A stretch of DNA of 64,000 nucleotides from Fidelibacterota bacterium (lineage in GTDB: Bacteria; Fidelibacterota; Marinisomatia; Marinisomatales; Marinisomataceae), in the NCBI GenBank assembly GCA_019650355.1, contig BOWX01000001.1:128234-192233 (forward strand), given 5' to 3'. This document shows, piece by piece, positions 1 to 64,000 of the stretch. How positions within the stretch are numbered: the stretch's first letter is position 1; each line of letters opens with the position of its first letter. Both the position numbers and the translations under genes were made by a program. The notes beneath the pieces were generated by a model. It saw only the letters and a list, made by a program, of their open reading frames with translations. It was not told the origin of the DNA and made no database searches.

Positions 1-601
1 GTCTTATGTAATTTTCCTAATATCATTATAGTCCTTTAATACCAATTTAGGGTCTTCAACATAAATGCCTTTACATATTCGAACATTAAATTTTTCATCA
101 CTAAGTGATTTAATATCATCTAAAGATCTTGAAGATAGGCCTGAATCACAATACCTATTTGATTATAATGCTCAAACATTTCCTTATAAAGTTGAATTGT
201 TTCTGATGTATAAGGGACATTTTCCATATCTAGTCTAAGAAAATTATTATTCTTTTTAGCTGCTTGTACAAGTTGAGTAAGATTATTCTTAACAATATCC
301 AGTCCTAAATCTTGTCCAATGTGAGTTAGTTTTATGGAAATATTTGCAGATAGGTTTCTTTAGATATTTCATCATAAATAGATATATATCTTTGGGTGAT
401 TTCATCTGCCTCTTTCTCCGTTTCAACATGTTCTCCTAAAATATCTATCGCAACTTTAAAACCTTTGTTATTTAGCTTTTGAACGTTTTTTAGCATTTCT
501 TCATCAGTAATTCCAGCTATATAAGGAGAGGCTACAATTTTTACAAAAAACTTTGGTAAAAAAGGAATGATTTGAATTATTAAATTATTTATTAACTTCA
601 T
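1..601 (-). CDS. Proline dehydrogenase (PutA-type catalytic domain). The 3' end runs off the window and the frame is broken about 3 times.
   Basis: ORF 332-601 gives the N-terminus. Downstream minus-strand frames read NLSANISIKLTHIGQDLGLDIVKNNLTQLVQAAKKNNNFLRLDMENVPYTSETIQLYKEMFEHYNQIGIVIQAYLQ, then SLDDIKSLSDEKFNVRICKGIYVEDPKLVLKDYNDIR. The motifs are ProDH-like. Breaks lie near 355, 129 and 12-15. Confidence 0.7.
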
Positions 602-631
602 GCTTTATAAATTTAATAAATAAACAAAATA

Positions 632-1840
632 ATGAAAGTAGTATTAATAATTGGTGGTGCAGTTTCTGGTTCAACTGCGGTAAAGAAACTTACTGATGAA
701 GGAATTCGATGCGTTGTTGTTGAACAAAATAGAATGCCATACGGAAAAATTGAAGATGGTCTTCCTAGATGGCATGAAAAACAACGAATTAATGAATACT
801 TTAAGATTGATGATATTATATCTAATGAATTAGTCGATTTTGTTCCGTTAACCAGGATTGGTAAAGATGTATCTTTCGAAGAAATCTATAATATGGGATG
901 GAGCTGCATTTATTTTGCTAATGGAGCATGGAAAGATAGATCTTTTCCTTTAAAAGAAATTGAAAATTTTGATAATTTTTATTACCAAAATCCTTTTGTC
1001 TATTGGTTCAACCATTATCATGAGTCATCTTATAATGGTCCTAAAGTGGATATTAAAGATGATGCAATTGTTATTGGAGGTGGATTAGCATCAATTGATG
1101 TTTGTAAGATTACTCAATTAGAACTTGTTAGACAGAAAGTTGAATCTAAAATTGAAAATTTCGATATCATTGAAATGGAGCATAAAGGTATACCAAAATA
1201 TTTAGAACAGTATGATATGAAGTATGAAGATTTAGGTATAAATGGAACGACCCTAGTTTATAGAAGAAATATAGAAAATATGCCTTTAACCACTATTCCT
1301 GAAGATGCTACTCCTGAAATGGTTGAAAAAAGAAAACTTGCTCGAAGAAAAATTTTAAACAATACGTTAGATAAATTTTTATTTAAAGTTGCTGAGTGTA
1401 CTCAGCCAGTTGGACTATCCTATGAAGATAATATTTTAAATGGAATTGAAGTCATTGAGAATGAAATCATTGATGGCAAATTAATCGCAAAAGAAAATTC
1501 CAATAAAATTCTTTATGGAAATACCTTTATAAGTTCAATTGGTAGTTTGCCTGAACCAATTCAAGGAATTCCAATGGATGGATCAACTTATAATATTGTT
1601 GATGAAGACTCTGGAAAGTTTGACGAATTAGAAAAAGTGCACGGAATGGGTAATGCAATTACTGGTAAAGGTAATATTAAGGCATCGAGAGTTAGCGCTA
1701 AAACTGTTGGAGATTTAACAATTGATTTAATTCATGATATCGACCAAGATGTAATTAATAATATTGATTCAAAAGTTAAAGAATGGCAGTCAAAATCTTC
1801 ATATGATGGAAATTATTTTGAATGGAAAGCAAAAAAATAA
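632..1840 (+). CDS. FAD/NAD(P)-binding oxidoreductase, adrenodoxin-reductase/FprA-like (ferredoxin-NADP+ reductase type)
   Basis: 402 aa. N-terminal GxGxxG (IIGGAVSGS) and a second dinucleotide fold (VIGGGLASIDV). 'GLPRWHEKQ' and 'FVYWFNHYHE' resemble FprA/adrenodoxin reductase blocks. Confidence 0.55.
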   Translation: MKVVLIIGGAVSGSTAVKKLTDEGIRCVVVEQNRMPYGKIEDGLPRWHEKQRINEYFKIDDIISNELVDFVPLTRIGKDVSFEEIYNMGWSCIYFANGAWKDRSFPLKEIENFDNFYYQNPFVYWFNHYHESSYNGPKVDIKDDAIVIGGGLASIDVCKITQLELVRQKVESKIENFDIIEMEHKGIPKYLEQYDMKYEDLGINGTTLVYRRNIENMPLTTIPEDATPEMVEKRKLARRKILNNTLDKFLFKVAECTQPVGLSYEDNILNGIEVIENEIIDGKLIAKENSNKILYGNTFISSIGSLPEPIQGIPMDGSTYNIVDEDSGKFDELEKVHGMGNAITGKGNIKASRVSAKTVGDLTIDLIHDIDQDVINNIDSKVKEWQSKSSYDGNYFEWKAKK

Positions 1841-1926
1841 TTTTTTTGCAATAATTTTATAGAACTCAACAATCTTTTTTAGTACCTTCACTTGTCAAAT
1901 TAAAGCATTTAAAACAATCCTAAGAG

Positions 1927-3261
1927 TTGATGCAAAAAATAACGATTAAAAAGGGGCATAATATTAACATTTCTGGGCTTGCTTCCAGAGAATTTTCTAA
2001 CGCGCCTACACAAAAATTTGTTTCGATTTCTCCTCAAGATTTTAATTACATCAAGCCAAAGCTTTTAGTTAAAGAAGGTGATCAAGTTTCTCTAGGTGAT
2101 GCTTTATTTTTTGACAAAACGAATCCTGAAGTTAAATGGCCATCAATTGCTTCTGGAACTATTTCTAAAATTGTTTATGGAGAAAGAAGAGCAGTTCTTG
2201 ATATCATTATTGAAGTAGACGAAGAAAAAGAAAAAAATATTGAATCAGATAAGCAAATCAATCTTTCATCAAAAGATAATGTAAAGGAGTTCATTCAAAA
2301 ACATAATTTTTGGCCCTTTTTTACACAAAGACCTTTTAATAAAGTTGTTAATCCTAGCGATAGTCCTAAATGTATTGTAGTAAGTCTTGCTGATTCTTCG
2401 CCATTAGCAAATGATTTATCTTTTTCATTAGCTGAAAACAAAGAATACATCATTTCTGCATTGTCTAATCTTAAGAAACTTACTGATGGACAACTTTATG
2501 TTGCTGTTAGGGGCGATAACTTTTCATTTTTGTCCGATTATGATTTTATCAATTTGATTCAAGTTGAGGGACCACACCCATCTGGTAATGTTGGTGTTAT
2601 TTTAAATAGAGTAAATCCTTTGAACCAGAATGAAGTTGTTTGGACTGTACAAGGAAGTCACTTACCAGTTTTAGGAAAGCTATTTTCCAAAGGTATTATC
2701 GATTTTTCTTTGAATATTTGTATTGGAGGACCTGCTGTAAAGCCTTCGTATATCAAATCTCGAATTGGCGCTAGATTTGATTTATATAAAGATTCTTTAT
2801 TGATGGAAAATGTTAGAATTATATCTGGTAATGTATTAACAGGAAAACATGTTGATATTGATGGCTTCTTAGGATTTTATCATTCATCTTTTTCCGTAAT
2901 TGAAGAATCATATGAAAGACCTTTTATTGGTTGGTTGCATCCAGGTGGAAAATCAAAGTATAGTGTTTTCAATGCCTACCTAGGATCAAACAAGAAAAGT
3001 TTTGATTTTACTACATTGCAAAATGGAAGTAACAGAGCATTCGTTCCTATTGATGCATGGGAGAAAGTTTTTCCAATGGATATTTATATAAATGCATTAG
3101 CCAGAAGTATTGAAGCAAATGATATTGATGAAATGGAGCAGCTTGGTATTTATGAATGCGATGAAGAAGATGTTGCATTATGTTCTTTTGTATGCCCAAG
3201 TAAATCTGATGTAGGTGCAATTATTAGGAAAGGTTTAGATACAATTTATTTTGATAAGTAA
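1927..3261 (+). CDS. nqrA: Na+-translocating NADH:quinone oxidoreductase subunit A
   Basis: 444 aa ORF heading a six-gene cluster in canonical nqrABCDEF order. The N-terminus is NqrA-like (MQKITIKKGHNINISG). ATG at 1930 is an alternative start to TTG at 1927. Confidence 0.9.
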   Translation: MMQKITIKKGHNINISGLASREFSNAPTQKFVSISPQDFNYIKPKLLVKEGDQVSLGDALFFDKTNPEVKWPSIASGTISKIVYGERRAVLDIIIEVDEEKEKNIESDKQINLSSKDNVKEFIQKHNFWPFFTQRPFNKVVNPSDSPKCIVVSLADSSPLANDLSFSLAENKEYIISALSNLKKLTDGQLYVAVRGDNFSFLSDYDFINLIQVEGPHPSGNVGVILNRVNPLNQNEVVWTVQGSHLPVLGKLFSKGIIDFSLNICIGGPAVKPSYIKSRIGARFDLYKDSLLMENVRIISGNVLTGKHVDIDGFLGFYHSSFSVIEESYERPFIGWLHPGGKSKYSVFNAYLGSNKKSFDFTTLQNGSNRAFVPIDAWEKVFPMDIYINALARSIEANDIDEMEQLGIYECDEEDVALCSFVCPSKSDVGAIIRKGLDTIYFDK

Positions 3262-3263
3262 TT

Positions 3264-4469
3264 ATGAATTTTTTAAGAAAAATATTTGAAGAAACTGGAA
3301 AATTTGTAGAAAAAGGTAAACCTCTATCTTGGGCTTATCCTGTTTGGGAAGCTGCAGATACTATTTTCTTTTCTACCAATAAACAAACAAGTAAAGGTCC
3401 TCATATTAGAGATAATATGGATATCAAAAGAACTATGTTCTTTGTTGTGATAGCTCTTATTCCTTGTTATATATTTGGAGCTTATAATATTGGCTATTTA
3501 AATGCTCTTGCCATGGAAATTGAAAGAGGTATTGTTGGAAATACTATTTTTGGATTCACCTATGTCATTCCAATTTTAATTGCAACTTTTGTTGCAGGTG
3601 CAATATGCGAGTTAACATTTGCAATAATTAGGAAGCATGAAGTCAATGAAGGTTTCTTAGTTAGTTGTGCATTAATACCTCTCACTATGCCACCAGATGT
3701 TCCTTTATGGCAAGTATTTATTGGAACAAGTTTTGGAATAATTATTGGTAAGGAAATTTTTGGTGGAGTAGGAACAAACATTTTTAATCCTGCTTTGACA
3801 TCAAGAGCATTTATGTATTTTGCTTTTCCTACAAAGATATCTGGGGATAAAGTATGGGCTGTAGGTCCTGATGGATATAGTGGAGCTACTGCATTAGCAA
3901 TTCCTGCAAATCCAGTAGAATATGATACTGCTTCAAATCTTTTTGCAGCTAATACACAATTTGATTACTCGACTTTAAATATGTTTTGGGGTTTAATTCC
4001 AGGATCTATTGGTGAGACAAATAAGCTATTAATATTATTAGGTGCCTTCTTCCTAATTTATTGCGGTATAGCATCATGGAGAATTATGCTTTCTTCTGTT
4101 TTGGGCTTAGTCTTTACTGCACTGCTTTTTAATTTATTAAACTATTTAACTGTTGATGGCATCCTGCAAGCTGGTGGTTTTCCAAATGCAATGTTAACAA
4201 TTACTCCTTTACAGCACATTTTGATTGGTAGTTTCTTATTTGGTACTGTTTTTATGGCTACTGAGCCTGTCACTTCATCTCATACCAACACAGGAAGATG
4301 GATTTACGGCTTTTTGATTGGAGTATTAACTGTCATAATTCGTTCAATAAATCCAGCATATCCTGAAGGTGTATTTTTAGCAATATTAATTATGAATATG
4401 TTTGCTCCATTAATAGATTATTATGTAGTTCAAGCAAACATAAAAATGAGGTTAGCAAGAAATGTATAG
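3264..4469 (+). CDS. nqrB: Na+-NQR subunit B
   Basis: 401 aa polytopic membrane protein. 'GYSGATAL' matches the SGAT flavinylation motif of NqrB. Confidence 0.9.
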   Translation: MNFLRKIFEETGKFVEKGKPLSWAYPVWEAADTIFFSTNKQTSKGPHIRDNMDIKRTMFFVVIALIPCYIFGAYNIGYLNALAMEIERGIVGNTIFGFTYVIPILIATFVAGAICELTFAIIRKHEVNEGFLVSCALIPLTMPPDVPLWQVFIGTSFGIIIGKEIFGGVGTNIFNPALTSRAFMYFAFPTKISGDKVWAVGPDGYSGATALAIPANPVEYDTASNLFAANTQFDYSTLNMFWGLIPGSIGETNKLLILLGAFFLIYCGIASWRIMLSSVLGLVFTALLFNLLNYLTVDGILQAGGFPNAMLTITPLQHILIGSFLFGTVFMATEPVTSSHTNTGRWIYGFLIGVLTVIIRSINPAYPEGVFLAILIMNMFAPLIDYYVVQANIKMRLARNV

Positions 4470-5217
4470 TAATAATTACACTCTTTTTTTCGTTTTTATT
4501 GTAACTGTTGTTTTGGGAACAATGCTCTCATTTACAAAGGATAGTGTTAAAGATTTACAGGATCAAAATCTTAAAGCTGATGTCCAAAAAACTATCTTAA
4601 GATCATTAAACTTTGACGAAAGTTTATTACTAACCAATGAAAGTATTGAGCAAACATTCAAGAGCTCTATTGATGCTAAATGTGTAAATGTTGAAGGTGA
4701 GATTGTAGAGTGCAATATTGAAGAAGTTGATATTGAAAAAAATGAGGATACTTTACCAATTTACATAAGAATGGATAATGACGAAGTCCAAGGAATTGCT
4801 CTTCCAATAGCTGGAAAGGGCCTTTGGTCAACAATTTTTGGATATATTGCCTTAAATCCTGATACAGATTCTGTTTTAGGTATTCAATTTTATAAACATG
4901 GTGAGACTCCTGGCTTAGGTGGTGAAGTTGAAAAAAAATGGTTTACTGATAATTTTGTCAATCACCCTATAAAGCAACCAGGCGGAGAAATACAATATGT
5001 ACCAAAAAAAATCCGCGATAAATCTGGAAAAATCATTAGCATTAAAGTTGTTAAGGGTGGAGTTGATTATTCTGAATCAAATACTTCTTCAATTCATCAG
5101 GTAGATGGTATTTCTGGTGCTACAGTTACTGCGGATGGTGTTACTGACTTTTTACTAGAAGATTTATTAAGATATGAAAAAACTTTAGATAAAATAAGAG
5201 ATTATGGAACTATTTAA
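4462..5217 (+). CDS. nqrC: Na+-NQR subunit C
   Basis: 251 aa with a single N-terminal TM helix. 'GISGATVT' is the SGAT FMN-attachment motif. Confidence 0.85.
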
Positions 5218-5856
5218 TTCAGAATCAAAAAAAATTGTTAGTGATCCTATAAATGTTAATAATCCAATATCATTACAGGTTCTAGGAATTTGCTCAGCTT
5301 TAGCTGTCACAATTAGACTAGATCAAGCTATAATTATGACTCTAGCTGTTGTTTTTGTTTTATGCTCATCTAATGTTATACTTTCTCTAATTAGAAATTA
5401 CATTCCTACTCGCGTTAGAATTGTTATAATGCTATCTGTGATTGCATCTCTTGTGTCAGTGGTAGATGAATTATTAAAAGCATATTTATACGATATGAGT
5501 AAACAGCTTTCAGTTTTTGTTGGGTTAATTATTACAAATTGTATCATTATGGGTCGTGCTGAGGCATTTGCTTTAAAACATGGACCATCTAAAGCATTTT
5601 TAGATGGTTTGGGAAATAGCATGGGTTATGGATTAATAATTATTGTTGTTTCTTTTTTAGAGAGCTTTTTGGGGCAGGAACTATTACGCTTCCGGATGGT
5701 GGAGCAGGTTATGTTTTATGGAGAATTCCTGAATCGTGGTATGCAGCAGGATATGAAAATATTGGTTTGTTAGTTTTATCTCCTGGAGCATTTATTATTT
5801 TGGGTTTAGTAATATGGATTCAAAGGGAGTTTGCTGGTGTTGAGGAGGACGCATAA
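5204..5856 (+). CDS. nqrD: Na+-NQR subunit D (frame broken at a T6 run)
   Basis: ORF 5204-5773 is NqrD-like up to about 5655. After T6 (5653-5658) the other frame reads [65 protein letters not shown]. It ends TAATG-coupled to nqrE. Confidence 0.85.
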
Positions 5857-6479
5857 TGACAGGTGTTGAACACTATCTAAGTATCTTTACCAAAGCAGTA
5901 TTCATTGAAAATATCGTTTTAGCCTATTTTTTAGGTTTGTGTTCATTTTTAGCTATTTCAAAGAAGATTGATGCTTCCGTTGGAATCGGACTAGCTGTGA
6001 TTGTTGTTCTTACAATTACAGCTCCTATTAACTGGTTTCTTTGGGAATTCTTACTTGATAAAGGTGCTCTTGTATGGATTAGTCAAGATTTTAAAGATAC
6101 AGATTTAGGTTTTTTAAAATTAATAGTTTTCATATCTGTTATAGCTGCAATGGTTCAATTGGTTGAAATGTTTATGGAAAGATTCTCACAATCTTTGTAT
6201 AATAGTCTTGGAATTTTTCTTCCATTGATTGCTGTTAATTGTTCAATTTTAGGTGGATCATTATTTATGGTAGAAAGAGAATACACCATTTCAGAAACAG
6301 TCGTTTATGGTTTTGGTTCAGGTGTTGGTTTCTTCTTAGCAATTGTAGCTTTAGCATCAATCAGATATAGAATAAGGTATTCTAATATTCCTCCTAGGTT
6401 AAGAGGAGTGGGAATGGCTATGTTGTTAACTGGATTATTATCAATGGCCTTTATGGCATTTTCGGGGATCGATTTATAA
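5856..6479 (+). CDS. nqrE: Na+-NQR subunit E
   Basis: 207 aa, six-TM NqrE/RnfA-like protein at the expected operon position. Confidence 0.9.
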   Translation: MTGVEHYLSIFTKAVFIENIVLAYFLGLCSFLAISKKIDASVGIGLAVIVVLTITAPINWFLWEFLLDKGALVWISQDFKDTDLGFLKLIVFISVIAAMVQLVEMFMERFSQSLYNSLGIFLPLIAVNCSILGGSLFMVEREYTISETVVYGFGSGVGFFLAIVALASIRYRIRYSNIPPRLRGVGMAMLLTGLLSMAFMAFSGIDL

Positions 6480-7704
6480 TGAGTGATATTTTATTAGGAG
6501 TAATTGTTTTTTCATCAGTAATACTTTTGTTAGTTATAATTCTTAATGTTTTAGGAGATATTCTTCTTCCACAAGGAGAAGTCACATTATTAATTAATGA
6601 TGATGTAGATAAATCTATTAATGTTCAAACTGGAGGTACAGTCCTTTCGGCTTTAGCAGCACAAAACGTTTATTTGCCATCCGCTTGTGGAGGACAAGGA
6701 ACTTGTGCACAATGTAAATGCCAGGTTACTGAAGGTGGAGGAGATATTTTACCTACTGAAGAAGCATATATTTCTCGTGGAGACCAAAAAGATAATTGGA
6801 GATTAGGCTGTCAAGTAAAAATTAGAAATGATATGAAAATAAAAGTACCCGACGAAATATTCAGTATTAGAAAATGGGATGCTGTTGTTAAATCAAATGA
6901 TAATGTAGCTACTTTTATTAAAGAATTAATTTTAGAACTACCAGAAGACGATCCAATCCAGTTTGAATCTGGTGGCTATATTCAAATTGATGTACCTGAA
7001 TATAAAGGATTAGAATATAAAGATTTCGAAATTCAAGACTTGTATACTAGTGACTGGGATAAATTCGATATTTGGCAATATGTTGCAGAAAATAAAGAGC
7101 CAGTTTTCAGAGCTTATTCAATGGCAAATCATCCTGCAGAGGGTAACATGATTATGTTAAATATTAGAATTGCTAGTCCTCCACCAGATAACCCATCTGC
7201 ACCTCCAGGAATAGCTTCTTCATATGTTTTTGATCTCAAAGAAGGAGATAAGGTAACTGTATCAGGACCGTATGGTGAATTCTTCATCAAAGACACCGAC
7301 CGTGAAATGGTTTACATCGGAGGTGGTGCTGGAATGGCTCCATTAAGATCTCATATTTTTCATTTACTTAAAACTGAAAAATCTAAACGAAAAATTTCAT
7401 TTTGGTATGGTGCTAGATCAGAAAAAGAAATGTTTTATGATGATGAATTCAAAGCCTTAGCAGAAGAATTTGATAATTTTAGTTATCATGTCGCTCTATC
7501 TGATCCACTACCGGAAGATAACTGGGAAGGTCCAACAGGATTCATTCATCAGGTTGCACATGAATGTTATTGAGAGATCATGAAGATCCTACTGAATGTG
7601 AGTATTATTTATGTGGTCCTCCAATGATGATTAGTGCTGTTCAAAAAATGCTCTGGGACTTAGGCGTTGAAGAAGATATGATCGCTTATGATGACTTTGG
7701 CTAA
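6479..7704 (+). CDS. nqrF: Na+-NQR subunit F (frame broken near 7570)
   Basis: N-terminal TM helix, 2Fe-2S motif [15 protein letters not shown] motif RAYSMAN, NAD fold GGGAGMAP. After TT at 7570-7571 the shifted frame gives [44 protein letters not shown], the normal NqrF C-terminus. Confidence 0.9.
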
Positions 7705-8681
7705 TAGACTAGCTTCATTAATAATTCTTTTATTACTTAGTTGTAGTTCTCCTGAAAAAAATCTTGTTACTATCAATGGTAATACTATGGGAACAACATA
7801 TACTGTAAAGTTTTTTCCAAAAACAAATAACCCAGAAGAAATTGAAGAAAATTATATACTTATTGAAAAAATATTAAAAGATATTAATCAACAAATGTCA
7901 ACCTATATACCAACAAGTGAAATTTCAACTTTCAATCAATCTGAATCAACTGATTGGTTTTTTATATCTGAAGATTTTTATAAGGTTTTAGAACGTTCAT
8001 TTAAATATTATGATTTATCAAACGGTCAATATGATATAACAATCATGCCTTTAGTCAACTTATGGGGATTTGGTCCTGATATTTTTGAATCTCCACCTTC
8101 AGAAACAATGATTGACAGTGTTAAAGCTTTTATTGGCCAAGATCTAATTGAAGTTGATAAAGAAAAATACGAAGAAAGATTCTAGAGTCCAAATTGATTT
8201 AAGCTCAATTGCGAAAGGTTATGCAGTTGATAAAATTTTTAATACTTTAATTGAATATGAAGATCTTTTTATAGAAATAGGAGGTGAAATCAGGACCAGA
8301 TCAAAAAGTAAAGATTGGAAAATAGGAATTAATACTCCATCAATTACAAATTTTGAAAATGATATTGAGCTAGTTATTTCCCTTAATAATCTTTCAATTG
8401 CAACTTCAGGTAATTACCGAAATTTTTATATAATTGATGACAAATTTTATCATCATGAAATAAATCCAAAAACTGGGTATCCAATTTCTTCTAACTTGGG
8501 TTCAGTTTCGATTATTTCTGACAAATCATGCTTAGATGCCGATGCACTATCTACAATGTTTTATACAATCGATAATTTTGACATAGTAGAAAATTTAAAG
8601 GGAGTTGAATCTTTTTCAATACTTTTAAATGAGGATAAATCTTTTACAAAGGTTTTTTCAACTGGATTTCCAAAGAATTAA
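7688..8681 (+). CDS. apbE: FAD:protein FMN transferase ApbE (lipoprotein), frame broken between 8148 and 8185
   Basis: Lipobox LLLLSC. '[13 protein letters not shown]' and '[14 protein letters not shown]' are typical ApbE blocks, split over ORFs 7688-8185 and 8148-8681. Confidence 0.85.
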
Positions 8682-8842
8682 GCGTTGCTATCACATTTAT
8701 CTTGATCGCCACCACAAATTTCACATCCGTCAGGTGAATCACCACAAGCCTTTCTTAGTGGTTTATTTTTAAAAATAAGCCCCAAGTTCATAGCTAGCAT
8801 TGATATACCAATAATGAGTAAAACTGGTAATAAATTTTCCAT
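8678..8842 (-). CDS. NqrM-like (DUF539-like) small membrane-anchored four-Cys protein, absent from the ORF track
   Basis: 54 aa: [54 protein letters not shown]. One TM helix plus 4 Cys, next to apbE. Its 3' end overlaps the apbE stop by 4 nt (convergent). Confidence 0.5.
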   Translation of the reverse strand: MENLLPVLLIIGISMLAMNLGLIFKNKPLRKACGDSPDGCEICGGDQDKCDSNA

Positions 8843-8910
8843 TTTTTAATATAAAATAATTAATACGATTTTAATAATTTTTTCATTTCTTTTTATTTAA
8901 ATTACCGCCT

Positions 8911-10224
8911 ATGGATTTATTGAATCATCCAGTTGGAATTATATCTATTGTAATATTTATCATTGCATATGCTTTTGTGATGACAGAGGAGGTTACGCAC
9001 CTAAGGAAGTCTAAGCCCGTGCTTTTTGCTGCAGGAATTATTTGGGCAATGATCGCTTGGGTAGGAGTGCAAACTGGAGATTCTTATGCTGTCAAAAAAG
9101 AACTGATGCATGCTTTTGATGAATTTAATCAGTTGATGCTCTTCCTTTTAGTGGCGATGACTTATATAAATTCAATGACTGAGAGAAATGTTTTCGAAAA
9201 ATTACGTTCTATTCTTCTAAATCAAAATTTTAGTTATAAAAAATTATTTTGGATTACTGGGTTTATTTCATTTTTCTTATCACCCATAGCGGATAACTTA
9301 ACAACTGCACTTACAATGTGTGCAGTGGTATTAGCTGTTGGAAAAGGCAATAAAAATTTTACAAGTATAAGTTGTGTCAATATTGTTGTTGCTGCTAATG
9401 CTGGTGGTGCTTTTAGTCCTTTTGGAGATATAACAACGCTAATGGTTTGGCAGGCTGGTTACGTTGAATTTGTGCAATTTTTCAAACTCTTCTTACCTTC
9501 ATTAGTAAATTTTATTATTCCGGCATTTATTATGAGTTTTTTCATTGATGGTTCTGCGGATGAAGTTGAAAATCCTCCTGTGTTGTTAAAACGAGGTGCT
9601 GTGGTTATAAGCTGTTTATTCCTTGTTACAATTATGATGGCAATTTCCTTTAAACAATTCCTTAAGCTTCCTCCTGTATTTGGTATGATGTTTGGATTGA
9701 GTCTTTTACAACTTTTTGGTTATTATTTAAAAAGAACTTATTCTGCAGAGAGCAAAATTTCTCGCGATGGCTCAGATCAACCATTTGGAGTATTTAAGCA
9801 AATTGCTCAAGCTGAGTGGGATACCTTATTATTTTTCTATGGAGTAATACTTTGTGTAGCTGGACTTTCAAAAATTGGTTATTTGGCACTGATAAATACT
9901 ACACTTTACGATGGTCTTGGTTTTACTATTGCAAACTCTTTGATGGGAATTATATCTGCTTTAATTGATAACATACCTGTTATGTTTTCTGTGATTCAAA
10001 TGCATGATACTACTACTATGGACTTAAATCAGTGGCTTTTAATTACTCTTACTGCAGGAGTTGGTGGAAGTTTGCTTTCAATAGGTTCTGCACCTGGTGT
10101 TGCTTTGATGGGTCAAGCAAAGGGAATTTATACATTTTCAAGCCATCTTAGATGGACTGGAGTAATTTTCATTGGATATGTATTCAGTATTCTAACCCAT
10201 CTATGGCTGTCAGGTATGATGTAA
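8911..10224 (+). CDS. nhaD: Na+/H+ antiporter, NhaD family
   Basis: 437 aa polytopic protein. 'SPIADNLTTAL' and 'AANAGGAFSPFGDITTLMVW' match NhaD/ArsB-superfamily signature blocks. Confidence 0.8.
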   Translation: MDLLNHPVGIISIVIFIIAYAFVMTEEVTHLRKSKPVLFAAGIIWAMIAWVGVQTGDSYAVKKELMHAFDEFNQLMLFLLVAMTYINSMTERNVFEKLRSILLNQNFSYKKLFWITGFISFFLSPIADNLTTALTMCAVVLAVGKGNKNFTSISCVNIVVAANAGGAFSPFGDITTLMVWQAGYVEFVQFFKLFLPSLVNFIIPAFIMSFFIDGSADEVENPPVLLKRGAVVISCLFLVTIMMAISFKQFLKLPPVFGMMFGLSLLQLFGYYLKRTYSAESKISRDGSDQPFGVFKQIAQAEWDTLLFFYGVILCVAGLSKIGYLALINTTLYDGLGFTIANSLMGIISALIDNIPVMFSVIQMHDTTTMDLNQWLLITLTAGVGGSLLSIGSAPGVALMGQAKGIYTFSSHLRWTGVIFIGYVFSILTHLWLSGMM

Positions 10225-10763
10225 TGAGAATTACAAAAGTTACTACAAGAAATGGAGATGGTGGTAAAACAAGCCTAGCCAAAGGAGAATCTGTCCTTAA
10301 GTCTGATAATATTATTCATTGTCTTGGAGAGGTAGATGAATTAAGTAGTATTATTGGAGTTTGCTTGTCCTTTAGCCAAAACTCAGATATAACAGAGTTC
10401 TTAAAAAAAATTCAGAATAATTTATTCGATATAGGTGGACATATTTCAATGAATCTTGAAGATAATTCTATCATAAATGAAAACATGATATCTGATTTAG
10501 AAGATCAAATAAATTATCTGAATAAAGACTTAGAACCTCTAAAAGAATTTATTTTACCAAGCGGAGATCAATTTTCATCAAATTTACATGTTGCTAGAGC
10601 AATTACTAGAAGAGCTGAAAGATCGGCTGTAACATTATACAATAATTCTTTGGATAATAATCCCGTAATAATGTATTTAAATCGTTTATCAGATTATTTC
10701 TTTGTTCTTTCAAGATATCATAATAAACAAAATAATATTCCTGAAAATACTTGGCAGAGGTAA
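10224..10763 (+). CDS. ATP:cob(I)alamin adenosyltransferase, PduO type
   Basis: The start MRITKVTTRNGDGGKTSL is the typical PduO/MMAB N-terminus. It is TAATG-coupled to the nhaD stop. The ORF-track start at 10152 lies inside nhaD. Confidence 0.8.
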   Translation: MRITKVTTRNGDGGKTSLAKGESVLKSDNIIHCLGEVDELSSIIGVCLSFSQNSDITEFLKKIQNNLFDIGGHISMNLEDNSIINENMISDLEDQINYLNKDLEPLKEFILPSGDQFSSNLHVARAITRRAERSAVTLYNNSLDNNPVIMYLNRLSDYFFVLSRYHNKQNNIPENTWQR

Positions 10764-10766
10764 AAT

Positions 10767-11765
10767 ATGGATTTTCATCAAATAAAATCCATTATCGATA
10801 AACACGATAAAATCTTTATTTCATCTCACATAAATCCAGATGGAGATAGCCTAGGTTCTGCTTACGCTATGTACAAATATTTAGATTCAATTGGCAAAGA
10901 TTGCATTATTGTTAATCACTCTCCAATACCAGAAGTATATAATTTTTTGAATGAGGATAATATTTTTCAAGAGCTGGATGGAGATTCAGCATCATTTATT
11001 AAAAAAGCAGATTTAGGATTGATATTAGATATAGGAGATTTTTATAGATTGGGAGATGTGGCATTTTTAGTAGAGGAAAATGATATTCAAACGTTGAGCA
11101 TTGATCATCACGCAAAATCTGATAATGATTTATTTAAGAATGAATATATTGATGTCAAAGCATCATCAGTAGGTGAAATTTTATATTCATTTTTTAAAGA
11201 GATTGATCAAAAAATTTCAGAAGAAATGATGTTAGGTATTTATGTTGCTGTTCTAACAGACACTGGTTCATTTAGACATAGTAACACAACTGATCTTTGT
11301 CATCAAGTTGCCGTAGATGCAATTCAAATGGGATTAGATATCTCTAAAGTTTATCAAAACATTTATGAAAACTCTTCTGTTAGCAGAATGAAACTTTTAG
11401 GAAATGTGATTCAAAAATTAAATTATGACTGCAATGATGAGTTAGTTTGGTTTTCTTTGAATCATGACATGATTAAAGAGGTCAATGGCTCAAATCAAGA
11501 TTTTGACGGGTTTACAGATTTTTTTAGAGGAATTAAGGGAGTTGAAGTTTCCTTAATGCTTTATGACCTTGGAGGAAAAGTTAGATTAAGCTTTAGATCT
11601 AAGGGAAAGTACAAAGTTAGTGAGATTGCAAAAAAAATGGGTGGAGGCGGACATCCTTTTGCAGCTGCAGCACTAGTAGAAGGTGAATTTTCAGATGTCA
11701 AATCAACAGTTTTAAATTTAATGTCAACATATATAAGCAAGTTCAATGAAGATAATCTTAGCTAA
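10767..11765 (+). CDS. nrnA: DHH/DHHA1 phosphoesterase (NrnA-like oligoribonuclease/pAp phosphatase)
   Basis: Motifs 'HINPDGDSLGS', 'DHH' (SIDHHAKS) and 'GGGHPFAAAA'. Confidence 0.75.
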   Translation: MDFHQIKSIIDKHDKIFISSHINPDGDSLGSAYAMYKYLDSIGKDCIIVNHSPIPEVYNFLNEDNIFQELDGDSASFIKKADLGLILDIGDFYRLGDVAFLVEENDIQTLSIDHHAKSDNDLFKNEYIDVKASSVGEILYSFFKEIDQKISEEMMLGIYVAVLTDTGSFRHSNTTDLCHQVAVDAIQMGLDISKVYQNIYENSSVSRMKLLGNVIQKLNYDCNDELVWFSLNHDMIKEVNGSNQDFDGFTDFFRGIKGVEVSLMLYDLGGKVRLSFRSKGKYKVSEIAKKMGGGGHPFAAAALVEGEFSDVKSTVLNLMSTYISKFNEDNLS

Positions 11766-12612
11766 AGACGCAGGATATTGTTTTGGAGTAAGAGATGCTG
11801 TAAATAGCGCTTACGAAATGAGCAAAAAATATGGAGAAGTCTATATGTTGGGAGATATTGTTCATAATGAAAGTGTCGTAAGTGATTTAGAAAAAGAAGG
11901 TGTAAAAGTTGTTGAGAAACTTGATCAGATTCCAAAAGACAAACCTGTTCTTTTTAGAGCTCACGGTACTGCAAAAGAGGTTTGGAAAAAAGCTGAAGAT
12001 AAAAAAATGAATATTATCGATGCTACATGCCCTTTAGTTCATGAAATACATCATGAAGTAAAAGCATTACATAAAGAAGGTAGAAAAATTATTATTATTG
12101 GAGACCATGGTCACGATGAGGTGATTGGAATTGCTAGTCAAATACCAGATCCAGTGATTGTTGCTTCAGTAGAAGAAGCTGAAGCACTGAGAAAAACAAA
12201 GAAAGCTGGAGTTGTAACTCAATCAACCCAAACAATCGAAAACGTGCAAGATATTATAAACATTTTAATGACAAAAGTATTTGATTTAAGATTTGTTAAT
12301 ACGATTTGCTTTCCAACTAAAAGAAATCAAGAACAAATTAAAGAGTTGTCTGAAGTAACTGACTTAATGATCATTATTGGATCATTTACAAGCGCTAATT
12401 CCAAACGTCTAGCTGAATTGAGCTCAGAAAGGAATGAAAATACATTTCAGGTGACTTGTGCTGCAGAAATTGATTCATCTTGGTTTAAAGATGATGTAAA
12501 TTCTGTAGGAATATCCGCCGGAGCTTCAACTCCAGACTGGATAATCGAATCAGTAATTAAAAAAGTCAAAGAAATAACAAATACACAAGAAAAGGAAATA
12601 ATTCATGAGTAA
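11746..12612 (+). CDS. ispH: 4-hydroxy-3-methylbut-2-enyl diphosphate reductase
   Basis: 288 aa. N-terminus '[14 protein letters not shown]', '[10 protein letters not shown]' and 'NTICFPT' carry the conserved IspH Cys ligands. Confidence 0.9.
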
Positions 12613-13477
12613 AGAGTCTTTCAAAGTTAAAGTCGGTTTAGCAGAAATGCTAAAAGGTGGGGTAATTATGGACGTTACTAATTTAGAACAAGCTAAAATT
12701 GCAGAAGATGCAGGAGCAGTTTCTGTTATGGCTTTAGAGAGAATTCCATCTGATATTAGAAAAGATGGTGGTGTTGCAAGAATGAGCAACCCTCATATGA
12801 TAAAAGAAATACAGGATAATGTTTCAATACCAGTGATGGCAAAATGTAGAATTGGTCATTTTGCAGAAGCACAAATTTTAGAAGCCTTAGAAGTTGACTT
12901 CATTGATGAAAGTGAAGTACTTACAACGGCTGATGAGCATGCACATGTAGATAAACATCCTTTTAAGGTTCCATTTGTATGTGGAGCAAGAGACTTAGGT
13001 GAAGCCCTAAGAAGAATAAATGAAGGTGCTGCGTTGATTAGAACTAAAGGTGAAGCTGGTAGTGGAAATATTGTTGAAGCTGTAAGGCATATGAAAATGA
13101 TTACTTCACAAATTATTGAACTAAAAGATGCTGATTTATCAAAAAAAGCAGAAGAATTTAGAGTTCCATTAGATTTAGTAGAAGAGGTAGCTAAAAATCA
13201 AAAACTAACGGTTCCTAATTTTGCTGCTGGAGGAATTGCTACTCCCGCAGATGCTTCTTTAATGATGCAACTCGGTGCTGAAACAGTTTTTGTTGGTTCT
13301 GGTATTTTTAAAAGTCAAGATCCATCAGAAAGAGCTCATGCTATTGTTAAAGCTGTTACACATTTTAAGAGCGCAAAAGATGTTTTAACTGCTTCGTACG
13401 ATTTAAAAGATGCCATGAAGGGAATTTTAATGTCTGACATTCCTGAAGATGAAAAATTTTCAAATAGAGGTGACTAA
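12605..13477 (+). CDS. pdxS: Pyridoxal 5'-phosphate synthase, lyase subunit
   Basis: 290 aa. The highly conserved PdxS sequence is present (GGVIMDV...[20 protein letters not shown]...). Confidence 0.95.
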
Positions 13478-13479
13478 TT

Positions 13480-14046
13480 GTGATTGGTGTCCTTGCACTT
13501 CAAGGAAATTTTGATTCTCATATTAAAATTCTTAAAAAAATTAACTTAAAACATAAGCTAGTTAAAACAAGGGATGATCTAAGTTCTGTTGATGGTCTTA
13601 TAATTCCAGGAGGAGAATCTACAACAATAACTAATCTTTTGAGAAAGAATCAGAGTTTGATTGATGGTATTAATAAGCTTTCAAAAAATAAACCAATTTT
13701 GGGTTCATGTGCTGGACTTATTTTAATGTCTAAAGAATCAAACGATTCAAGAGTACATAACTTCGCTTTTTTAGATGTAATAACATGCAGAAATGCTTAT
13801 GGAAGACAAGTACACTCTTTTGAAGCCAAAATTAATGTTAAGAATGGCATAATGAGCTCTGATATCGATGTATTATTTATTAGAGCCCCAAAAATAGATA
13901 AAATAAATAACGATGTTGAGGTTCTAGCAACCTTTCAAAAAGAAGTTGTTGCAGTGAGGCAGGGAATACATATAGGAATTTCTTGTCATCCTGAATTATT
14001 GAATGAAACTTTAATACATGAAATTTGTTTCAAAGGAAAAACATGA
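13480..14046 (+). CDS. pdxT: Pyridoxal 5'-phosphate synthase, glutaminase subunit
   Basis: 188 aa. 'IGVLALQG', 'GGESTT' and a catalytic Cys in 'GSCAGLI'. It follows pdxS directly. Confidence 0.9.
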   Translation: MIGVLALQGNFDSHIKILKKINLKHKLVKTRDDLSSVDGLIIPGGESTTITNLLRKNQSLIDGINKLSKNKPILGSCAGLILMSKESNDSRVHNFAFLDVITCRNAYGRQVHSFEAKINVKNGIMSSDIDVLFIRAPKIDKINNDVEVLATFQKEVVAVRQGIHIGISCHPELLNETLIHEICFKGKT

Positions 14047-15914
14047 AATATCTTGATAAGATTAATTCTCCAAAAGATTTAAAAAGTATTCCAAAAGAGG
14101 AATTAGGAGAAGTATGCAAAGAACTTCGCACTTATATTACTGATACAATTAATGAAATTGGAGGACATTTAGCTCCAACGCTTGGCGCAGTTGAAATAAC
14201 AACTGCTGTTCATTATGTTTTCGATGCTCCAAGAGACAAAATCGTATGGGATACCGGTCATCAGGCATATGCTCATAAAGTACTAACTGGTAGATATAGT
14301 CAATTCCCAACTATTAGAAGATATAAAGGGTTAAGCGGTTTTTTAAAGAGATCTGAAAGTGAATATGATGTCTTTGGTGCTGGTCATGCATCAACAGCAA
14401 TTTCAGCTGGCTTAGGAATGGCTGTAAGTAGAAATTTAGAGAATGATGATTTTAAAGTAGTAAGTATTATTGGCGATGGAGCCTTATCTGGAGGACTTGC
14501 ATTTGAAGCCCTCAATAATGCTGGAAATATAAGAAAGCAAATGCTTGTTATTGTTAATGATAATGATATGTCTATAAGTCCTAATGTTGGGGCATTTAGA
14601 AACTACCTTGTTAAAATAGCTACCAATAAGCAATATAATAGATTGAGAAGATGGATTTATAGAACAATAAAAAAACTTCCAAAAAGTTTGAAAATTATAG
14701 AATCTATTTTAAGAAAAGCTGAGTCAAGTGCTAAAAAATTCTTTTTACCTACAACGGTTTTTGAAGATCTAGGTTTTAGATATTTTGGGCCAGTTGATGG
14801 TCATAATATCGAAGAAATGATAGAAATTTTGGAAAATATAAAAGATTATGACAGTCCTGTTGTGTTGCATACAATTACAAAAAAAGGAAAGGGTCTTGAT
14901 TACGCTGAGGATGATCCAATCAAATATCATGGAGTTAAAGAAAAGAAAAAAGATGATGCAGTTGTTAAAGTTCAAGCTCCAATATATCAGAATGTATTTG
15001 GAGAAGTGATATGTGATTTAGCAGAAAAAAATAAAAATATAGTTGCAATAACTGCTGCAATGAGAGAAGGGACTGGATTGGTTGAGTATTCTTCAAGATT
15101 TCCTGAAAGATTTTATGATGTTGGTATAGCTGAAGGTCATGCAGTAACTTTTAGTGGCGGGTTATCAACGGAAGGAAAAATTCCTGTTGTTGCAATTTAT
15201 TCAACCTTTCTTCAAAGAGCCTTTGATCATATAATTCATGATATTGCTTTACAAAATTTACCTGTCATTTTTTGCATGGATCGTTCTGGTTTAGTTGGTG
15301 AGGATGGTGCAACTCATCACGGTGTTTTAGATATTTCTTATTTAAGATGTATTCAAAATATTATTATTTCAGCACCAAAAGATGGAAATGAGTTAAGAGA
15401 TTTGCTTTATACTGCAACTTTAAATACAACTAAACCATTTACCATAAGATACCCTAAAGAACAGTCAGTAAAATTTGAAGAGAAATCTCCACAAAAGATT
15501 GAAATAGGCTCATGGGAGGTATTAACAGAAGGAAGTGACATACTTATTTTAGCAGTTGGATCAATGGTAAGTAAGAGCTTAGAAATACATAGTATGCTAA
15601 TGGAAAAAGGTATTTCCTCAGAGGTAGTTAATTGTAGATTTATCAAACCTATGGATGAAAATTATTTAAATGAATCTTTACCAAAATATAAATTAGTTGT
15701 TACAATTGAAGAAGGTGTGACAGATGGTGGATTTGGTGAAGGAGTAATAAACTGGTCAAATAAAAAGAATATTGAAAATTCTATTTTAACATTAGGTGTT
15801 CCAAACAGGTTTGTAGATCATGGACCAAGAAATATTTTATTAGAAGAAATAGGTTTAGATTCAATGACTTTATTCGAAAAGATTTATAATTTTTCAAGGA
15901 AATCAAATGAGTAA
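14043..15914 (+). CDS. dxs: 1-deoxy-D-xylulose-5-phosphate synthase
   Basis: The start MKYLDKINSPKDLK is ATGA-coupled to pdxT. 'GGHLAPTLG', 'DTGHQAY' and the TPP motif 'GDGALSGG' are present. Confidence 0.95.
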   Translation: MKYLDKINSPKDLKSIPKEELGEVCKELRTYITDTINEIGGHLAPTLGAVEITTAVHYVFDAPRDKIVWDTGHQAYAHKVLTGRYSQFPTIRRYKGLSGFLKRSESEYDVFGAGHASTAISAGLGMAVSRNLENDDFKVVSIIGDGALSGGLAFEALNNAGNIRKQMLVIVNDNDMSISPNVGAFRNYLVKIATNKQYNRLRRWIYRTIKKLPKSLKIIESILRKAESSAKKFFLPTTVFEDLGFRYFGPVDGHNIEEMIEILENIKDYDSPVVLHTITKKGKGLDYAEDDPIKYHGVKEKKKDDAVVKVQAPIYQNVFGEVICDLAEKNKNIVAITAAMREGTGLVEYSSRFPERFYDVGIAEGHAVTFSGGLSTEGKIPVVAIYSTFLQRAFDHIIHDIALQNLPVIFCMDRSGLVGEDGATHHGVLDISYLRCIQNIIISAPKDGNELRDLLYTATLNTTKPFTIRYPKEQSVKFEEKSPQKIEIGSWEVLTEGSDILILAVGSMVSKSLEIHSMLMEKGISSEVVNCRFIKPMDENYLNESLPKYKLVVTIEEGVTDGGFGEGVINWSNKKNIENSILTLGVPNRFVDHGPRNILLEEIGLDSMTLFEKIYNFSRKSNE

Positions 15915-17502
15915 AAAAGTTGAAAGAAAAGGTAGTTTTAAAAGCATTAGTGGTGATGAATTGAAGGACTTTTACTCATCATCCAACAATGAAAAAAACT
16001 ATAATATTGATCCAGGAAGTTTTCCATATACTAGAGGTATTCATAAGAATATGTATAGAGGAAAATTATGGACCATGAGACAATTTTCAGGATTCAGTAC
16101 CCCAGAAAAAACTAATGAACGATACAAATATTTACTTAAAAATGGTCAAACTGGCTTATCTGTAGCTTATGATATGCCAACTTTAATGGGTTATGATCCA
16201 GATCATGAGTTATCTTCAGGAGAGGTTGGTGTCTGTGGCGTAAATGTAGCTTCTTTACAGGATATGGAAATTCTTTTTGATGGAATAGACCTTGAAAAAA
16301 TTTCAGTATCACAGACAATAAATGGTCCTGCAATTATTCTTTTTGCATTTTATGTAGCACTTGCTAAGAAAAATGGAATAGATGTCAGTAAATTGAGAGG
16401 AACCTTACAAAATGATGCATTAAAAGAATATATGGCTCAAAAAGAGTGGATTTTTCCTCCTGAACCATCAGTTAAACTTGTTGTAGATATTATTGAATAT
16501 TGTTCCGAAAACATGCCATTATACAACCCTGTATCCGTCAGTGGATATCATATTAGAGAAGCTGGATCTACTGCTGCACAAGAGCTTGCTTTTACACTCA
16601 ATAATGGATTTGCATATATTGAAGAATGTTTAAAAAGAGGATTAAAAATAGATGATTTTGCCCATAGATTATCTTTTTTCTTTAATGCTCATATGGACTT
16701 TTTTGAAGAAATTGCTAAGTATAGAGCTGCACGAAGAATTTGGGCAAATCGACTAAAAGATAAATATGGTGCAAAAAATGAAAGTTCATTAAAACTTAAA
16801 TTTCATACTCAAACAGCAGGATGTTCATTAACAGCTCAACAGCCAGAAAATAATATTGTTCGAACAGCCTTTGAAGCAATGTCAGCAGTGTTAGGTGGAA
16901 CAAATTCTCTGCATACAAATTCATTGGATGAAACATTAGCATTGCCTTCAGAAAAAGCTGCAAAAATAGCGCTTAGAACCCAGCAAATTCTAGCTTTTGA
17001 AACTGGAGTACCTAATGTAGCTGATCCTCTTGGAGGATCATGGTATATTGAAGAATTGACTGATAAACTTGAAAAACAAGCTATTAGGTACTTTGAAGAA
17101 ATTCAAGAGATGGGTGGAACAGTGCAAGCTATAGAGGATGGTTATTTTCAAAAAAAAATAGCTGAATCTGCATCTATTTATCAAGAATCAGTTGATTCTA
17201 AAGAAAGAATTATTGTTGGAGTAAATGATTTTGTTGAGGAAGACGAAGAGTTAGATATAGAGATTCTCAAAATTTCAAGAGATGCTCAAGATACTCAAGA
17301 AGATAAAATAAAAACTCTAAGAAAAAATAGAGACAAAAAAATTTTGCAAGAAAAGATGAAAAAACTAAGCGATGCTTGCAAAAATGATTTAAATTTAGTT
17401 CCTTTTTTGATAGAAGTAGCTGAACAAGGCGGAACTGTCGGCGAAATCGTGGAAGTAATGAAAAAAGTTTATGGTGAATGGGAAGAATCTTTTGGAATAT
17501 AA
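15907..17502 (+). CDS. Methylmalonyl-CoA mutase family, large (substrate-binding barrel) subunit without a B12-binding domain
   Basis: 531 aa. 'PGSFPYTRGI', 'WTMRQFSGF' and 'GLSVAYDMPTLMGYD' are present. The protein ends before any DxHxxG cobalamin domain. Confidence 0.85.
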   Translation: MSKKVERKGSFKSISGDELKDFYSSSNNEKNYNIDPGSFPYTRGIHKNMYRGKLWTMRQFSGFSTPEKTNERYKYLLKNGQTGLSVAYDMPTLMGYDPDHELSSGEVGVCGVNVASLQDMEILFDGIDLEKISVSQTINGPAIILFAFYVALAKKNGIDVSKLRGTLQNDALKEYMAQKEWIFPPEPSVKLVVDIIEYCSENMPLYNPVSVSGYHIREAGSTAAQELAFTLNNGFAYIEECLKRGLKIDDFAHRLSFFFNAHMDFFEEIAKYRAARRIWANRLKDKYGAKNESSLKLKFHTQTAGCSLTAQQPENNIVRTAFEAMSAVLGGTNSLHTNSLDETLALPSEKAAKIALRTQQILAFETGVPNVADPLGGSWYIEELTDKLEKQAIRYFEEIQEMGGTVQAIEDGYFQKKIAESASIYQESVDSKERIIVGVNDFVEEDEELDIEILKISRDAQDTQEDKIKTLRKNRDKKILQEKMKKLSDACKNDLNLVPFLIEVAEQGGTVGEIVEVMKKVYGEWEESFGI

Positions 17503-17505
17503 ATT

Positions 17506-17913
17506 ATGAATAAAGTCACTACATCAACTCTTATTATTTTTGTCTTAATTGCTGGTTGGGTATTTTATCTAACGAATATTAAGAAAGATGATTCATTGAC
17601 TGTGAGATATTATTCTATTTCTGAACTAGCTATTGAATCAAATGATATTCAAAAAATAAAAGTTGGTGGTTACATAAAACCAAATTCAATAGATATCTCA
17701 GAAGATGATCAACTTGAAGTTTCTTTTTTTGTATATCAAAATAATGATAGTGTAAAGGTAACCTATTATGGAATTAGACCAGACCTCTTTAAAGATGATG
17801 CTGAGGTTGTAGTCTCTGGTTCATACTCTAATAATCTTATTTCAGCCACAGAATTGCAAACTAAATGTGCCTCCAGATACGAGGGCGATCTTAAAAACAT
17901 AGAAAAAATATAA
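17506..17913 (+). CDS. ccmE: Cytochrome c maturation haem chaperone CcmE, CxxxY variant
   Basis: 135 aa with an N-terminal TM anchor and OB-fold-like body. The C-terminal 'TKCASRYEG' sits where canonical CcmE has HxxxY. Confidence 0.8.
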   Translation: MNKVTTSTLIIFVLIAGWVFYLTNIKKDDSLTVRYYSISELAIESNDIQKIKVGGYIKPNSIDISEDDQLEVSFFVYQNNDSVKVTYYGIRPDLFKDDAEVVVSGSYSNNLISATELQTKCASRYEGDLKNIEKI

Positions 17914-19883
17914 TGATTTCTCAAATTGGTAGTATTGCAATCAGCCTAGCTGGAGGATTAATTTTTTCTTCATTTATATTTTTAGGTTTTTTCAAAAAAT
18001 TTAAGAATCAAACATATTTACAGGTCGCTGAAAGAGCAATTCTAGCAACTTCATATTGTATTTTTTTAGCATTTTTTTGTCTATTAAATGAATTATTAAT
18101 TAGCAATTTTAATTTACAATATGTAGCTCAATATACTAGCTATGAAACCCCTGTCTTTTATAAGGTTACTGCACTATGGGCTGGACAAGCTGGCTCATTA
18201 TTGTTTTGGTCTTTTATAACGGCTCTTTTTGCAGTTACATATATTTTTACAACTTTGAAAAAATTGAAAACATTAAAATTCCACTCTTATATAATTTTAT
18301 CTTTTATCTTTTCTTTTTTTATTCTCCTTTCAAATTTTATTGCAAATCCATTTGAACCTGTTTCTTCTGATATTATTGTTCAAAATGGAAACGGTCTAAA
18401 TCCATTATTACAAAATTTCTTTATGGCTATTCATCCTCCAATACTTTATGTCGGTTTTACTGGTTCAGCTATTATTTTCATAATGGCACTTGCAGCATCT
18501 ATATCAAGAGATATTTCCTTTGAATGGGTTCAATCTATTAGAAGATGGTCTTTATTTGTATGGACATTCTTATCTGCAGGTATCATTCTTGGAGGATATT
18601 GGGCATATAACGAGCTAGGATGGGGAGGATATTGGGCTTGGGATCCAGTTGAAAATTCATCATTAATGCCATGGCTTACATTAACAGCTTTCATTCATTC
18701 ATCAATGATTCAAGAAAAGAGAGGCATGTTAAAGAAATGGAACTTTTTACTTGCTACTTCAACTTACATACTTGTTATTCTTGGAACATTTATTACTAGA
18801 AGTGGAGTAATTTCATCTGTCCATTCATTTACAGCTGAAAATCTTGGTCCAATGTTTTTTGCATTTTTAGCGATACTAATTCTTTATACTGTTTTCTGGT
18901 TTTTTAAAAGAAAATCTTATTTAGATACTCCAGATAAAATTGATTCTTTTACATCAAGAGAAGGTGGATTTTTGTATAATAATTTAATTCTCATTTTAAT
19001 GTGTTTCACAATTATGTGGGGAACTCTATTTCCAATTTTATCTGAGGCATGGGATGGTAATAAGATTTATGTGGGAGCTTCTTATTTTAACCAATTAAAC
19101 ATTCCAATAGGACTTGTATTATTATTTTTAATGGGAATTGGACCATTACTTTCTTGGAATTATACTTCTCAAAGTGTCTTATTAAATAGATTTAAATTAC
19201 CATTAAGTATCAGTTTTTTATCTGGAATAGGATATATAATATTTTCAAGTTTATTTCAGTTATATGTTTTTGTCGCGATAATGGGTGTTTCATTTACCCT
19301 AAGCTCAATTCTAGGTGAATTTTATAAATCCTTTAAAAAACAAAAGAACTCATCAAATTTTTTACATTCTATTGTTAAAATGTTCTTAAGCAACAGACAT
19401 AAAAATGGAGGTTATATAGTACATATTGGAATTGTTTTATTATTCATAGGTTTCATTGGAAGAGCTTTTGAAGTTGAAAAAGAGTTTAGTTTATCACCAG
19501 GTGAACAAATTTATTTTTCTAATTATGTTTTTAAGTTAAATAGTATTAAAAGTGAAGCTAGAGATAATCACTATGCCTTTTTAAGTGAAATAGATGTTGT
19601 AGATAGTAGTACTAATCAATTATTGACTAATCTGAAGCCCGAGAAACGTATTTATTTTTATTGGAATTCAGATCCGGAAAAAAGACAACCTCATAGTGAG
19701 TTAGATATCTATAGTACTATTCAAAAAGATATATATTCCATTTTTTCTGGCTATGATGCACAGAAAAACATTGGTTATTTCAAAATAATGATTAATCCTT
19801 TGGTAAATTGGGTTTGGATTGGTGGAGTACTGATGGTAATTGGTTCTCTTTTTGCTTTCTGGCCATCAAGAAGAAATAATTAA
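17913..19883 (+). CDS. ccmF: Cytochrome c-type biogenesis protein CcmF
   Basis: 656 aa polytopic protein with the WWD motif 'WGGYWAWDPVEN'. Confidence 0.9.
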   Translation: MISQIGSIAISLAGGLIFSSFIFLGFFKKFKNQTYLQVAERAILATSYCIFLAFFCLLNELLISNFNLQYVAQYTSYETPVFYKVTALWAGQAGSLLFWSFITALFAVTYIFTTLKKLKTLKFHSYIILSFIFSFFILLSNFIANPFEPVSSDIIVQNGNGLNPLLQNFFMAIHPPILYVGFTGSAIIFIMALAASISRDISFEWVQSIRRWSLFVWTFLSAGIILGGYWAYNELGWGGYWAWDPVENSSLMPWLTLTAFIHSSMIQEKRGMLKKWNFLLATSTYILVILGTFITRSGVISSVHSFTAENLGPMFFAFLAILILYTVFWFFKRKSYLDTPDKIDSFTSREGGFLYNNLILILMCFTIMWGTLFPILSEAWDGNKIYVGASYFNQLNIPIGLVLLFLMGIGPLLSWNYTSQSVLLNRFKLPLSISFLSGIGYIIFSSLFQLYVFVAIMGVSFTLSSILGEFYKSFKKQKNSSNFLHSIVKMFLSNRHKNGGYIVHIGIVLLFIGFIGRAFEVEKEFSLSPGEQIYFSNYVFKLNSIKSEARDNHYAFLSEIDVVDSSTNQLLTNLKPEKRIYFYWNSDPEKRQPHSELDIYSTIQKDIYSIFSGYDAQKNIGYFKIMINPLVNWVWIGGVLMVIGSLFAFWPSRRNN

Positions 19884-19973
19884 ATGGAAATTTTTAATCA
19901 ATTCTTTATATTCTTTTTTCTTTTGGTCACAATTTTTTATGTTTTTTGGCCAATTATTAAGCAGATGAAATAA
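19884..19973 (+). CDS. Hypothetical 29-aa single-TM mini-protein between ccmF and ccmA
   Basis: MEIFNQFFIFFFLLVTIFYVFWPIIKQMK. Its ATG immediately follows the ccmF stop, and its stop is TAATG-coupled to the ccmA start. It exactly fills the gap between the two genes. Confidence 0.35.
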   Translation: MEIFNQFFIFFFLLVTIFYVFWPIIKQMK

Positions 19974-20572
19974 TGTTACAAGTAAAAAATCTTTCAAAAT
20001 CTTTTTCAAGTACACCAATATTGAATAATATAAATTTTTCTTTAGGGCTTGGAGAAATTTGTGCTGTTGTAGGAAATAATGGTTCTGGAAAAACTACTTT
20101 TCTTAAATGTCTTTCAGGATTAATGAATTTTGAGAGCGGATCCATAAATTTTAATTCTACAAAAGGTCATCTTTTTTTAAGTGATAAACTAAATATTTTC
20201 GGTGATTTAACTATTGAAGAAAACCTAAAGGTAATTTCTACGTATCATAATCAAAATTATGATACAAGAGTTTTTAATGATTCCCTTTTGGAGCTTAATA
20301 TTAGACAATTTAAAGAAATGCCATTAAAATTATTATCAAGGGGTAACATCCAAAGAAATAAGCTTTGTTTAGCAATGAATTTAAATTGGGATTATTTATT
20401 GATTGATGAACCGTTTAGTAATTTGGATACTGATGGTATTAAAATTTTTAAGGATATTTTTAATAATTTTAAATCAAAAAATAGGTCTATCATTTACTCA
20501 ACACATCAAAATTATCAAGAATTAAATTATGATAAGATTATTTCAATAGAAAACTTTAAGGGCATAAAATGA
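19973..20572 (+). CDS. ccmA: Haem exporter ABC ATPase CcmA
   Basis: 199 aa. Walker A 'GNNGSGKTT', signature-like 'LSRGNIQR', Walker B 'LLIDEP'. Sits within the ccm cluster. Confidence 0.8.
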   Translation: MLQVKNLSKSFSSTPILNNINFSLGLGEICAVVGNNGSGKTTFLKCLSGLMNFESGSINFNSTKGHLFLSDKLNIFGDLTIEENLKVISTYHNQNYDTRVFNDSLLELNIRQFKEMPLKLLSRGNIQRNKLCLAMNLNWDYLLIDEPFSNLDTDGIKIFKDIFNNFKSKNRSIIYSTHQNYQELNYDKIISIENFKGIK

Positions 20573-21228
20573 TTTTAAAACTCATGAAAAATGAATTTTT
20601 TTTAGAAAAAAAATCTTCATTTAATTTATTATATATTTCTTTTTTTGCAATATCATGTTTGATGTTTTTGCTTTTTTCATTCCCTTTATCCAAAATTTAT
20701 GACTCAACAGTATTTTCTGGATTCTTTTGGATTATTATTTCTCTTTCAACAATCAAGCTTATTGAAAATTCTTTTGCTAGAGAAAAAGATTATAATATTT
20801 ATGATCTTATTTATTCATCTTCAATTGATTTGACAAAGATTTATTTTGCTAAAATATTATCACTCAGTTTAATTCTTTTAGGGGTACAATTTATAATATT
20901 TTTTGGCTATATGATTTTATCTGATTTGAGTTTTGAAATTATATCAAATCTTATTTTATTAAGTATCGTTACAAACTTTGGATTATTATCTTTTGGTATA
21001 TTGATTTTTTTATTAACAAATACAAATACTTCAAAAAGCTTTTTATTTCCAGTTATATTTTTTCCTTTAATAGTTCCAATTCTTATAAATGCATCAAATA
21101 TTCTTTTTGGTATTATTATTGGAGAAATGTCATCTTTATATATTGAATCTTGGTTGATATTATTAACTTTTGCCTTAACTGGAATCCTTCTAGGAATAAA
21201 TTTATTTGAAAGGCTAATTAAACAATAA
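20569..21228 (+). CDS. ccmB: Haem exporter membrane subunit CcmB
   Basis: 219 aa, six-TM protein between ccmA and ccmC. The call rests on position and topology. Confidence 0.7.
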   Translation: MILKLMKNEFFLEKKSSFNLLYISFFAISCLMFLLFSFPLSKIYDSTVFSGFFWIIISLSTIKLIENSFAREKDYNIYDLIYSSSIDLTKIYFAKILSLSLILLGVQFIIFFGYMILSDLSFEIISNLILLSIVTNFGLLSFGILIFLLTNTNTSKSFLFPVIFFPLIVPILINASNILFGIIIGEMSSLYIESWLILLTFALTGILLGINLFERLIKQ

Positions 21229-21875
21229 TGAGCTTAACTTTTTTTATAATAACCATTTTCTTAATGATTACAAATTTAATTTGGATGATTTTTTTTACTC
21301 CAATGGTTCCTAATCAAGAGTGGGCGCAAAAAATATTTTATCTTCATGTACCCATAGCGTGGTCTGGATTTTTAGCTTATTTCATTGTGATGGTAAGTGG
21401 AATTTGTTATCTCTATACAAAAAATCTTAAATATGATAGAATTGGCCTTGCTTCTGCTGAGATAGGAACTATTTTTACTGCTTTAGTATTAATTACAGGG
21501 CCTATTTGGGCAACACCAATTTGGGGTCAGCCTTGGGTGTGGGAACCAAGATTAATTACTACTCTAGTACTATTTCTGATTTATGTAGGATATTTTATTA
21601 TGAGAAATATTGGGCTATATCGTCAAAGAGCAGCACTTGTATGTGCCATTATTGGAATTATTGCATTTTTAGACATTCCAATAATTTTTGCATCAGTGAA
21701 TTTTTGGGCAGCTGAAATTCAATCTCATCCTCAGCTAGGCATGAATAAACAGCCGTCTGGGATTTTAAATCCATTTTTATTTTCATTGTTATCATTTACA
21801 TCATTGATGATTTTAATGCTATTATTAAAAATAGAAGTTTTAAAAAAGAAAGATATTGAGGATAGATATGTTTAA
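21228..21875 (+). CDS. ccmC: Haem exporter/haem lyase subunit CcmC
   Basis: 215 aa with the WWD motif 'WGQPWVWEPRL'. Confidence 0.9.
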   Translation: MSLTFFIITIFLMITNLIWMIFFTPMVPNQEWAQKIFYLHVPIAWSGFLAYFIVMVSGICYLYTKNLKYDRIGLASAEIGTIFTALVLITGPIWATPIWGQPWVWEPRLITTLVLFLIYVGYFIMRNIGLYRQRAALVCAIIGIIAFLDIPIIFASVNFWAAEIQSHPQLGMNKQPSGILNPFLFSLLSFTSLMILMLLLKIEVLKKKDIEDRYV

Positions 21876-21966
21876 TTATTTATCTTATTTTTTGTCAGCA
21901 CTTTTTGTTGTATTTATTACTATTTTAACTTGGTTTATTATTAACGTAAAAAAATATAGAAATTAA
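21868..21966 (+). CDS. CcmD-like 32-aa single-TM protein, absent from the ORF track
   Basis: MFNYLSYFLSALFVVFITILTWFIINVKKYRN. Its start overlaps the ccmC end by 8 nt, which is the position of ccmD in System I operons. Confidence 0.45.
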   Translation: MFNYLSYFLSALFVVFITILTWFIINVKKYRN

Positions 21967-21984
21967 TTCGGGGGAATTAGAATT

Positions 21985-23049
21985 ATGGAACGAAAAATTG
22001 TACATGTTGTTGGAACTGGAACTATTGGCGAACCACTGATAGGCATTCTTTGTGAGCAAAAAAGTAATTTAGGAATTGATGAGGTTACATTTCATAAACA
22101 ATCCCCTTTAACAAAAGATGCTCCTAAGATTAAAAATTTAATAGCGAAAGGTGCTAGGCTTGCAGTGCATGAAGATAGAGTCGAAAGTTTTAAAGAAATT
22201 GGTTTAGAACCTGAATTTACAATGGAAGAAGCTGTTTCTAGAAGTTCAGTTGTAATTGATTGTACTCCTAAGGGGTTTGGTCACCAAAATAAAGCAGATT
22301 TTTATGAAAAATATGCTGATAAAGTTAAAGGTTTTCTAGCTCAAGGCAGTGAAAATGGATTTGGAAAAAAATATGCTCGAGGAATTAATGACCATGTTAT
22401 CAATTCAGAAGATCAATTTTTACAAGTTGTTTCTTGCAATACCCATAATATTGCATGTCTAGTTAATACCATAGCATTAAGCATCTCTCCAGATAACCTT
22501 ATTGATGGAAAATTTGTTTGTGTTAGGAGAAGTAATGACATAAGTCAAACAGGTAGTTTTGTTCCTGCTCCTACAGTTAATGACCATGGACATCCAGTTT
22601 ACGGAACTCATCATGCAGAAGATGCAGCAGGATTATTTAAAACAATGAATCTTGACCTTGATTTTTTTTCTTCAGCAATGAAGGTTAATTCTCAATATAT
22701 GCATACTGTATGGTTTAATTTGAAGCTTAAAGAGCCTACTTCTAAACAAAAGGTTATTGATTTGCTTTCAAGTAATGATAGAGTGTCATTAACAGAGCAT
22801 CACTCAACAAATGAGGTATTTTCATTTGGAAGAGACCAAGGACTGTATGGAAGAATTTTAAATCAAACTGTCATTGTTGAAGATTCTATAAATGTGCGTA
22901 ATGATCACGAAGTTTCAGGATTTTGTTTTACTCCACAAGATGGAAACTCAATACTTTCAAGTATTGCTGCAACTGTTAGATTTTTGAATCCACATTCCTA
23001 CCAAGATAAAATTAATTCTTTGGGTGGATTCTTTTTTGACAGAGTATAA
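21985..23049 (+). CDS. Archaeal-type (type II) glyceraldehyde-3-phosphate dehydrogenase-like NAD(P) dehydrogenase
   Basis: 354 aa. 'VVGTGTIG' Rossmann fold, 'VIDCTPKGFG', catalytic 'VVSCNTHN', 'THHAEDA', 'SQYMHTV'. These parallel the archaeal GAPDH blocks VIDCTPEG / VVSCNTTG / SHHGPDV / TLMHQH. Confidence 0.55.
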   Translation: MERKIVHVVGTGTIGEPLIGILCEQKSNLGIDEVTFHKQSPLTKDAPKIKNLIAKGARLAVHEDRVESFKEIGLEPEFTMEEAVSRSSVVIDCTPKGFGHQNKADFYEKYADKVKGFLAQGSENGFGKKYARGINDHVINSEDQFLQVVSCNTHNIACLVNTIALSISPDNLIDGKFVCVRRSNDISQTGSFVPAPTVNDHGHPVYGTHHAEDAAGLFKTMNLDLDFFSSAMKVNSQYMHTVWFNLKLKEPTSKQKVIDLLSSNDRVSLTEHHSTNEVFSFGRDQGLYGRILNQTVIVEDSINVRNDHEVSGFCFTPQDGNSILSSIAATVRFLNPHSYQDKINSLGGFFFDRV

Positions 23050-23682
23050 TGTTAAATTATAAAAGAATAATTTCTGAGCTTTTAGATCAAAATATTTACA
23101 TTTTATCAAATGAAAATAAAGAAGCCATTATTATTGATCCAGGTTTAGGCTTTGATTTAATTAATGAATATCTTACAGTCTCATAATTTATCTCCAATAG
23201 CTGTTTTGGCTACACATGCACATATTGATCATATTGCTTCTGCGAGCGATTGTATAAAAACTTATAACATACCATTTTACATTTGTAGAGGCAATAGTAT
23301 GATGCTTGATTATTACGATGTTATGAAAGGATATATGAATGTTGTTTCAGAAAAACCAGAAGTCAGTCATTGGATTGAAGAGTCAGATAAAAAGTTAACT
23401 GTTGGTTCGTTTGAATTTAATGTTAATTACAATCCTGGACATTCTCCTGGATGTATGAGTTTTGAAATAGACTCACTTATCTTTTGTGGAGATTTAATAT
23501 TTAAGGGATCAATTGGTAGAACTGATCTTCAAACATCAAATCCAGCTCATATGGAAAAATCATTAGAAATGTTTGTAAATTCATTTGATGTTAATTCTAC
23601 CTTGCTCCCTGGGCATCGTGAAATAACAACATTAGATTATGAATTAAAAACAAATCCATTTTTAGTGAAATATGCAAAATAG
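23049..23682 (+). CDS. MBL-fold hydrolase (glyoxalase II-like), frame broken near 23165-23195
   Basis: The N-terminal piece MLNYKRIISELLDQNIYILSNENKEAIIIDPGLGFDLINEYL joins ORF 23164-23682, which carries 'THAHIDH' (HxHxDH). Confidence 0.75.
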
Positions 23683-24999
23683 AATTACATTAAATCTCAA
23701 AACTTTAATTGATAATGAAAAACCACATTTCCTACTAGCGGTATCTGGTGGTATAGATTCAATGGTTCTTCTAAACTTTTTTCAGAAAAATCATGAGTCT
23801 TTTAAGTTTTCTGTAGCTCATATTAATCATAATTATCATTCAGATTCTAAAAAGATGGAAAATTTAGTTAAAAATCAATGTGTTAAAATGAATAGTGATT
23901 TAATTATTGAAAATATTTTTTTAAAAGAGGTTAATTCTAATATTGAATCAAATTTTAGAAAAATGAGGTATAGCAAATTAGAAGAAGTAAGAAAAAGAAT
24001 TAAGGCTGATTTCATTCTCACTGCACACCATGCAGATGATCAAGTTGAAACTATTTTAATGAAAATTCTCAATTCTTCAGGAGTAGAAGGACTTCAAGGA
24101 TTAAGAAAATTAAATCAGAATATTATTAGACCTATGTACAATATTTCTAAAAGAGAAATAAGTGAGTATGCATCTTTAAATAACGTCAAATTTATTGATG
24201 ATCCAACAAATTGTGATGACTTATTTACTAGGAATTTTTTAAGAATGAATGTTATACCTGAATTGAAAAAAATTAAAAATGATATTCATATTCCTTTTAA
24301 TAATTTTACTGATAGAATTGATGAGGTACATGATTTAATTACATTTAATGTTCAAAATTTTTGTAATTCAGATAGCTATATTGTAAATGAAAATACAATT
24401 GAAATAAATAAGTCAGAATTTTATAACCTACCTTTTCTTGTTCAGCTAAGAATTATTTCAAATTTATGTCTCAATGCTAAAAATTCATTTTCAAAAACAG
24501 ATATCAGAGAAATAAAAGATTTGTTTCAGAAAAAATCTTTCAGGTTCTTCGAAAGTAGTAAATGAAAAGACCATATTAGTAGATAGAAATTCGTTATTTA
24601 TTTATAATGATACTAATGATGGCATTTTTAGTAATGTTGAAGCTGGAGAAGAATTTAATGGGGTAAACTTTACTTTTTTTTGGGATTTTAATAAGGCACC
24701 TAAAAAATTTCACTAATGACAAAGAAGTCGAGTTTATTGATGCATCAAAAATTAATAACAATTTAGTAATCAGATCAGTTCGAGACAGTGATAGTTTTTT
24801 ACCTTTGGGAATGAATGGAAAAAAGAAAGTTAAAAAATATTTAAAAGACAGAAATTTATCCTTTTTAAAGAGGAAAGAATCGTTAGTAGTATGTAATCAA
24901 GATGAAATTATTTGGGTTGCAGGTTATCAATTAAGTGAAAAATATAAAATTCATAAAAATTCAGTAAAAATTGCAAAACTAAATTTCTTTAGGAATTAG
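23672..24999 (+). CDS. tilS: tRNA(Ile)-lysidine synthetase, frame broken twice
   Basis: PP-loop 'LAVSGGIDS'. The middle segment reads in a third frame (GSSKVVNEKTILVDRNSLFIYNDTNDG...). The C-terminal TilS domain is ORF 24805-24999. Breaks are at A6 24530-24535, and at T8 24674-24681 or A6 24701-24706. Confidence 0.85.
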
Positions 25000-25035
25000 T
25001 TTTTTTATTAAACATTTTTATTAAATTCTTCTCCA

Positions 25036-26932
25036 ATGAAAAATCAAACAAATAAGAAACCAAACCCTAAAAAAACACAAACAGGGCCTAGCTCTTTACT
25101 AATTTGGGCATCAATAATTTTATTTATAATTGCTTCATTTGCTTTTCTACCTGATGAGTCTGCAAACGAAGTTGAAGTATCTTACAACACATATAAAGAA
25201 TTATTAGCGGAAAATAAAATTAAAGAAGCATCTATTGAAAATGATAATTCTTTTCATGGCGAACTTTTTAATCCTCAAACATTGATTAATAAACATGGAG
25301 CATCATTTGAAGAAAGAACCTTATTTGTTGTCTTCTTACCATCAGATTATTCTGATCAAATTGCTTTATGGGATGAAAAGAATATTGAATACAATTTTGA
25401 AGGTGAAAAAATTGATTGGACAAGTTGGCTACTTGGTTTTGCGCCCTGGTTATTATTAATAGCTTTTTGGCTATTTTTAATTAGAAGAATGCAAGGTTCT
25501 GGAAATGGAATGAATAATGTTTTTAGCTTTGGTAAAAGTAAAGCTAAGATTTTTTCTGGTAATCAAAAGAAAGTGAAGTTTAAGGATGTAGCTGGTTGTA
25601 TTGAGGCTAAGGAAGAGCTTGAGGAAGTAATAGCATACTTAAAAAGCCCCAAAAAATTTGAAAAGCTTGGAGGTAAAATTCCAAGAGGTGTCTTATTAGT
25701 TGGACCTCCAGGAACTGGAAAGACATTATTAGCCAGAGCTGTAGCTGGTGAATCCAATGTACCTTTTTTTAGTATAAGTGGAGCAGATTTTGTCGAAATG
25801 TTCGTTGGAGTTGGAGCATCTCGAGTAAGAGACCTATTTGAGCAAGCAAATAAAAACGCACCTGCAATTGTTTTTATTGATGAGCTTGATGCGGTAGGTC
25901 GTCAACGTGGAAGCTGGATTAGGTGGTGGACATGATGAAAGAGAACAAACGCTAAATCAGCTGTTAGTTGAACTTGATGGATTTGATAATTCTAGCAGTG
26001 TTATTGTTATGGGAGCAACAAATAGGCCAGATGTGTTGGACTCAGCATTGTTAAGACCTGGAAGATTTGACCGTCAGGTTGTAGTTGATGTTCCTGACCT
26101 AAATGGTAGACATGATATTTTAAAAATTCATACAAAGAAAATCAAAATTAAACCTAAGTCAGTCAATTTATTAGATATAGCTAAAGGAACACCTGGAATG
26201 GTTGGAGCTGATTTAGCTAATCTTGTAAACGAAGCTGCACTACTTGCTTCTAGAAAAAGAAAAGCGACAGTTGATAATTCTGATTTTCAAGAAGCTCAAG
26301 ATAAAGTTTTAATGGGTGTCCAAATAAAAAGTATGGTGCTTTCGGATCATGAAAAGAAAGTAACAGCTTATCATGAAGCAGGACATGCAGTAGTAGCACT
26401 ATTTTCTCCAGAAGCAGATCCTGTCCATAAAGTTACAATTATTCCTAGAGGAAGAGCATTAGGAGTAACAATGCAGCTGCCAATTGATGAAAAACACGGT
26501 TATTCAAAAACATATATTTTAAGCAGATTAGCTGTAATGATGGGAGGAAGAGCTGCGGAAGATTTAATATTAAATGAAATCACTACTGGTGCATCAAACG
26601 ATATTGAAAGAGCAACAAGTATTGCTAGAAGAATGGTTTGTGAGTGGGGAATGAGTGACAAGATGGGCCCAATGGCTTTTGGAAAAAAGAATGAAGAAAT
26701 TTTCTTAGGAAGAGAAATACAATCTCATAGAGACTACAGTGAAGAAACTGCTCAGATGATTGATCATGAAGTTGTATCAATTATTAAAAATGCACAAGAT
26801 ACTGCAAGAAAAATTCTTGAAGAAAAAATTGATCTACTGCATTTAATGGCTGAAGAATTACTTGAACATGAAACAATAGATGAATCAGATATTAAAGTCA
26901 TGCTATCAGGTAAAAAAATCTCAAAAAAATAA
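25036..26932 (+). CDS. ftsH: ATP-dependent zinc metalloprotease FtsH, frame broken near 25911
   Basis: Walker A 'GPPGTGKT' and '[11 protein letters not shown]' in ORF 1. '(A)[17 protein letters not shown]' and the HEAGH zinc site are in ORF 2. An extra A at 25911-25912 explains the shift. Confidence 0.95.
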
Positions 26933-26935
26933 TAC

Positions 26936-27787
26936 ATGAATATCAAACAATTCAATGATTGGCTTTCAAGTGAAGATAAGCAATCATTAATCATGGGAAT
27001 TTTAAATGTTACTCCTGATTCATTTTCGGATGGTGGCCAATACTTTGATAAAAATACTGCTGTTGAGCATGCATTAGCTATGGTCAAAAATGGTGCAAAT
27101 ATAATTGATATTGGCGGTGAATCTACTAGACCATTTTCAGATCCTGTTAGTTTAGATGAAGAAATTTCAAGAGTAATACCTGTTATTAAAGGTATAAGAA
27201 AAAAATCTGATGTTTGTATATCTATTGATACTACAAAATCAATGGTTGCAAGCAAAGCTCTTGATGTTGGTGCTTCAATAATAAATGATGTTAGTGCCAT
27301 GGAAGTTGATCCATTTATGGCTGATATAGCAGTAAAATTTGATTGTCCCTTAATTATAATGCATATGAAAGGAACTCCAAAAAATATGCAAGATAACCCT
27401 ACTTATGAATCTCTAATACCAGATATCAAAAATTATCTGATAAAAAGAATAGATTTTGCAGTTTCTAAAGGAGTAAATCGCAAAAAAATTATAATTGATC
27501 CCGGTATTGGTTTTGGAAAAACCGTTGAAAATAATTTTGAAATCATAAATAATTTAAATCATTTTGTTAAGTTAAATTTTCCAGTCCTTCTTGGTGCATC
27601 AAGAAAATCATTCATTGGAATAGCTTTAAATCTTCCAGAAAATGATAGGTTAGAAGGTTCATTAGCAGCTAATATTATTGGATTACAACAAGGTGTAAAG
27701 ATTTTTAGAGTCCATGATGTTGCTGAAACACATAAAGCACTTTTAATTGCAAATAAAATTTTTAATTCAAACCATTTAATTAGCTAA
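26936..27787 (+). CDS. folP: Dihydropteroate synthase
   Basis: 283 aa with 'GILNVTPDSFSDGG' and 'IIDIGGESTRP'. Confidence 0.9.
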   Translation: MNIKQFNDWLSSEDKQSLIMGILNVTPDSFSDGGQYFDKNTAVEHALAMVKNGANIIDIGGESTRPFSDPVSLDEEISRVIPVIKGIRKKSDVCISIDTTKSMVASKALDVGASIINDVSAMEVDPFMADIAVKFDCPLIIMHMKGTPKNMQDNPTYESLIPDIKNYLIKRIDFAVSKGVNRKKIIIDPGIGFGKTVENNFEIINNLNHFVKLNFPVLLGASRKSFIGIALNLPENDRLEGSLAANIIGLQQGVKIFRVHDVAETHKALLIANKIFNSNHLIS

Positions 27788-27795
27788 ATTAATAT

Positions 27796-28575
27796 ATGAA
27801 CCTTTTTGAGATAAGTTTTTTAAAGTTTACACTTACCGATCTGTTTGATTTGATTTTGGTTACATTCATTTTTTCTTATGCCTATTCTTACTTTAGAGGT
27901 ACTAGAGGTGGACAAATGTTAATTGGTTTATTAATTATATTTTTTGCTGGATTTATAATTAATATTCTTGGATTTAAAGCTACATCTTGGCTTTTAAATC
28001 TTTTTCAAACTGTTTGGGTCGTAGTTTTTGTAATTTTATTTCAACCAGAAATCAGAAGACTCCTAACTTCAGTAGGACAGAATCGAATTTTAAGAAAACT
28101 ATTTCAGATTGAAAGAACTGAAATACAAGAAGACATATTATCTAGTATTGAAGAAATTAAAAGAAATAAGTGGGGTGCTTTACTTGTATTTGAACGTGAA
28201 AATTCTTTAAAAAATGTAGTATCAGATGCTGTTCCAATGCATGCTTCATTCAGCCCTGAGCTTTTAGTATCAATTTTTAATCCATCTTCTCCTTTGCATG
28301 ATGGAGCTGTAGTAATTCATAATAATTTAATTGAAGCAGCAGCATGTATTTTACCTTTGACTGAAAGCAAGACTTTAAATCCTGAAATGGGAACTAGACA
28401 TCGAGCAGCACTTGGAATTTCTGAAGAGAGTGATGCTTTGGCAGTTGTTATTTCAGAAGAAAGTGGAAAAATTTCTGTTGCAGAAAATGGATATTTTATA
28501 AGTTCAGGCCTCTCTTTAGATGAACTAGGAAAAATTCTAAAAGAAAAGATGAACGAATTTTTTGAGGAAAATTAA
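27796..28575 (+). CDS. cdaA: Diadenylate cyclase (membrane-anchored CdaA/DisA_N)
   Basis: Three N-terminal TM helices, then 'DGAVVI' and 'GTRHRAALGISEESDALAVVISEESG'. Confidence 0.85.
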   Translation: MNLFEISFLKFTLTDLFDLILVTFIFSYAYSYFRGTRGGQMLIGLLIIFFAGFIINILGFKATSWLLNLFQTVWVVVFVILFQPEIRRLLTSVGQNRILRKLFQIERTEIQEDILSSIEEIKRNKWGALLVFERENSLKNVVSDAVPMHASFSPELLVSIFNPSSPLHDGAVVIHNNLIEAAACILPLTESKTLNPEMGTRHRAALGISEESDALAVVISEESGKISVAENGYFISSGLSLDELGKILKEKMNEFFEEN

Positions 28576-28577
28576 AA

Positions 28578-30053
28578 ATGTTAAAAGATAAGATTTTAGA
28601 TTTATTGAACCGGTCAGATTTTATGACTTTATCAACAAGCGTTGCTGGTAATTCTTCTGCAGCGAATGTCTATTTTGCAAATGACGGATTAGATATATAC
28701 TTTTTCACTTTCAATCCGTCAAGAAAAGCTGTACAAATTTCCATTAATCCTAAGGTTCAATGTGTAATTAGACCTGATGGAGAAGAAGGTATAAAGGAGT
28801 TGCAAATTGATGCACATGCTTCGAAAGTAACAGATGAGGATGAAGTTGAAAAAGCTAAGAAAGCAATTCTTAATGTCACTGAAGCTTTTTCAGAATATAT
28901 GCATGATGATTTTTTGATTGCCAATGATGTAATAGGGTACTATAAAATTCAGCCAACAACAATAAAATATGTTGATTTTTATGCTGAAAAACAATTTGAA
29001 TGGATGGAAGTTCCTGAAAATAGAATTGGATTATTTAAAGAAGTAAAAAATAATATACTAAATACTTTAAAATATTGGATTACTGTTGTAAGAGCACCTT
29101 TTTTAACAGCTACCATTGCTCCAATCATGCTTGGTTCTGCTATTGCATATAAACAGTTTGAGGTCTTTGATTGGTCGATATTTTGGATGGTATTATTTGG
29201 TGCAGTTTGTGCTCAAATTGGTACAAATAATATTAATGATTATTTTGATCATAAATCTAGAAATGATGAAATGAATAAGTTGGCTAGTCCATTTAACGGC
29301 GGATCAAGAGCTATTCAATCTGGATTAATTACCCCTACAAATATGCTTCTGCTTTCAATTTTCTTTTTTTCATGTACAATCCTAGTTGGTCTTAATCTAA
29401 ATAACCTCTTCTTTGACGGAAGAGTTGATTCAGTTTTAATGTATCTAGGATATTTGGGTATATTTTTGGGAGTGATGTATACTGGATTTTTTAAACTTGC
29501 ATACAATGGTCTTGGCGATTTAGCAGTATTTATTGGTTTTGGTCCTCTTATGGTGTATGGTGCAGCTTTGCTGCAAAACTTAGCAGTAGCACCAACTCAA
29601 TCAATTGATCCAATAGTGACATTATTTTACTCAGTTCCTGTTGGAATATTTATTGCTTTAGTCCTTTTTATAAATTGTTTCCAAGATTATAATGCTGATA
29701 AGGCTGCAAATAAAAATAGCTGGGTTGTTAAATTGGCTGGCCCAGGTGAAAAAGCTAATTATAGAAAACCATTTTCAGTTTGGAAAAGTTTAATGGTTAT
29801 ATCATTTCTTTTGATTGTTGGAGCATCTGTTTATGCACAAAATTATTTTACATTAATTGCATTGATTCCATTACTTATTTTCAATTTTGCATCTAAGAAA
29901 GGTTCTGATTGGTTAGTTGAATGGGAAAAAGAAGATGCTAATCTTCAGCAATTACCTTATGAACTATTAATTGTTAATGTATCAACCATTGGAATTCACT
30001 TTTTAACTGGAGTACTATTAACAATTGGGGTATTACTAAGTGTATGGATTTAA
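28578..30053 (+). CDS. Fusion protein: N-terminal PNPOx-like FMN-binding split-barrel domain plus UbiA/MenA-family polyprenyltransferase
   Basis: Residues about 1-150 look like a soluble pyridoxamine-phosphate-oxidase-like/GSP26-like fold. The remainder has about 8 TM helices, with Asp-rich motifs 'NDYFDHKSRND' and 'QDYNADKAANK'. Confidence 0.65.
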   Translation: MLKDKILDLLNRSDFMTLSTSVAGNSSAANVYFANDGLDIYFFTFNPSRKAVQISINPKVQCVIRPDGEEGIKELQIDAHASKVTDEDEVEKAKKAILNVTEAFSEYMHDDFLIANDVIGYYKIQPTTIKYVDFYAEKQFEWMEVPENRIGLFKEVKNNILNTLKYWITVVRAPFLTATIAPIMLGSAIAYKQFEVFDWSIFWMVLFGAVCAQIGTNNINDYFDHKSRNDEMNKLASPFNGGSRAIQSGLITPTNMLLLSIFFFSCTILVGLNLNNLFFDGRVDSVLMYLGYLGIFLGVMYTGFFKLAYNGLGDLAVFIGFGPLMVYGAALLQNLAVAPTQSIDPIVTLFYSVPVGIFIALVLFINCFQDYNADKAANKNSWVVKLAGPGEKANYRKPFSVWKSLMVISFLLIVGASVYAQNYFTLIALIPLLIFNFASKKGSDWLVEWEKEDANLQQLPYELLIVNVSTIGIHFLTGVLLTIGVLLSVWI

Positions 30054-31139
30054 AAGAAGCATATTCATTATCTTTAGAAAAATATAATCAAATTAGGAGG
30101 CATCTTTGACCTTGAATCAAAGACTTCTGATCTCCAAAAATTAAAAGAGCAAATTTCTGATCCCACAATGTGGGATAATAACTCTGAATCTACCACTGTA
30201 ATGAAAAAAATATCTTTTCTTGAAAAAGATATTTCCTTGAGGAAAAATCTTGTTCAAAAAGCTGAAGATGTAGAAGTACTGTTTGAATTTTTAAATGAAA
30301 ATCAAGTTGAAGAAGAAGAAGTTAAAAAAGAGCTTAAAATCTTTTCTAATCTTCTTAAGGAGTTTGAATTAAAACTTATATTAAATGGTGATAATGATAT
30401 TAACGATGCCATAATTACAATTCATCCAGGTGCAGGAGGTACAGAAAGTCAAGATTGGGCTGAAATGCTTTATCGTATGTATTCTATGTGGGCTGAATCT
30501 AAAGGTTTTAAATTTAATGTTATTGACTTCCAAAACGGTGATGAGGCCGGATTAAAAGATTGTACAGTGGAAATTTCTGGTGATTATGCTTATGGTTTAT
30601 TGCAAGCTGAGATTGGTATTCATAGACTAGTTAGAATTTCACCATTTGACTCTAACAGCAGAAGACATACTTCATTCGCTTCAGTGTCAGTTTCTCCAGC
30701 AGTTAATGAGGATATTGATATTGAAATTAATCAAAAAGATTTAAGGGTAGATACGTTTAGGTCAAGCGGTGCTGGCGGTCAACATGTAAATAAAACAGAT
30801 TCAGCAATAAGAATAACTCATATACCATCAGGTATTGTTACTCAATGTCAAACGCAAAGATCTCAGCACAAAAATAAAGAACAAGCTTTAAAAGTATTAA
30901 AATCAAAACTTTTTCAATTAGAAGTGGAGAAGCAGCTTCTCAATAAAAAAGAGCTTGAAGGAGAAAAAAAAGATATTGGTTGGGGTAGTCAAATTAGATC
31001 CTATGTTTTTCATCCTTATAACATGATTAAAGATCATAGAACCAAACATGAAGTAGGAAATATAAAATCAGTTATGGACGGTAATATTGATGATTTTATA
31101 TATAGTTATTTGTTAGATAAAATGGAAAAAAATAAATAA
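30044..31139 (+). CDS. prfB: Peptide chain release factor 2, with programmed +1 frameshift
   Basis: The 21-codon frame-0 leader MDLKEAYSLSLEKYNQIRRHL ends at CTT TGA C (30104-30110). The +1 frame continues DLESKTSDLQKLKEQISDPTMWDNN... SPF and GGQ motifs lie downstream. Confidence 0.95.
30095..30110 (+). promoter_or_regulatory. prfB autoregulatory +1 frameshift site (internal SD-like AGGAGG + CUU UGA C)
   Basis: AGGAGG at 30095-30100, a 3-nt spacer, then CTT TGA C at 30104-30110. Confidence 0.9.
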
Positions 31140-31148
31140 GTTTTCGAA

Positions 31149-32624
31149 ATGGAAAATAAGAGTTTAAAACAAATTATAGACAATCGACTTGAAAAGTTAA
31201 AAAAAATCCGTGAATTAGGAATAGAGCCTTATGCATACGACTATGATAGCTCTCATCACACATCAGAAATAAATGAAAAGTTAATTGATACTAAAGTTTC
31301 TTTAGCAGGAAGAGTCATGTCTCTTAGAAAAATGGGTAAAGCATCATTTGCTAATATTCAGGACCAAGAAGGACGTATTCAATTTTATATTGCAAGAGAC
31401 GACGTTGGTGAAGATAATTATAATTTATTTAAACTAACGGATATAGGTGATTTTGTTGGGATTGAGGGTAAGGTTTTTAAAACTAAAACAGATGCATTAA
31501 CTATTAAAGTTTCCCATCTAACAATTTTGTCTAAAAACATAAAGCCAATACCTGATGTTAAAGAAAAAGATGGAGAGAAATATAATTTAGTTTCAGATAA
31601 AGAGTTCAGATATAGAAAAAGGTTTCTTGATTTAATTATTAATCCTGAAACAAAAAACAATTACATAAAAAGATTTAAAATAATTAACTCTATAAGATCG
31701 TTTTTAAATGATCATGGATATATTGAGGTAGAAACACCTGTATTACAACCAATATACGGAGGAGCAAATGCAAAGCCATTTACAACACACCATAACGCAT
31801 TAGATCAAGATTTTTACCTTCGTATTGCAACAGAGTTATATTTAAAGCAATTAATTGTAGGTGGATTTGAAAAGGTTTATGAACTTTCTAAAGATTTTAG
31901 AAACGAAGGCATAGATAGGAGTCATAATCCTGAATTCACCATGCTAGAATTTTATCAAGCTTATTCTGATTATAATTTTATGATGGATTTTGTTGAACAA
32001 ATGTTTAAAAAAGTTGTTAAGGACCTTGATATGAAAAAAATATCATGGGATGGTCATAAAATTGATTTTAGCAAAAAGTTTGCACGAAAAACTATGGGAG
32101 AATTAATTAAGGATCACACTGGAAATGATATTGATATCTCTGATCATTCAGCCGTTTATAAAGTTTGTAAAGATTTAAAGCTTGAAGTTAGCAAAAAGGA
32201 TAGCTTAGCTACCTTAATAGATGAAATCATGAGAAGAAAAGTTGAACCAAATCTAATTCAACCAACATATGTAATCAATCATCCTGTCGAAATTTCTCCA
32301 TTAGCGAAAGTGAATAGGGATGGAGATAAAGATTTCACAGAAAGATTTGAATTATTTATTGCAGGAATGGAGTTTGCAAATGGTTTTTCAGAGTTAAATG
32401 ATCCAATTGATCAAAGAAAAAGATTTGAAGATCAATCAAGAAAGAAAGATGGTGGAGATGAAGAAGCATTTCCAATTGATGAAAACTTTCTTGAAGCGAT
32501 TGAGACTGGAATGCCTCCAACAGCAGGAGTAGGTATTGGAATTGATAGATTAGTTATGCTATTAATTGATACTCGATGGATAAGAGACGCCATAATTTTC
32601 CCTACATTAAAATCCCTTAAATGA
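31149..32624 (+). CDS. lysS: Lysyl-tRNA synthetase, class II
   Basis: 491 aa. OB anticodon-binding N-terminal domain and class II motifs ('FRNEGID', 'GIGIDRLVMLL'). Confidence 0.95.
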   Translation: MENKSLKQIIDNRLEKLKKIRELGIEPYAYDYDSSHHTSEINEKLIDTKVSLAGRVMSLRKMGKASFANIQDQEGRIQFYIARDDVGEDNYNLFKLTDIGDFVGIEGKVFKTKTDALTIKVSHLTILSKNIKPIPDVKEKDGEKYNLVSDKEFRYRKRFLDLIINPETKNNYIKRFKIINSIRSFLNDHGYIEVETPVLQPIYGGANAKPFTTHHNALDQDFYLRIATELYLKQLIVGGFEKVYELSKDFRNEGIDRSHNPEFTMLEFYQAYSDYNFMMDFVEQMFKKVVKDLDMKKISWDGHKIDFSKKFARKTMGELIKDHTGNDIDISDHSAVYKVCKDLKLEVSKKDSLATLIDEIMRRKVEPNLIQPTYVINHPVEISPLAKVNRDGDKDFTERFELFIAGMEFANGFSELNDPIDQRKRFEDQSRKKDGGDEEAFPIDENFLEAIETGMPPTAGVGIGIDRLVMLLIDTRWIRDAIIFPTLKSLK

Positions 32625-33769
32625 AGCTCGTATTATTTTTAATTAAAAAATTATTTATTTCAAAAAATAGTAGTTTAGTTTTTCGCCTTACAAACCTTGT
32701 TACCATAATTAGTCTTTCATTGGGAGTTGCATCATTAAACATTGTTATGAGTTCTATTGATGGTTTCGAATCTGAAATTTCAAAAAAATTATCAAATTTG
32801 AATGGATATAGTTCAATTAATCATTTATTTGAAGATGAAATCATTGAAAATGAATTTGATCAACCATTCATATCAGATAAAGTACCTTATTTAGAAAAGA
32901 TAGCATTATTAAAATCAAAAAGTGATTCCCAGAGCATTATTATAAATGCATATCCAATTAACGATTTTAATAAAATTAGACTATTCAAATCATTTGATAC
33001 TAATAAAATAAAAAATGAATCAATTGTTATTGGAAAAAGATTAGCAGAAAATCTTAACCTTAAACTTGGAGATCAGGTAGTTATTTTCAATCCAAAAAAG
33101 CTTGAAAATTTTTCTAACCAAAATAGATATGACTTCTTTACTGTAGCACATATTTATAATGCTGGCATTCCTGAATATGAAGAGAGAAATATTTTTACTT
33201 CTTTAGAAAATCTTCAAAAGTATTATGGCATTGAAAATTATATTTCAGGGTGGGTAAGTATTGACCCAAATGATGACATTATAGATTATCCATTTTATCA
33301 AATGACTATATACGATAAGTATTCGAGTCTTTTTGAATGGATTAATACTCAAAAATGGCCAATTTTATTTATTTTTAGTTTAATTGCAGTAGTTTCATTT
33401 TTTGGGCTTTTAAGTTCTTTGAGTATTTTATTTGATGAAAAGAAAATGGATTTCACAATTCTTAAGATCTATGGATTATCTCACAAATCAATTTCAAAGA
33501 TATTTATTTTTCAATCAATGATTCTTGCATCGATTGGATCAACAATTGGTATATTATTTTCCTATGTTCTTATTCAATTGCAGAATGAATTTAAATTAAT
33601 AAGCATTGAACAGAATATTTATTTTGTTGATTACCTTCCTATGGAGTTTAATTTTAGTAACTCACTTTTAATTATCATCATAAGTGTAATATTAAGTTTT
33701 ATTATATCCGCTTCATCTGTAAAAAGATTTGCTTACTTTAGTCCAATGAATGTGTTGAGGACTAAATGA
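32621..33769 (+). CDS. LolC/E-family (FtsX-like) ABC transporter permease
   Basis: 382 aa. One TM helix, a large periplasmic loop and three C-terminal TM helices. Followed by a paralogue and a LolD-like ATPase. Confidence 0.7.
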   Translation: MKLVLFLIKKLFISKNSSLVFRLTNLVTIISLSLGVASLNIVMSSIDGFESEISKKLSNLNGYSSINHLFEDEIIENEFDQPFISDKVPYLEKIALLKSKSDSQSIIINAYPINDFNKIRLFKSFDTNKIKNESIVIGKRLAENLNLKLGDQVVIFNPKKLENFSNQNRYDFFTVAHIYNAGIPEYEERNIFTSLENLQKYYGIENYISGWVSIDPNDDIIDYPFYQMTIYDKYSSLFEWINTQKWPILFIFSLIAVVSFFGLLSSLSILFDEKKMDFTILKIYGLSHKSISKIFIFQSMILASIGSTIGILFSYVLIQLQNEFKLISIEQNIYFVDYLPMEFNFSNSLLIIIISVILSFIISASSVKRFAYFSPMNVLRTK

Positions 33770-34896
33770 AAATTTATTTATTAATTGCTAAAAGATTTTT
33801 ATTTCCAAGAAATGATTTTCGTTATAATACAATTAATTTTATATCATTTATAGGTCTTTTCATTGGCGCTGCTGCAATAGTGTTATCTGTTTCTGTACTT
33901 AATGGTTTTCAAGGAATTTTACAAACTGAAGCTAAAAAAATTTATGGTGATTATTTGGTTGAAGATATAAGCAATACTAGTTTTTTAAGAGATTTAAATA
34001 TGGATAATGAAAATTATTCAATTTTCCAGGAAAATGAATTTCTAATTGTATCTAATAAAAAACAGAACCTAATTAAATTTAAATCTGTATCTAATGAATC
34101 TTTGAATGATTTTTACGAACTTGATCTGCAAAATAATTTCAAGGCATTATCCAATAAAGATGTGATAATTGGTAATTTGCTTGCAAATCGACTGAACGTT
34201 GACATTGGAGATAGCATTCAAATAATATCTAAAGATTTTAAACTTAATTCCTATAGTCTTCCAGATATTTATGAGTTCAGAGTTGCAAATATTTTTTCAA
34301 ATAGAATTTTAAGAGCTAATGATTTTCTAGTATTTGGTGTGAATAAAGAAATCTTCAAAAAAGCGAGTTTTTCTGCAGAGATTAATGGAGATATTGGAAA
34401 CATGAAAGATTCATCAATAACATTCTTATCTTGGAAAGATAGAAATCGTCAGCTTTTTGAAGCAACTGAAATAGAGAAGAAAATAACTTTTTTTACTTTA
34501 TTATTAATTGTTTTAATTGCATCATTTAATCTATCCTCATCAATCATGCAGATTTCATCAAAAAAGATAAGGGATCTAGCAATTTTTTCATCTATTGGTA
34601 TGAAAAAAAATGATATTAAAAAAATATTTATCATTTACAGTTATTTAATTGGTCTTTCTGCATTATGTGGAGGCATTCTTTTTGCTTTATTAGTAATTTT
34701 ACTACAAAATAAATTATCCTTAATAAAATTATCTCCTGAGTTTTATTTAGTTGATACTTTACCAATGCAGATATTTATTTTTGATATTGCACTACTTTTA
34801 TTGGGTTCAGTCTTTTTAATAGGGATTTTTACAAATATTCCTTTGAGATTCATAAATAGTTTGAGTCCTGTAAAAATAATTAATAAACAATTATGA
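33766..34896 (+). CDS. LolC/E-family (FtsX-like) ABC transporter permease, second copy
   Basis: 376 aa with the same topology. Overlaps both neighbours by 4 nt. Confidence 0.7.
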   Translation: MKIYLLIAKRFLFPRNDFRYNTINFISFIGLFIGAAAIVLSVSVLNGFQGILQTEAKKIYGDYLVEDISNTSFLRDLNMDNENYSIFQENEFLIVSNKKQNLIKFKSVSNESLNDFYELDLQNNFKALSNKDVIIGNLLANRLNVDIGDSIQIISKDFKLNSYSLPDIYEFRVANIFSNRILRANDFLVFGVNKEIFKKASFSAEINGDIGNMKDSSITFLSWKDRNRQLFEATEIEKKITFFTLLLIVLIASFNLSSSIMQISSKKIRDLAIFSSIGMKKNDIKKIFIIYSYLIGLSALCGGILFALLVILLQNKLSLIKLSPEFYLVDTLPMQIFIFDIALLLLGSVFLIGIFTNIPLRFINSLSPVKIINKQL

Positions 34897-35555
34897 TAGT
34901 TGATATAAAAAAACTAACAAAAACTTTTTCAGATGGAAGTAGAAAGCTTCACGTTTTAAAAGATATTAATCTTCAAATAGATAAAGGAAGCATCATAACA
35001 ATAAAAGGCCCTTCAGGTTCTGGAAAATCAACATTATTAAGTATTATTGGAACCTTAGACAATGCTGATAGTGGAGAACTTTTAATCAATGGAATTAGTA
35101 TTCAGGACAACACCAATATTGATAAGCTAAGAAATAAGAGTATAGGTTTTATATTCCAATTTCATAATCTAATTTCAGAACTAACATTAGAAGAGAATGT
35201 CAGTCTTCCAAAAATGATAGCCAAAGAACAATGGGATAAAGATGAGTTAATTGAGCTTTTTGAGTACTTCGATCTAAAAGATAGAATGAATTCATTCCCA
35301 AATGATTTGTCAGGTGGTGAAAAGCAAAGGGTGGCAGTGATGCGAGCTGTTATTAATAATCCATCAATTATTATTGCAGATGAACCAACAGGAAATCTTG
35401 ATAAGGAGAATGCATTAAAAATGATGTCACTTTTTCAAAAATTGAATACTGAAAAAAAACTCACAATAATTATCGCAACGCATGATGAGGATGTTTTTAA
35501 TATCGGTCACAAAAAATATCAATTAGTTGACGGTTCTCTTAAGTTAATCCATTAG
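34893..35555 (+). CDS. lolD: LolD-like ABC transporter ATP-binding protein
   Basis: Walker A 'GPSGSGKST', signature 'LSGGEKQRVAVMRA', Walker B 'IIADEPTGNLD'. Confidence 0.8.
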   Translation: MIVDIKKLTKTFSDGSRKLHVLKDINLQIDKGSIITIKGPSGSGKSTLLSIIGTLDNADSGELLINGISIQDNTNIDKLRNKSIGFIFQFHNLISELTLEENVSLPKMIAKEQWDKDELIELFEYFDLKDRMNSFPNDLSGGEKQRVAVMRAVINNPSIIIADEPTGNLDKENALKMMSLFQKLNTEKKLTIIIATHDEDVFNIGHKKYQLVDGSLKLIH

Positions 35556-35593
35556 TATGACTTAATGGCATATAATTTGTCAATTATGTCATA
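35556..35593 (+). promoter_or_regulatory. Imperfect 11-bp inverted repeat bracketing a TATAAT box upstream of dnaK (candidate operator or hairpin)
   Basis: TATGACtTAAT (35556-35566) and ATTAtGTCATA (35583-35593) match at 10 of 11 positions. The 16-nt spacer contains TATAAT (35571-35576). Confidence 0.25.
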
Positions 35594-35634
35594 AATTATT
35601 CTCTGGCATCATCTTTGCAACTATAAAGGCATAA

Positions 35635-37557
<1,923 letters not shown>

Positions 37558-37600
37558 TTTTAGATTTTTTATTAATCTATAATTACTTAGTTTTTCAACT

Positions 37601-38798
37601 ATGAATAGCACTGTTTTAAAAATACTAAAAACGATTGCTAGTGTTTCTGTTGCATTTATTCAGTTTCACTATCATTGTTATAATAGCTTTTTATTTTTAT
37701 CTATCAGAGGTGTTGAGTTCAATTTAAATAAATCAAATCAAACCTTAAGTAGTTTGACAAATAGGTTTGAACTAGACTTCAGTAAGAGTTCGTCAATCTA
37801 TTTCAAGGCAAGAGAAGAAAATATTGATACCTATATTACTCTTGAGAATGTCATTATTAAAAGATCTGGAAAAATTTTAATTAATTCAGAAAATATCACT
37901 TTAAATACCACTTTAGACTTTACTAAAACACTACAATTTGTATTTGAAATTATTTTAAATAACAATACAGACTTGAATTTGATCAATCCAGTAAGCATCA
38001 AGTTAAAAAATCCAACTTTAGATTTGGCAAGTATTGAAAATCAAGATGCAGAAATAAATAAAAGTGAAAGATATTTTCCGGTAACGATAAAGGCTGAAAA
38101 TGGAAATTTAATTGATGGTAATATTGAAATTGGTCAGTTTGATTTTTTTCTAAATGTTAATCAGTACTCTCAAAATTCTTCATTAGAAAAGTATAAGTTT
38201 CGCTTAAAGTCATCTCAAAATTTTCCTGTTAGTTATATTGCTCAATTTTTCAAGATGTTGAAAGCATTGGAGATAAAAAGGAACATATCTTTTGATTTAA
38301 CGCTTAGAAGATGAATATGCAAGCAATGATGATATTTCTCAAAAGCTTAATGGTGTAATACAGATTAGAAATACAACAATGAGATTAAAAACATTTCCTG
38401 TTCAGTTAAAGCCTGAGCCAATAAGAAGATTAAATTTAGATTTAAACATAAATGATAATGTTGGTCAAGCTAACTTAGTTGGAACATTGTATAATCCTAA
38501 AAAAAGTTTAGGTCTGCAAACAGAACCTAATCTTCAAATAGGAGGTACTTTAAATTTTGAGGAAATTCTGAAACCTGAACTTAATTTAATCGTTAATGGT
38601 TATGATATATATTTTGCTAAACTTGAAAATTTAAATTTAAATGGGGTTACTGACTTAACAGTCTCAATAATTGGTAAAAATGTATTAGATTTACAAGGTT
38701 CTTTAAAAATTAAAAAAAGTAATGGGTTCTTAGTTCCATTAGCAGATACAGAATTTGAGACTAAACATAGAATAAGAAATATTGATGAAGAAAAATGA
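37601..38798 (+). CDS. Hypothetical protein, possibly an AsmA/TamB-like envelope protein. At least 1 frame break (38301-38311).
   Basis: ORFs 37601-38314 and 38379-38798 join through the frame reading RLEDEYASNDDISQKLNGVIQIRNTTMRLK. The protein is Asn/Leu-rich with beta-strand-like repeats. Its stop overlaps the moxR start. The family assignment is weak. Confidence 0.3.
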
Positions 38799-39777
38799 AT
38801 TAGATAGACTGAACTCAAAAATCCAACAAAAATCCACTTTTGTTGAATCTTTAAGAGAAAGCATTTCTGAGGTCATTGTTGGACAAAATGATCTAATTGA
38901 TAAAATTCTTATTTCAATCATATCTAATGGTCATATACTTTTAGAAGGAGTCCCTGGACTTGCTAAAACTTTAACAATTAACACTGTAGCTAATTTAATT
39001 AATGCAGAATTTAAGAGAATACAGTTCACTCCAGATATGTTACCTTCAGATTTATTAGGTACTCTGATTTATAATCAAAAAACCGGCGAGTTTAATACCA
39101 AAAAAGGTCCAATTTTTTCTAATATAATTTTAGCAGATGAAATTAATCGTGCTCCTTCAAAAGTACAAAGTGCATTGTTGGAATCAATGCAGGAAAAGCA
39201 AGTTACTATTGGTGACGATACTTTTAAACTAGCAAAACCTTTTTTAGTTTTAGCCACTCAGAATCCAATTGAACAAGAAGGTACTTATCCACTTCCTGAA
39301 GCTCAGGTTGATAGATTTATGATGAAGGTGATTGTTGATTATCCTTCAATAGATGAAGAAAAAGAGATTATTAATAAAGCTAACACTCAAAATGATAAAA
39401 AAATTAAATCAGTAGTTAAAGCAAAAACAATTCTTGAAGCTCAAAATCTTGTAAATGATATATATATTGATTCTAAAATTTCAGAATATATTTTGAATAT
39501 AGTCTTTGCTACTAGGGATCCTAAACAGTTTAATTTATCAAAATTAGTGGATTTAATTTCTTTTGGTGCATCTCCAAGAGCTTCAATTAATTTAGTTTTA
39601 GCTTCAAAAGCCAAAGCATTTATTGATGGAAGAGGATATGTTATACCTGAAGACGTAAAATATGTCGCAAAGGATATTTTAAGACATAGAATTTTACTTT
39701 CATATGAGGCTGAGGCAGAAGAAATCACTTCTGAAGATATAGTTGATCAATTGCTTCAAGAAGTACCAGTACCTTAG
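38782..39777 (+). CDS. moxR: MoxR-family AAA+ ATPase
   Basis: 331 aa. Walker A 'GVPGLAKT', Walker B 'ILADEINRA', 'ATQNPIEQEGTYPLPEAQVDRF'. Confidence 0.85.
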   Translation: MMKKNELDRLNSKIQQKSTFVESLRESISEVIVGQNDLIDKILISIISNGHILLEGVPGLAKTLTINTVANLINAEFKRIQFTPDMLPSDLLGTLIYNQKTGEFNTKKGPIFSNIILADEINRAPSKVQSALLESMQEKQVTIGDDTFKLAKPFLVLATQNPIEQEGTYPLPEAQVDRFMMKVIVDYPSIDEEKEIINKANTQNDKKIKSVVKAKTILEAQNLVNDIYIDSKISEYILNIVFATRDPKQFNLSKLVDLISFGASPRASINLVLASKAKAFIDGRGYVIPEDVKYVAKDILRHRILLSYEAEAEEITSEDIVDQLLQEVPVP

Positions 39778-39784
39778 TTTTGTA

Positions 39785-40663
39785 ATGTCAAAAGAAATAC
39801 TTAAAAAAGTTCGTCAAATTGAAATAAGAACAAAAAATATTGTAAATGATTTCTTTGGCGGTGATTATCACTCAAATTTTAAAGGAAGAGGTATGACTTT
39901 TTCTGAAGTGAGAGAATATGTTCCAGGTGATGATGTAAGATCAATTGATTGGAATGTAACTGCAAGAACTGGAAAGCCTCACATTAAAATTTTTGAAGAA
40001 GAACGAGAGTTGTCCGTTTTAATTCTTATAGACGTAAGCAGTTCCGGTGTTTTTGGTTCAAAAAAGGATTTAAAAATTGATTTAGGTGTAGAGATTGCAG
40101 CTATGTTAAGTTTTTCGGCAATAAAAAATAATGACAAGGTTGGACTTGCCTTATTTAGCGATAAAATTGAAAAATATATTCCACCAAAAAAAGGCAAGAA
40201 ACATGTTCTCAGACTTATAACAGATATTGTAAATCATGATTTTGAAAATAGCAACAAGCGTACATCGATAAAGACTGCAATTGATTTTGCAAATAAAATA
40301 TCTAAAAGAAAGAGTGTCATTTTTCTTATTTCAGATTTTATTGATGATAACTTTTGGAATGAGTTAAAATTTTTAAACTTTAAGCATGATGTTGTTGGAT
40401 TACAGATTTATGATACATATGAGCGTAATTTCCCTAACGTTGGCTTAATAAATATTCACGATTCTGAGACTGGTGAAAATACATGGATTGATACAACCAG
40501 TAAAAAAAATAGAGATAAATTTCAAAAAAATTCAGTTGAGAAACTTGATAAATTTTCTATGAAATGTAAGAATATTGGTTTTGATTTACTTCAGATAAAT
40601 ACTGATGATGATTATATAAAATTTCTCATGCAATTTTTTAGATCACGAGCAAAAAGAAGCTAA
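39785..40663 (+). CDS. DUF58 (vWA-like) protein, MoxR partner
   Basis: The start is MSKEILKKVRQIEIRTK. 'GDYHSNFKGRGMTFSEVREYVPGDDVRSIDWNVTAR' is the hallmark DUF58 block. Confidence 0.75.
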   Translation: MSKEILKKVRQIEIRTKNIVNDFFGGDYHSNFKGRGMTFSEVREYVPGDDVRSIDWNVTARTGKPHIKIFEEERELSVLILIDVSSSGVFGSKKDLKIDLGVEIAAMLSFSAIKNNDKVGLALFSDKIEKYIPPKKGKKHVLRLITDIVNHDFENSNKRTSIKTAIDFANKISKRKSVIFLISDFIDDNFWNELKFLNFKHDVVGLQIYDTYERNFPNVGLINIHDSETGENTWIDTTSKKNRDKFQKNSVEKLDKFSMKCKNIGFDLLQINTDDDYIKFLMQFFRSRAKRS

Positions 40664-41526
40664 TGAAGATTTATATCCTAATTTTTTTGATATTTTTATC
40701 TGCTTGTAATACTGATTTAAAAAATCCAAATATATCTTTTGAGACAATTCCTGAAAAAGCACAAATTGGTTTTCCGATAAATCACAAGGTAGTAATTAAC
40801 GACTTAGGAGAATTATTTACATTAGACTCTGTAGCGTGGGAAGATTCATCAGCTTGGTTATCAGATTCTTCAAAAGTATTTATTAAAGAATCAAATATTG
40901 ATACTTTAAAAAATTCAATTTTACTGAATTATCAAATTACGTTCTGGGATACCGGTTCAGTGGCTATACCCCCATTATATGCTTTTGTAAGTTTTCCCGA
41001 TTCTTCAGAAGCTTCTATCTTAAAGACAGATTCATCGTTTGTTTACATATCATCAGTTTTAGATACTACAATGACAACTGTTATAGCTGATAAGCCTTTG
41101 AAAGAGATTCAATTTCCAATTGAAAGGTTGAGACTTTTTGCATTTTTGATTTTATCATTATTAATCTTGTATACTTTTTATTTGATAAGAACTAGAGATA
41201 AAGAAAAAATTTCCAAAAGAAAGTTTTTTAATTTTAATCCAAAATCAAAAGCATTAAAAGATGTTGAAAAAATTGACTTGAATACCGATGCTACTGAATT
41301 TTTTGTTAAAATTTCTGAAGTTTTGAGAAAATATTTTCAAAATAATTTTTATATCATATCATTTGAAATGACTTCAGCAGAACTTAAAGAATTTTTTAAA
41401 GATAAAGATTTAAACTATTTGTTGGATGAAATTGATCAAGTAAAGTTTGCTAAAAAAAACCCAAATAAAAGTGAAAAAGAAGATATTTTACAATTATTAA
41501 AAAAAGTTATAAGAAAACTTCTATAA
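40663..41526 (+). CDS. Lipoprotein/membrane protein, BatD-like N-terminal region plus DUF4381-like C-terminal region
   Basis: Lipobox 'FLSAC', an internal TM helix 'LRLFAFLILSLLILYTFYLI', and a C-terminal 'LRKYFQNNF...MTSAELKEFF...DQVKFAKK' pattern typical of DUF4381 in Bat/MoxR operons. Confidence 0.4.
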   Translation: MKIYILIFLIFLSACNTDLKNPNISFETIPEKAQIGFPINHKVVINDLGELFTLDSVAWEDSSAWLSDSSKVFIKESNIDTLKNSILLNYQITFWDTGSVAIPPLYAFVSFPDSSEASILKTDSSFVYISSVLDTTMTTVIADKPLKEIQFPIERLRLFAFLILSLLILYTFYLIRTRDKEKISKRKFFNFNPKSKALKDVEKIDLNTDATEFFVKISEVLRKYFQNNFYIISFEMTSAELKEFFKDKDLNYLLDEIDQVKFAKKNPNKSEKEDILQLLKKVIRKLL

Positions 41527-41553
41527 AGCAATTAATTCATTTAATTTACAAAC

Positions 41554-42117
41554 ATGAGTACAACAGCTGATATTAGAAATGGAGCAGTAATCAATTTTAA
41601 AAATGCTCGAATGAAAATTGTAGAATTCCAACATGTAAAACCTGGCAAAGGGCCAGCATTTGTAAGAACCAAGCTTAAAGATATTCAATCTGGAAAAATT
41701 ATTGATCACACTTTTAATTCAGGAGCTAAAATTGAATTTATTAGAGTTACATCTAGAAAATTTCAGTACTTGTATAAGGATGGAGATAGTTTCATTTTTA
41801 TGGATAATAATACTTATGATCAGGTTCAAGTTGATAAGCTGCTAATGGATAATAGTTATTTCTATATTAAAGAAGGTGATAATATTGAAATTTCTTTTGA
41901 TGGTGATGAAATTATTAGTTTACTCTTACCCGCAAAAACAGTACTTAAAGTAACACAAACTGATCCAGGACATAAAGGAAATACCGCAACTAATGCGTTA
42001 AAGCCAGCTATTTTAGAAACTGGTCTTGAGGTTCAAGTTCCATTGTTCATAAATGAAGGTGACTTAGTAAAAATTGATACTAAAGATGGTTCTTATTCTG
42101 AAAGAGTAAAAGAATAG
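41554..42117 (+). CDS. efp: Elongation factor P
   Basis: 187 aa. The sequence includes 'KPGKGPAFVRTKLK', with the conserved modified Lys. Confidence 0.95.
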   Translation: MSTTADIRNGAVINFKNARMKIVEFQHVKPGKGPAFVRTKLKDIQSGKIIDHTFNSGAKIEFIRVTSRKFQYLYKDGDSFIFMDNNTYDQVQVDKLLMDNSYFYIKEGDNIEISFDGDEIISLLLPAKTVLKVTQTDPGHKGNTATNALKPAILETGLEVQVPLFINEGDLVKIDTKDGSYSERVKE

Positions 42118-42121
42118 TTAA

Positions 42122-42593
42122 ATGTGGAAAGATAAGATAAAAGAAATTATTTACATGCTTGAAAATAGTGATGTAAATGAAATTGAAGTAAGATTTTGGT
42201 TCAAAAAAATTAAGGTAACCAAAAAGCCTCCTGTTTTAAATGTTGATTCAACTCAATTATCATCTGAAAATCAAAATATTCCAAATTTAGTTAAAGAACA
42301 GCCTGACAATCAAAGATTCAGAGGCTTCTAACGACATACCTGAAACAAAACTAGTCGAAATAAAATCTCCAATGCCAGGAACATTTTATTCAGCACCAGA
42401 TCCTGAATCAGCATCATTTGTTAATATTGGTGATAATGTAAATGCTGGAGATACCATTTGTATTGTTGAAGCTATGAAGATTATGAATGAAATTCAGGTT
42501 GAAGAATCTGGTGTTATTGAAGAAATTTTAGTTGATAATTCAAGTCCTGTTGAATTTGATCAGGTATTATTTAAATTAAAACCATCTAAATAA
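42122..42593 (+). CDS. accB: Biotin carboxyl carrier protein AccB, frame broken near 42312
   Basis: The N-terminal ORF 42122-42331 joins a shifted frame reading [25 protein letters not shown]. The biotinyl motif 'EAMKIMNEI' is present. It lies upstream of accC. Confidence 0.85.
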
Positions 42594-42595
42594 TC

Positions 42596-43963
42596 ATGTT
42601 CAAAAAAATTCTTATTGCTAATAGGGGTGAAATTGCTATTAGAATCATTCGAGCATGTAATGAGATGGGCATCAAAACTGTTGCAGTATATTCAAAAGCA
42701 GATAAAAATTCATTACATGTTAAATTCGCTGACGAAGCTATTTGTATTGGAGAAGGTCCTGCGGTAGAAAGTTATCTTAATATACCTAGAATTATTGCTG
42801 CAGGAGAAATTACAAATGCTGATGCAATTCATCCTGGATACGGCTTCCTGGCTGAGAATGCAAAGTTTAGTAAAATTTGTAAAGAAAATGGATTTACATT
42901 CATTGGTCCAGATGCAGAAATCATTGATTTAATGGGTGATAAAGTGAATGCAAGAAATGCTGCAAAAGATGCTGGCGTTCCAATCATTCCTGGAAGTAAT
43001 ACTTTATCTTCAGTTGAAGAATTTTTAGAAATTGCTGAACAAATTGGATATCCTGTAATGCTGAAAGCTGTAGCAGGAGGTGGCGGTAAAGGAATGCGAG
43101 TTATTAATAATGCAAATGAAGCTGAAAAAGGTTTTAATATCATTCAAAATGAAGCAGGAATGGCATTTAATAATTCAGAAATCTATGTTGAAAAATTTGT
43201 TGAAAATGGCCGTCATATTGAGGTCCAAATTTTGTCAGATAAATTTGGAAATCATCTTCATTTAGGAGAAAGAGAATGTTCTATTCAACGAAGTAATCAA
43301 AAATTGATTGAAGAATCACCTTCTCTATTTGTAGATCATAATTTAAGAGATGAGCTAACATCAAAATCTTTACAGCTTGCAAAAAAAGTTAACTATGTAG
43401 GAGCTGGTACAATTGAGTATTTGGTTGATGATGATAAAAACTTTTATTTTATTGAAATGAATACAAGAATTCAGGTAGAGCATACCGTAACAGAAATGGT
43501 ATGTATGATTGATCTTGTAAAAGAACAGATAAGAACCTATGCAGGTATTGAACTATCAATCAAGCAGGAAGATATAACAATGAATGGTCATGCTATTGAA
43601 TGTAGAATTAATGCTGAAGATCCATTTAATGATTTTATACCTTCACCAAAGAAGATTGACTCTTTTAACTTTGCTGGAGGAATTGGAGTAAGGATTGACT
43701 CATTTATATATGCAGGATATCAAATTCCAACAAATTATGATTCTATGCTTGGTAAGTTGATAGTTCATTCTTCATCGAGGGAAAAAGCATTAATTAGAAT
43801 GAAAAGGTCACTTCAAGAAACTTTTATTGAAGGCCCTAAAACAACTTTACCACTTTTAGAAATGATTTTTGAAAATAAAGACTTTAATAATGGAAATTTT
43901 GATATAAATTTTTTAGGTAAATTTTTAAAAAATATAAAGGAAAAAGATAATGAATCATCCTGA
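42596..43963 (+). CDS. accC: Biotin carboxylase
   Basis: 455 aa with an ATP-grasp fold. '[17 protein letters not shown]', 'GGGGKGMR' and '[10 protein letters not shown]' are present. Confidence 0.95.
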
Positions 43964-44327
43964 TAACTTAATGTATACTTCAGAACATGAATGGGTTAAA
44001 ATTGAAAATAATATAGCTACTGTTGGTATTACTGATTTTGCACAAGGTGAGCTTGGAGATATAATATTTTTAGAATTTCCTGATGTTGATGAAGAATTCA
44101 ATGAAGGAGATGTTTTTGGTACAATTGAAGCAGTCAAAACAGTATCAGACTTATTTATGCCTATATCCGGAAAAATAGTTGAAGTCAATGAGGCTTTGAA
44201 TGATGATCCTGAAAATGTTAATTCAAGTCCATATGATAGTGGATGGATGGTTAAAATTGAATTATCAGGTGACAGCGGTACTAGTTCATTACTTGATTCT
44301 AAATCCTATGTTGAAATGATTGGATAA
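43950..44327 (+). CDS. gcvH: Glycine cleavage system H protein
   Basis: 125 aa. 'YTSEHEWV' and the lipoyl-Lys block '[16 protein letters not shown]'. Confidence 0.9.
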
Positions 44328-44329
44328 TT

Positions 44330-45238
44330 ATGCTTAAAAACTTAGAGCATTTCGTTCAAGTTTTAAAAATTGAAAAAAATCATTCCTCAAATACAATAAA
44401 TTCTTATTTATCTGATATTAAATCTTTTGAAAAATATTTAATAAAAAGAAAAATAACATTTAAAAAGATTATAAATGAATCTGATGTCGTTAAAAAATAT
44501 TTTAGATATTTAAGCCGAAGTAAAATTTCATCTACATCAATAAAAAGGAAGTATTCATCTTTATCATCATATTTTTCTTATCTGATTGATAGAAAAATAA
44601 TTAAAAAAAATCCACTAAATGGTATTTATACACCAAAATTAATTAAAAAATTACCTACAGTACTTTCTGTTGAAGAAATTGAAAAAATATTTAAACAATC
44701 TGAAAATAGTGATAATGAACTTTTAGGTTTGAGAGATAGATGTATTATCGAATTACTATATTCTTGCGGTCTAAGAGTAAGTGAGTTGTGTTCTCTTAAG
44801 ATTAATAATTTACAATTTGATTCTAATGTCATTCGTTTTTTTGGGAAAGGTAATAAGGAAAGAATAATTCCTTTAACTTTTTATGCAAAAGAATGGTTAG
44901 AGAAATATTTATATCAATCAAGACAAATTCTTTCAAATAGAAAATCATCTGAGCAAAAATTTGTATTTTTGAGTAATAATGGAAAAAGGTTAACTAGAGC
45001 TGCTATTTGGCAATCTATCAAAAAATATGTTAAGGCTGCCGGAATTGTTAAAACTGTTTCTCCTCATACCTTTAGACATTCTTTTGCAACCCATCTTGTT
45101 GATGGTGGAGCAAACTTAATTGAAATCCAGAAGTTGCTTGGTCATTCTGATATTTCAACTACAGAAATATATGTTCATCTATCAAAAGAGTTTATTGATA
45201 GTGAATACATGAAAGCTTTTGATAAAAAAAAGAATTAA
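44330..45238 (+). CDS. xerD: Tyrosine recombinase XerC/XerD family
   Basis: 302 aa. Catalytic residues lie in 'GLRVSEL', 'HTFRHSFATHL' and 'LGHSDISTTEIYVH'. The size and housekeeping context favour Xer. Confidence 0.75.
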   Translation: MLKNLEHFVQVLKIEKNHSSNTINSYLSDIKSFEKYLIKRKITFKKIINESDVVKKYFRYLSRSKISSTSIKRKYSSLSSYFSYLIDRKIIKKNPLNGIYTPKLIKKLPTVLSVEEIEKIFKQSENSDNELLGLRDRCIIELLYSCGLRVSELCSLKINNLQFDSNVIRFFGKGNKERIIPLTFYAKEWLEKYLYQSRQILSNRKSSEQKFVFLSNNGKRLTRAAIWQSIKKYVKAAGIVKTVSPHTFRHSFATHLVDGGANLIEIQKLLGHSDISTTEIYVHLSKEFIDSEYMKAFDKKKN

Positions 45239-45251
45239 TTATCTTTAATGT

Positions 45252-45872
45252 ATGGGAATAGCAAGTTTACCATTAGAAATACAATTGATTTTAGTGCCTA
45301 CAATATTGTTTGCACTCACTTTTCATGAATATGCTCATGCAAGAGTAGCATATCTTCTTGGAGATTACACTTCATACTATCAAAATCGTATGAACTTAAA
45401 TCCTTTTAATCATTTAGATCCTTTCGGGACTTTTGCTCTTTATTTTTTAGGTTTTGGATGGGCAAAACCTGTTCCGGTTGTTATGCAAAATTTAAAAAAT
45501 CCTAGAACTGATATGATGATGATTGCTATGGCTGGACCTGCATCAAACATGTTTCTTGCCTGTTTAGCATCAATTATATATCGGCTAAATTTCTACTTTC
45601 AGTTTAGTGAAGAGGTTATTTTCCCTTTAGAAATATTTATTCAAATAAATATTGTATTAGCTATTTTTAATTTGATACCTTTAAATCCTCTTGATGGTTC
45701 AAGAATTCTTCCATTATTAGTTAAAAACCCAAGAACGCTTTATAATATTGAGATTTATGGACCAAGAATTTTAATTGGACTAATTATTTTAAATTTGATA
45801 GGTATTCCTATTTTATCAACAATAATTTTAACTCCTGTATCAATTATTTTTTATTTATTAACAGGTGCATAA
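45252..45872 (+). CDS. Site-2 protease family (peptidase M50) membrane metalloprotease
   Basis: HExxH 'HEYAHA' lies in TM1 and 'NLIPLNPLDGSRI' (NxxPxxxLDG) in a later TM helix. Confidence 0.7.
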   Translation: MGIASLPLEIQLILVPTILFALTFHEYAHARVAYLLGDYTSYYQNRMNLNPFNHLDPFGTFALYFLGFGWAKPVPVVMQNLKNPRTDMMMIAMAGPASNMFLACLASIIYRLNFYFQFSEEVIFPLEIFIQINIVLAIFNLIPLNPLDGSRILPLLVKNPRTLYNIEIYGPRILIGLIILNLIGIPILSTIILTPVSIIFYLLTGA

Positions 45873-46781
45873 TTGAAAAAAATCTTTTCAATTTTTGGTC
45901 CAACTGGAATTGGAAAATCTAGTTTAGCAATTGAGTTAGCCAAAAAAATAGATGGTGAAATTATAGGTGTAGATTCAAGACAAATTTATAATGGAATTCC
46001 AATAGGTACTGCTCAACCGGACTCCAGTCAATTAAACGAAGTACCGCATCATCTAATAGGATTTAAAAAGCTTAGTGAGAGAATATCTGCTGGAGAATAT
46101 ATTGAATTGATTGATCAAAAAATTGATGAGATAATTCAAAAAAATAAATCTGCAATTCTTTGTGGTGGAACCGGTCTTTATTTTAAATCTTTGAAAGAAG
46201 GAATATTTGAAGGAAGTCATACAAATGAAAATATAAGAAGTAGGCTTGGGGAAGAATATGAAATTGACAAAGAAAAATTATTTAAAACACTTCAAAAAAT
46301 AGACCCCGATTACTCAAATAAAGTTCATATAAATAATAAAAAAAGATTAATAAGGGCTCTTGAAGTGTATGAGTCAACTGGTAAACCAATGTCCAAAAAT
46401 TTTGATTCTTTATCAAAAAATAGTAGATATGCTAATGATTACTATTTTGTTTATTTAAAAATGAATAATGATTTGTTACATCCTAGAATTTTAAAGAGAA
46501 TTAAATATATGATTGATGATGGTATGATAAATGAAGTTGACGAAATAATTAAGCGTAAAATAAATATTTCTCACATTAATTACATAGGCTTTAAGGAAAT
46601 TTCTTCTTTTATAAAAAAAGAAATCTCAATTAATGAAGCCATTGAAAATATATTTGTAAGGACAAGACAATACGCTAAAAGACAAAAAAAATGGTTTAAT
46701 GTGAATAATTATGATATTTCATTTGATTTGCATGAGATTTCTAAAAATGATATAGTTGATAAATTGATTCAAATAAACTAA
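45873..46781 (+). CDS. miaA: tRNA dimethylallyltransferase
   Basis: TTG start. P-loop 'GPTGIGKS' and 'DSRQIYNGIPIGTAQP'. Confidence 0.9.
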   Translation: MKKIFSIFGPTGIGKSSLAIELAKKIDGEIIGVDSRQIYNGIPIGTAQPDSSQLNEVPHHLIGFKKLSERISAGEYIELIDQKIDEIIQKNKSAILCGGTGLYFKSLKEGIFEGSHTNENIRSRLGEEYEIDKEKLFKTLQKIDPDYSNKVHINNKKRLIRALEVYESTGKPMSKNFDSLSKNSRYANDYYFVYLKMNNDLLHPRILKRIKYMIDDGMINEVDEIIKRKINISHINYIGFKEISSFIKKEISINEAIENIFVRTRQYAKRQKKWFNVNNYDISFDLHEISKNDIVDKLIQIN

Positions 46782-46806
46782 TTTTCGCAAATAATTGGAG
46801 AATTAA

Positions 46807-47736
46807 ATGCTTAAAAGCAAACATCTTATCGGTCTAGAACATTTTCCAGTTTCTGATTTGAATAAAATAATCGACACTTCTTTTAAGTTTAAAGACATAC
46901 TTCAGACAGAAAGCAGAAAAGCTATTTTACTTAAGGGTAAAACTATTGTAAACATGTTCTTTGAGAATTCTACTAGAACTAAAATTAGTTTTTCATTGGC
47001 TGAAAAAAGATTGGGCGCTGATAGTATAAACTTTTCTGCTTCAACAAGTAGTGTAAAAAAGGGTGAAACTTTAAAAGATACTGTGCAAAATATTGAATCA
47101 ATGAAAATTGACGGTGCAGTTATAAGGCATGGACATCCAGGATCGGCATTGAAATTGACAGAATACATTGATGGAGCAGTAATTAATGCTGGCGATGGTT
47201 CTCACGAACATCCTACTCAAGCCATTCTTGATATGGTAACACTTAAAGAGAAATTTGGAAAAATTAAAGGTCTTAAAGTTGGAATTATCGGTGATATTTT
47301 AAATAGTAGGGTAGCTAGAAGCGACATTTTTGCATTGAAAAAACTTGGAGCAGAGGTTGTAGTTTGTGGTCCAAGTACTTTATTGCCAAGCGATGCAAAA
47401 AAACTTGGAATAAATATTACATACAATTTAGATGAAGTTCTTAATTGGTGTGATGCGGTTATAGCATTACGTATTCAGTTGGAAAGAATGCATTTAGGAA
47501 GGATTCCATCAAAAAGAGAATATCATAGCGAATTTGGTCTTACTTTTGAGAGAATAAGTAAATTGAAAAAAGATATAGTTATTATGCATCCTGGACCAAT
47601 GAATCGAGGTGTAGAAATTGATAGTAAAGTGGCTGATTCAGATAATGCTGTCATTCTTGATCAAGTGTTAAATGGAGTTGCATCGAGAATGTCAATTCTT
47701 TATTTACTATTAGGTGAAGGAAATATAGAGTTATGA
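46807..47736 (+). CDS. pyrB: Aspartate carbamoyltransferase catalytic subunit
   Basis: 309 aa with 'FENSTRTKISF', 'HPTQA' and 'HPGP'. Confidence 0.95.
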   Translation: MLKSKHLIGLEHFPVSDLNKIIDTSFKFKDILQTESRKAILLKGKTIVNMFFENSTRTKISFSLAEKRLGADSINFSASTSSVKKGETLKDTVQNIESMKIDGAVIRHGHPGSALKLTEYIDGAVINAGDGSHEHPTQAILDMVTLKEKFGKIKGLKVGIIGDILNSRVARSDIFALKKLGAEVVVCGPSTLLPSDAKKLGINITYNLDEVLNWCDAVIALRIQLERMHLGRIPSKREYHSEFGLTFERISKLKKDIVIMHPGPMNRGVEIDSKVADSDNAVILDQVLNGVASRMSILYLLLGEGNIEL

Positions 47737-49028
47737 TAGAAGGTAAGAGTACAAAGAAACTTTTATTTAAATCTGGAAGAATAATTGATCCATTTACCAA
47801 AAAAACATTTAATGGCGATATTCTTGTTGAAAATGGAAAAATTTCAAAGATAAGCGACTCAATTCCTTCAAGAGGAAAAGATTATCAAATTATAGATTGT
47901 AAAGGTCTAGTTGTTACTCATGGTTTTTGTGATATTCATGCCCATTTTAGAGAACCGGGAAGAGAAGATAAGGAAACTTTAGAATCAGGATCTTTTGCAG
48001 CTATGGGAGGAGGTTTTACTCAAGTTTGTACTATGGCTAATACCGACCCTATTATTGATTCTCCTGAACATATTCATTATATAGTTAGCAAAAGTTCAAA
48101 GCTTCCAATTGATATTTTCCCTATTGGTGCTGTTTCAAAAGGCTTAAAGGGTGAAGACTTAACAGAAATGCTATTAATGCAGAAAAATGGTGCCATTGCT
48201 TTTAGTGATGATGGTATGCCAATACAAAATGCGCAATTTATGAAATTAGCTTTAACATATGCTAAAATGCTTGATGTCCCAATTATGAATCATGCTGAAG
48301 ATATTTTCCTTAGAAATAATGGAGTTATGAATGCTTCTGCAACATCAAATAATTTAGGTCTGAAAGGTAATACTAGCTTAGCTGAAGCTGTAATGGTTTA
48401 CAGAGATTTATTATTAGCTCAATCATTAAGTTCAAAACTTCATTTATTACATATTTCAACAAAACAAACTGTCGATTTATTAAAGCAATTTAAAAAGAAA
48501 AATTCACTTATCACTTCAGAAGTATCTCCACATCATTTATTTTTTATCGATGAAGATATTAATGCGTTTGATACAAGTTTAAAAGTTGCTCCTCCTGTTA
48601 GAGGAAAAGATGACAGAAAAGCATTAATTGAGGGTATTAAATCAGGCCTCATCGATTGTATCGCTACAGACCATGCGCCTCATACTATCGAAGATAAAGA
48701 AACAACTTTTAATGATGCTGAATTTGGCATGATTGGACTAGAGTCCTGTTTTGGTGCTGTAAACAAAGTTTTGGTAAAACAAAATGGAATGAGTTTAAAA
48801 TCTCTAATTGAAAAGCTTACTGTAAATCCCAGAAAAGTAATGAACTTAGAACAAGATTTATTTTCTATCGGATGTAAAGCACAAATCACTATTTTTGATC
48901 CGAATGAAAAATGGGTATTTACCAATGAACATATTTTATCAAAATCATCTAACTCTCCATTTTTAGGAAAAGAACTAATTGGAAGAGTGAAATATGTTGT
49001 TTCAAAAAACCAATTTTTCTCAATATAA
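47733..49028 (+). CDS. pyrC: Dihydroorotase (multifunctional-complex type)
   Basis: 431 aa. 'CDIHAHFREPG' metal-binding HxH, 'ATDHAPH'. Overlaps pyrB by 4 nt. Confidence 0.85.
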   Translation: MIEGKSTKKLLFKSGRIIDPFTKKTFNGDILVENGKISKISDSIPSRGKDYQIIDCKGLVVTHGFCDIHAHFREPGREDKETLESGSFAAMGGGFTQVCTMANTDPIIDSPEHIHYIVSKSSKLPIDIFPIGAVSKGLKGEDLTEMLLMQKNGAIAFSDDGMPIQNAQFMKLALTYAKMLDVPIMNHAEDIFLRNNGVMNASATSNNLGLKGNTSLAEAVMVYRDLLLAQSLSSKLHLLHISTKQTVDLLKQFKKKNSLITSEVSPHHLFFIDEDINAFDTSLKVAPPVRGKDDRKALIEGIKSGLIDCIATDHAPHTIEDKETTFNDAEFGMIGLESCFGAVNKVLVKQNGMSLKSLIEKLTVNPRKVMNLEQDLFSIGCKAQITIFDPNEKWVFTNEHILSKSSNSPFLGKELIGRVKYVVSKNQFFSI

Positions 49029-49046
49029 AATCTCTTTTATTAATCA

Positions 49047-49075
49047 TTGACTAATGAGAACACATCGATTAAGTT
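49047..49075 (+). promoter_or_regulatory. Candidate sigma70-type promoter for the rplM-rpsI-rpsB-tsf-frr block
   Basis: TTGACT (49047-49052), a 17-nt spacer, then TAAGTT (49070-49075), about 22 nt upstream of the rplM ATG. Pattern match only. Confidence 0.3.
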
Positions 49076-49096
49076 TTGGGGCATTTTTATAGAATT

Positions 49097-49534
49097 ATGA
49101 AAAAGACAACAAAAACTATATCAGCAAAAGATGTCAACCAGCAATGGTGGCTTTTTGATGCATCTAATCAGGTGCTTGGAAGATTTGCATCCGAAGTAGC
49201 TCAAGTACTTAGAGGAAAACATCGTCCTGATTATTCTCCAAATATTTACATGGGAGATGCAGTTATTATTGTCAATGCCGATAAGATAAGAGTTACTGGA
49301 AACAAATCTGAAACTAAAAAATATTTTAGACATTCAGGATATCCTGGCGGTGTTAAATATGCTAGTTTCAGCGAGCTAATGAAAAATGATTCTGATAAGG
49401 TAGTTCTTAATGCTGTAAAAGGTATGCTTCCTAAAAACAAACTTGGAAGAGAAATATCTAAGCATATTAGAATCTATAAAGATACTAATCACGGTCACGA
49501 AGCACAGCAACCTAAAGAATGGAGCTCTAATTAA
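49097..49534 (+). CDS. rplM: 50S ribosomal protein L13
   Basis: The start is MKKTTKTISAKDVNQQWWLFDA. 'GRFASEVAQVLRGKH' is present. The ORF-track start at 49076 is probably too far upstream. Confidence 0.95.
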   Translation: MKKTTKTISAKDVNQQWWLFDASNQVLGRFASEVAQVLRGKHRPDYSPNIYMGDAVIIVNADKIRVTGNKSETKKYFRHSGYPGGVKYASFSELMKNDSDKVVLNAVKGMLPKNKLGREISKHIRIYKDTNHGHEAQQPKEWSSN

Positions 49535-49932
49535 TGAATAAAGAATATTTTAATGGCGTTGGAAGAAGAAAGAATTCAACTGCTAGAGTTTATCTTTCAG
49601 ATGGAAAAGGAAAGTTTTCTATTAACAACGTTTCAGATGATATTAATTCTTATTTAAAAAGAGAGTCATTGGTAATTCATGCAGTAAAGCCCCTTGAAGT
49701 TTTAAATTTAAAAGGTAAATATGACGTTAAAATCAATGTTCAAGGTGGTGGTTTAACTGGTCAAGCTGGAGCAATTCAATTAGGTATTGCTAGGGCATTA
49801 TTAAAAATAGATGAAGAATTCAGATCTCAACTTAAATCACATGGTTTGTTAACCAGAGATGCAAGAGAAGTTGAAAGAAAAAAATATGGTCAACCAGGAG
49901 CTAGAAAGAAGTTCCAATTCTCAAAAAGATAA
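49534..49932 (+). CDS. rpsI: 30S ribosomal protein S9
   Basis: 132 aa. 'GGGLTGQAGAIQLGIARAL' and a C-terminal 'KKFQFSKR'. Confidence 0.95.
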   Translation: MNKEYFNGVGRRKNSTARVYLSDGKGKFSINNVSDDINSYLKRESLVIHAVKPLEVLNLKGKYDVKINVQGGGLTGQAGAIQLGIARALLKIDEEFRSQLKSHGLLTRDAREVERKKYGQPGARKKFQFSKR

Positions 49933-49936
49933 AAGT

Positions 49937-50668
49937 ATGCAAAAAATTACAAAAGAAGATTTACTCAATTCAGGCGCTCATTTTGGACATGTTAGTAGTA
50001 AAACAGATCCAAATTTTAAAGATTTCGTAGTATCACAAAAGAATGGTATTGATATCATTAATTTAGATGATACGCTTGAAGGTTTAGACAAAGCTTTAAA
50101 TTTCATTTCAAATATTGTTCAAAGAAATGGAGAAATTCTTTTTGTTGGCACAAAAAAGCATGCAAAAGATGTTATCCAACAAGAGGCTGATAGATGTGGT
50201 ATGTTCTACGTTGTTGAAAGATGGCTTGGTGGAACACTTACTAATTTTTCTACGATTAAAAAAAGTATTAAGAGATTGCATTCTTTAGAGAAAGAAGGTT
50301 CTTCAATATTTGAAGACTTAACTAAAAAAGAACTTTTAATGTTAAACAGAGAAAAAATTAAACTGTCTGATCAGCATAGAGGTATTAAGGATATGAAAAA
50401 GCTTCCAAATGCAATTGTTATTGTAGATGGTAAAACAGAATCAATTGCTATTCAAGAAGCTAAGAAGCTTGAAATACCAATCATTTGTATTGTTGACTCA
50501 AATACAGACCCATCACTTTGTGATTATCCGATTCCTGCAAATGATGATTCTATTAGAACAATTCAATTAATAGTAAATGAAATTGTAAATACAATTATCT
50601 CTGTTAGTAAAAAAGACGACGATAAATCTGAATCTGTTTCAGATAAAAAAGAAGAAAAAGAAGGGTAA
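49937..50668 (+). CDS. rpsB: 30S ribosomal protein S2
   Basis: The start is MQKITKEDLLNSGAHFGH. The ORF-track start at 49859 lies inside rpsI. Confidence 0.95.
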   Translation: MQKITKEDLLNSGAHFGHVSSKTDPNFKDFVVSQKNGIDIINLDDTLEGLDKALNFISNIVQRNGEILFVGTKKHAKDVIQQEADRCGMFYVVERWLGGTLTNFSTIKKSIKRLHSLEKEGSSIFEDLTKKELLMLNREKIKLSDQHRGIKDMKKLPNAIVIVDGKTESIAIQEAKKLEIPIICIVDSNTDPSLCDYPIPANDDSIRTIQLIVNEIVNTIISVSKKDDDKSESVSDKKEEKEG

Positions 50669-50672
50669 TTAA

Positions 50673-51275
50673 ATGAGTGTCGATGCTAAGTTAGTAAAAA
50701 CTTTAAGAGAAAGAACTGGTGCGGGTATGATGGATTGCAAAAAAGCTTTAGTTGAAGCTAATGGCGATCTTGATGCTGCAGTAGATCATTTAAGAAAAGC
50801 AGGAATTGCCAAAGCTGCTAAAAAATCATCTAGAGCTGCTAATGAAGGCATTATTTTCTCATATATTCATCCTGGAAGTAAATTAGGAGTTTTAGTTGAA
50901 CTTGGTTGTGAAACAGACTTTGTAGCTAAGACCGAAGGGTTTAATGATTTAGCTGCTTCAATTGCTATGCAGGTAGCTGCATCAAATCCGTTAGCTGTTG
51001 ATGAATCTGGAGTTTCTCAAGATATTCTCGATAAAGAGAAAGAAATATTTATGGATCAGGCAAAATCATCAGGAAAGCCTGAAAATGTTGTTGAAAAAAT
51101 TGTCGAAGGTAAGTTAAATAAATTTATTGAGGATAATTGTCTTGTTCATCAGTCATTTGTAAAAAACCCTGATATGACTATTTCCCAATTAGTTCAAGAA
51201 GCTGTAGCAAAACTTGGAGAAAATATTACAATTAATAGATTTGTAAGATTTGCTCTAGGCGAACAATCAAATTAG
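50673..51275 (+). CDS. tsf: Elongation factor Ts (short form)
   Basis: 200 aa with '[16 protein letters not shown]'. Confidence 0.95.
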
Positions 51276-51278
51276 AAC

Positions 51279-51836
51279 ATGTTAAATCAAAGTATCGATT
51301 CTGCTAAGTCAAAAATGGAACAGACTATTTCGTTTGTTAAAAGTGAAATAGGTAAAATAAGGACTGGTAGAGCTAATACAGAAATGTTCAATAACATTCT
51401 TGTCAATTATTATGATAATGAAACTCCACTTAATCAGGTTGCAAATATTGCAGCATTAGATGCAATTACTATTAGTATTCAGCCTTTTGATAAAACTGTC
51501 ATTGATGATATTGAAAAGGCTATTCTTGAGTCAGATCTAGGATTTAATCCTTCCAACAATGGTAATAGTATAATGATTACTTTTCCACCATTGTCCGCTG
51601 AGAGAAGACAAGAGTTAGTCAAAGTAGCTTCAAAGATCATTGAAGATGGCAGAATTTCAGTTCGTAATATTAGGAGGGAGATTATTCAGTCTGCTAAACG
51701 TATTGAAGACGAACAAAATATATCTGAAGATAACATGAAAACATTCTTAGATGATATCCAGGAAGTGACCGATTCTTTTATAACCAGGCTTAATGCTCTT
51801 CAAAAAGAAAAAGAAGTAGAAATTCTAGATAAGTAA
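51279..51836 (+). CDS. frr: Ribosome recycling factor
   Basis: 185 aa. 'IRTGRAN' and 'PPLSAERRQELVK'. Confidence 0.95.
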   Translation: MLNQSIDSAKSKMEQTISFVKSEIGKIRTGRANTEMFNNILVNYYDNETPLNQVANIAALDAITISIQPFDKTVIDDIEKAILESDLGFNPSNNGNSIMITFPPLSAERRQELVKVASKIIEDGRISVRNIRREIIQSAKRIEDEQNISEDNMKTFLDDIQEVTDSFITRLNALQKEKEVEILDK

Positions 51837-51848
51837 AGATTACTTATT

Positions 51849-54218
51849 CTACTCGCATTTAGACCAGCCGCAATCTTTACAGACTAAGCATCCACCTTCA
51901 TCAAATATTCCATGACCCTCGCATTCTTTACAATACATTCCTTTGGGTTTTTGAGAAGGAGATGAATCTTCTGCTATTTCAAATTGGCCTTTTTTTTCCT
52001 GTGAAGGTGAGTCACCATTAACGAATGTTTCTAGCGCTCTTCCAATTGCATCAGGAGTTGATAGGATAAGTTGACCGTCTTCCCATGTTGGGTTTGGGCC
52101 ACTGATTCCTTTCAATTGATTGATGATACTGTTTGGATCGACACCGGAGCGTAATGCAAGCGAAATTAGTCTACTAATTGCTTCAGTTTGAGCAGCAACT
52201 GTGCCACCAGCTTTTCCGATAGCTGTAAATACTTCACATAGACCATTTTCATCTTCATTTACTGTTACATACAGAGTTCCATCACCAGTACGCATACGTC
52301 TAGTTTTTCCTTCTGTAATAGAAGGGCGATTACGAGCGGTTTTCATCTCTACGTTTTGAGATGTTTCATCTTTATTCTCTGATGACTTTTCATCAGTAAT
52401 TAAGATACCTTCTCTTGATCCTTCACGGTAAACTGTAATACCCTTTAAGTCAGCTTTGTATGCAGTCATGTAAATGTCTGCAACAGTGTCTACAGTAGTT
52501 TCTTCTGCAAGGTTTACAGTAGATGAAATAGAGCTATCGATGTATCTTTGTACTACACCTTGCATCTTAACTCTAAAATATGGATCAACATTGTGTGCTG
52601 TTACGACATATTCTGGTAGATTTTCATCTGTACCAAACATTTCTTGTACAACTGGATGATAAACAGTAAAAGTATCAAACTCTTTACCTAGACTATCATT
52701 CTTCTTTACTTTTCTTTGATAAGATGTCGCAAAAATTGGTTCAACACCAGAAGTTACTCGCGCTACGATGGCGCCACTACCTGTAGGTGCAACAGTTGTA
52801 AGAGTACAATTTCTAATTCCATTGTTTTTAATTTTTGTTTGTAGTTTTTTCGGAAGGTCTTTTACAAATAGACTTTGTGAATATCCATCCCAATCGAAAT
52901 TAGGGAACTGACCTTTTTCTTTGGCTAGATCTACACTTGTTTCATAAGCGGTATTTCTGTGAATTTCCATGATTTTACCAATGGTTTCCAATGCCTCATC
53001 TGAATCATACTTAATTCCCATTTTGACGAGCATATCACCAAGGCCAAGTATTCCGAGTCCAACTCTTCTATCATTCATGGCATTTTGTTTTTGCTCTTCT
53101 AATGCGTGACGATCTAGGTTGTAATCGATAACATTATCTAGAAATCTTGCACCTATTGCAGTTGTTTCTTTGAAGCCATCAAAGTCAAAATTACCATCTT
53201 GGTCCACAAAACGTTCTAAATTTAGTGCTCCTAAATTACAGCATCCACCATCCGGCAATGGTTGTTCTGCGCAGGGGTTAGTAGATACTAATGGACTACA
53301 GTATTCTGCATTGTGATATTTGGTCATTGTATCCCAAAAAAGAAGCCCTGGCTCAGCACTTGCATGAGCATGTTCGATTATTTTCATCCACAGCTCTTTG
53401 GCTTTAACAGTGGTATATGTTTTTCCACCCCAGTGTAAATCAAAATCAGAATCAGACTGAACTGCATCCATAAAATCATCAGTTAATAAGACCGAAATAT
53501 TTGAATATTTGACCATATCAACATCACCTGTTTTAATTTCAATAAATTTCTCAATGTCAGGGTGATCAACACGTAAAGTTTGCATGTTTGCACCTCTTCT
53601 ACCATGCTGAGCTATGGTGTTAGTATTTTCACTAAAAAGATTCATGAAACCAACTGGACCACATGAATTACCACCAGTTCCGAGAATTTCATCTCCACCA
53701 GGTCTGAGAACAGATAAGTCATGTCCACAACCACCACCATATTTGTATGTCATGGCTTCTTGTATTACACAATCATATATTGATTTGATAGAGTCGTCTT
53801 TGATTCCAACGACGTAACAATTATTTAGGGTAGTTGTGATATCTTCACGTCCAGCTCCATGCATAATTCTGCCGCCAGGTACAAATTTAAAATTTTTAAG
53901 TGCTTCAAAAAAAGCAGCTTCCCATTTATCTTGAAGTTCTGGTGTTTTTTCAACACTTGCTAAAGCTTTGGCTTGACGTTTCCATAATTCCCAAGGATTT
54001 TTTTCTCCGGGAGCTAGGTATTTCATTTCAAGAACGCTTCGACCAAGATCGTCTTCTTTATAATAATTATCTATTGTGTATTCTTCTGGACAACTTTCTT
54101 TATCTTGATCCATTGACTCTTTTACATTAAAGCCAAGGATTTGGTTTTTTAACTCTGAATCTATCTTTGGATTTTTATCCGATTCTGTTGGAAAGTTTAT
54201 TTCAATTGCTTCCGCCAT
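51849..54218 (-). CDS. nrdJ: Class II (adenosylcobalamin-dependent) ribonucleotide reductase
   Basis: 789 aa. Active-site block 'TNPCAEQPLPDGGCCNLG' and a C-terminal Cys-rich tail 'CKECEGHG...CLVCKDCGWSKCE' typical of NrdJ. Confidence 0.9.
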   Translation of the reverse strand: MAEAIEINFPTESDKNPKIDSELKNQILGFNVKESMDQDKESCPEEYTIDNYYKEDDLGRSVLEMKYLAPGEKNPWELWKRQAKALASVEKTPELQDKWEAAFFEALKNFKFVPGGRIMHGAGREDITTTLNNCYVVGIKDDSIKSIYDCVIQEAMTYKYGGGCGHDLSVLRPGGDEILGTGGNSCGPVGFMNLFSENTNTIAQHGRRGANMQTLRVDHPDIEKFIEIKTGDVDMVKYSNISVLLTDDFMDAVQSDSDFDLHWGGKTYTTVKAKELWMKIIEHAHASAEPGLLFWDTMTKYHNAEYCSPLVSTNPCAEQPLPDGGCCNLGALNLERFVDQDGNFDFDGFKETTAIGARFLDNVIDYNLDRHALEEQKQNAMNDRRVGLGILGLGDMLVKMGIKYDSDEALETIGKIMEIHRNTAYETSVDLAKEKGQFPNFDWDGYSQSLFVKDLPKKLQTKIKNNGIRNCTLTTVAPTGSGAIVARVTSGVEPIFATSYQRKVKKNDSLGKEFDTFTVYHPVVQEMFGTDENLPEYVVTAHNVDPYFRVKMQGVVQRYIDSSISSTVNLAEETTVDTVADIYMTAYKADLKGITVYREGSREGILITDEKSSENKDETSQNVEMKTARNRPSITEGKTRRMRTGDGTLYVTVNEDENGLCEVFTAIGKAGGTVAAQTEAISRLISLALRSGVDPNSIINQLKGISGPNPTWEDGQLILSTPDAIGRALETFVNGDSPSQEKKGQFEIAEDSSPSQKPKGMYCKECEGHGIFDEGGCLVCKDCGWSKCE

Positions 54219-54503
54219 AATTCTTAATTCTCACCCTTTATATATTAATATTCTGCGCGTCAAACGACACTGTTTCTCTAAAAGAGATTATTTTTTTTGC
54301 AAATACATAGCTTTCGAAAAGCTAATTGGCTGGCTAAGCAACTTATTTATTTTTTTTTATTTGAGTCAAGTTTAAAAATGTAAAAAATAATATTTTTTTG
54401 ATTTAGTTCAGGATTGTTACAAAAAAAGTCCCATAAGTCACATAATTTTGCCTACTTGTTTTGCATCATTTTCTGTATTAATATTTGTAGCGACAACGCA
54501 TAT

Positions 54504-57500
54504 ATGACAGAAGTAAAATTGAATAATAAATTCACATTAAACGATAAATATACATTACTCGAAGGTAGAATCATTCTATCTGGAATACAAGCGCTCGTAC
54601 GTTTATTACTTGACCAAAATAGAGCTGATTTAATTAAAGGAATAAATACAGGTACTTTAGTTTCAGGTTACAGAGGTTCTCCTGTAGGAATGCTAGACAT
54701 CAATTTAGTACGAAACAAAAAGTTATTGGATCAGCACAATATCAATTTCATCCCTGGAGTTAATGAAGATTTAGGTGCAACACTTATTTACGGAAGTCAA
54801 ATGGCCGGAATGGTATCAAACGTTAAGTATGACGGTGTTCTGGGTATGTGGTATGGAAAAGCACCTGGAGTAGATCGTTCTGGAGATATTTTTAGACATG
54901 CAAATTTTTTAGGAGTTGGTAAAAATGGAGGTGTATTAGCAGTCGCTGGAGATGACCCTTCTTGTAAATCGTCAACTCTTCCATCACAGTCTGAACCAGC
55001 ATTATTCGATGCTATGATGCCAATTTTTTATCCTGGTAATGTTCAAGAAATTTTAGATTTAGGTAGATATGCATATGAGATGTCCAGGTACTCTGGTTTG
55101 TGGTCTGGTTTTAAAATTGTAACTGATATCGCCGATGCTTTTGGAAGCGCTATTGTTCATCCTGAAAGAATTAACATTAACATTCCTGATTTCCAATACA
55201 ACGGTCAGCCATGGAAACATACTCAAAATGCTAAATTAGTTGGACATCATAGTTTGCCAACTGAAAAAGAAATCCACTTAGGTAGAATTGAAGCTGCTAA
55301 ACATTTCTTGGCATCAAATAATATCAACAAAATCACAATTAAATCAGATAACGATTCAATAGGAATTATTACCGCTGGAAAGACTTATTATGATATCGTT
55401 GAAGCTCTAGATTCTCTTGGTTGGAATGAAGCATTTTTAAATGAAAAGGGAATTAGGATATTAAAACTCGGAGCAACTTTCCCAGTTGATAGTAATATTA
55501 TTAAGCAATTCACAGAAGACTTAAATGAAGTCTTCGTTATTGAAGAAAAAAGATCGTTTATTGAGATGTTAATTAAAGAAGAAGTATACAATTATGCTAA
55601 TAAACCACTTATTATCGGTAAAACTGATGAGCATAATAATTCATTGATTCCTGGATACGGTGAATTAACAGCAGATGACTTATCAAAGATTATTTTTAAC
55701 CGATATGCTTCAAGACTTGGCGTTGAATCAGATAATAATAAAATAAATATTATATCAGAGGTTGATAATAGAGTTTACGGCGAGTCTTTAACTTCAAGAT
55801 CAATGTATTTCTGTTCTGGGTGTCCTCATAATACTTCAACAGTTAAATTACCGGAGGGTGATTCAGCTTTTGGAGGAATTGGTTGTCATTTAATGGCAAT
55901 GTTTGTGGATGACGGTAAAGCATTTGGAACAACGCATATGGGAGGGGAAGGTGCTCAATGGACAGGCATGGAGCCTTTCATCGAAAAAGAACACATGTTT
56001 CAAAATATTGGTGATGGTACTTTTTTCCATTCCGGTTCATTAGCTTTGAGACAAGCTATAGCAGCTAACTCTCATATTACTTACAAAATTTTGTATAATA
56101 GAGCAGTAGCAATGACAGGAGCTCAAGATCCAGACGGTGGGTTAGACTTACCTGAATTAACCAAATACCTTAAATCACAAGGCGTTAAAAAAGTTATCAT
56201 AACTACTGATGATACTGGTGCATATAAATCAATTGATAAGTCTAGATGGGATAAAGATGTTGAGATATTGCACAGAGATGAAATTGTTGATGCTCAGAAA
56301 AAATTAAAAGCTATTAAAGGTGTAACCGTTTTAGTTCACGATCAATCTTGTGCAGCAAATTTAAGAAGATTAAGAAAGCGCGGTTTGGTGCATGAACCAA
56401 AGAAGCGCATATTTATTAATGAAGCAGTATGTGAAGGGTGTGGAGATTGTGGAGTTAAGTCTAATTGTCTAAGTGTACAACCAATTAAGACTGAGTTTGG
56501 AAGAAAGACTCAAATCGATCAACCTTCCTGCAATAAAGATTACTCCTGTGTTGAAGGTAATTGTCCATCATTTATACAGGTTATTCCATCTGACAAAGAT
56601 GATAAAAGAAAATTACCTGGTATTGGATTTGATCCATCAATGTTACCAAATCCAAAAAAGATTCAAAAAGATGTAGCTAATGTATTTATGCTTGGTATTG
56701 GTGGAACAGGAGTTGTAACTGTAAATCAGATTATTTCCACTGCAGCATTTATTGAAGATAAAAAGGTGATTTCTCTTGATCAAACTGGGTTAAGTCAAAA
56801 AGGCGGTTCTGTTGTTTCTCATTTGAAAATTGTTAATAACGACAAAGAATATTCCAGTAGAGTTGCAAACGGTGAATCTGATGCTTACTTAGTCTTTGAT
56901 TTGCTTACAGGTGTAAATCCAAAAAATATGGCAAAATTAAGTTCGAAAAATTCAACTTCAGTTATTTCAACATCTGAAATTCCAACAGGGGATATGGTAA
57001 GATCTACTGCTGAGGAATACCCTGAAGCATCTTTTATGATTGATTTGATTAAAGAATATTCTAAAAATAATACTTTATTGAACGCAACTGAGCTTTCAGA
57101 ACATTTCTTTGGTAGTAATATGCAGGCTAATTTTATTGTAATTGGTGCTGCTTATCAATCTGGTTGTATTCCAATTTCTAGCGAATCAATTGAAAAAGCT
57201 ATTGAAATGAATGGCGTAGCTGTTACACAAAATACTAATGCGTTTAATATTGGAAGAAAAGTGGTTTCAGACCCTCATTGGGTTGATACTATTGATTTAT
57301 ATAGATCTGGTAGCTTAGCTTCAAAACCAATTCTGTCATCAGAAGCTTTGAGCTTAATTGATTCAATTTCACCTGATGAAGAACTGAGAAAAATTCTTGA
57401 ACATAGAACTCAGGAATTAATTGAATATCAAAATCTTTCTTACGCAAAAGAGTATATGAGTTTTGTTGGAAATATTTTTGAAAAAGAGCAAAAAACTAGA

Positions 57501-58025
57501 TCAAGCTCTGAATTATCCCAAAATGTTGCAAAATATTTATTCAAATTAATGGCCACGAAAGATGAATATGAAGTAGCTAGACTATCGCTCAAAGCTGAGC
57601 TTGATTCTGCAATAAATAAAGAGTTTGGTAAGTCTGCAAAAATCAGTTATATGCTTCATCCTCCTTTTTTAAAAGCAATGGAAAATATTCCAATATTAAA
57701 TATGTTGCCTGGAGTAAAATCAAAATTAGCTTTAGGATCATGGTTTAAAGTGTTTTATGTAATGCTGAAAAACATGAAGTTTTTAAGAGGAACTCCTTTT
57801 GATTTTATGGCATGGTTTAGCAATGATGTTAGAAAAGCAGATAGAAAAGCATTAAATCACTACAAATCTATTCTTTCTAATAACATAGATGAAATTGGAA
57901 ATGGTAAATACCAAGATTTAAAAGAATTTTCTATTTTACCAGATATAATTAGAGGATATGAAGAGGTTCGATTAGAAACAATGGATGAATTTTATCTTAA
58001 ATCTAACAATCTTTTTAAATCATAG
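54504..58025 (+). CDS. Indolepyruvate:ferredoxin oxidoreductase family protein (fused IorA/IorB)
   Basis: The start is MTEVKLNNKFTLNDKYTLLEGRI. A TPP region 'GIGCH...GDGTFFHSG' and two ferredoxin-type Cys clusters 'CEGCGDCGVKSNC' and 'CNKDYSCVEGNCPSF' are present. The TTG extension from 54414 is rejected. Confidence 0.85.
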   Translation: MTEVKLNNKFTLNDKYTLLEGRIILSGIQALVRLLLDQNRADLIKGINTGTLVSGYRGSPVGMLDINLVRNKKLLDQHNINFIPGVNEDLGATLIYGSQMAGMVSNVKYDGVLGMWYGKAPGVDRSGDIFRHANFLGVGKNGGVLAVAGDDPSCKSSTLPSQSEPALFDAMMPIFYPGNVQEILDLGRYAYEMSRYSGLWSGFKIVTDIADAFGSAIVHPERININIPDFQYNGQPWKHTQNAKLVGHHSLPTEKEIHLGRIEAAKHFLASNNINKITIKSDNDSIGIITAGKTYYDIVEALDSLGWNEAFLNEKGIRILKLGATFPVDSNIIKQFTEDLNEVFVIEEKRSFIEMLIKEEVYNYANKPLIIGKTDEHNNSLIPGYGELTADDLSKIIFNRYASRLGVESDNNKINIISEVDNRVYGESLTSRSMYFCSGCPHNTSTVKLPEGDSAFGGIGCHLMAMFVDDGKAFGTTHMGGEGAQWTGMEPFIEKEHMFQNIGDGTFFHSGSLALRQAIAANSHITYKILYNRAVAMTGAQDPDGGLDLPELTKYLKSQGVKKVIITTDDTGAYKSIDKSRWDKDVEILHRDEIVDAQKKLKAIKGVTVLVHDQSCAANLRRLRKRGLVHEPKKRIFINEAVCEGCGDCGVKSNCLSVQPIKTEFGRKTQIDQPSCNKDYSCVEGNCPSFIQVIPSDKDDKRKLPGIGFDPSMLPNPKKIQKDVANVFMLGIGGTGVVTVNQIISTAAFIEDKKVISLDQTGLSQKGGSVVSHLKIVNNDKEYSSRVANGESDAYLVFDLLTGVNPKNMAKLSSKNSTSVISTSEIPTGDMVRSTAEEYPEASFMIDLIKEYSKNNTLLNATELSEHFFGSNMQANFIVIGAAYQSGCIPISSESIEKAIEMNGVAVTQNTNAFNIGRKVVSDPHWVDTIDLYRSGSLASKPILSSEALSLIDSISPDEELRKILEHRTQELIEYQNLSYAKEYMSFVGNIFEKEQKTRSSSELSQNVAKYLFKLMATKDEYEVARLSLKAELDSAINKEFGKSAKISYMLHPPFLKAMENIPILNMLPGVKSKLALGSWFKVFYVMLKNMKFLRGTPFDFMAWFSNDVRKADRKALNHYKSILSNNIDEIGNGKYQDLKEFSILPDIIRGYEEVRLETMDEFYLKSNNLFKS

Positions 58026-58085
58026 AATTTTATTTCAATTTTCTTGAATAAAAACTATATTTATTGAACACAATTACTATATAGG

Positions 58086-60656
58086 ATGCATTCAATGTAC
58101 AAAAAAATTCTTTTTTTAGCTCTTTTTAGCTTTGCGATAGGTCAGCACCATAATCATGATCATAGTCTTACAGATGACGGCTACATCCGTTGTGCTACAG
58201 ATGAGCTCGAACAAGAGCTTCAACTTTTAAATCCTGAATTCATTGCTGAAAGAGATGCTCAGATTCTTAAAGCACAGCAATTAATTAGAAATAATCCTCA
58301 ATGGAGAACAAGTAACAATTCGCAAAATACAATTTTCGTTCCAGTAATATTCCATGTATTATATAATTCTGCATCTGACAATATTTCTGCTTTTCAAATA
58401 GGAGAAAACTTTGATCAAATAAATTTAGATTTCTCGAATACAAATCCTGATGGTGATGAAATACCATCTGCTCCAAATCCTTCGGATGCTCCATTTGATC
58501 CAGGTGTAGATTATAGTCATCAGTCAGTAAGAGGGACTCATAATGTTGTATTTGTAGGTTCATTAGGTGAGTCTACTGGAGCTCAATTAATTGAAGGTCA
58601 AACAATAAGAAGATATAACATTAGCCAAAGCACTGTAAGTGGCGTGGGTGAAGCTAGTAGTCTTGCTTCTTCAGTGCCTACTGATAGTGGTGTCGAAGGC
58701 GGATATCAGGATGGATTTTTAAATATTTATATTGCTCCTTTGACAGGAGGATTACTTGGACAAGCATATCTTGGTTTTCCAGAATCTGTTGTTTTAGGCG
58801 GTTCTGTGGGATCAGTTGAAAATCCAGGAACCACTGGTGGCTATAATAGAGGAAGAACTCTTACTCATGAGTTAGGACATAATTTTACCTTTAACCATAC
58901 ATTTAATTCTAATAGTTGTGGAAATCAGTTGTGGGTGATATTCCAGCTCAGACTGTTAATAATCGTGGAGCAAATATTTACGAGTGGCCATCTGGTAGTG
59001 GTAATTTTTATGGTAGAAGTGCTGAAAATAGTTGTATTTCATCAAGTGGTATGGGTGATCAATTCATGAATTATATGGACTATGTTTATGATGATCAAAT
59101 GAGAATGTTTTCAGAAGAACAAGCTTTAGATGGCTATGCTTGGGCAGCAAGCAGAAATTGGGCTCAGGTTGTTAATGGAGTAATAACTCAGGTTTCTTCA
59201 AGTGTTTCATATGCAACTTCTAACAGAGAATTTACAGTTGATGTTACTTTTGATGAAGTAGTTACTGGTTTTACTCAAGAAGATATTGTTTTAGAAAATG
59301 CAACAGTTGTAAACTTTAATTCTGGAGATGGACAAAATTATAGTTTCGATGTACAAGCTATAGTAGATGGTGAAGTTGAAGTGTCTATTGCAAGAGAAAG
59401 TTGCGTTGGAGTTGACAGTGGAGATGCTAATTTAGGATCAAATAAACTTGTGGTAATTGTTGATACTTCCGCACCTGAAGTGGGTACAGTGGACATCGGA
59501 AATATTCAAGATACATTTTATATTACTTCGCAAAATCCAGGATTAAATCTTGTTCTTAAGGATTTTGAAGATGATGTAAGTGGCGTAAGTAATTATTATG
59601 TGTCAGTTGGTCTTTCACCAACTGGACAAGAAATATATCCCGCTACAGCTTTTTCAAGCGCATTTATATCTATAGATGAAAGTAGCTTATCTGGTTTAAG
59701 TGATTTCCAACAATATTATGTAAATGTGTATGCTCGCAACCTTGTTGGGTTGGATTCTGAAATTGTTAGTAGCACATTTTACTATTTTGGAAGCTTGATT
59801 GGTGACCATGATGGTGATTGGGATATTGATTTTGTTGATTATGCTTATTTTATTGCAAATTATCCTGGAATTGATATTGCACCTGTTACTGGAAGCGCAC
59901 CTTATTTCTTCCCAAATTTTGACGGAATTTCAGACGAAAAAGATTTAAATATGTTTCAATCTCAATGGAACTGGTCCTTAGACCAATCACGAAGAGATGA
60001 ACCAAATTATACTCAATCATCAGGACCTGGTATTAGGCCTACTTTGAGATTATTGAATCAGCAGTTAATTGTTACATTTGATCCAGATGCATCAACATCT
60101 CAGTTCTATTTAGAATATGCACCTGATGATTATACCATTGATTATCTTTCAAGTAATCTTAATTCAAATATAGTTTTAAATGGAAATGATTATGATCAGG
60201 GTATTATTCAAATGGAAATTGCTGACTACAGTTTTAATAGATCTAATCCGATTGAATTAACATTTAGTTTTGAAAATAACACTGATTCTTACGACTTTTT
60301 GAAGTATAGTTTTTCAACTTATAATAAGTCCAATCAAATTGTTGCAGAAGGGTATGATTATCTTCAAACTGCTCCCCTTTAAACTATCGTTTAGCAAAAA
60401 GTTTCAAATCCGTTTTCAACAGGAGGTACTACTATAGAGTTTGACTTGCCTGTAACAGAAGCTATATCAATGTATATACTTGATATTAGAGGTAGGAAGG
60501 TTAAGACCTTAATTGATAAAGAAAATCTTTTTGGATATCAGTCTGTAATGTGGGATGCGACAAATGATGATGGCGATAATGTATAGCGGTGTTTACTTCT
60601 ATCAGATTAAATCTCGCAACTTTAATGAAGTTGGCAAACTAGTATTTGTTAAGTAG
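58086..60656 (+). CDS. Secreted M43 (pappalysin/cytophagalysin-like) zinc metalloprotease with Ig-like and dockerin-like regions and a T9SS C-terminal sorting domain. About 4 frame breaks.
   Basis: Signal peptide, zinc site 'HELGHNFTFNHTF', 'GDIPAQT' and 'FMNYMDYVYDDQMRMFSEEQ'. 'GDHDGDWDIDFVDY' is a Ca-binding-like loop. The tail reads (K)VSNPFSTGGTTIEFDLPVTEAISMYILDIRGRKVKTLIDKENLFGYQSVMWDATNDDGDNV / SGVYFYQIKSRNFNEVGKLVFVK*. Breaks are at 58922-58924, 60374-60383, 60396-60400 and about 60581-60585. Confidence 0.75.
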
Positions 60657-60664
60657 ATTTTAAA

Positions 60665-61630
60665 ATGCTAACTCAAAGACCAACATTATCAGATATTAGA
60701 GATGCGCGCGTTCGAACCGAATCTATTGTTAGAAAAACTCCAATCTTGACTTCAGAATATTTCAATGATTTGTTAGACATGGAATTATTTTTCAAATGTG
60801 AAAATTTTCAGAAAACCGGATCATTTAAAATTAGGGGAGCCTCAAATGCAGTATTTTCTTTAACTGATGAAGAAGCTAAGCAAGGCGTTGCTTGTCAGTC
60901 ATCAGGAAATCATGGGGGAGCTATTGCCTGCGCTGCATATTTAAAAGGTATTCATGCAGATATTGTCATGGCAAAAAGTGTTTCAAAAGCAAAAATACAT
61001 AACGTTAAAACCTATAAAGGAAATATGATATTTTGTGACACTATGGGAGAAAGAGATGAATTATTTGCCAATACTGTAAAAGATAATGATAGAATATCCA
61101 TACATCCCTATGACAATTTTGATGTAATGGCTGGGCAAGGCACTATAGCATTGGAAATATTAGAACAAGTACCCGAATTTGATTCAGTGGTCGTTCCTAT
61201 TGGTGGTGGAGGTCTAATAAGTGGTATTTCTATTGCTTTAAAAGAATTAAAACCAGATGCAAAAGTAATTGGTTGTGAACCAGAAAGCGTTGATGACACC
61301 TTTCAAATGTATAAAGCTAACAAACGTATTGAAATGGCTCATAGAGAGTCCGTAGCAGACGGTTTAATGGCTATTGTTGGTCAATTAACACTTCCGATTA
61401 TTCAAGAGAATGTAAGCGATATCGTATTGGCTACAGAACAAGAGATTATTGATACTACTAGGCTTGTTTGGGAGCGTATGAAAATTGTGATTGAACCTTC
61501 ATGTGCTTTAGCTTTAGCAAGTGTTATTAAAAACAAAGAAAAGTTTGTTGGACAAAAAGTAGTATTAGTTATTACTGGTGGTAATGTAGATCTTGTTTCT
61601 TTGCCATGGCTTAAAGTCGGTAAAGAATAA
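60665..61630 (+). CDS. PLP-dependent threonine/serine dehydratase (short catabolic / serine-racemase-like type)
   Basis: 321 aa. PLP-Lys motif 'FQKTGSFKIRGA', 'SSGNHG' and a 'GGGGLISG' phosphate loop. No ACT regulatory domain. Confidence 0.8.
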   Translation: MLTQRPTLSDIRDARVRTESIVRKTPILTSEYFNDLLDMELFFKCENFQKTGSFKIRGASNAVFSLTDEEAKQGVACQSSGNHGGAIACAAYLKGIHADIVMAKSVSKAKIHNVKTYKGNMIFCDTMGERDELFANTVKDNDRISIHPYDNFDVMAGQGTIALEILEQVPEFDSVVVPIGGGGLISGISIALKELKPDAKVIGCEPESVDDTFQMYKANKRIEMAHRESVADGLMAIVGQLTLPIIQENVSDIVLATEQEIIDTTRLVWERMKIVIEPSCALALASVIKNKEKFVGQKVVLVITGGNVDLVSLPWLKVGKE

Positions 61631-61655
61631 TCATAATTAAAATATTTTATGTAAT

Positions 61656-61685
61656 AAAAAAGCCCTCAAAAATGAGGGCTTTTTT
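61656..61685. terminator. Bidirectional Rho-independent terminator between convergent genes
   Basis: AAAAA-AGCCCTCA-aaaa-TGAGGGCT-TTTTT. The 8-bp GC-rich stem spans 61661-61668 and 61673-61680, flanked by an A-run and a T-run. Confidence 0.8.
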
Positions 61686-61707
61686 ATTTATTAAGAAACT
61701 CTATTTC

Positions 61708-64000
61708 TTACAGATCGTAACCTAAGCTAATAGATGTAAATCTACCCATTTCAGGGCCTAAGAAAGTTTCTCTATGAACAACATCTGTGATGTTGTCAAT
61801 TGATAAACCAACTGACATTCCGTCAACCGCTTCTAAGTTCCATTTAGCGTTTACGCCAACTGTATAGAAACCTTCAACATTTCCTGAAGTTCCTGAGAAA
61901 CCATCAGCAAAATATGAATCTTGGTAACGCAAAGTCATACCGTATGAAACGTCATCACCTGCATACTGCATTCCACCACCAAGTTTAAACTTAGGAGTGT
62001 TCATGTTAACGAACTGTTCAACACCTTCAAAGTCTACAGTTAGTGAGCTATCACTTAAAAGAGACATGTTCATATTGAATGTCCATTCAGCTGATGGGAA
62101 GTAATTCATAGATACTTCTAACCCTTGAAGGTTTAAGTCTTCAGTAAGTTGTTTGTAACCATAAATTAAGTTACCACCATATGGTGATTGTTCAGGAGCA
62201 ACCATACCGATTGGAGCTTGAGCAACTGTACCTAATAATAGACCAGCAAATTCATCCGCACCAGTACCATTACCATTACCACCAGCAGCAGCAGCGTCCC
62301 AACCGTTAATCCAATTAACAAGGTTAGCATCGCCTGCAGTAGCTAGGTAAGTAAGAACGTTTCCAACATAACTTCCACCATCACCTAATACAGTAACCAT
62401 ACCTGAGAGGTTCTGAATGTTTGTTATATAGTCAGAAATAACAAGGTCATAAACATCAACAGCTAGTGTCATGTTATCAGTTACTTGTCCTTTAAAACCA
62501 AACTCAGTTTGTGCCCAAGTAGTTTCCCTAGTAGCAGGGAAGTCTGGGAACTGAACCATAGGATCAACTACTTCAAAGCTAGTATCAATTACAACATTAC
62601 TATATGCATTAGGTGAAACTGAACCAGCTAAGGCTAATACTGCATTAGCAGCAGCAGCAGCTTGAGCAGCACCATATGCAGCAGCACCAGCAACGTCACC
62701 AGTAGCAGCAGCATAACCTGCAGCAACTTGTGCAGCAAATGCAGCATTATAGCCTGCACCAGCTTCTGACTGTAATATAGAACCCATCATTAGTGGAGCC
62801 CATACACCAAATGCAGCAGCATTCATTGTATTATTACCCATTGCATAATTCGTGTTAACATCTAGTCCTAAAGCTGGAGACCAGTTTGAACGATATGTTG
62901 GTACGCCATTTGCGTCTCTGTCATATGTCCATCCTGTTGTAGTTGAACCCATCGCTTTAACTTGGATGTCAGGATTAAATGGTAATGCACTTCCAAATGT
63001 TGGAGCTTGAGTAAAGTCAATTCCAAGACTTTGTTTGTATACAAAATCTCTATATACAGCGATATCTAGATTTTTAGGGAAGTTACCTGGTAGATCGATA
63101 TTTTCACCATATGTTAAACGGAAGTTTCCTCTAACATCTTCTGGTGTCCATACAAAGGCTAATTTTGGAGCAAATACACCACTTGTTCCAATAGCATCTA
63201 AGTAGTTATTTTGATCATATCTACCTGTACCAACAAATTTAAATTTGTCACCAAATTTCTTCTCATAAGAATAGTAAACACCAAGATTATCAAAATTGTC
63301 ATCATCTTCGTTTTTACCATTAATAGTACCCTTTGTTTCAGGAGTTCTATCAAGATAATCTAGTCCCCAAATTACAGTTTGACCATTCTTCATAGGAACA
63401 GTGTGCTGCATTTGGAAAGCACGATTTGATGACTCATCATATACTATATTACCGTTAACTAAACTGTAAGTAGTTTTTTGGTCATTAATATTCGTAAAGA
63501 AGTTTAAGTAAAGATCTCCACCTAAGACATCTTGTCTAAAGTAAGATATTTGAAATTGATTTAAACCAACATCATCAGCAAACTGTCTTCCAACACCAGT
63601 CATTTCGATAGCAGATAAATTTGCCATTCTAGTGTTAATTGTTATGTTGGATTTAAGGTCAGGACGAATATCTGTTCTTGTTTCTAATACAGTTGCTTCT
63701 GGTGAGAAAGGCTCATCAGCTGTAGCAGTATTTGGAGAACCTTCAACAGGATCGTTGTATCCACCACCTGAATAATCGATAAACGGATATGTAGTAGTTT
63801 GTAGACCTCTTCTAATTAATTCTGGTTCAAAATAATCATGACCTTGAGCTCTAGCTTCAGCTAAAGTTCTTGGCATATTTGATTCCCAGTCGTCAAAAGA
63901 TCTATGGCTAAATGATACTCTAGTAGCAGCTCTAGCGCCCCACTGATGAGCAACACGACCATAAATTTTCATGAAATTTCTATCACCAACAGTTAAAGCA
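61708..64000 (-). CDS. TonB-dependent-receptor-like outer-membrane beta-barrel protein. The 5' end (plug / N-terminus) lies beyond the window.
   Basis: More than 760 aa remain open to the window edge. The sequence has an alternating beta-strand pattern, aromatic-rich girdles and a C-terminal strand 'RFTSISLGYDL'. GC content and codon bias are visibly higher than in neighbouring genes, suggesting high expression. Confidence 0.55.
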   Translation of the reverse strand, partial: ALTVGDRNFMKIYGRVAHQWGARAATRVSFSHRSFDDWESNMPRTLAEARAQGHDYFEPELIRRGLQTTTYPFIDYSGGGYNDPVEGSPNTATADEPFSPEATVLETRTDIRPDLKSNITINTRMANLSAIEMTGVGRQFADDVGLNQFQISYFRQDVLGGDLYLNFFTNINDQKTTYSLVNGNIVYDESSNRAFQMQHTVPMKNGQTVIWGLDYLDRTPETKGTINGKNEDDDNFDNLGVYYSYEKKFGDKFKFVGTGRYDQNNYLDAIGTSGVFAPKLAFVWTPEDVRGNFRLTYGENIDLPGNFPKNLDIAVYRDFVYKQSLGIDFTQAPTFGSALPFNPDIQVKAMGSTTTGWTYDRDANGVPTYRSNWSPALGLDVNTNYAMGNNTMNAAAFGVWAPLMMGSILQSEAGAGYNAAFAAQVAAGYAAATGDVAGAAAYGAAQAAAAANAVLALAGSVSPNAYSNVVIDTSFEVVDPMVQFPDFPATRETTWAQTEFGFKGQVTDNMTLAVDVYDLVISDYITNIQNLSGMVTVLGDGGSYVGNVLTYLATAGDANLVNWINGWDAAAAGGNGNGTGADEFAGLLLGTVAQAPIGMVAPEQSPYGGNLIYGYKQLTEDLNLQGLEVSMNYFPSAEWTFNMNMSLLSDSSLTVDFEGVEQFVNMNTPKFKLGGGMQYAGDDVSYGMTLRYQDSYFADGFSGTSGNVEGFYTVGVNAKWNLEAVDGMSVGLSIDNITDVVHRETFLGPEMGRFTSISLGYDL

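Follow-up and report, generated by a model that had tools for sequence, protein, structure and literature searches.

Organization of the ccm locus

The window, which we use to denote the whole analysed 64-kb stretch of DNA, belongs to the streamlined pelagic Marinimicrobia (SAR406) and contains a cluster of genes for cytochrome c maturation on its forward strand. At positions 17506-21966, the genes are arranged in the order ccmE-ccmF-orfX-ccmA-ccmB-ccmC-ccmD as a single translationally coupled unit, in which every open reading frame was found at the coordinates proposed in a previous sequence-only reading of this DNA. The small frame between ccmF and ccmA, which had served there as an unnamed placeholder, is present but is not a filler: it is a conserved gene, here termed orfX, whose flanking junctions (TAA-ATG and TAATG) reflect tight translational coupling. 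The synteny mcm-ccmEF-orfX-ccmABCD-gapII is kept in 39 Marinimicrobia loci with CcmE identities of 38-98%, and all seven ccm ORFs are full length and syntenic across these loci. The order starting with ccmEF, which had been remarked upon before, is real and also found in other Cys-type clusters, namely in a bin of the FCB group (L042) and in Bdellovibrionales (L043); being common to both, this order characterizes the variant and is not a peculiarity of one genome.

The GC content of the ccm block amounts to 27% compared to 31% in the window, which fits its Phe/Ile/Leu-rich membrane proteins. Scans for promoters and terminators yielded counts at the level of shuffled sequences and the boundaries of the operon could thus not be drawn. 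No c-type cytochrome that could serve as substrate of the system is encoded in the 64-kb window, and a search of its ORFs of at least 60 residues in all frames found no credible protein with a CxxCH, LRCxxC or thioredoxin-type CxxC motif. The presence of Na+-NQR in the window was confirmed, and a UbiA-family ORF considered as haem O synthase of cytochrome c oxidase biogenesis was rejected as such since it encodes MenA. Several single-base indels split ftsH, tilS, dnaK and the gene of an MBL hydrolase in the window. Since the affected genes are essential and no relative has them split, the indels resemble errors in the sequence. The number of uncompensated indels in the ccm block is 0.

CcmE carries a cysteine at the haem-binding position

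The first gene of the operon, ccmE (17506..17913, + strand), encodes a haem chaperone of 135 residues (PF03100, E=5.7e-21) that consists of an OB-fold domain, preceded by a TM segment (about residues 3-27) as N-terminal anchor and followed by a C-terminal tail with the sequence C121-A-S-R-Y125. The codons of Cys121 and Tyr125 (TGT at 17866-17868 and TAC at 17878-17880, delimiting the stretch 17866..17880 on the + strand) were verified, as was the proposal that the cysteine occupies the haem-binding site of the canonical HxxxY motif. In a phmmer comparison to solved structures, residues 49-125 align to residues 58-134 of CcmE from E. coli (8ce8_E), gap-free after residue 108, with C121 falling on His130 and Y125 on Tyr134. 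Matches were obtained to 1sr3 and 8ce8 (E=2.6e-9), to 1j6q and to 2kct, the CcmE of Desulfovibrio vulgaris, whose cysteine is aligned with the 'TKC' of the protein. We thus predict Cys121 to be the residue of haem attachment and Tyr125 to be an axial ligand.

The motif is shared by most relatives of the protein, with CAS(R/W)Y found in 117 of its 120 closest database homologues and (T/V)KCASR(Y/F) in 38 of the 38 intact CcmE sequences from the 39 syntenic Marinimicrobia loci, one of which reads CASRF. Among the 133 nearest representatives of clusters at 50% identity, 119 contain a cysteine and 10 a histidine, and the protein is nested in a large clade that is about 90% Cys-type, where neighbours with a CAS(K/R)Y motif include Calditrichota, which likewise belong to the FCB group. 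Chance or a sequencing error as origin of the cysteine was rejected, as more than 150 sequences show the motif unchanged.

Properties of CcmF and of CcmABCD

The adjacent ccmF (17913..19883, + strand) encodes a haem lyase/holocytochrome c synthetase of 656 residues (PF16327, 1.5e-53; PF01578, 1.1e-30). Its WWD box ELGWGGYWAWDPV (18612-18650, + strand) and four histidines encoded on the same strand, His174 (18432), His262 (18696), His304 (18822) and His504 (19422), are invariant in 36 sequences, and all four pair with histidines of Thermus CcmF (6zmq_A, E=8.5e-91). The models of the CcmF/NrfE and NrfE subfamilies score about equal, all below their cutoff.

Following orfX, ccmA (19973..20572, + strand) encodes an ABC ATPase with a Walker A (GNNGSGKT), a signature (LSRGNI) and a Walker B (YLLIDE) motif, whose best NCBIfam match (TIGR01189, E=3e-29) is below the cutoff of the model. 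The divergent ABC membrane subunit encoded by ccmB (20569..21228, + strand) matches PF03379 (E=4.6e-7) with 29.9 bits against a gathering score of 24.9; the gene is syntenic in all loci and the protein found no match among PDB sequences. The product of ccmC (21228..21875, + strand; TIGR01191, 2.2e-34) is a haem-handling protein related to 7f02_C (E=8.8e-21), in which His40 (21345-21347), the tryptophan-rich box WGQPWVWE (21522-21545) and His167 (21726-21728), all on the + strand, are invariant in 30 sequences. The identities initially assigned to ccmF, ccmA, ccmB and ccmC and the CcmF box were upheld, but the WWD motif described as intact is not literally so in CcmC, where a glutamate is found in place of Asp126 of the E. 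coli protein. WxWE instead of WxWD is present in CcmC of all Cys-type clusters examined. Due to a three-residue loop insertion, the distal histidine is located 3 residues downstream of the column of E. coli His184. The possibility that CcmC would lack this ligand was rejected, as the E. coli histidine aligned with a phenylalanine is His174, whereas His184 corresponds to His167.

The operon ends with an ORF on the + strand (21868..21966, with its ATG at 21868) that overlaps with the end of ccmC by 8 nucleotides and is conserved across 27 loci. It encodes a single-TM peptide of the 32 residues previously attributed to a CcmD-like protein, although no CcmD model (PF04995 and TIGR03141 of Pfam/NCBIfam) matches even at E<=10, and a profile of 16 of these sequences found no match in the PDB, including the solved structure of E. 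coli CcmD. Its assignment is by position, size and its one TM helix.

orfX as putative remnant of CcmI

The gene orfX (19884..19973, + strand) encodes a single-TM microprotein of 29 residues, MEIFNQFFIFFFLLVTIFYVFWPIIKQMK, which is conserved in every close locus. With a pN/pS of 0.28 in frame compared to 1.3-1.5 out of frame, it is under purifying selection. In deeper relatives and in the Bdellovibrionales cluster, the same slot is held by proteins of ~90-150 residues, here referred to as mini-CcmI, and both L042 and L043 contain a CcmI-N-like protein at this place. The CcmI model TIGR03142 is matched by 20 of 28 slot-mates with 21-28 bits, all just below the curated cutoff (29.3 bits, with the best slot-mate at 28.4 bits), and the matches cover positions ~2-72 of 118, equivalent to the first TM helix and a charged cytoplasmic helix. 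The N-terminus of the ~90-residue proteins aligns in register with orfX in hhalign (E=2.1e-5, probability 77%) over 29 columns comprising one TM helix, and both share the pattern M-[ED]-...-hydrophobic-...-P-[LI]-[LI] with Pro23 in register. Spanning TM1 only, orfX itself has no direct match among family models including TIGR03142. The periplasmic TPR domain that binds apocytochromes is absent from the 29-residue and the ~90-residue forms.

It is conceivable, if rather improbable, that orfX is an unrelated small membrane peptide sharing the slot, such as a second CcmD-like ABC subunit or a leader-type ORF. Such an origin would account for the missing family match and for its location next to ccmA, which could make it part of a CcmAB module, and the likeness to mini-CcmI concerns a single hydrophobic helix, where profile matches inflate easily. 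Conversely, position, orientation and helix pattern are the same as in the N-terminus of the ~90-residue proteins, down to the proline, and it is the N-terminal model of CcmI that most slot-mates match. We thus favour the view that orfX constitutes the vestigial first TM helix of mini-CcmI, with the relationship of orfX and its slot-mates to CcmI/CycH probably being one of homology to a fragment and not of membership.

Absence of CcmH and CcmG from the locus and evolution within the phylum

As noted previously, the cluster contains neither ccmH nor ccmG, and both are also absent from the 64-kb window and from the +/-10 kb flanks in close relatives. In deep-branching Marinimicrobia relatives, the cluster is organized as ccmE-F-ccmH-like-miniCcmI-A-B-C-D and thus includes a CcmH-like gene, whose product contains two vicinal cysteines (Cys-Cys motif). 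This gene has 14 database relatives, all from a small deep-branching group and none from the streamlined clade. Since the deep-branching relatives keep the CcmH-like gene, the clade of the window has presumably lost it. The loss would have occurred in pelagic clades, with mini-CcmI also trimmed from ~90 to 29 residues in the clade of the window. The ccm cluster itself appears to be old and to have been passed on vertically in the phylum, and a recent lateral transfer of the block is not supported in light of the phylum-wide synteny and of CAS(K/R)Y neighbours that include Calditrichota.

Probable assignment to System I*

Taken together, we consider it very probable that the SAR406 operon encodes a Cys-type System I*, including the mechanism outlined below, the described reading of orfX and its vertical descent. 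The sequence-only reading had proposed a 'variant System I', a type that by now goes by the name System I* and is documented in archaea as well as in Desulfovibrio and further bacteria (PMC3601427; PMC9084895), and this proposal is supported by a cysteine at the haem position that is fixed across the phylum and part of a Cys-type clade. The locus combines an anchored OB-fold CcmE, where the histidine is replaced by a cysteine and the tyrosine kept, with CcmABC(D) and a CcmF containing the WWD box and the histidines, with CcmD assigned by position only and a CcmC box ending in glutamate. Of the hallmarks of classical System I, the histidine of HxxxY is missing in CcmE, and CcmH and CcmG in the operon and window. 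The absence of CcmH was the original criterion for System I* and was later shown to be non-universal, with about one third of Cys-type bacteria containing the protein (PMC3601427).

The latter fraction, and an analysis that covers a 64-kb window of the genome, would leave space for a classical System I, where the cysteine would be fortuitous and the actual work be done by a canonical HxxxY CcmE, CcmH and CcmG encoded elsewhere. We regard this as very unlikely, since the spacing of Cys and Tyr is invariant phylum-wide down to about 40% CcmE identity in a predominantly Cys-type clade, selection acts on a cluster that has its full set of components (A, B, C, D-like, E, F), and a duplicate system is not expected in highly streamlined genomes, one relative having a chromosome of 0.97 Mb. 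Slightly less credible still is a lyase system of the NrfE type dedicated to one unusual cytochrome, such as the CxxCK haem of NrfA, instead of general maturation. [quoted passage not shown] Finally, decay into a non-functional cluster of a reduced genome, as might be suspected from the indels in the window, is highly implausible given that these spare the ccm block and split essential genes that are intact in all relatives, and that seven full-length syntenic ORFs display invariant ligand residues and purifying selection even on the 29-residue frame.

Proposed mechanism

A mechanism for SAR406 can be modelled on the systems of E. coli, Desulfovibrio and Methanosarcina. Haem would be bound by CcmC between His40 and His167, within the tryptophan-rich box, and then be handed to the membrane-anchored CcmE, where Cys121 would bond to a vinyl group, probably as thioether, with Tyr125 becoming an axial ligand. 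Function of Cys-type systems with haem on the CcmE cysteine was shown in Desulfovibrio and Methanosarcina (PMC3601427; PMC9084895), although the nature of the bond is disputed, being covalent in the protein of D. desulfuricans and non-covalent in D. vulgaris CcmE (PMC3884852). Release of holo-CcmE would be driven by ATP hydrolysis of CcmAB(D). CcmF would then take over the haem via its WWD box and two periplasmic histidines and ligate it to CxxCH apocytochromes, while two TM histidines would hold haem b. No CcmH partner is encoded nearby, and orfX most likely still packs on CcmF as a small accessory subunit, with its N-terminus outside and its Lys-rich C-terminus inside. Since Marinimicrobia encode cytochrome c oxidases and in some cases nrfAH (PMC5596340; PMC6143742), substrates for the system exist. 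A more far-reaching possibility, which we put forward tentatively and consider doubtful, is that CcmF and the 29-residue CcmI-TM1 peptide make up a complete holocytochrome c synthetase in an aerobe of the oxic ocean, whose ~1-Mb genome would contain no CcmH, CcmG or TPR chaperone.

Comparison with known systems

The Cys-type system was described between 2006 and 2011, with the System I* of Desulfovibrio desulfuricans and D. vulgaris reportedly covered by Allen et al. in 2006 and Goddard et al. in 2010. The SAR406 operon resembles these systems in the cysteine replacing the haem-binding histidine of CcmE with a tyrosine four residues on, in the presence of CcmA, B, C, D, E and F without CcmH and CcmG in the operon and, presumably, in the order ccmE-F-A-B-C-D. 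It differs in its host, an aerobic pelagic bacterium of the FCB group instead of an anaerobic sulfate reducer, and in a CcmI-type component that is cut to 29 residues, whereas the accessory protein of this type in Desulfovibrio is reported to enhance maturation without being essential (PMC3601427). The CcmE motif reads CASRY instead of CPSKY, the commonest motif in System I* (PMC3601427).

The minimal gene set with a CxxxY CcmE and, as far as the 64-kb window is concerned, neither CcmH nor a full CcmI is shared with CcmABCEF of Methanosarcina acetivorans, where the cysteine of the motif is required for haem attachment (PMC9084895). Archaeal systems lack CcmD and contain a split CcmF1/F2 and dispersed genes (PMC9084895), whereas the SAR406 operon encodes a CcmD-like peptide, a putative CcmI vestige and a single CcmF in one overlapping unit. 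Compared to the System I of E. coli (7f02, 8ce8, 1sr3), CcmA, B, C, E and F are homologous; CcmC shares the distal histidine, the tryptophan-rich box and, as His40, the counterpart of His60, and CcmE shares the OB-fold and the counterpart of Tyr134. Unlike in the ccmABCDEFGH operon, His130 is replaced by cysteine, CcmG and CcmH are missing from the operon, ccmEF come first, the CcmC box ends with Glu instead of Asp126 and the distal histidine is displaced by the three-residue insertion. With respect to CcmI/CycH of Rhodobacter capsulatus and Pseudomonas aeruginosa (PMC3884852), the slot-mates match the N-terminal domain of TIGR03142 but, besides their scores below the curated cutoff, contain neither a second TM helix nor the periplasmic TPR domain. 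orfX resembles their first TM helix with its P-[LI]-[LI]-[KR] exit and, unlike the ~90-residue forms, also lacks the cytoplasmic helix.

Implications

The described operon adds a further lineage to a known type of system and does not define a new one, and a Cys-type CcmE, the absence of a nearby CcmH and an order starting with ccmEF are already textbook-level for specialists. The new detail is the small unnamed gene of the System I* cluster, which appears to be a 29-residue remnant of CcmI. If CcmF and orfX were indeed sufficient, no bacterial System I described so far would be more reduced, TM1 of CcmI would be the minimal element needed by CcmF, and WxWE in CcmC would be co-adapted to a Cys-type CcmE. 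The reduction series in Marinimicrobia, from a CcmH-like protein with a zinc-ribbon mini-CcmI via a mini-CcmI of ~90 residues to a helix of 29 residues, shows which accessory parts are dispensable. The chemical puzzle of System I* concerns the cleavage of a normally very stable thioether between the CcmE cysteine and haem and the way in which CcmF manages without CcmH, and the compact seven-gene SAR406 operon is suited for heterologous reconstitution. Few uncultured bacteria of the ocean are as abundant as the Marinimicrobia, all of whose respiratory cytochromes would rely on this reduced System I* machinery.

Organization of the ccm cluster

The sequence-only reading had described a cytochrome c maturation (ccm) cluster between positions 17506 and 21966 of the window, and database searches bear this out with respect to its seven co-directional ORFs, the cysteine codons and the CcmE, F, A, B and C families. 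On the plus strand, matches in Pfam and NCBIfam confirm ccmE (17506-17913), ccmF (17913-19883), ccmA (19973-20572) and ccmC (21228-21875), and ccmB (20569-21228) shows a weak match, yet above the Pfam gathering score. Neither database returned a match for orfX, an ORF of 29 residues between ccmF and ccmA (19884-19973), or for a ccmD-like ORF of 32 residues (21868-21966). Since all gene junctions overlap or abut (TAATG, ATGA, TAA-ATG and ATGTTTAA), the block constitutes a single translationally coupled unit. It follows a methylmalonyl-CoA mutase gene at a gap of 3 nt, and a site scan found promoter- or terminator-like sites around it at a frequency no higher than chance. Located 18 nt downstream, directly after ccmD, is a type-II (archaeal-type) GAPDH-like gene (21985-23049; NF003251, E=1.3e-31, below the cutoff), which keeps its synteny in essentially all Marinimicrobia loci. 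Such GAPDHs are unusual in bacteria.

The proposed lack of ccmG and ccmH holds for the entire 64-kb window, and the block contains no extra genes in any close relative. In the same 64 kb, frames of at least 60 residues contain no credible instance of a CxxCH, LRCxxC or thioredoxin-type CxxC motif. Cytochrome c oxidase genes are present in SAR406 genomes, some of which also have nrfAH (PMC5596340), and c-type cytochrome substrates are therefore expected.

A cysteine at the haem-binding position of CcmE

A phmmer search against all PDB chains aligned residues 49-125 of CcmE with residues 58-134 of its E. coli homologue, thereby placing C121 (TGT, 17866-17868) on His130, the covalent haem-binding residue of the E. 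coli protein, and Y125 (TAC, 17878-17880) on Tyr134, as had been proposed from the sequence. The same search aligned the 'TKC' of the query with the cysteine of the CxxxY CcmE from Desulfovibrio vulgaris (2kct). The motif CAS(R/W)Y is found in 117 of the 120 closest database proteins, and (T/V)KCASR(Y/F) in all 38 intact CcmE proteins from 39 syntenic Marinimicrobia loci, at identities down to about 40%. In a wider comparison of HxxxY and CxxxY proteins, with relatives retrieved by running HMMER over the full set of 1.84 billion cluster representatives, 119 of the 133 aligned nearest representatives are of the Cys-type and 10 of the His-type, which makes the protein, as judged from sequence, typical of a large clade of Cys-type CcmE. 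The majority motif among these representatives is CPSKY, with CAS(R/K)Y constituting a minority.

Haem-handling residues of CcmF and CcmC

CcmF matches the Thermus CcmF of known structure (6zmq, E=8.5e-91), with whose histidines His174, His262, His304 and His504 are aligned. These residues, which we take to be the equivalents of H173, H261, H303 and H491 in E. coli, are invariant in 36 relatives. The claim that the WWD motifs are intact applies to CcmF, where the box reads GWGGYWAWDPVEN, but not fully to CcmC, whose tryptophan box WGQPWVWE (21522-21545, residues 99-106) ends in a Glu, compared to Asp126 in E. coli. This box is invariant in 30 Marinimicrobia, as are His40 (E. coli His60) and the distal His167, which a loop insertion shifts three residues past the column of His184. 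A CcmC box of the WxWE form, WGxxWxWE, is also found in two unrelated outgroup Cys-type clusters, in an FCB-group bin (L042, 12392-13060) and in Bdellovibrionales (L043, 8974-9609), and the feature may co-vary with Cys-type CcmE in the three lineages sampled. In CcmA, the Walker A and B motifs are normal and the signature motif is degenerate.

orfX and the evolution of the cluster

Found in every close locus, orfX evolves as a coding sequence, with 12 of its 29 positions being invariant, variable sites concentrated at the third codon position (15/8/26) and a pooled pN/pS of 0.28 vs 1.3-1.5 in both shifted frames. In deeper Marinimicrobia (L035, L036, L038) its slot is occupied by a protein of about 90 residues, with a transmembrane helix at its N-terminus and a charged helix (...RQIKELEMD..IGN.S.EDF...) after it, and in the Marinimicrobia locus L039 and in L042 by a version of 125-152 residues with an added zinc ribbon. 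All 429 database members of the 90-residue family are annotated as 'hypothetical'. The N-terminal domain of CcmI (TIGR03142) is matched individually by 20 of 28 diverse members, at positions of about 2-72 of 118, with a best E-value of 2.6e-6 and, in a separate scan, a score of 28.4 bits, just below the cutoff of 29.3. A 110-residue gene product following ccmF in L043 likewise matches this model. CcmI has been described as two transmembrane helices connected by a cytoplasmic linker, sometimes leucine-zipper-like, with a periplasmic TPR domain after them (PMC3884852). A profile of the orfX peptides aligns end to end and in register with the N-terminal end of the longer family (M1-M1, P23-P23; hhalign E=2.1e-5, probability 77%). 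Its position and this short alignment suggest that orfX is probably a remnant of the first helix of such a mini-CcmI. In L043, a 393-residue protein without family match is encoded between mini-CcmI and ccmA (6500-7681), which could be a candidate for an unrecognised apocytochrome chaperone.

Two deep loci also contain a CcmH-like gene of about 200 codons between ccmF and mini-CcmI (L039, 12358-12981; L042, 10001-10582), with the accompanying CcmE still carrying CASRY. The L039 protein scores 23.6 bits against Pfam CcmH (cutoff 25), and 9 of its 14 relatives among 5.8 billion proteins have a precomputed PF03918 domain. Besides an inserted region, it shows an invariant vicinal Cys-Cys pair, 'APCCGGGT' (ILMAPCCGGGT.AEH), where CcmH has LRCxxC. 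The order ccmE-F-[H-like]-[mini-CcmI]-A-B-C-(D) is therefore older than the pelagic radiation, and the clade of the window is a product of stepwise loss. Among the named CAS(K/R)Y neighbours of CcmE are Calditrichota (FCB group) and Bdellovibrionales, and there is no sign of a recent lateral transfer of the cluster among the synteny and CcmE neighbours examined.

Host context and sequence quality

Database names and GTDB genome records assign the window to Marinimicrobia, also known as SAR406, 'Ca. Neomarinimicrobiota' or Fidelibacterota. The GC content of 31% and the Na+-NQR operon, which was noted previously and is confirmed at 1927-7573, are consistent with the epipelagic, streamlined clades of Getz et al. 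(PMC6143742). A MenA (DHNA polyprenyltransferase) with a fused N-terminal PNPOx-like domain (28578-30053) indicates menaquinone as quinone in this Na+-NQR organism. Upstream of prfB (30168-31139), whose RF2 match begins at model position 36, we find the programmed +1 frameshift site of release factor 2 (AGGAGG CAT CTT TGA C, 30095-30110). Large, poorly annotated ORFs encode 754 residues without Pfam or NCBIfam match (61708-63972, minus strand), 327 residues without NCBIfam match (58086-59069) and a protein with only weak NAD(P)-binding or GOGAT small-subunit-like matches (632-1840). Two contigs with this Marinimicrobia ccm block are found in public MAGs under other labels, CAJWRL010000092.1 as Gammaproteobacteria (L006) and PAWD01000039.1 as Thaumarchaeota (L038), likely reflecting binning contamination.

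Comparison with four to five close relatives revealed uncompensated single-base indels at ~23175, ~24525, ~24712 and ~25911, and also at 7563, 8167/8171 and ~14037, which split an MBL hydrolase (210 aa), tilS (441 aa) and ftsH (631 aa), all intact in these relatives; dnaK (35656-37557) is broken into three ORFs. As ftsH and dnaK are essential genes, the splits probably stem from errors in sequencing or assembly and not from pseudogene formation. The ccm block contains no such indel and its genes are unaffected.

Relationship to System I*

System I* is the name given to the combination of a Cys-type CcmE and a missing CcmH that genome sequences revealed in 2006. By 2011 it had been recorded in delta-proteobacteria, Chloroflexi, Firmicutes and all archaea; CPSKY was the most frequent motif, and about one third of Cys-type cases had a CcmH (PMC3601427). 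The Desulfovibrio operon matured cytochromes in E. coli, with CcmI enhancing the process without being essential (PMC3601427), and haem is reported to bind non-covalently via the cysteine in D. vulgaris CcmE (PMC3884852). In Methanosarcina, haem attachment depends on the CcmE cysteine, and CcmABCEF are sufficient (PMC9084895). The cluster described here shares the defining sequence features of System I*, in support of its initial assignment as variant System I. We found no mention of CcmE together with Marinimicrobia in the literature searched. System I* itself is already known and the window represents a new lineage for it, with modest additions in the form of the probable mini-CcmI remnant, the CC-type CcmH of deep relatives and the WxWE box of CcmC.
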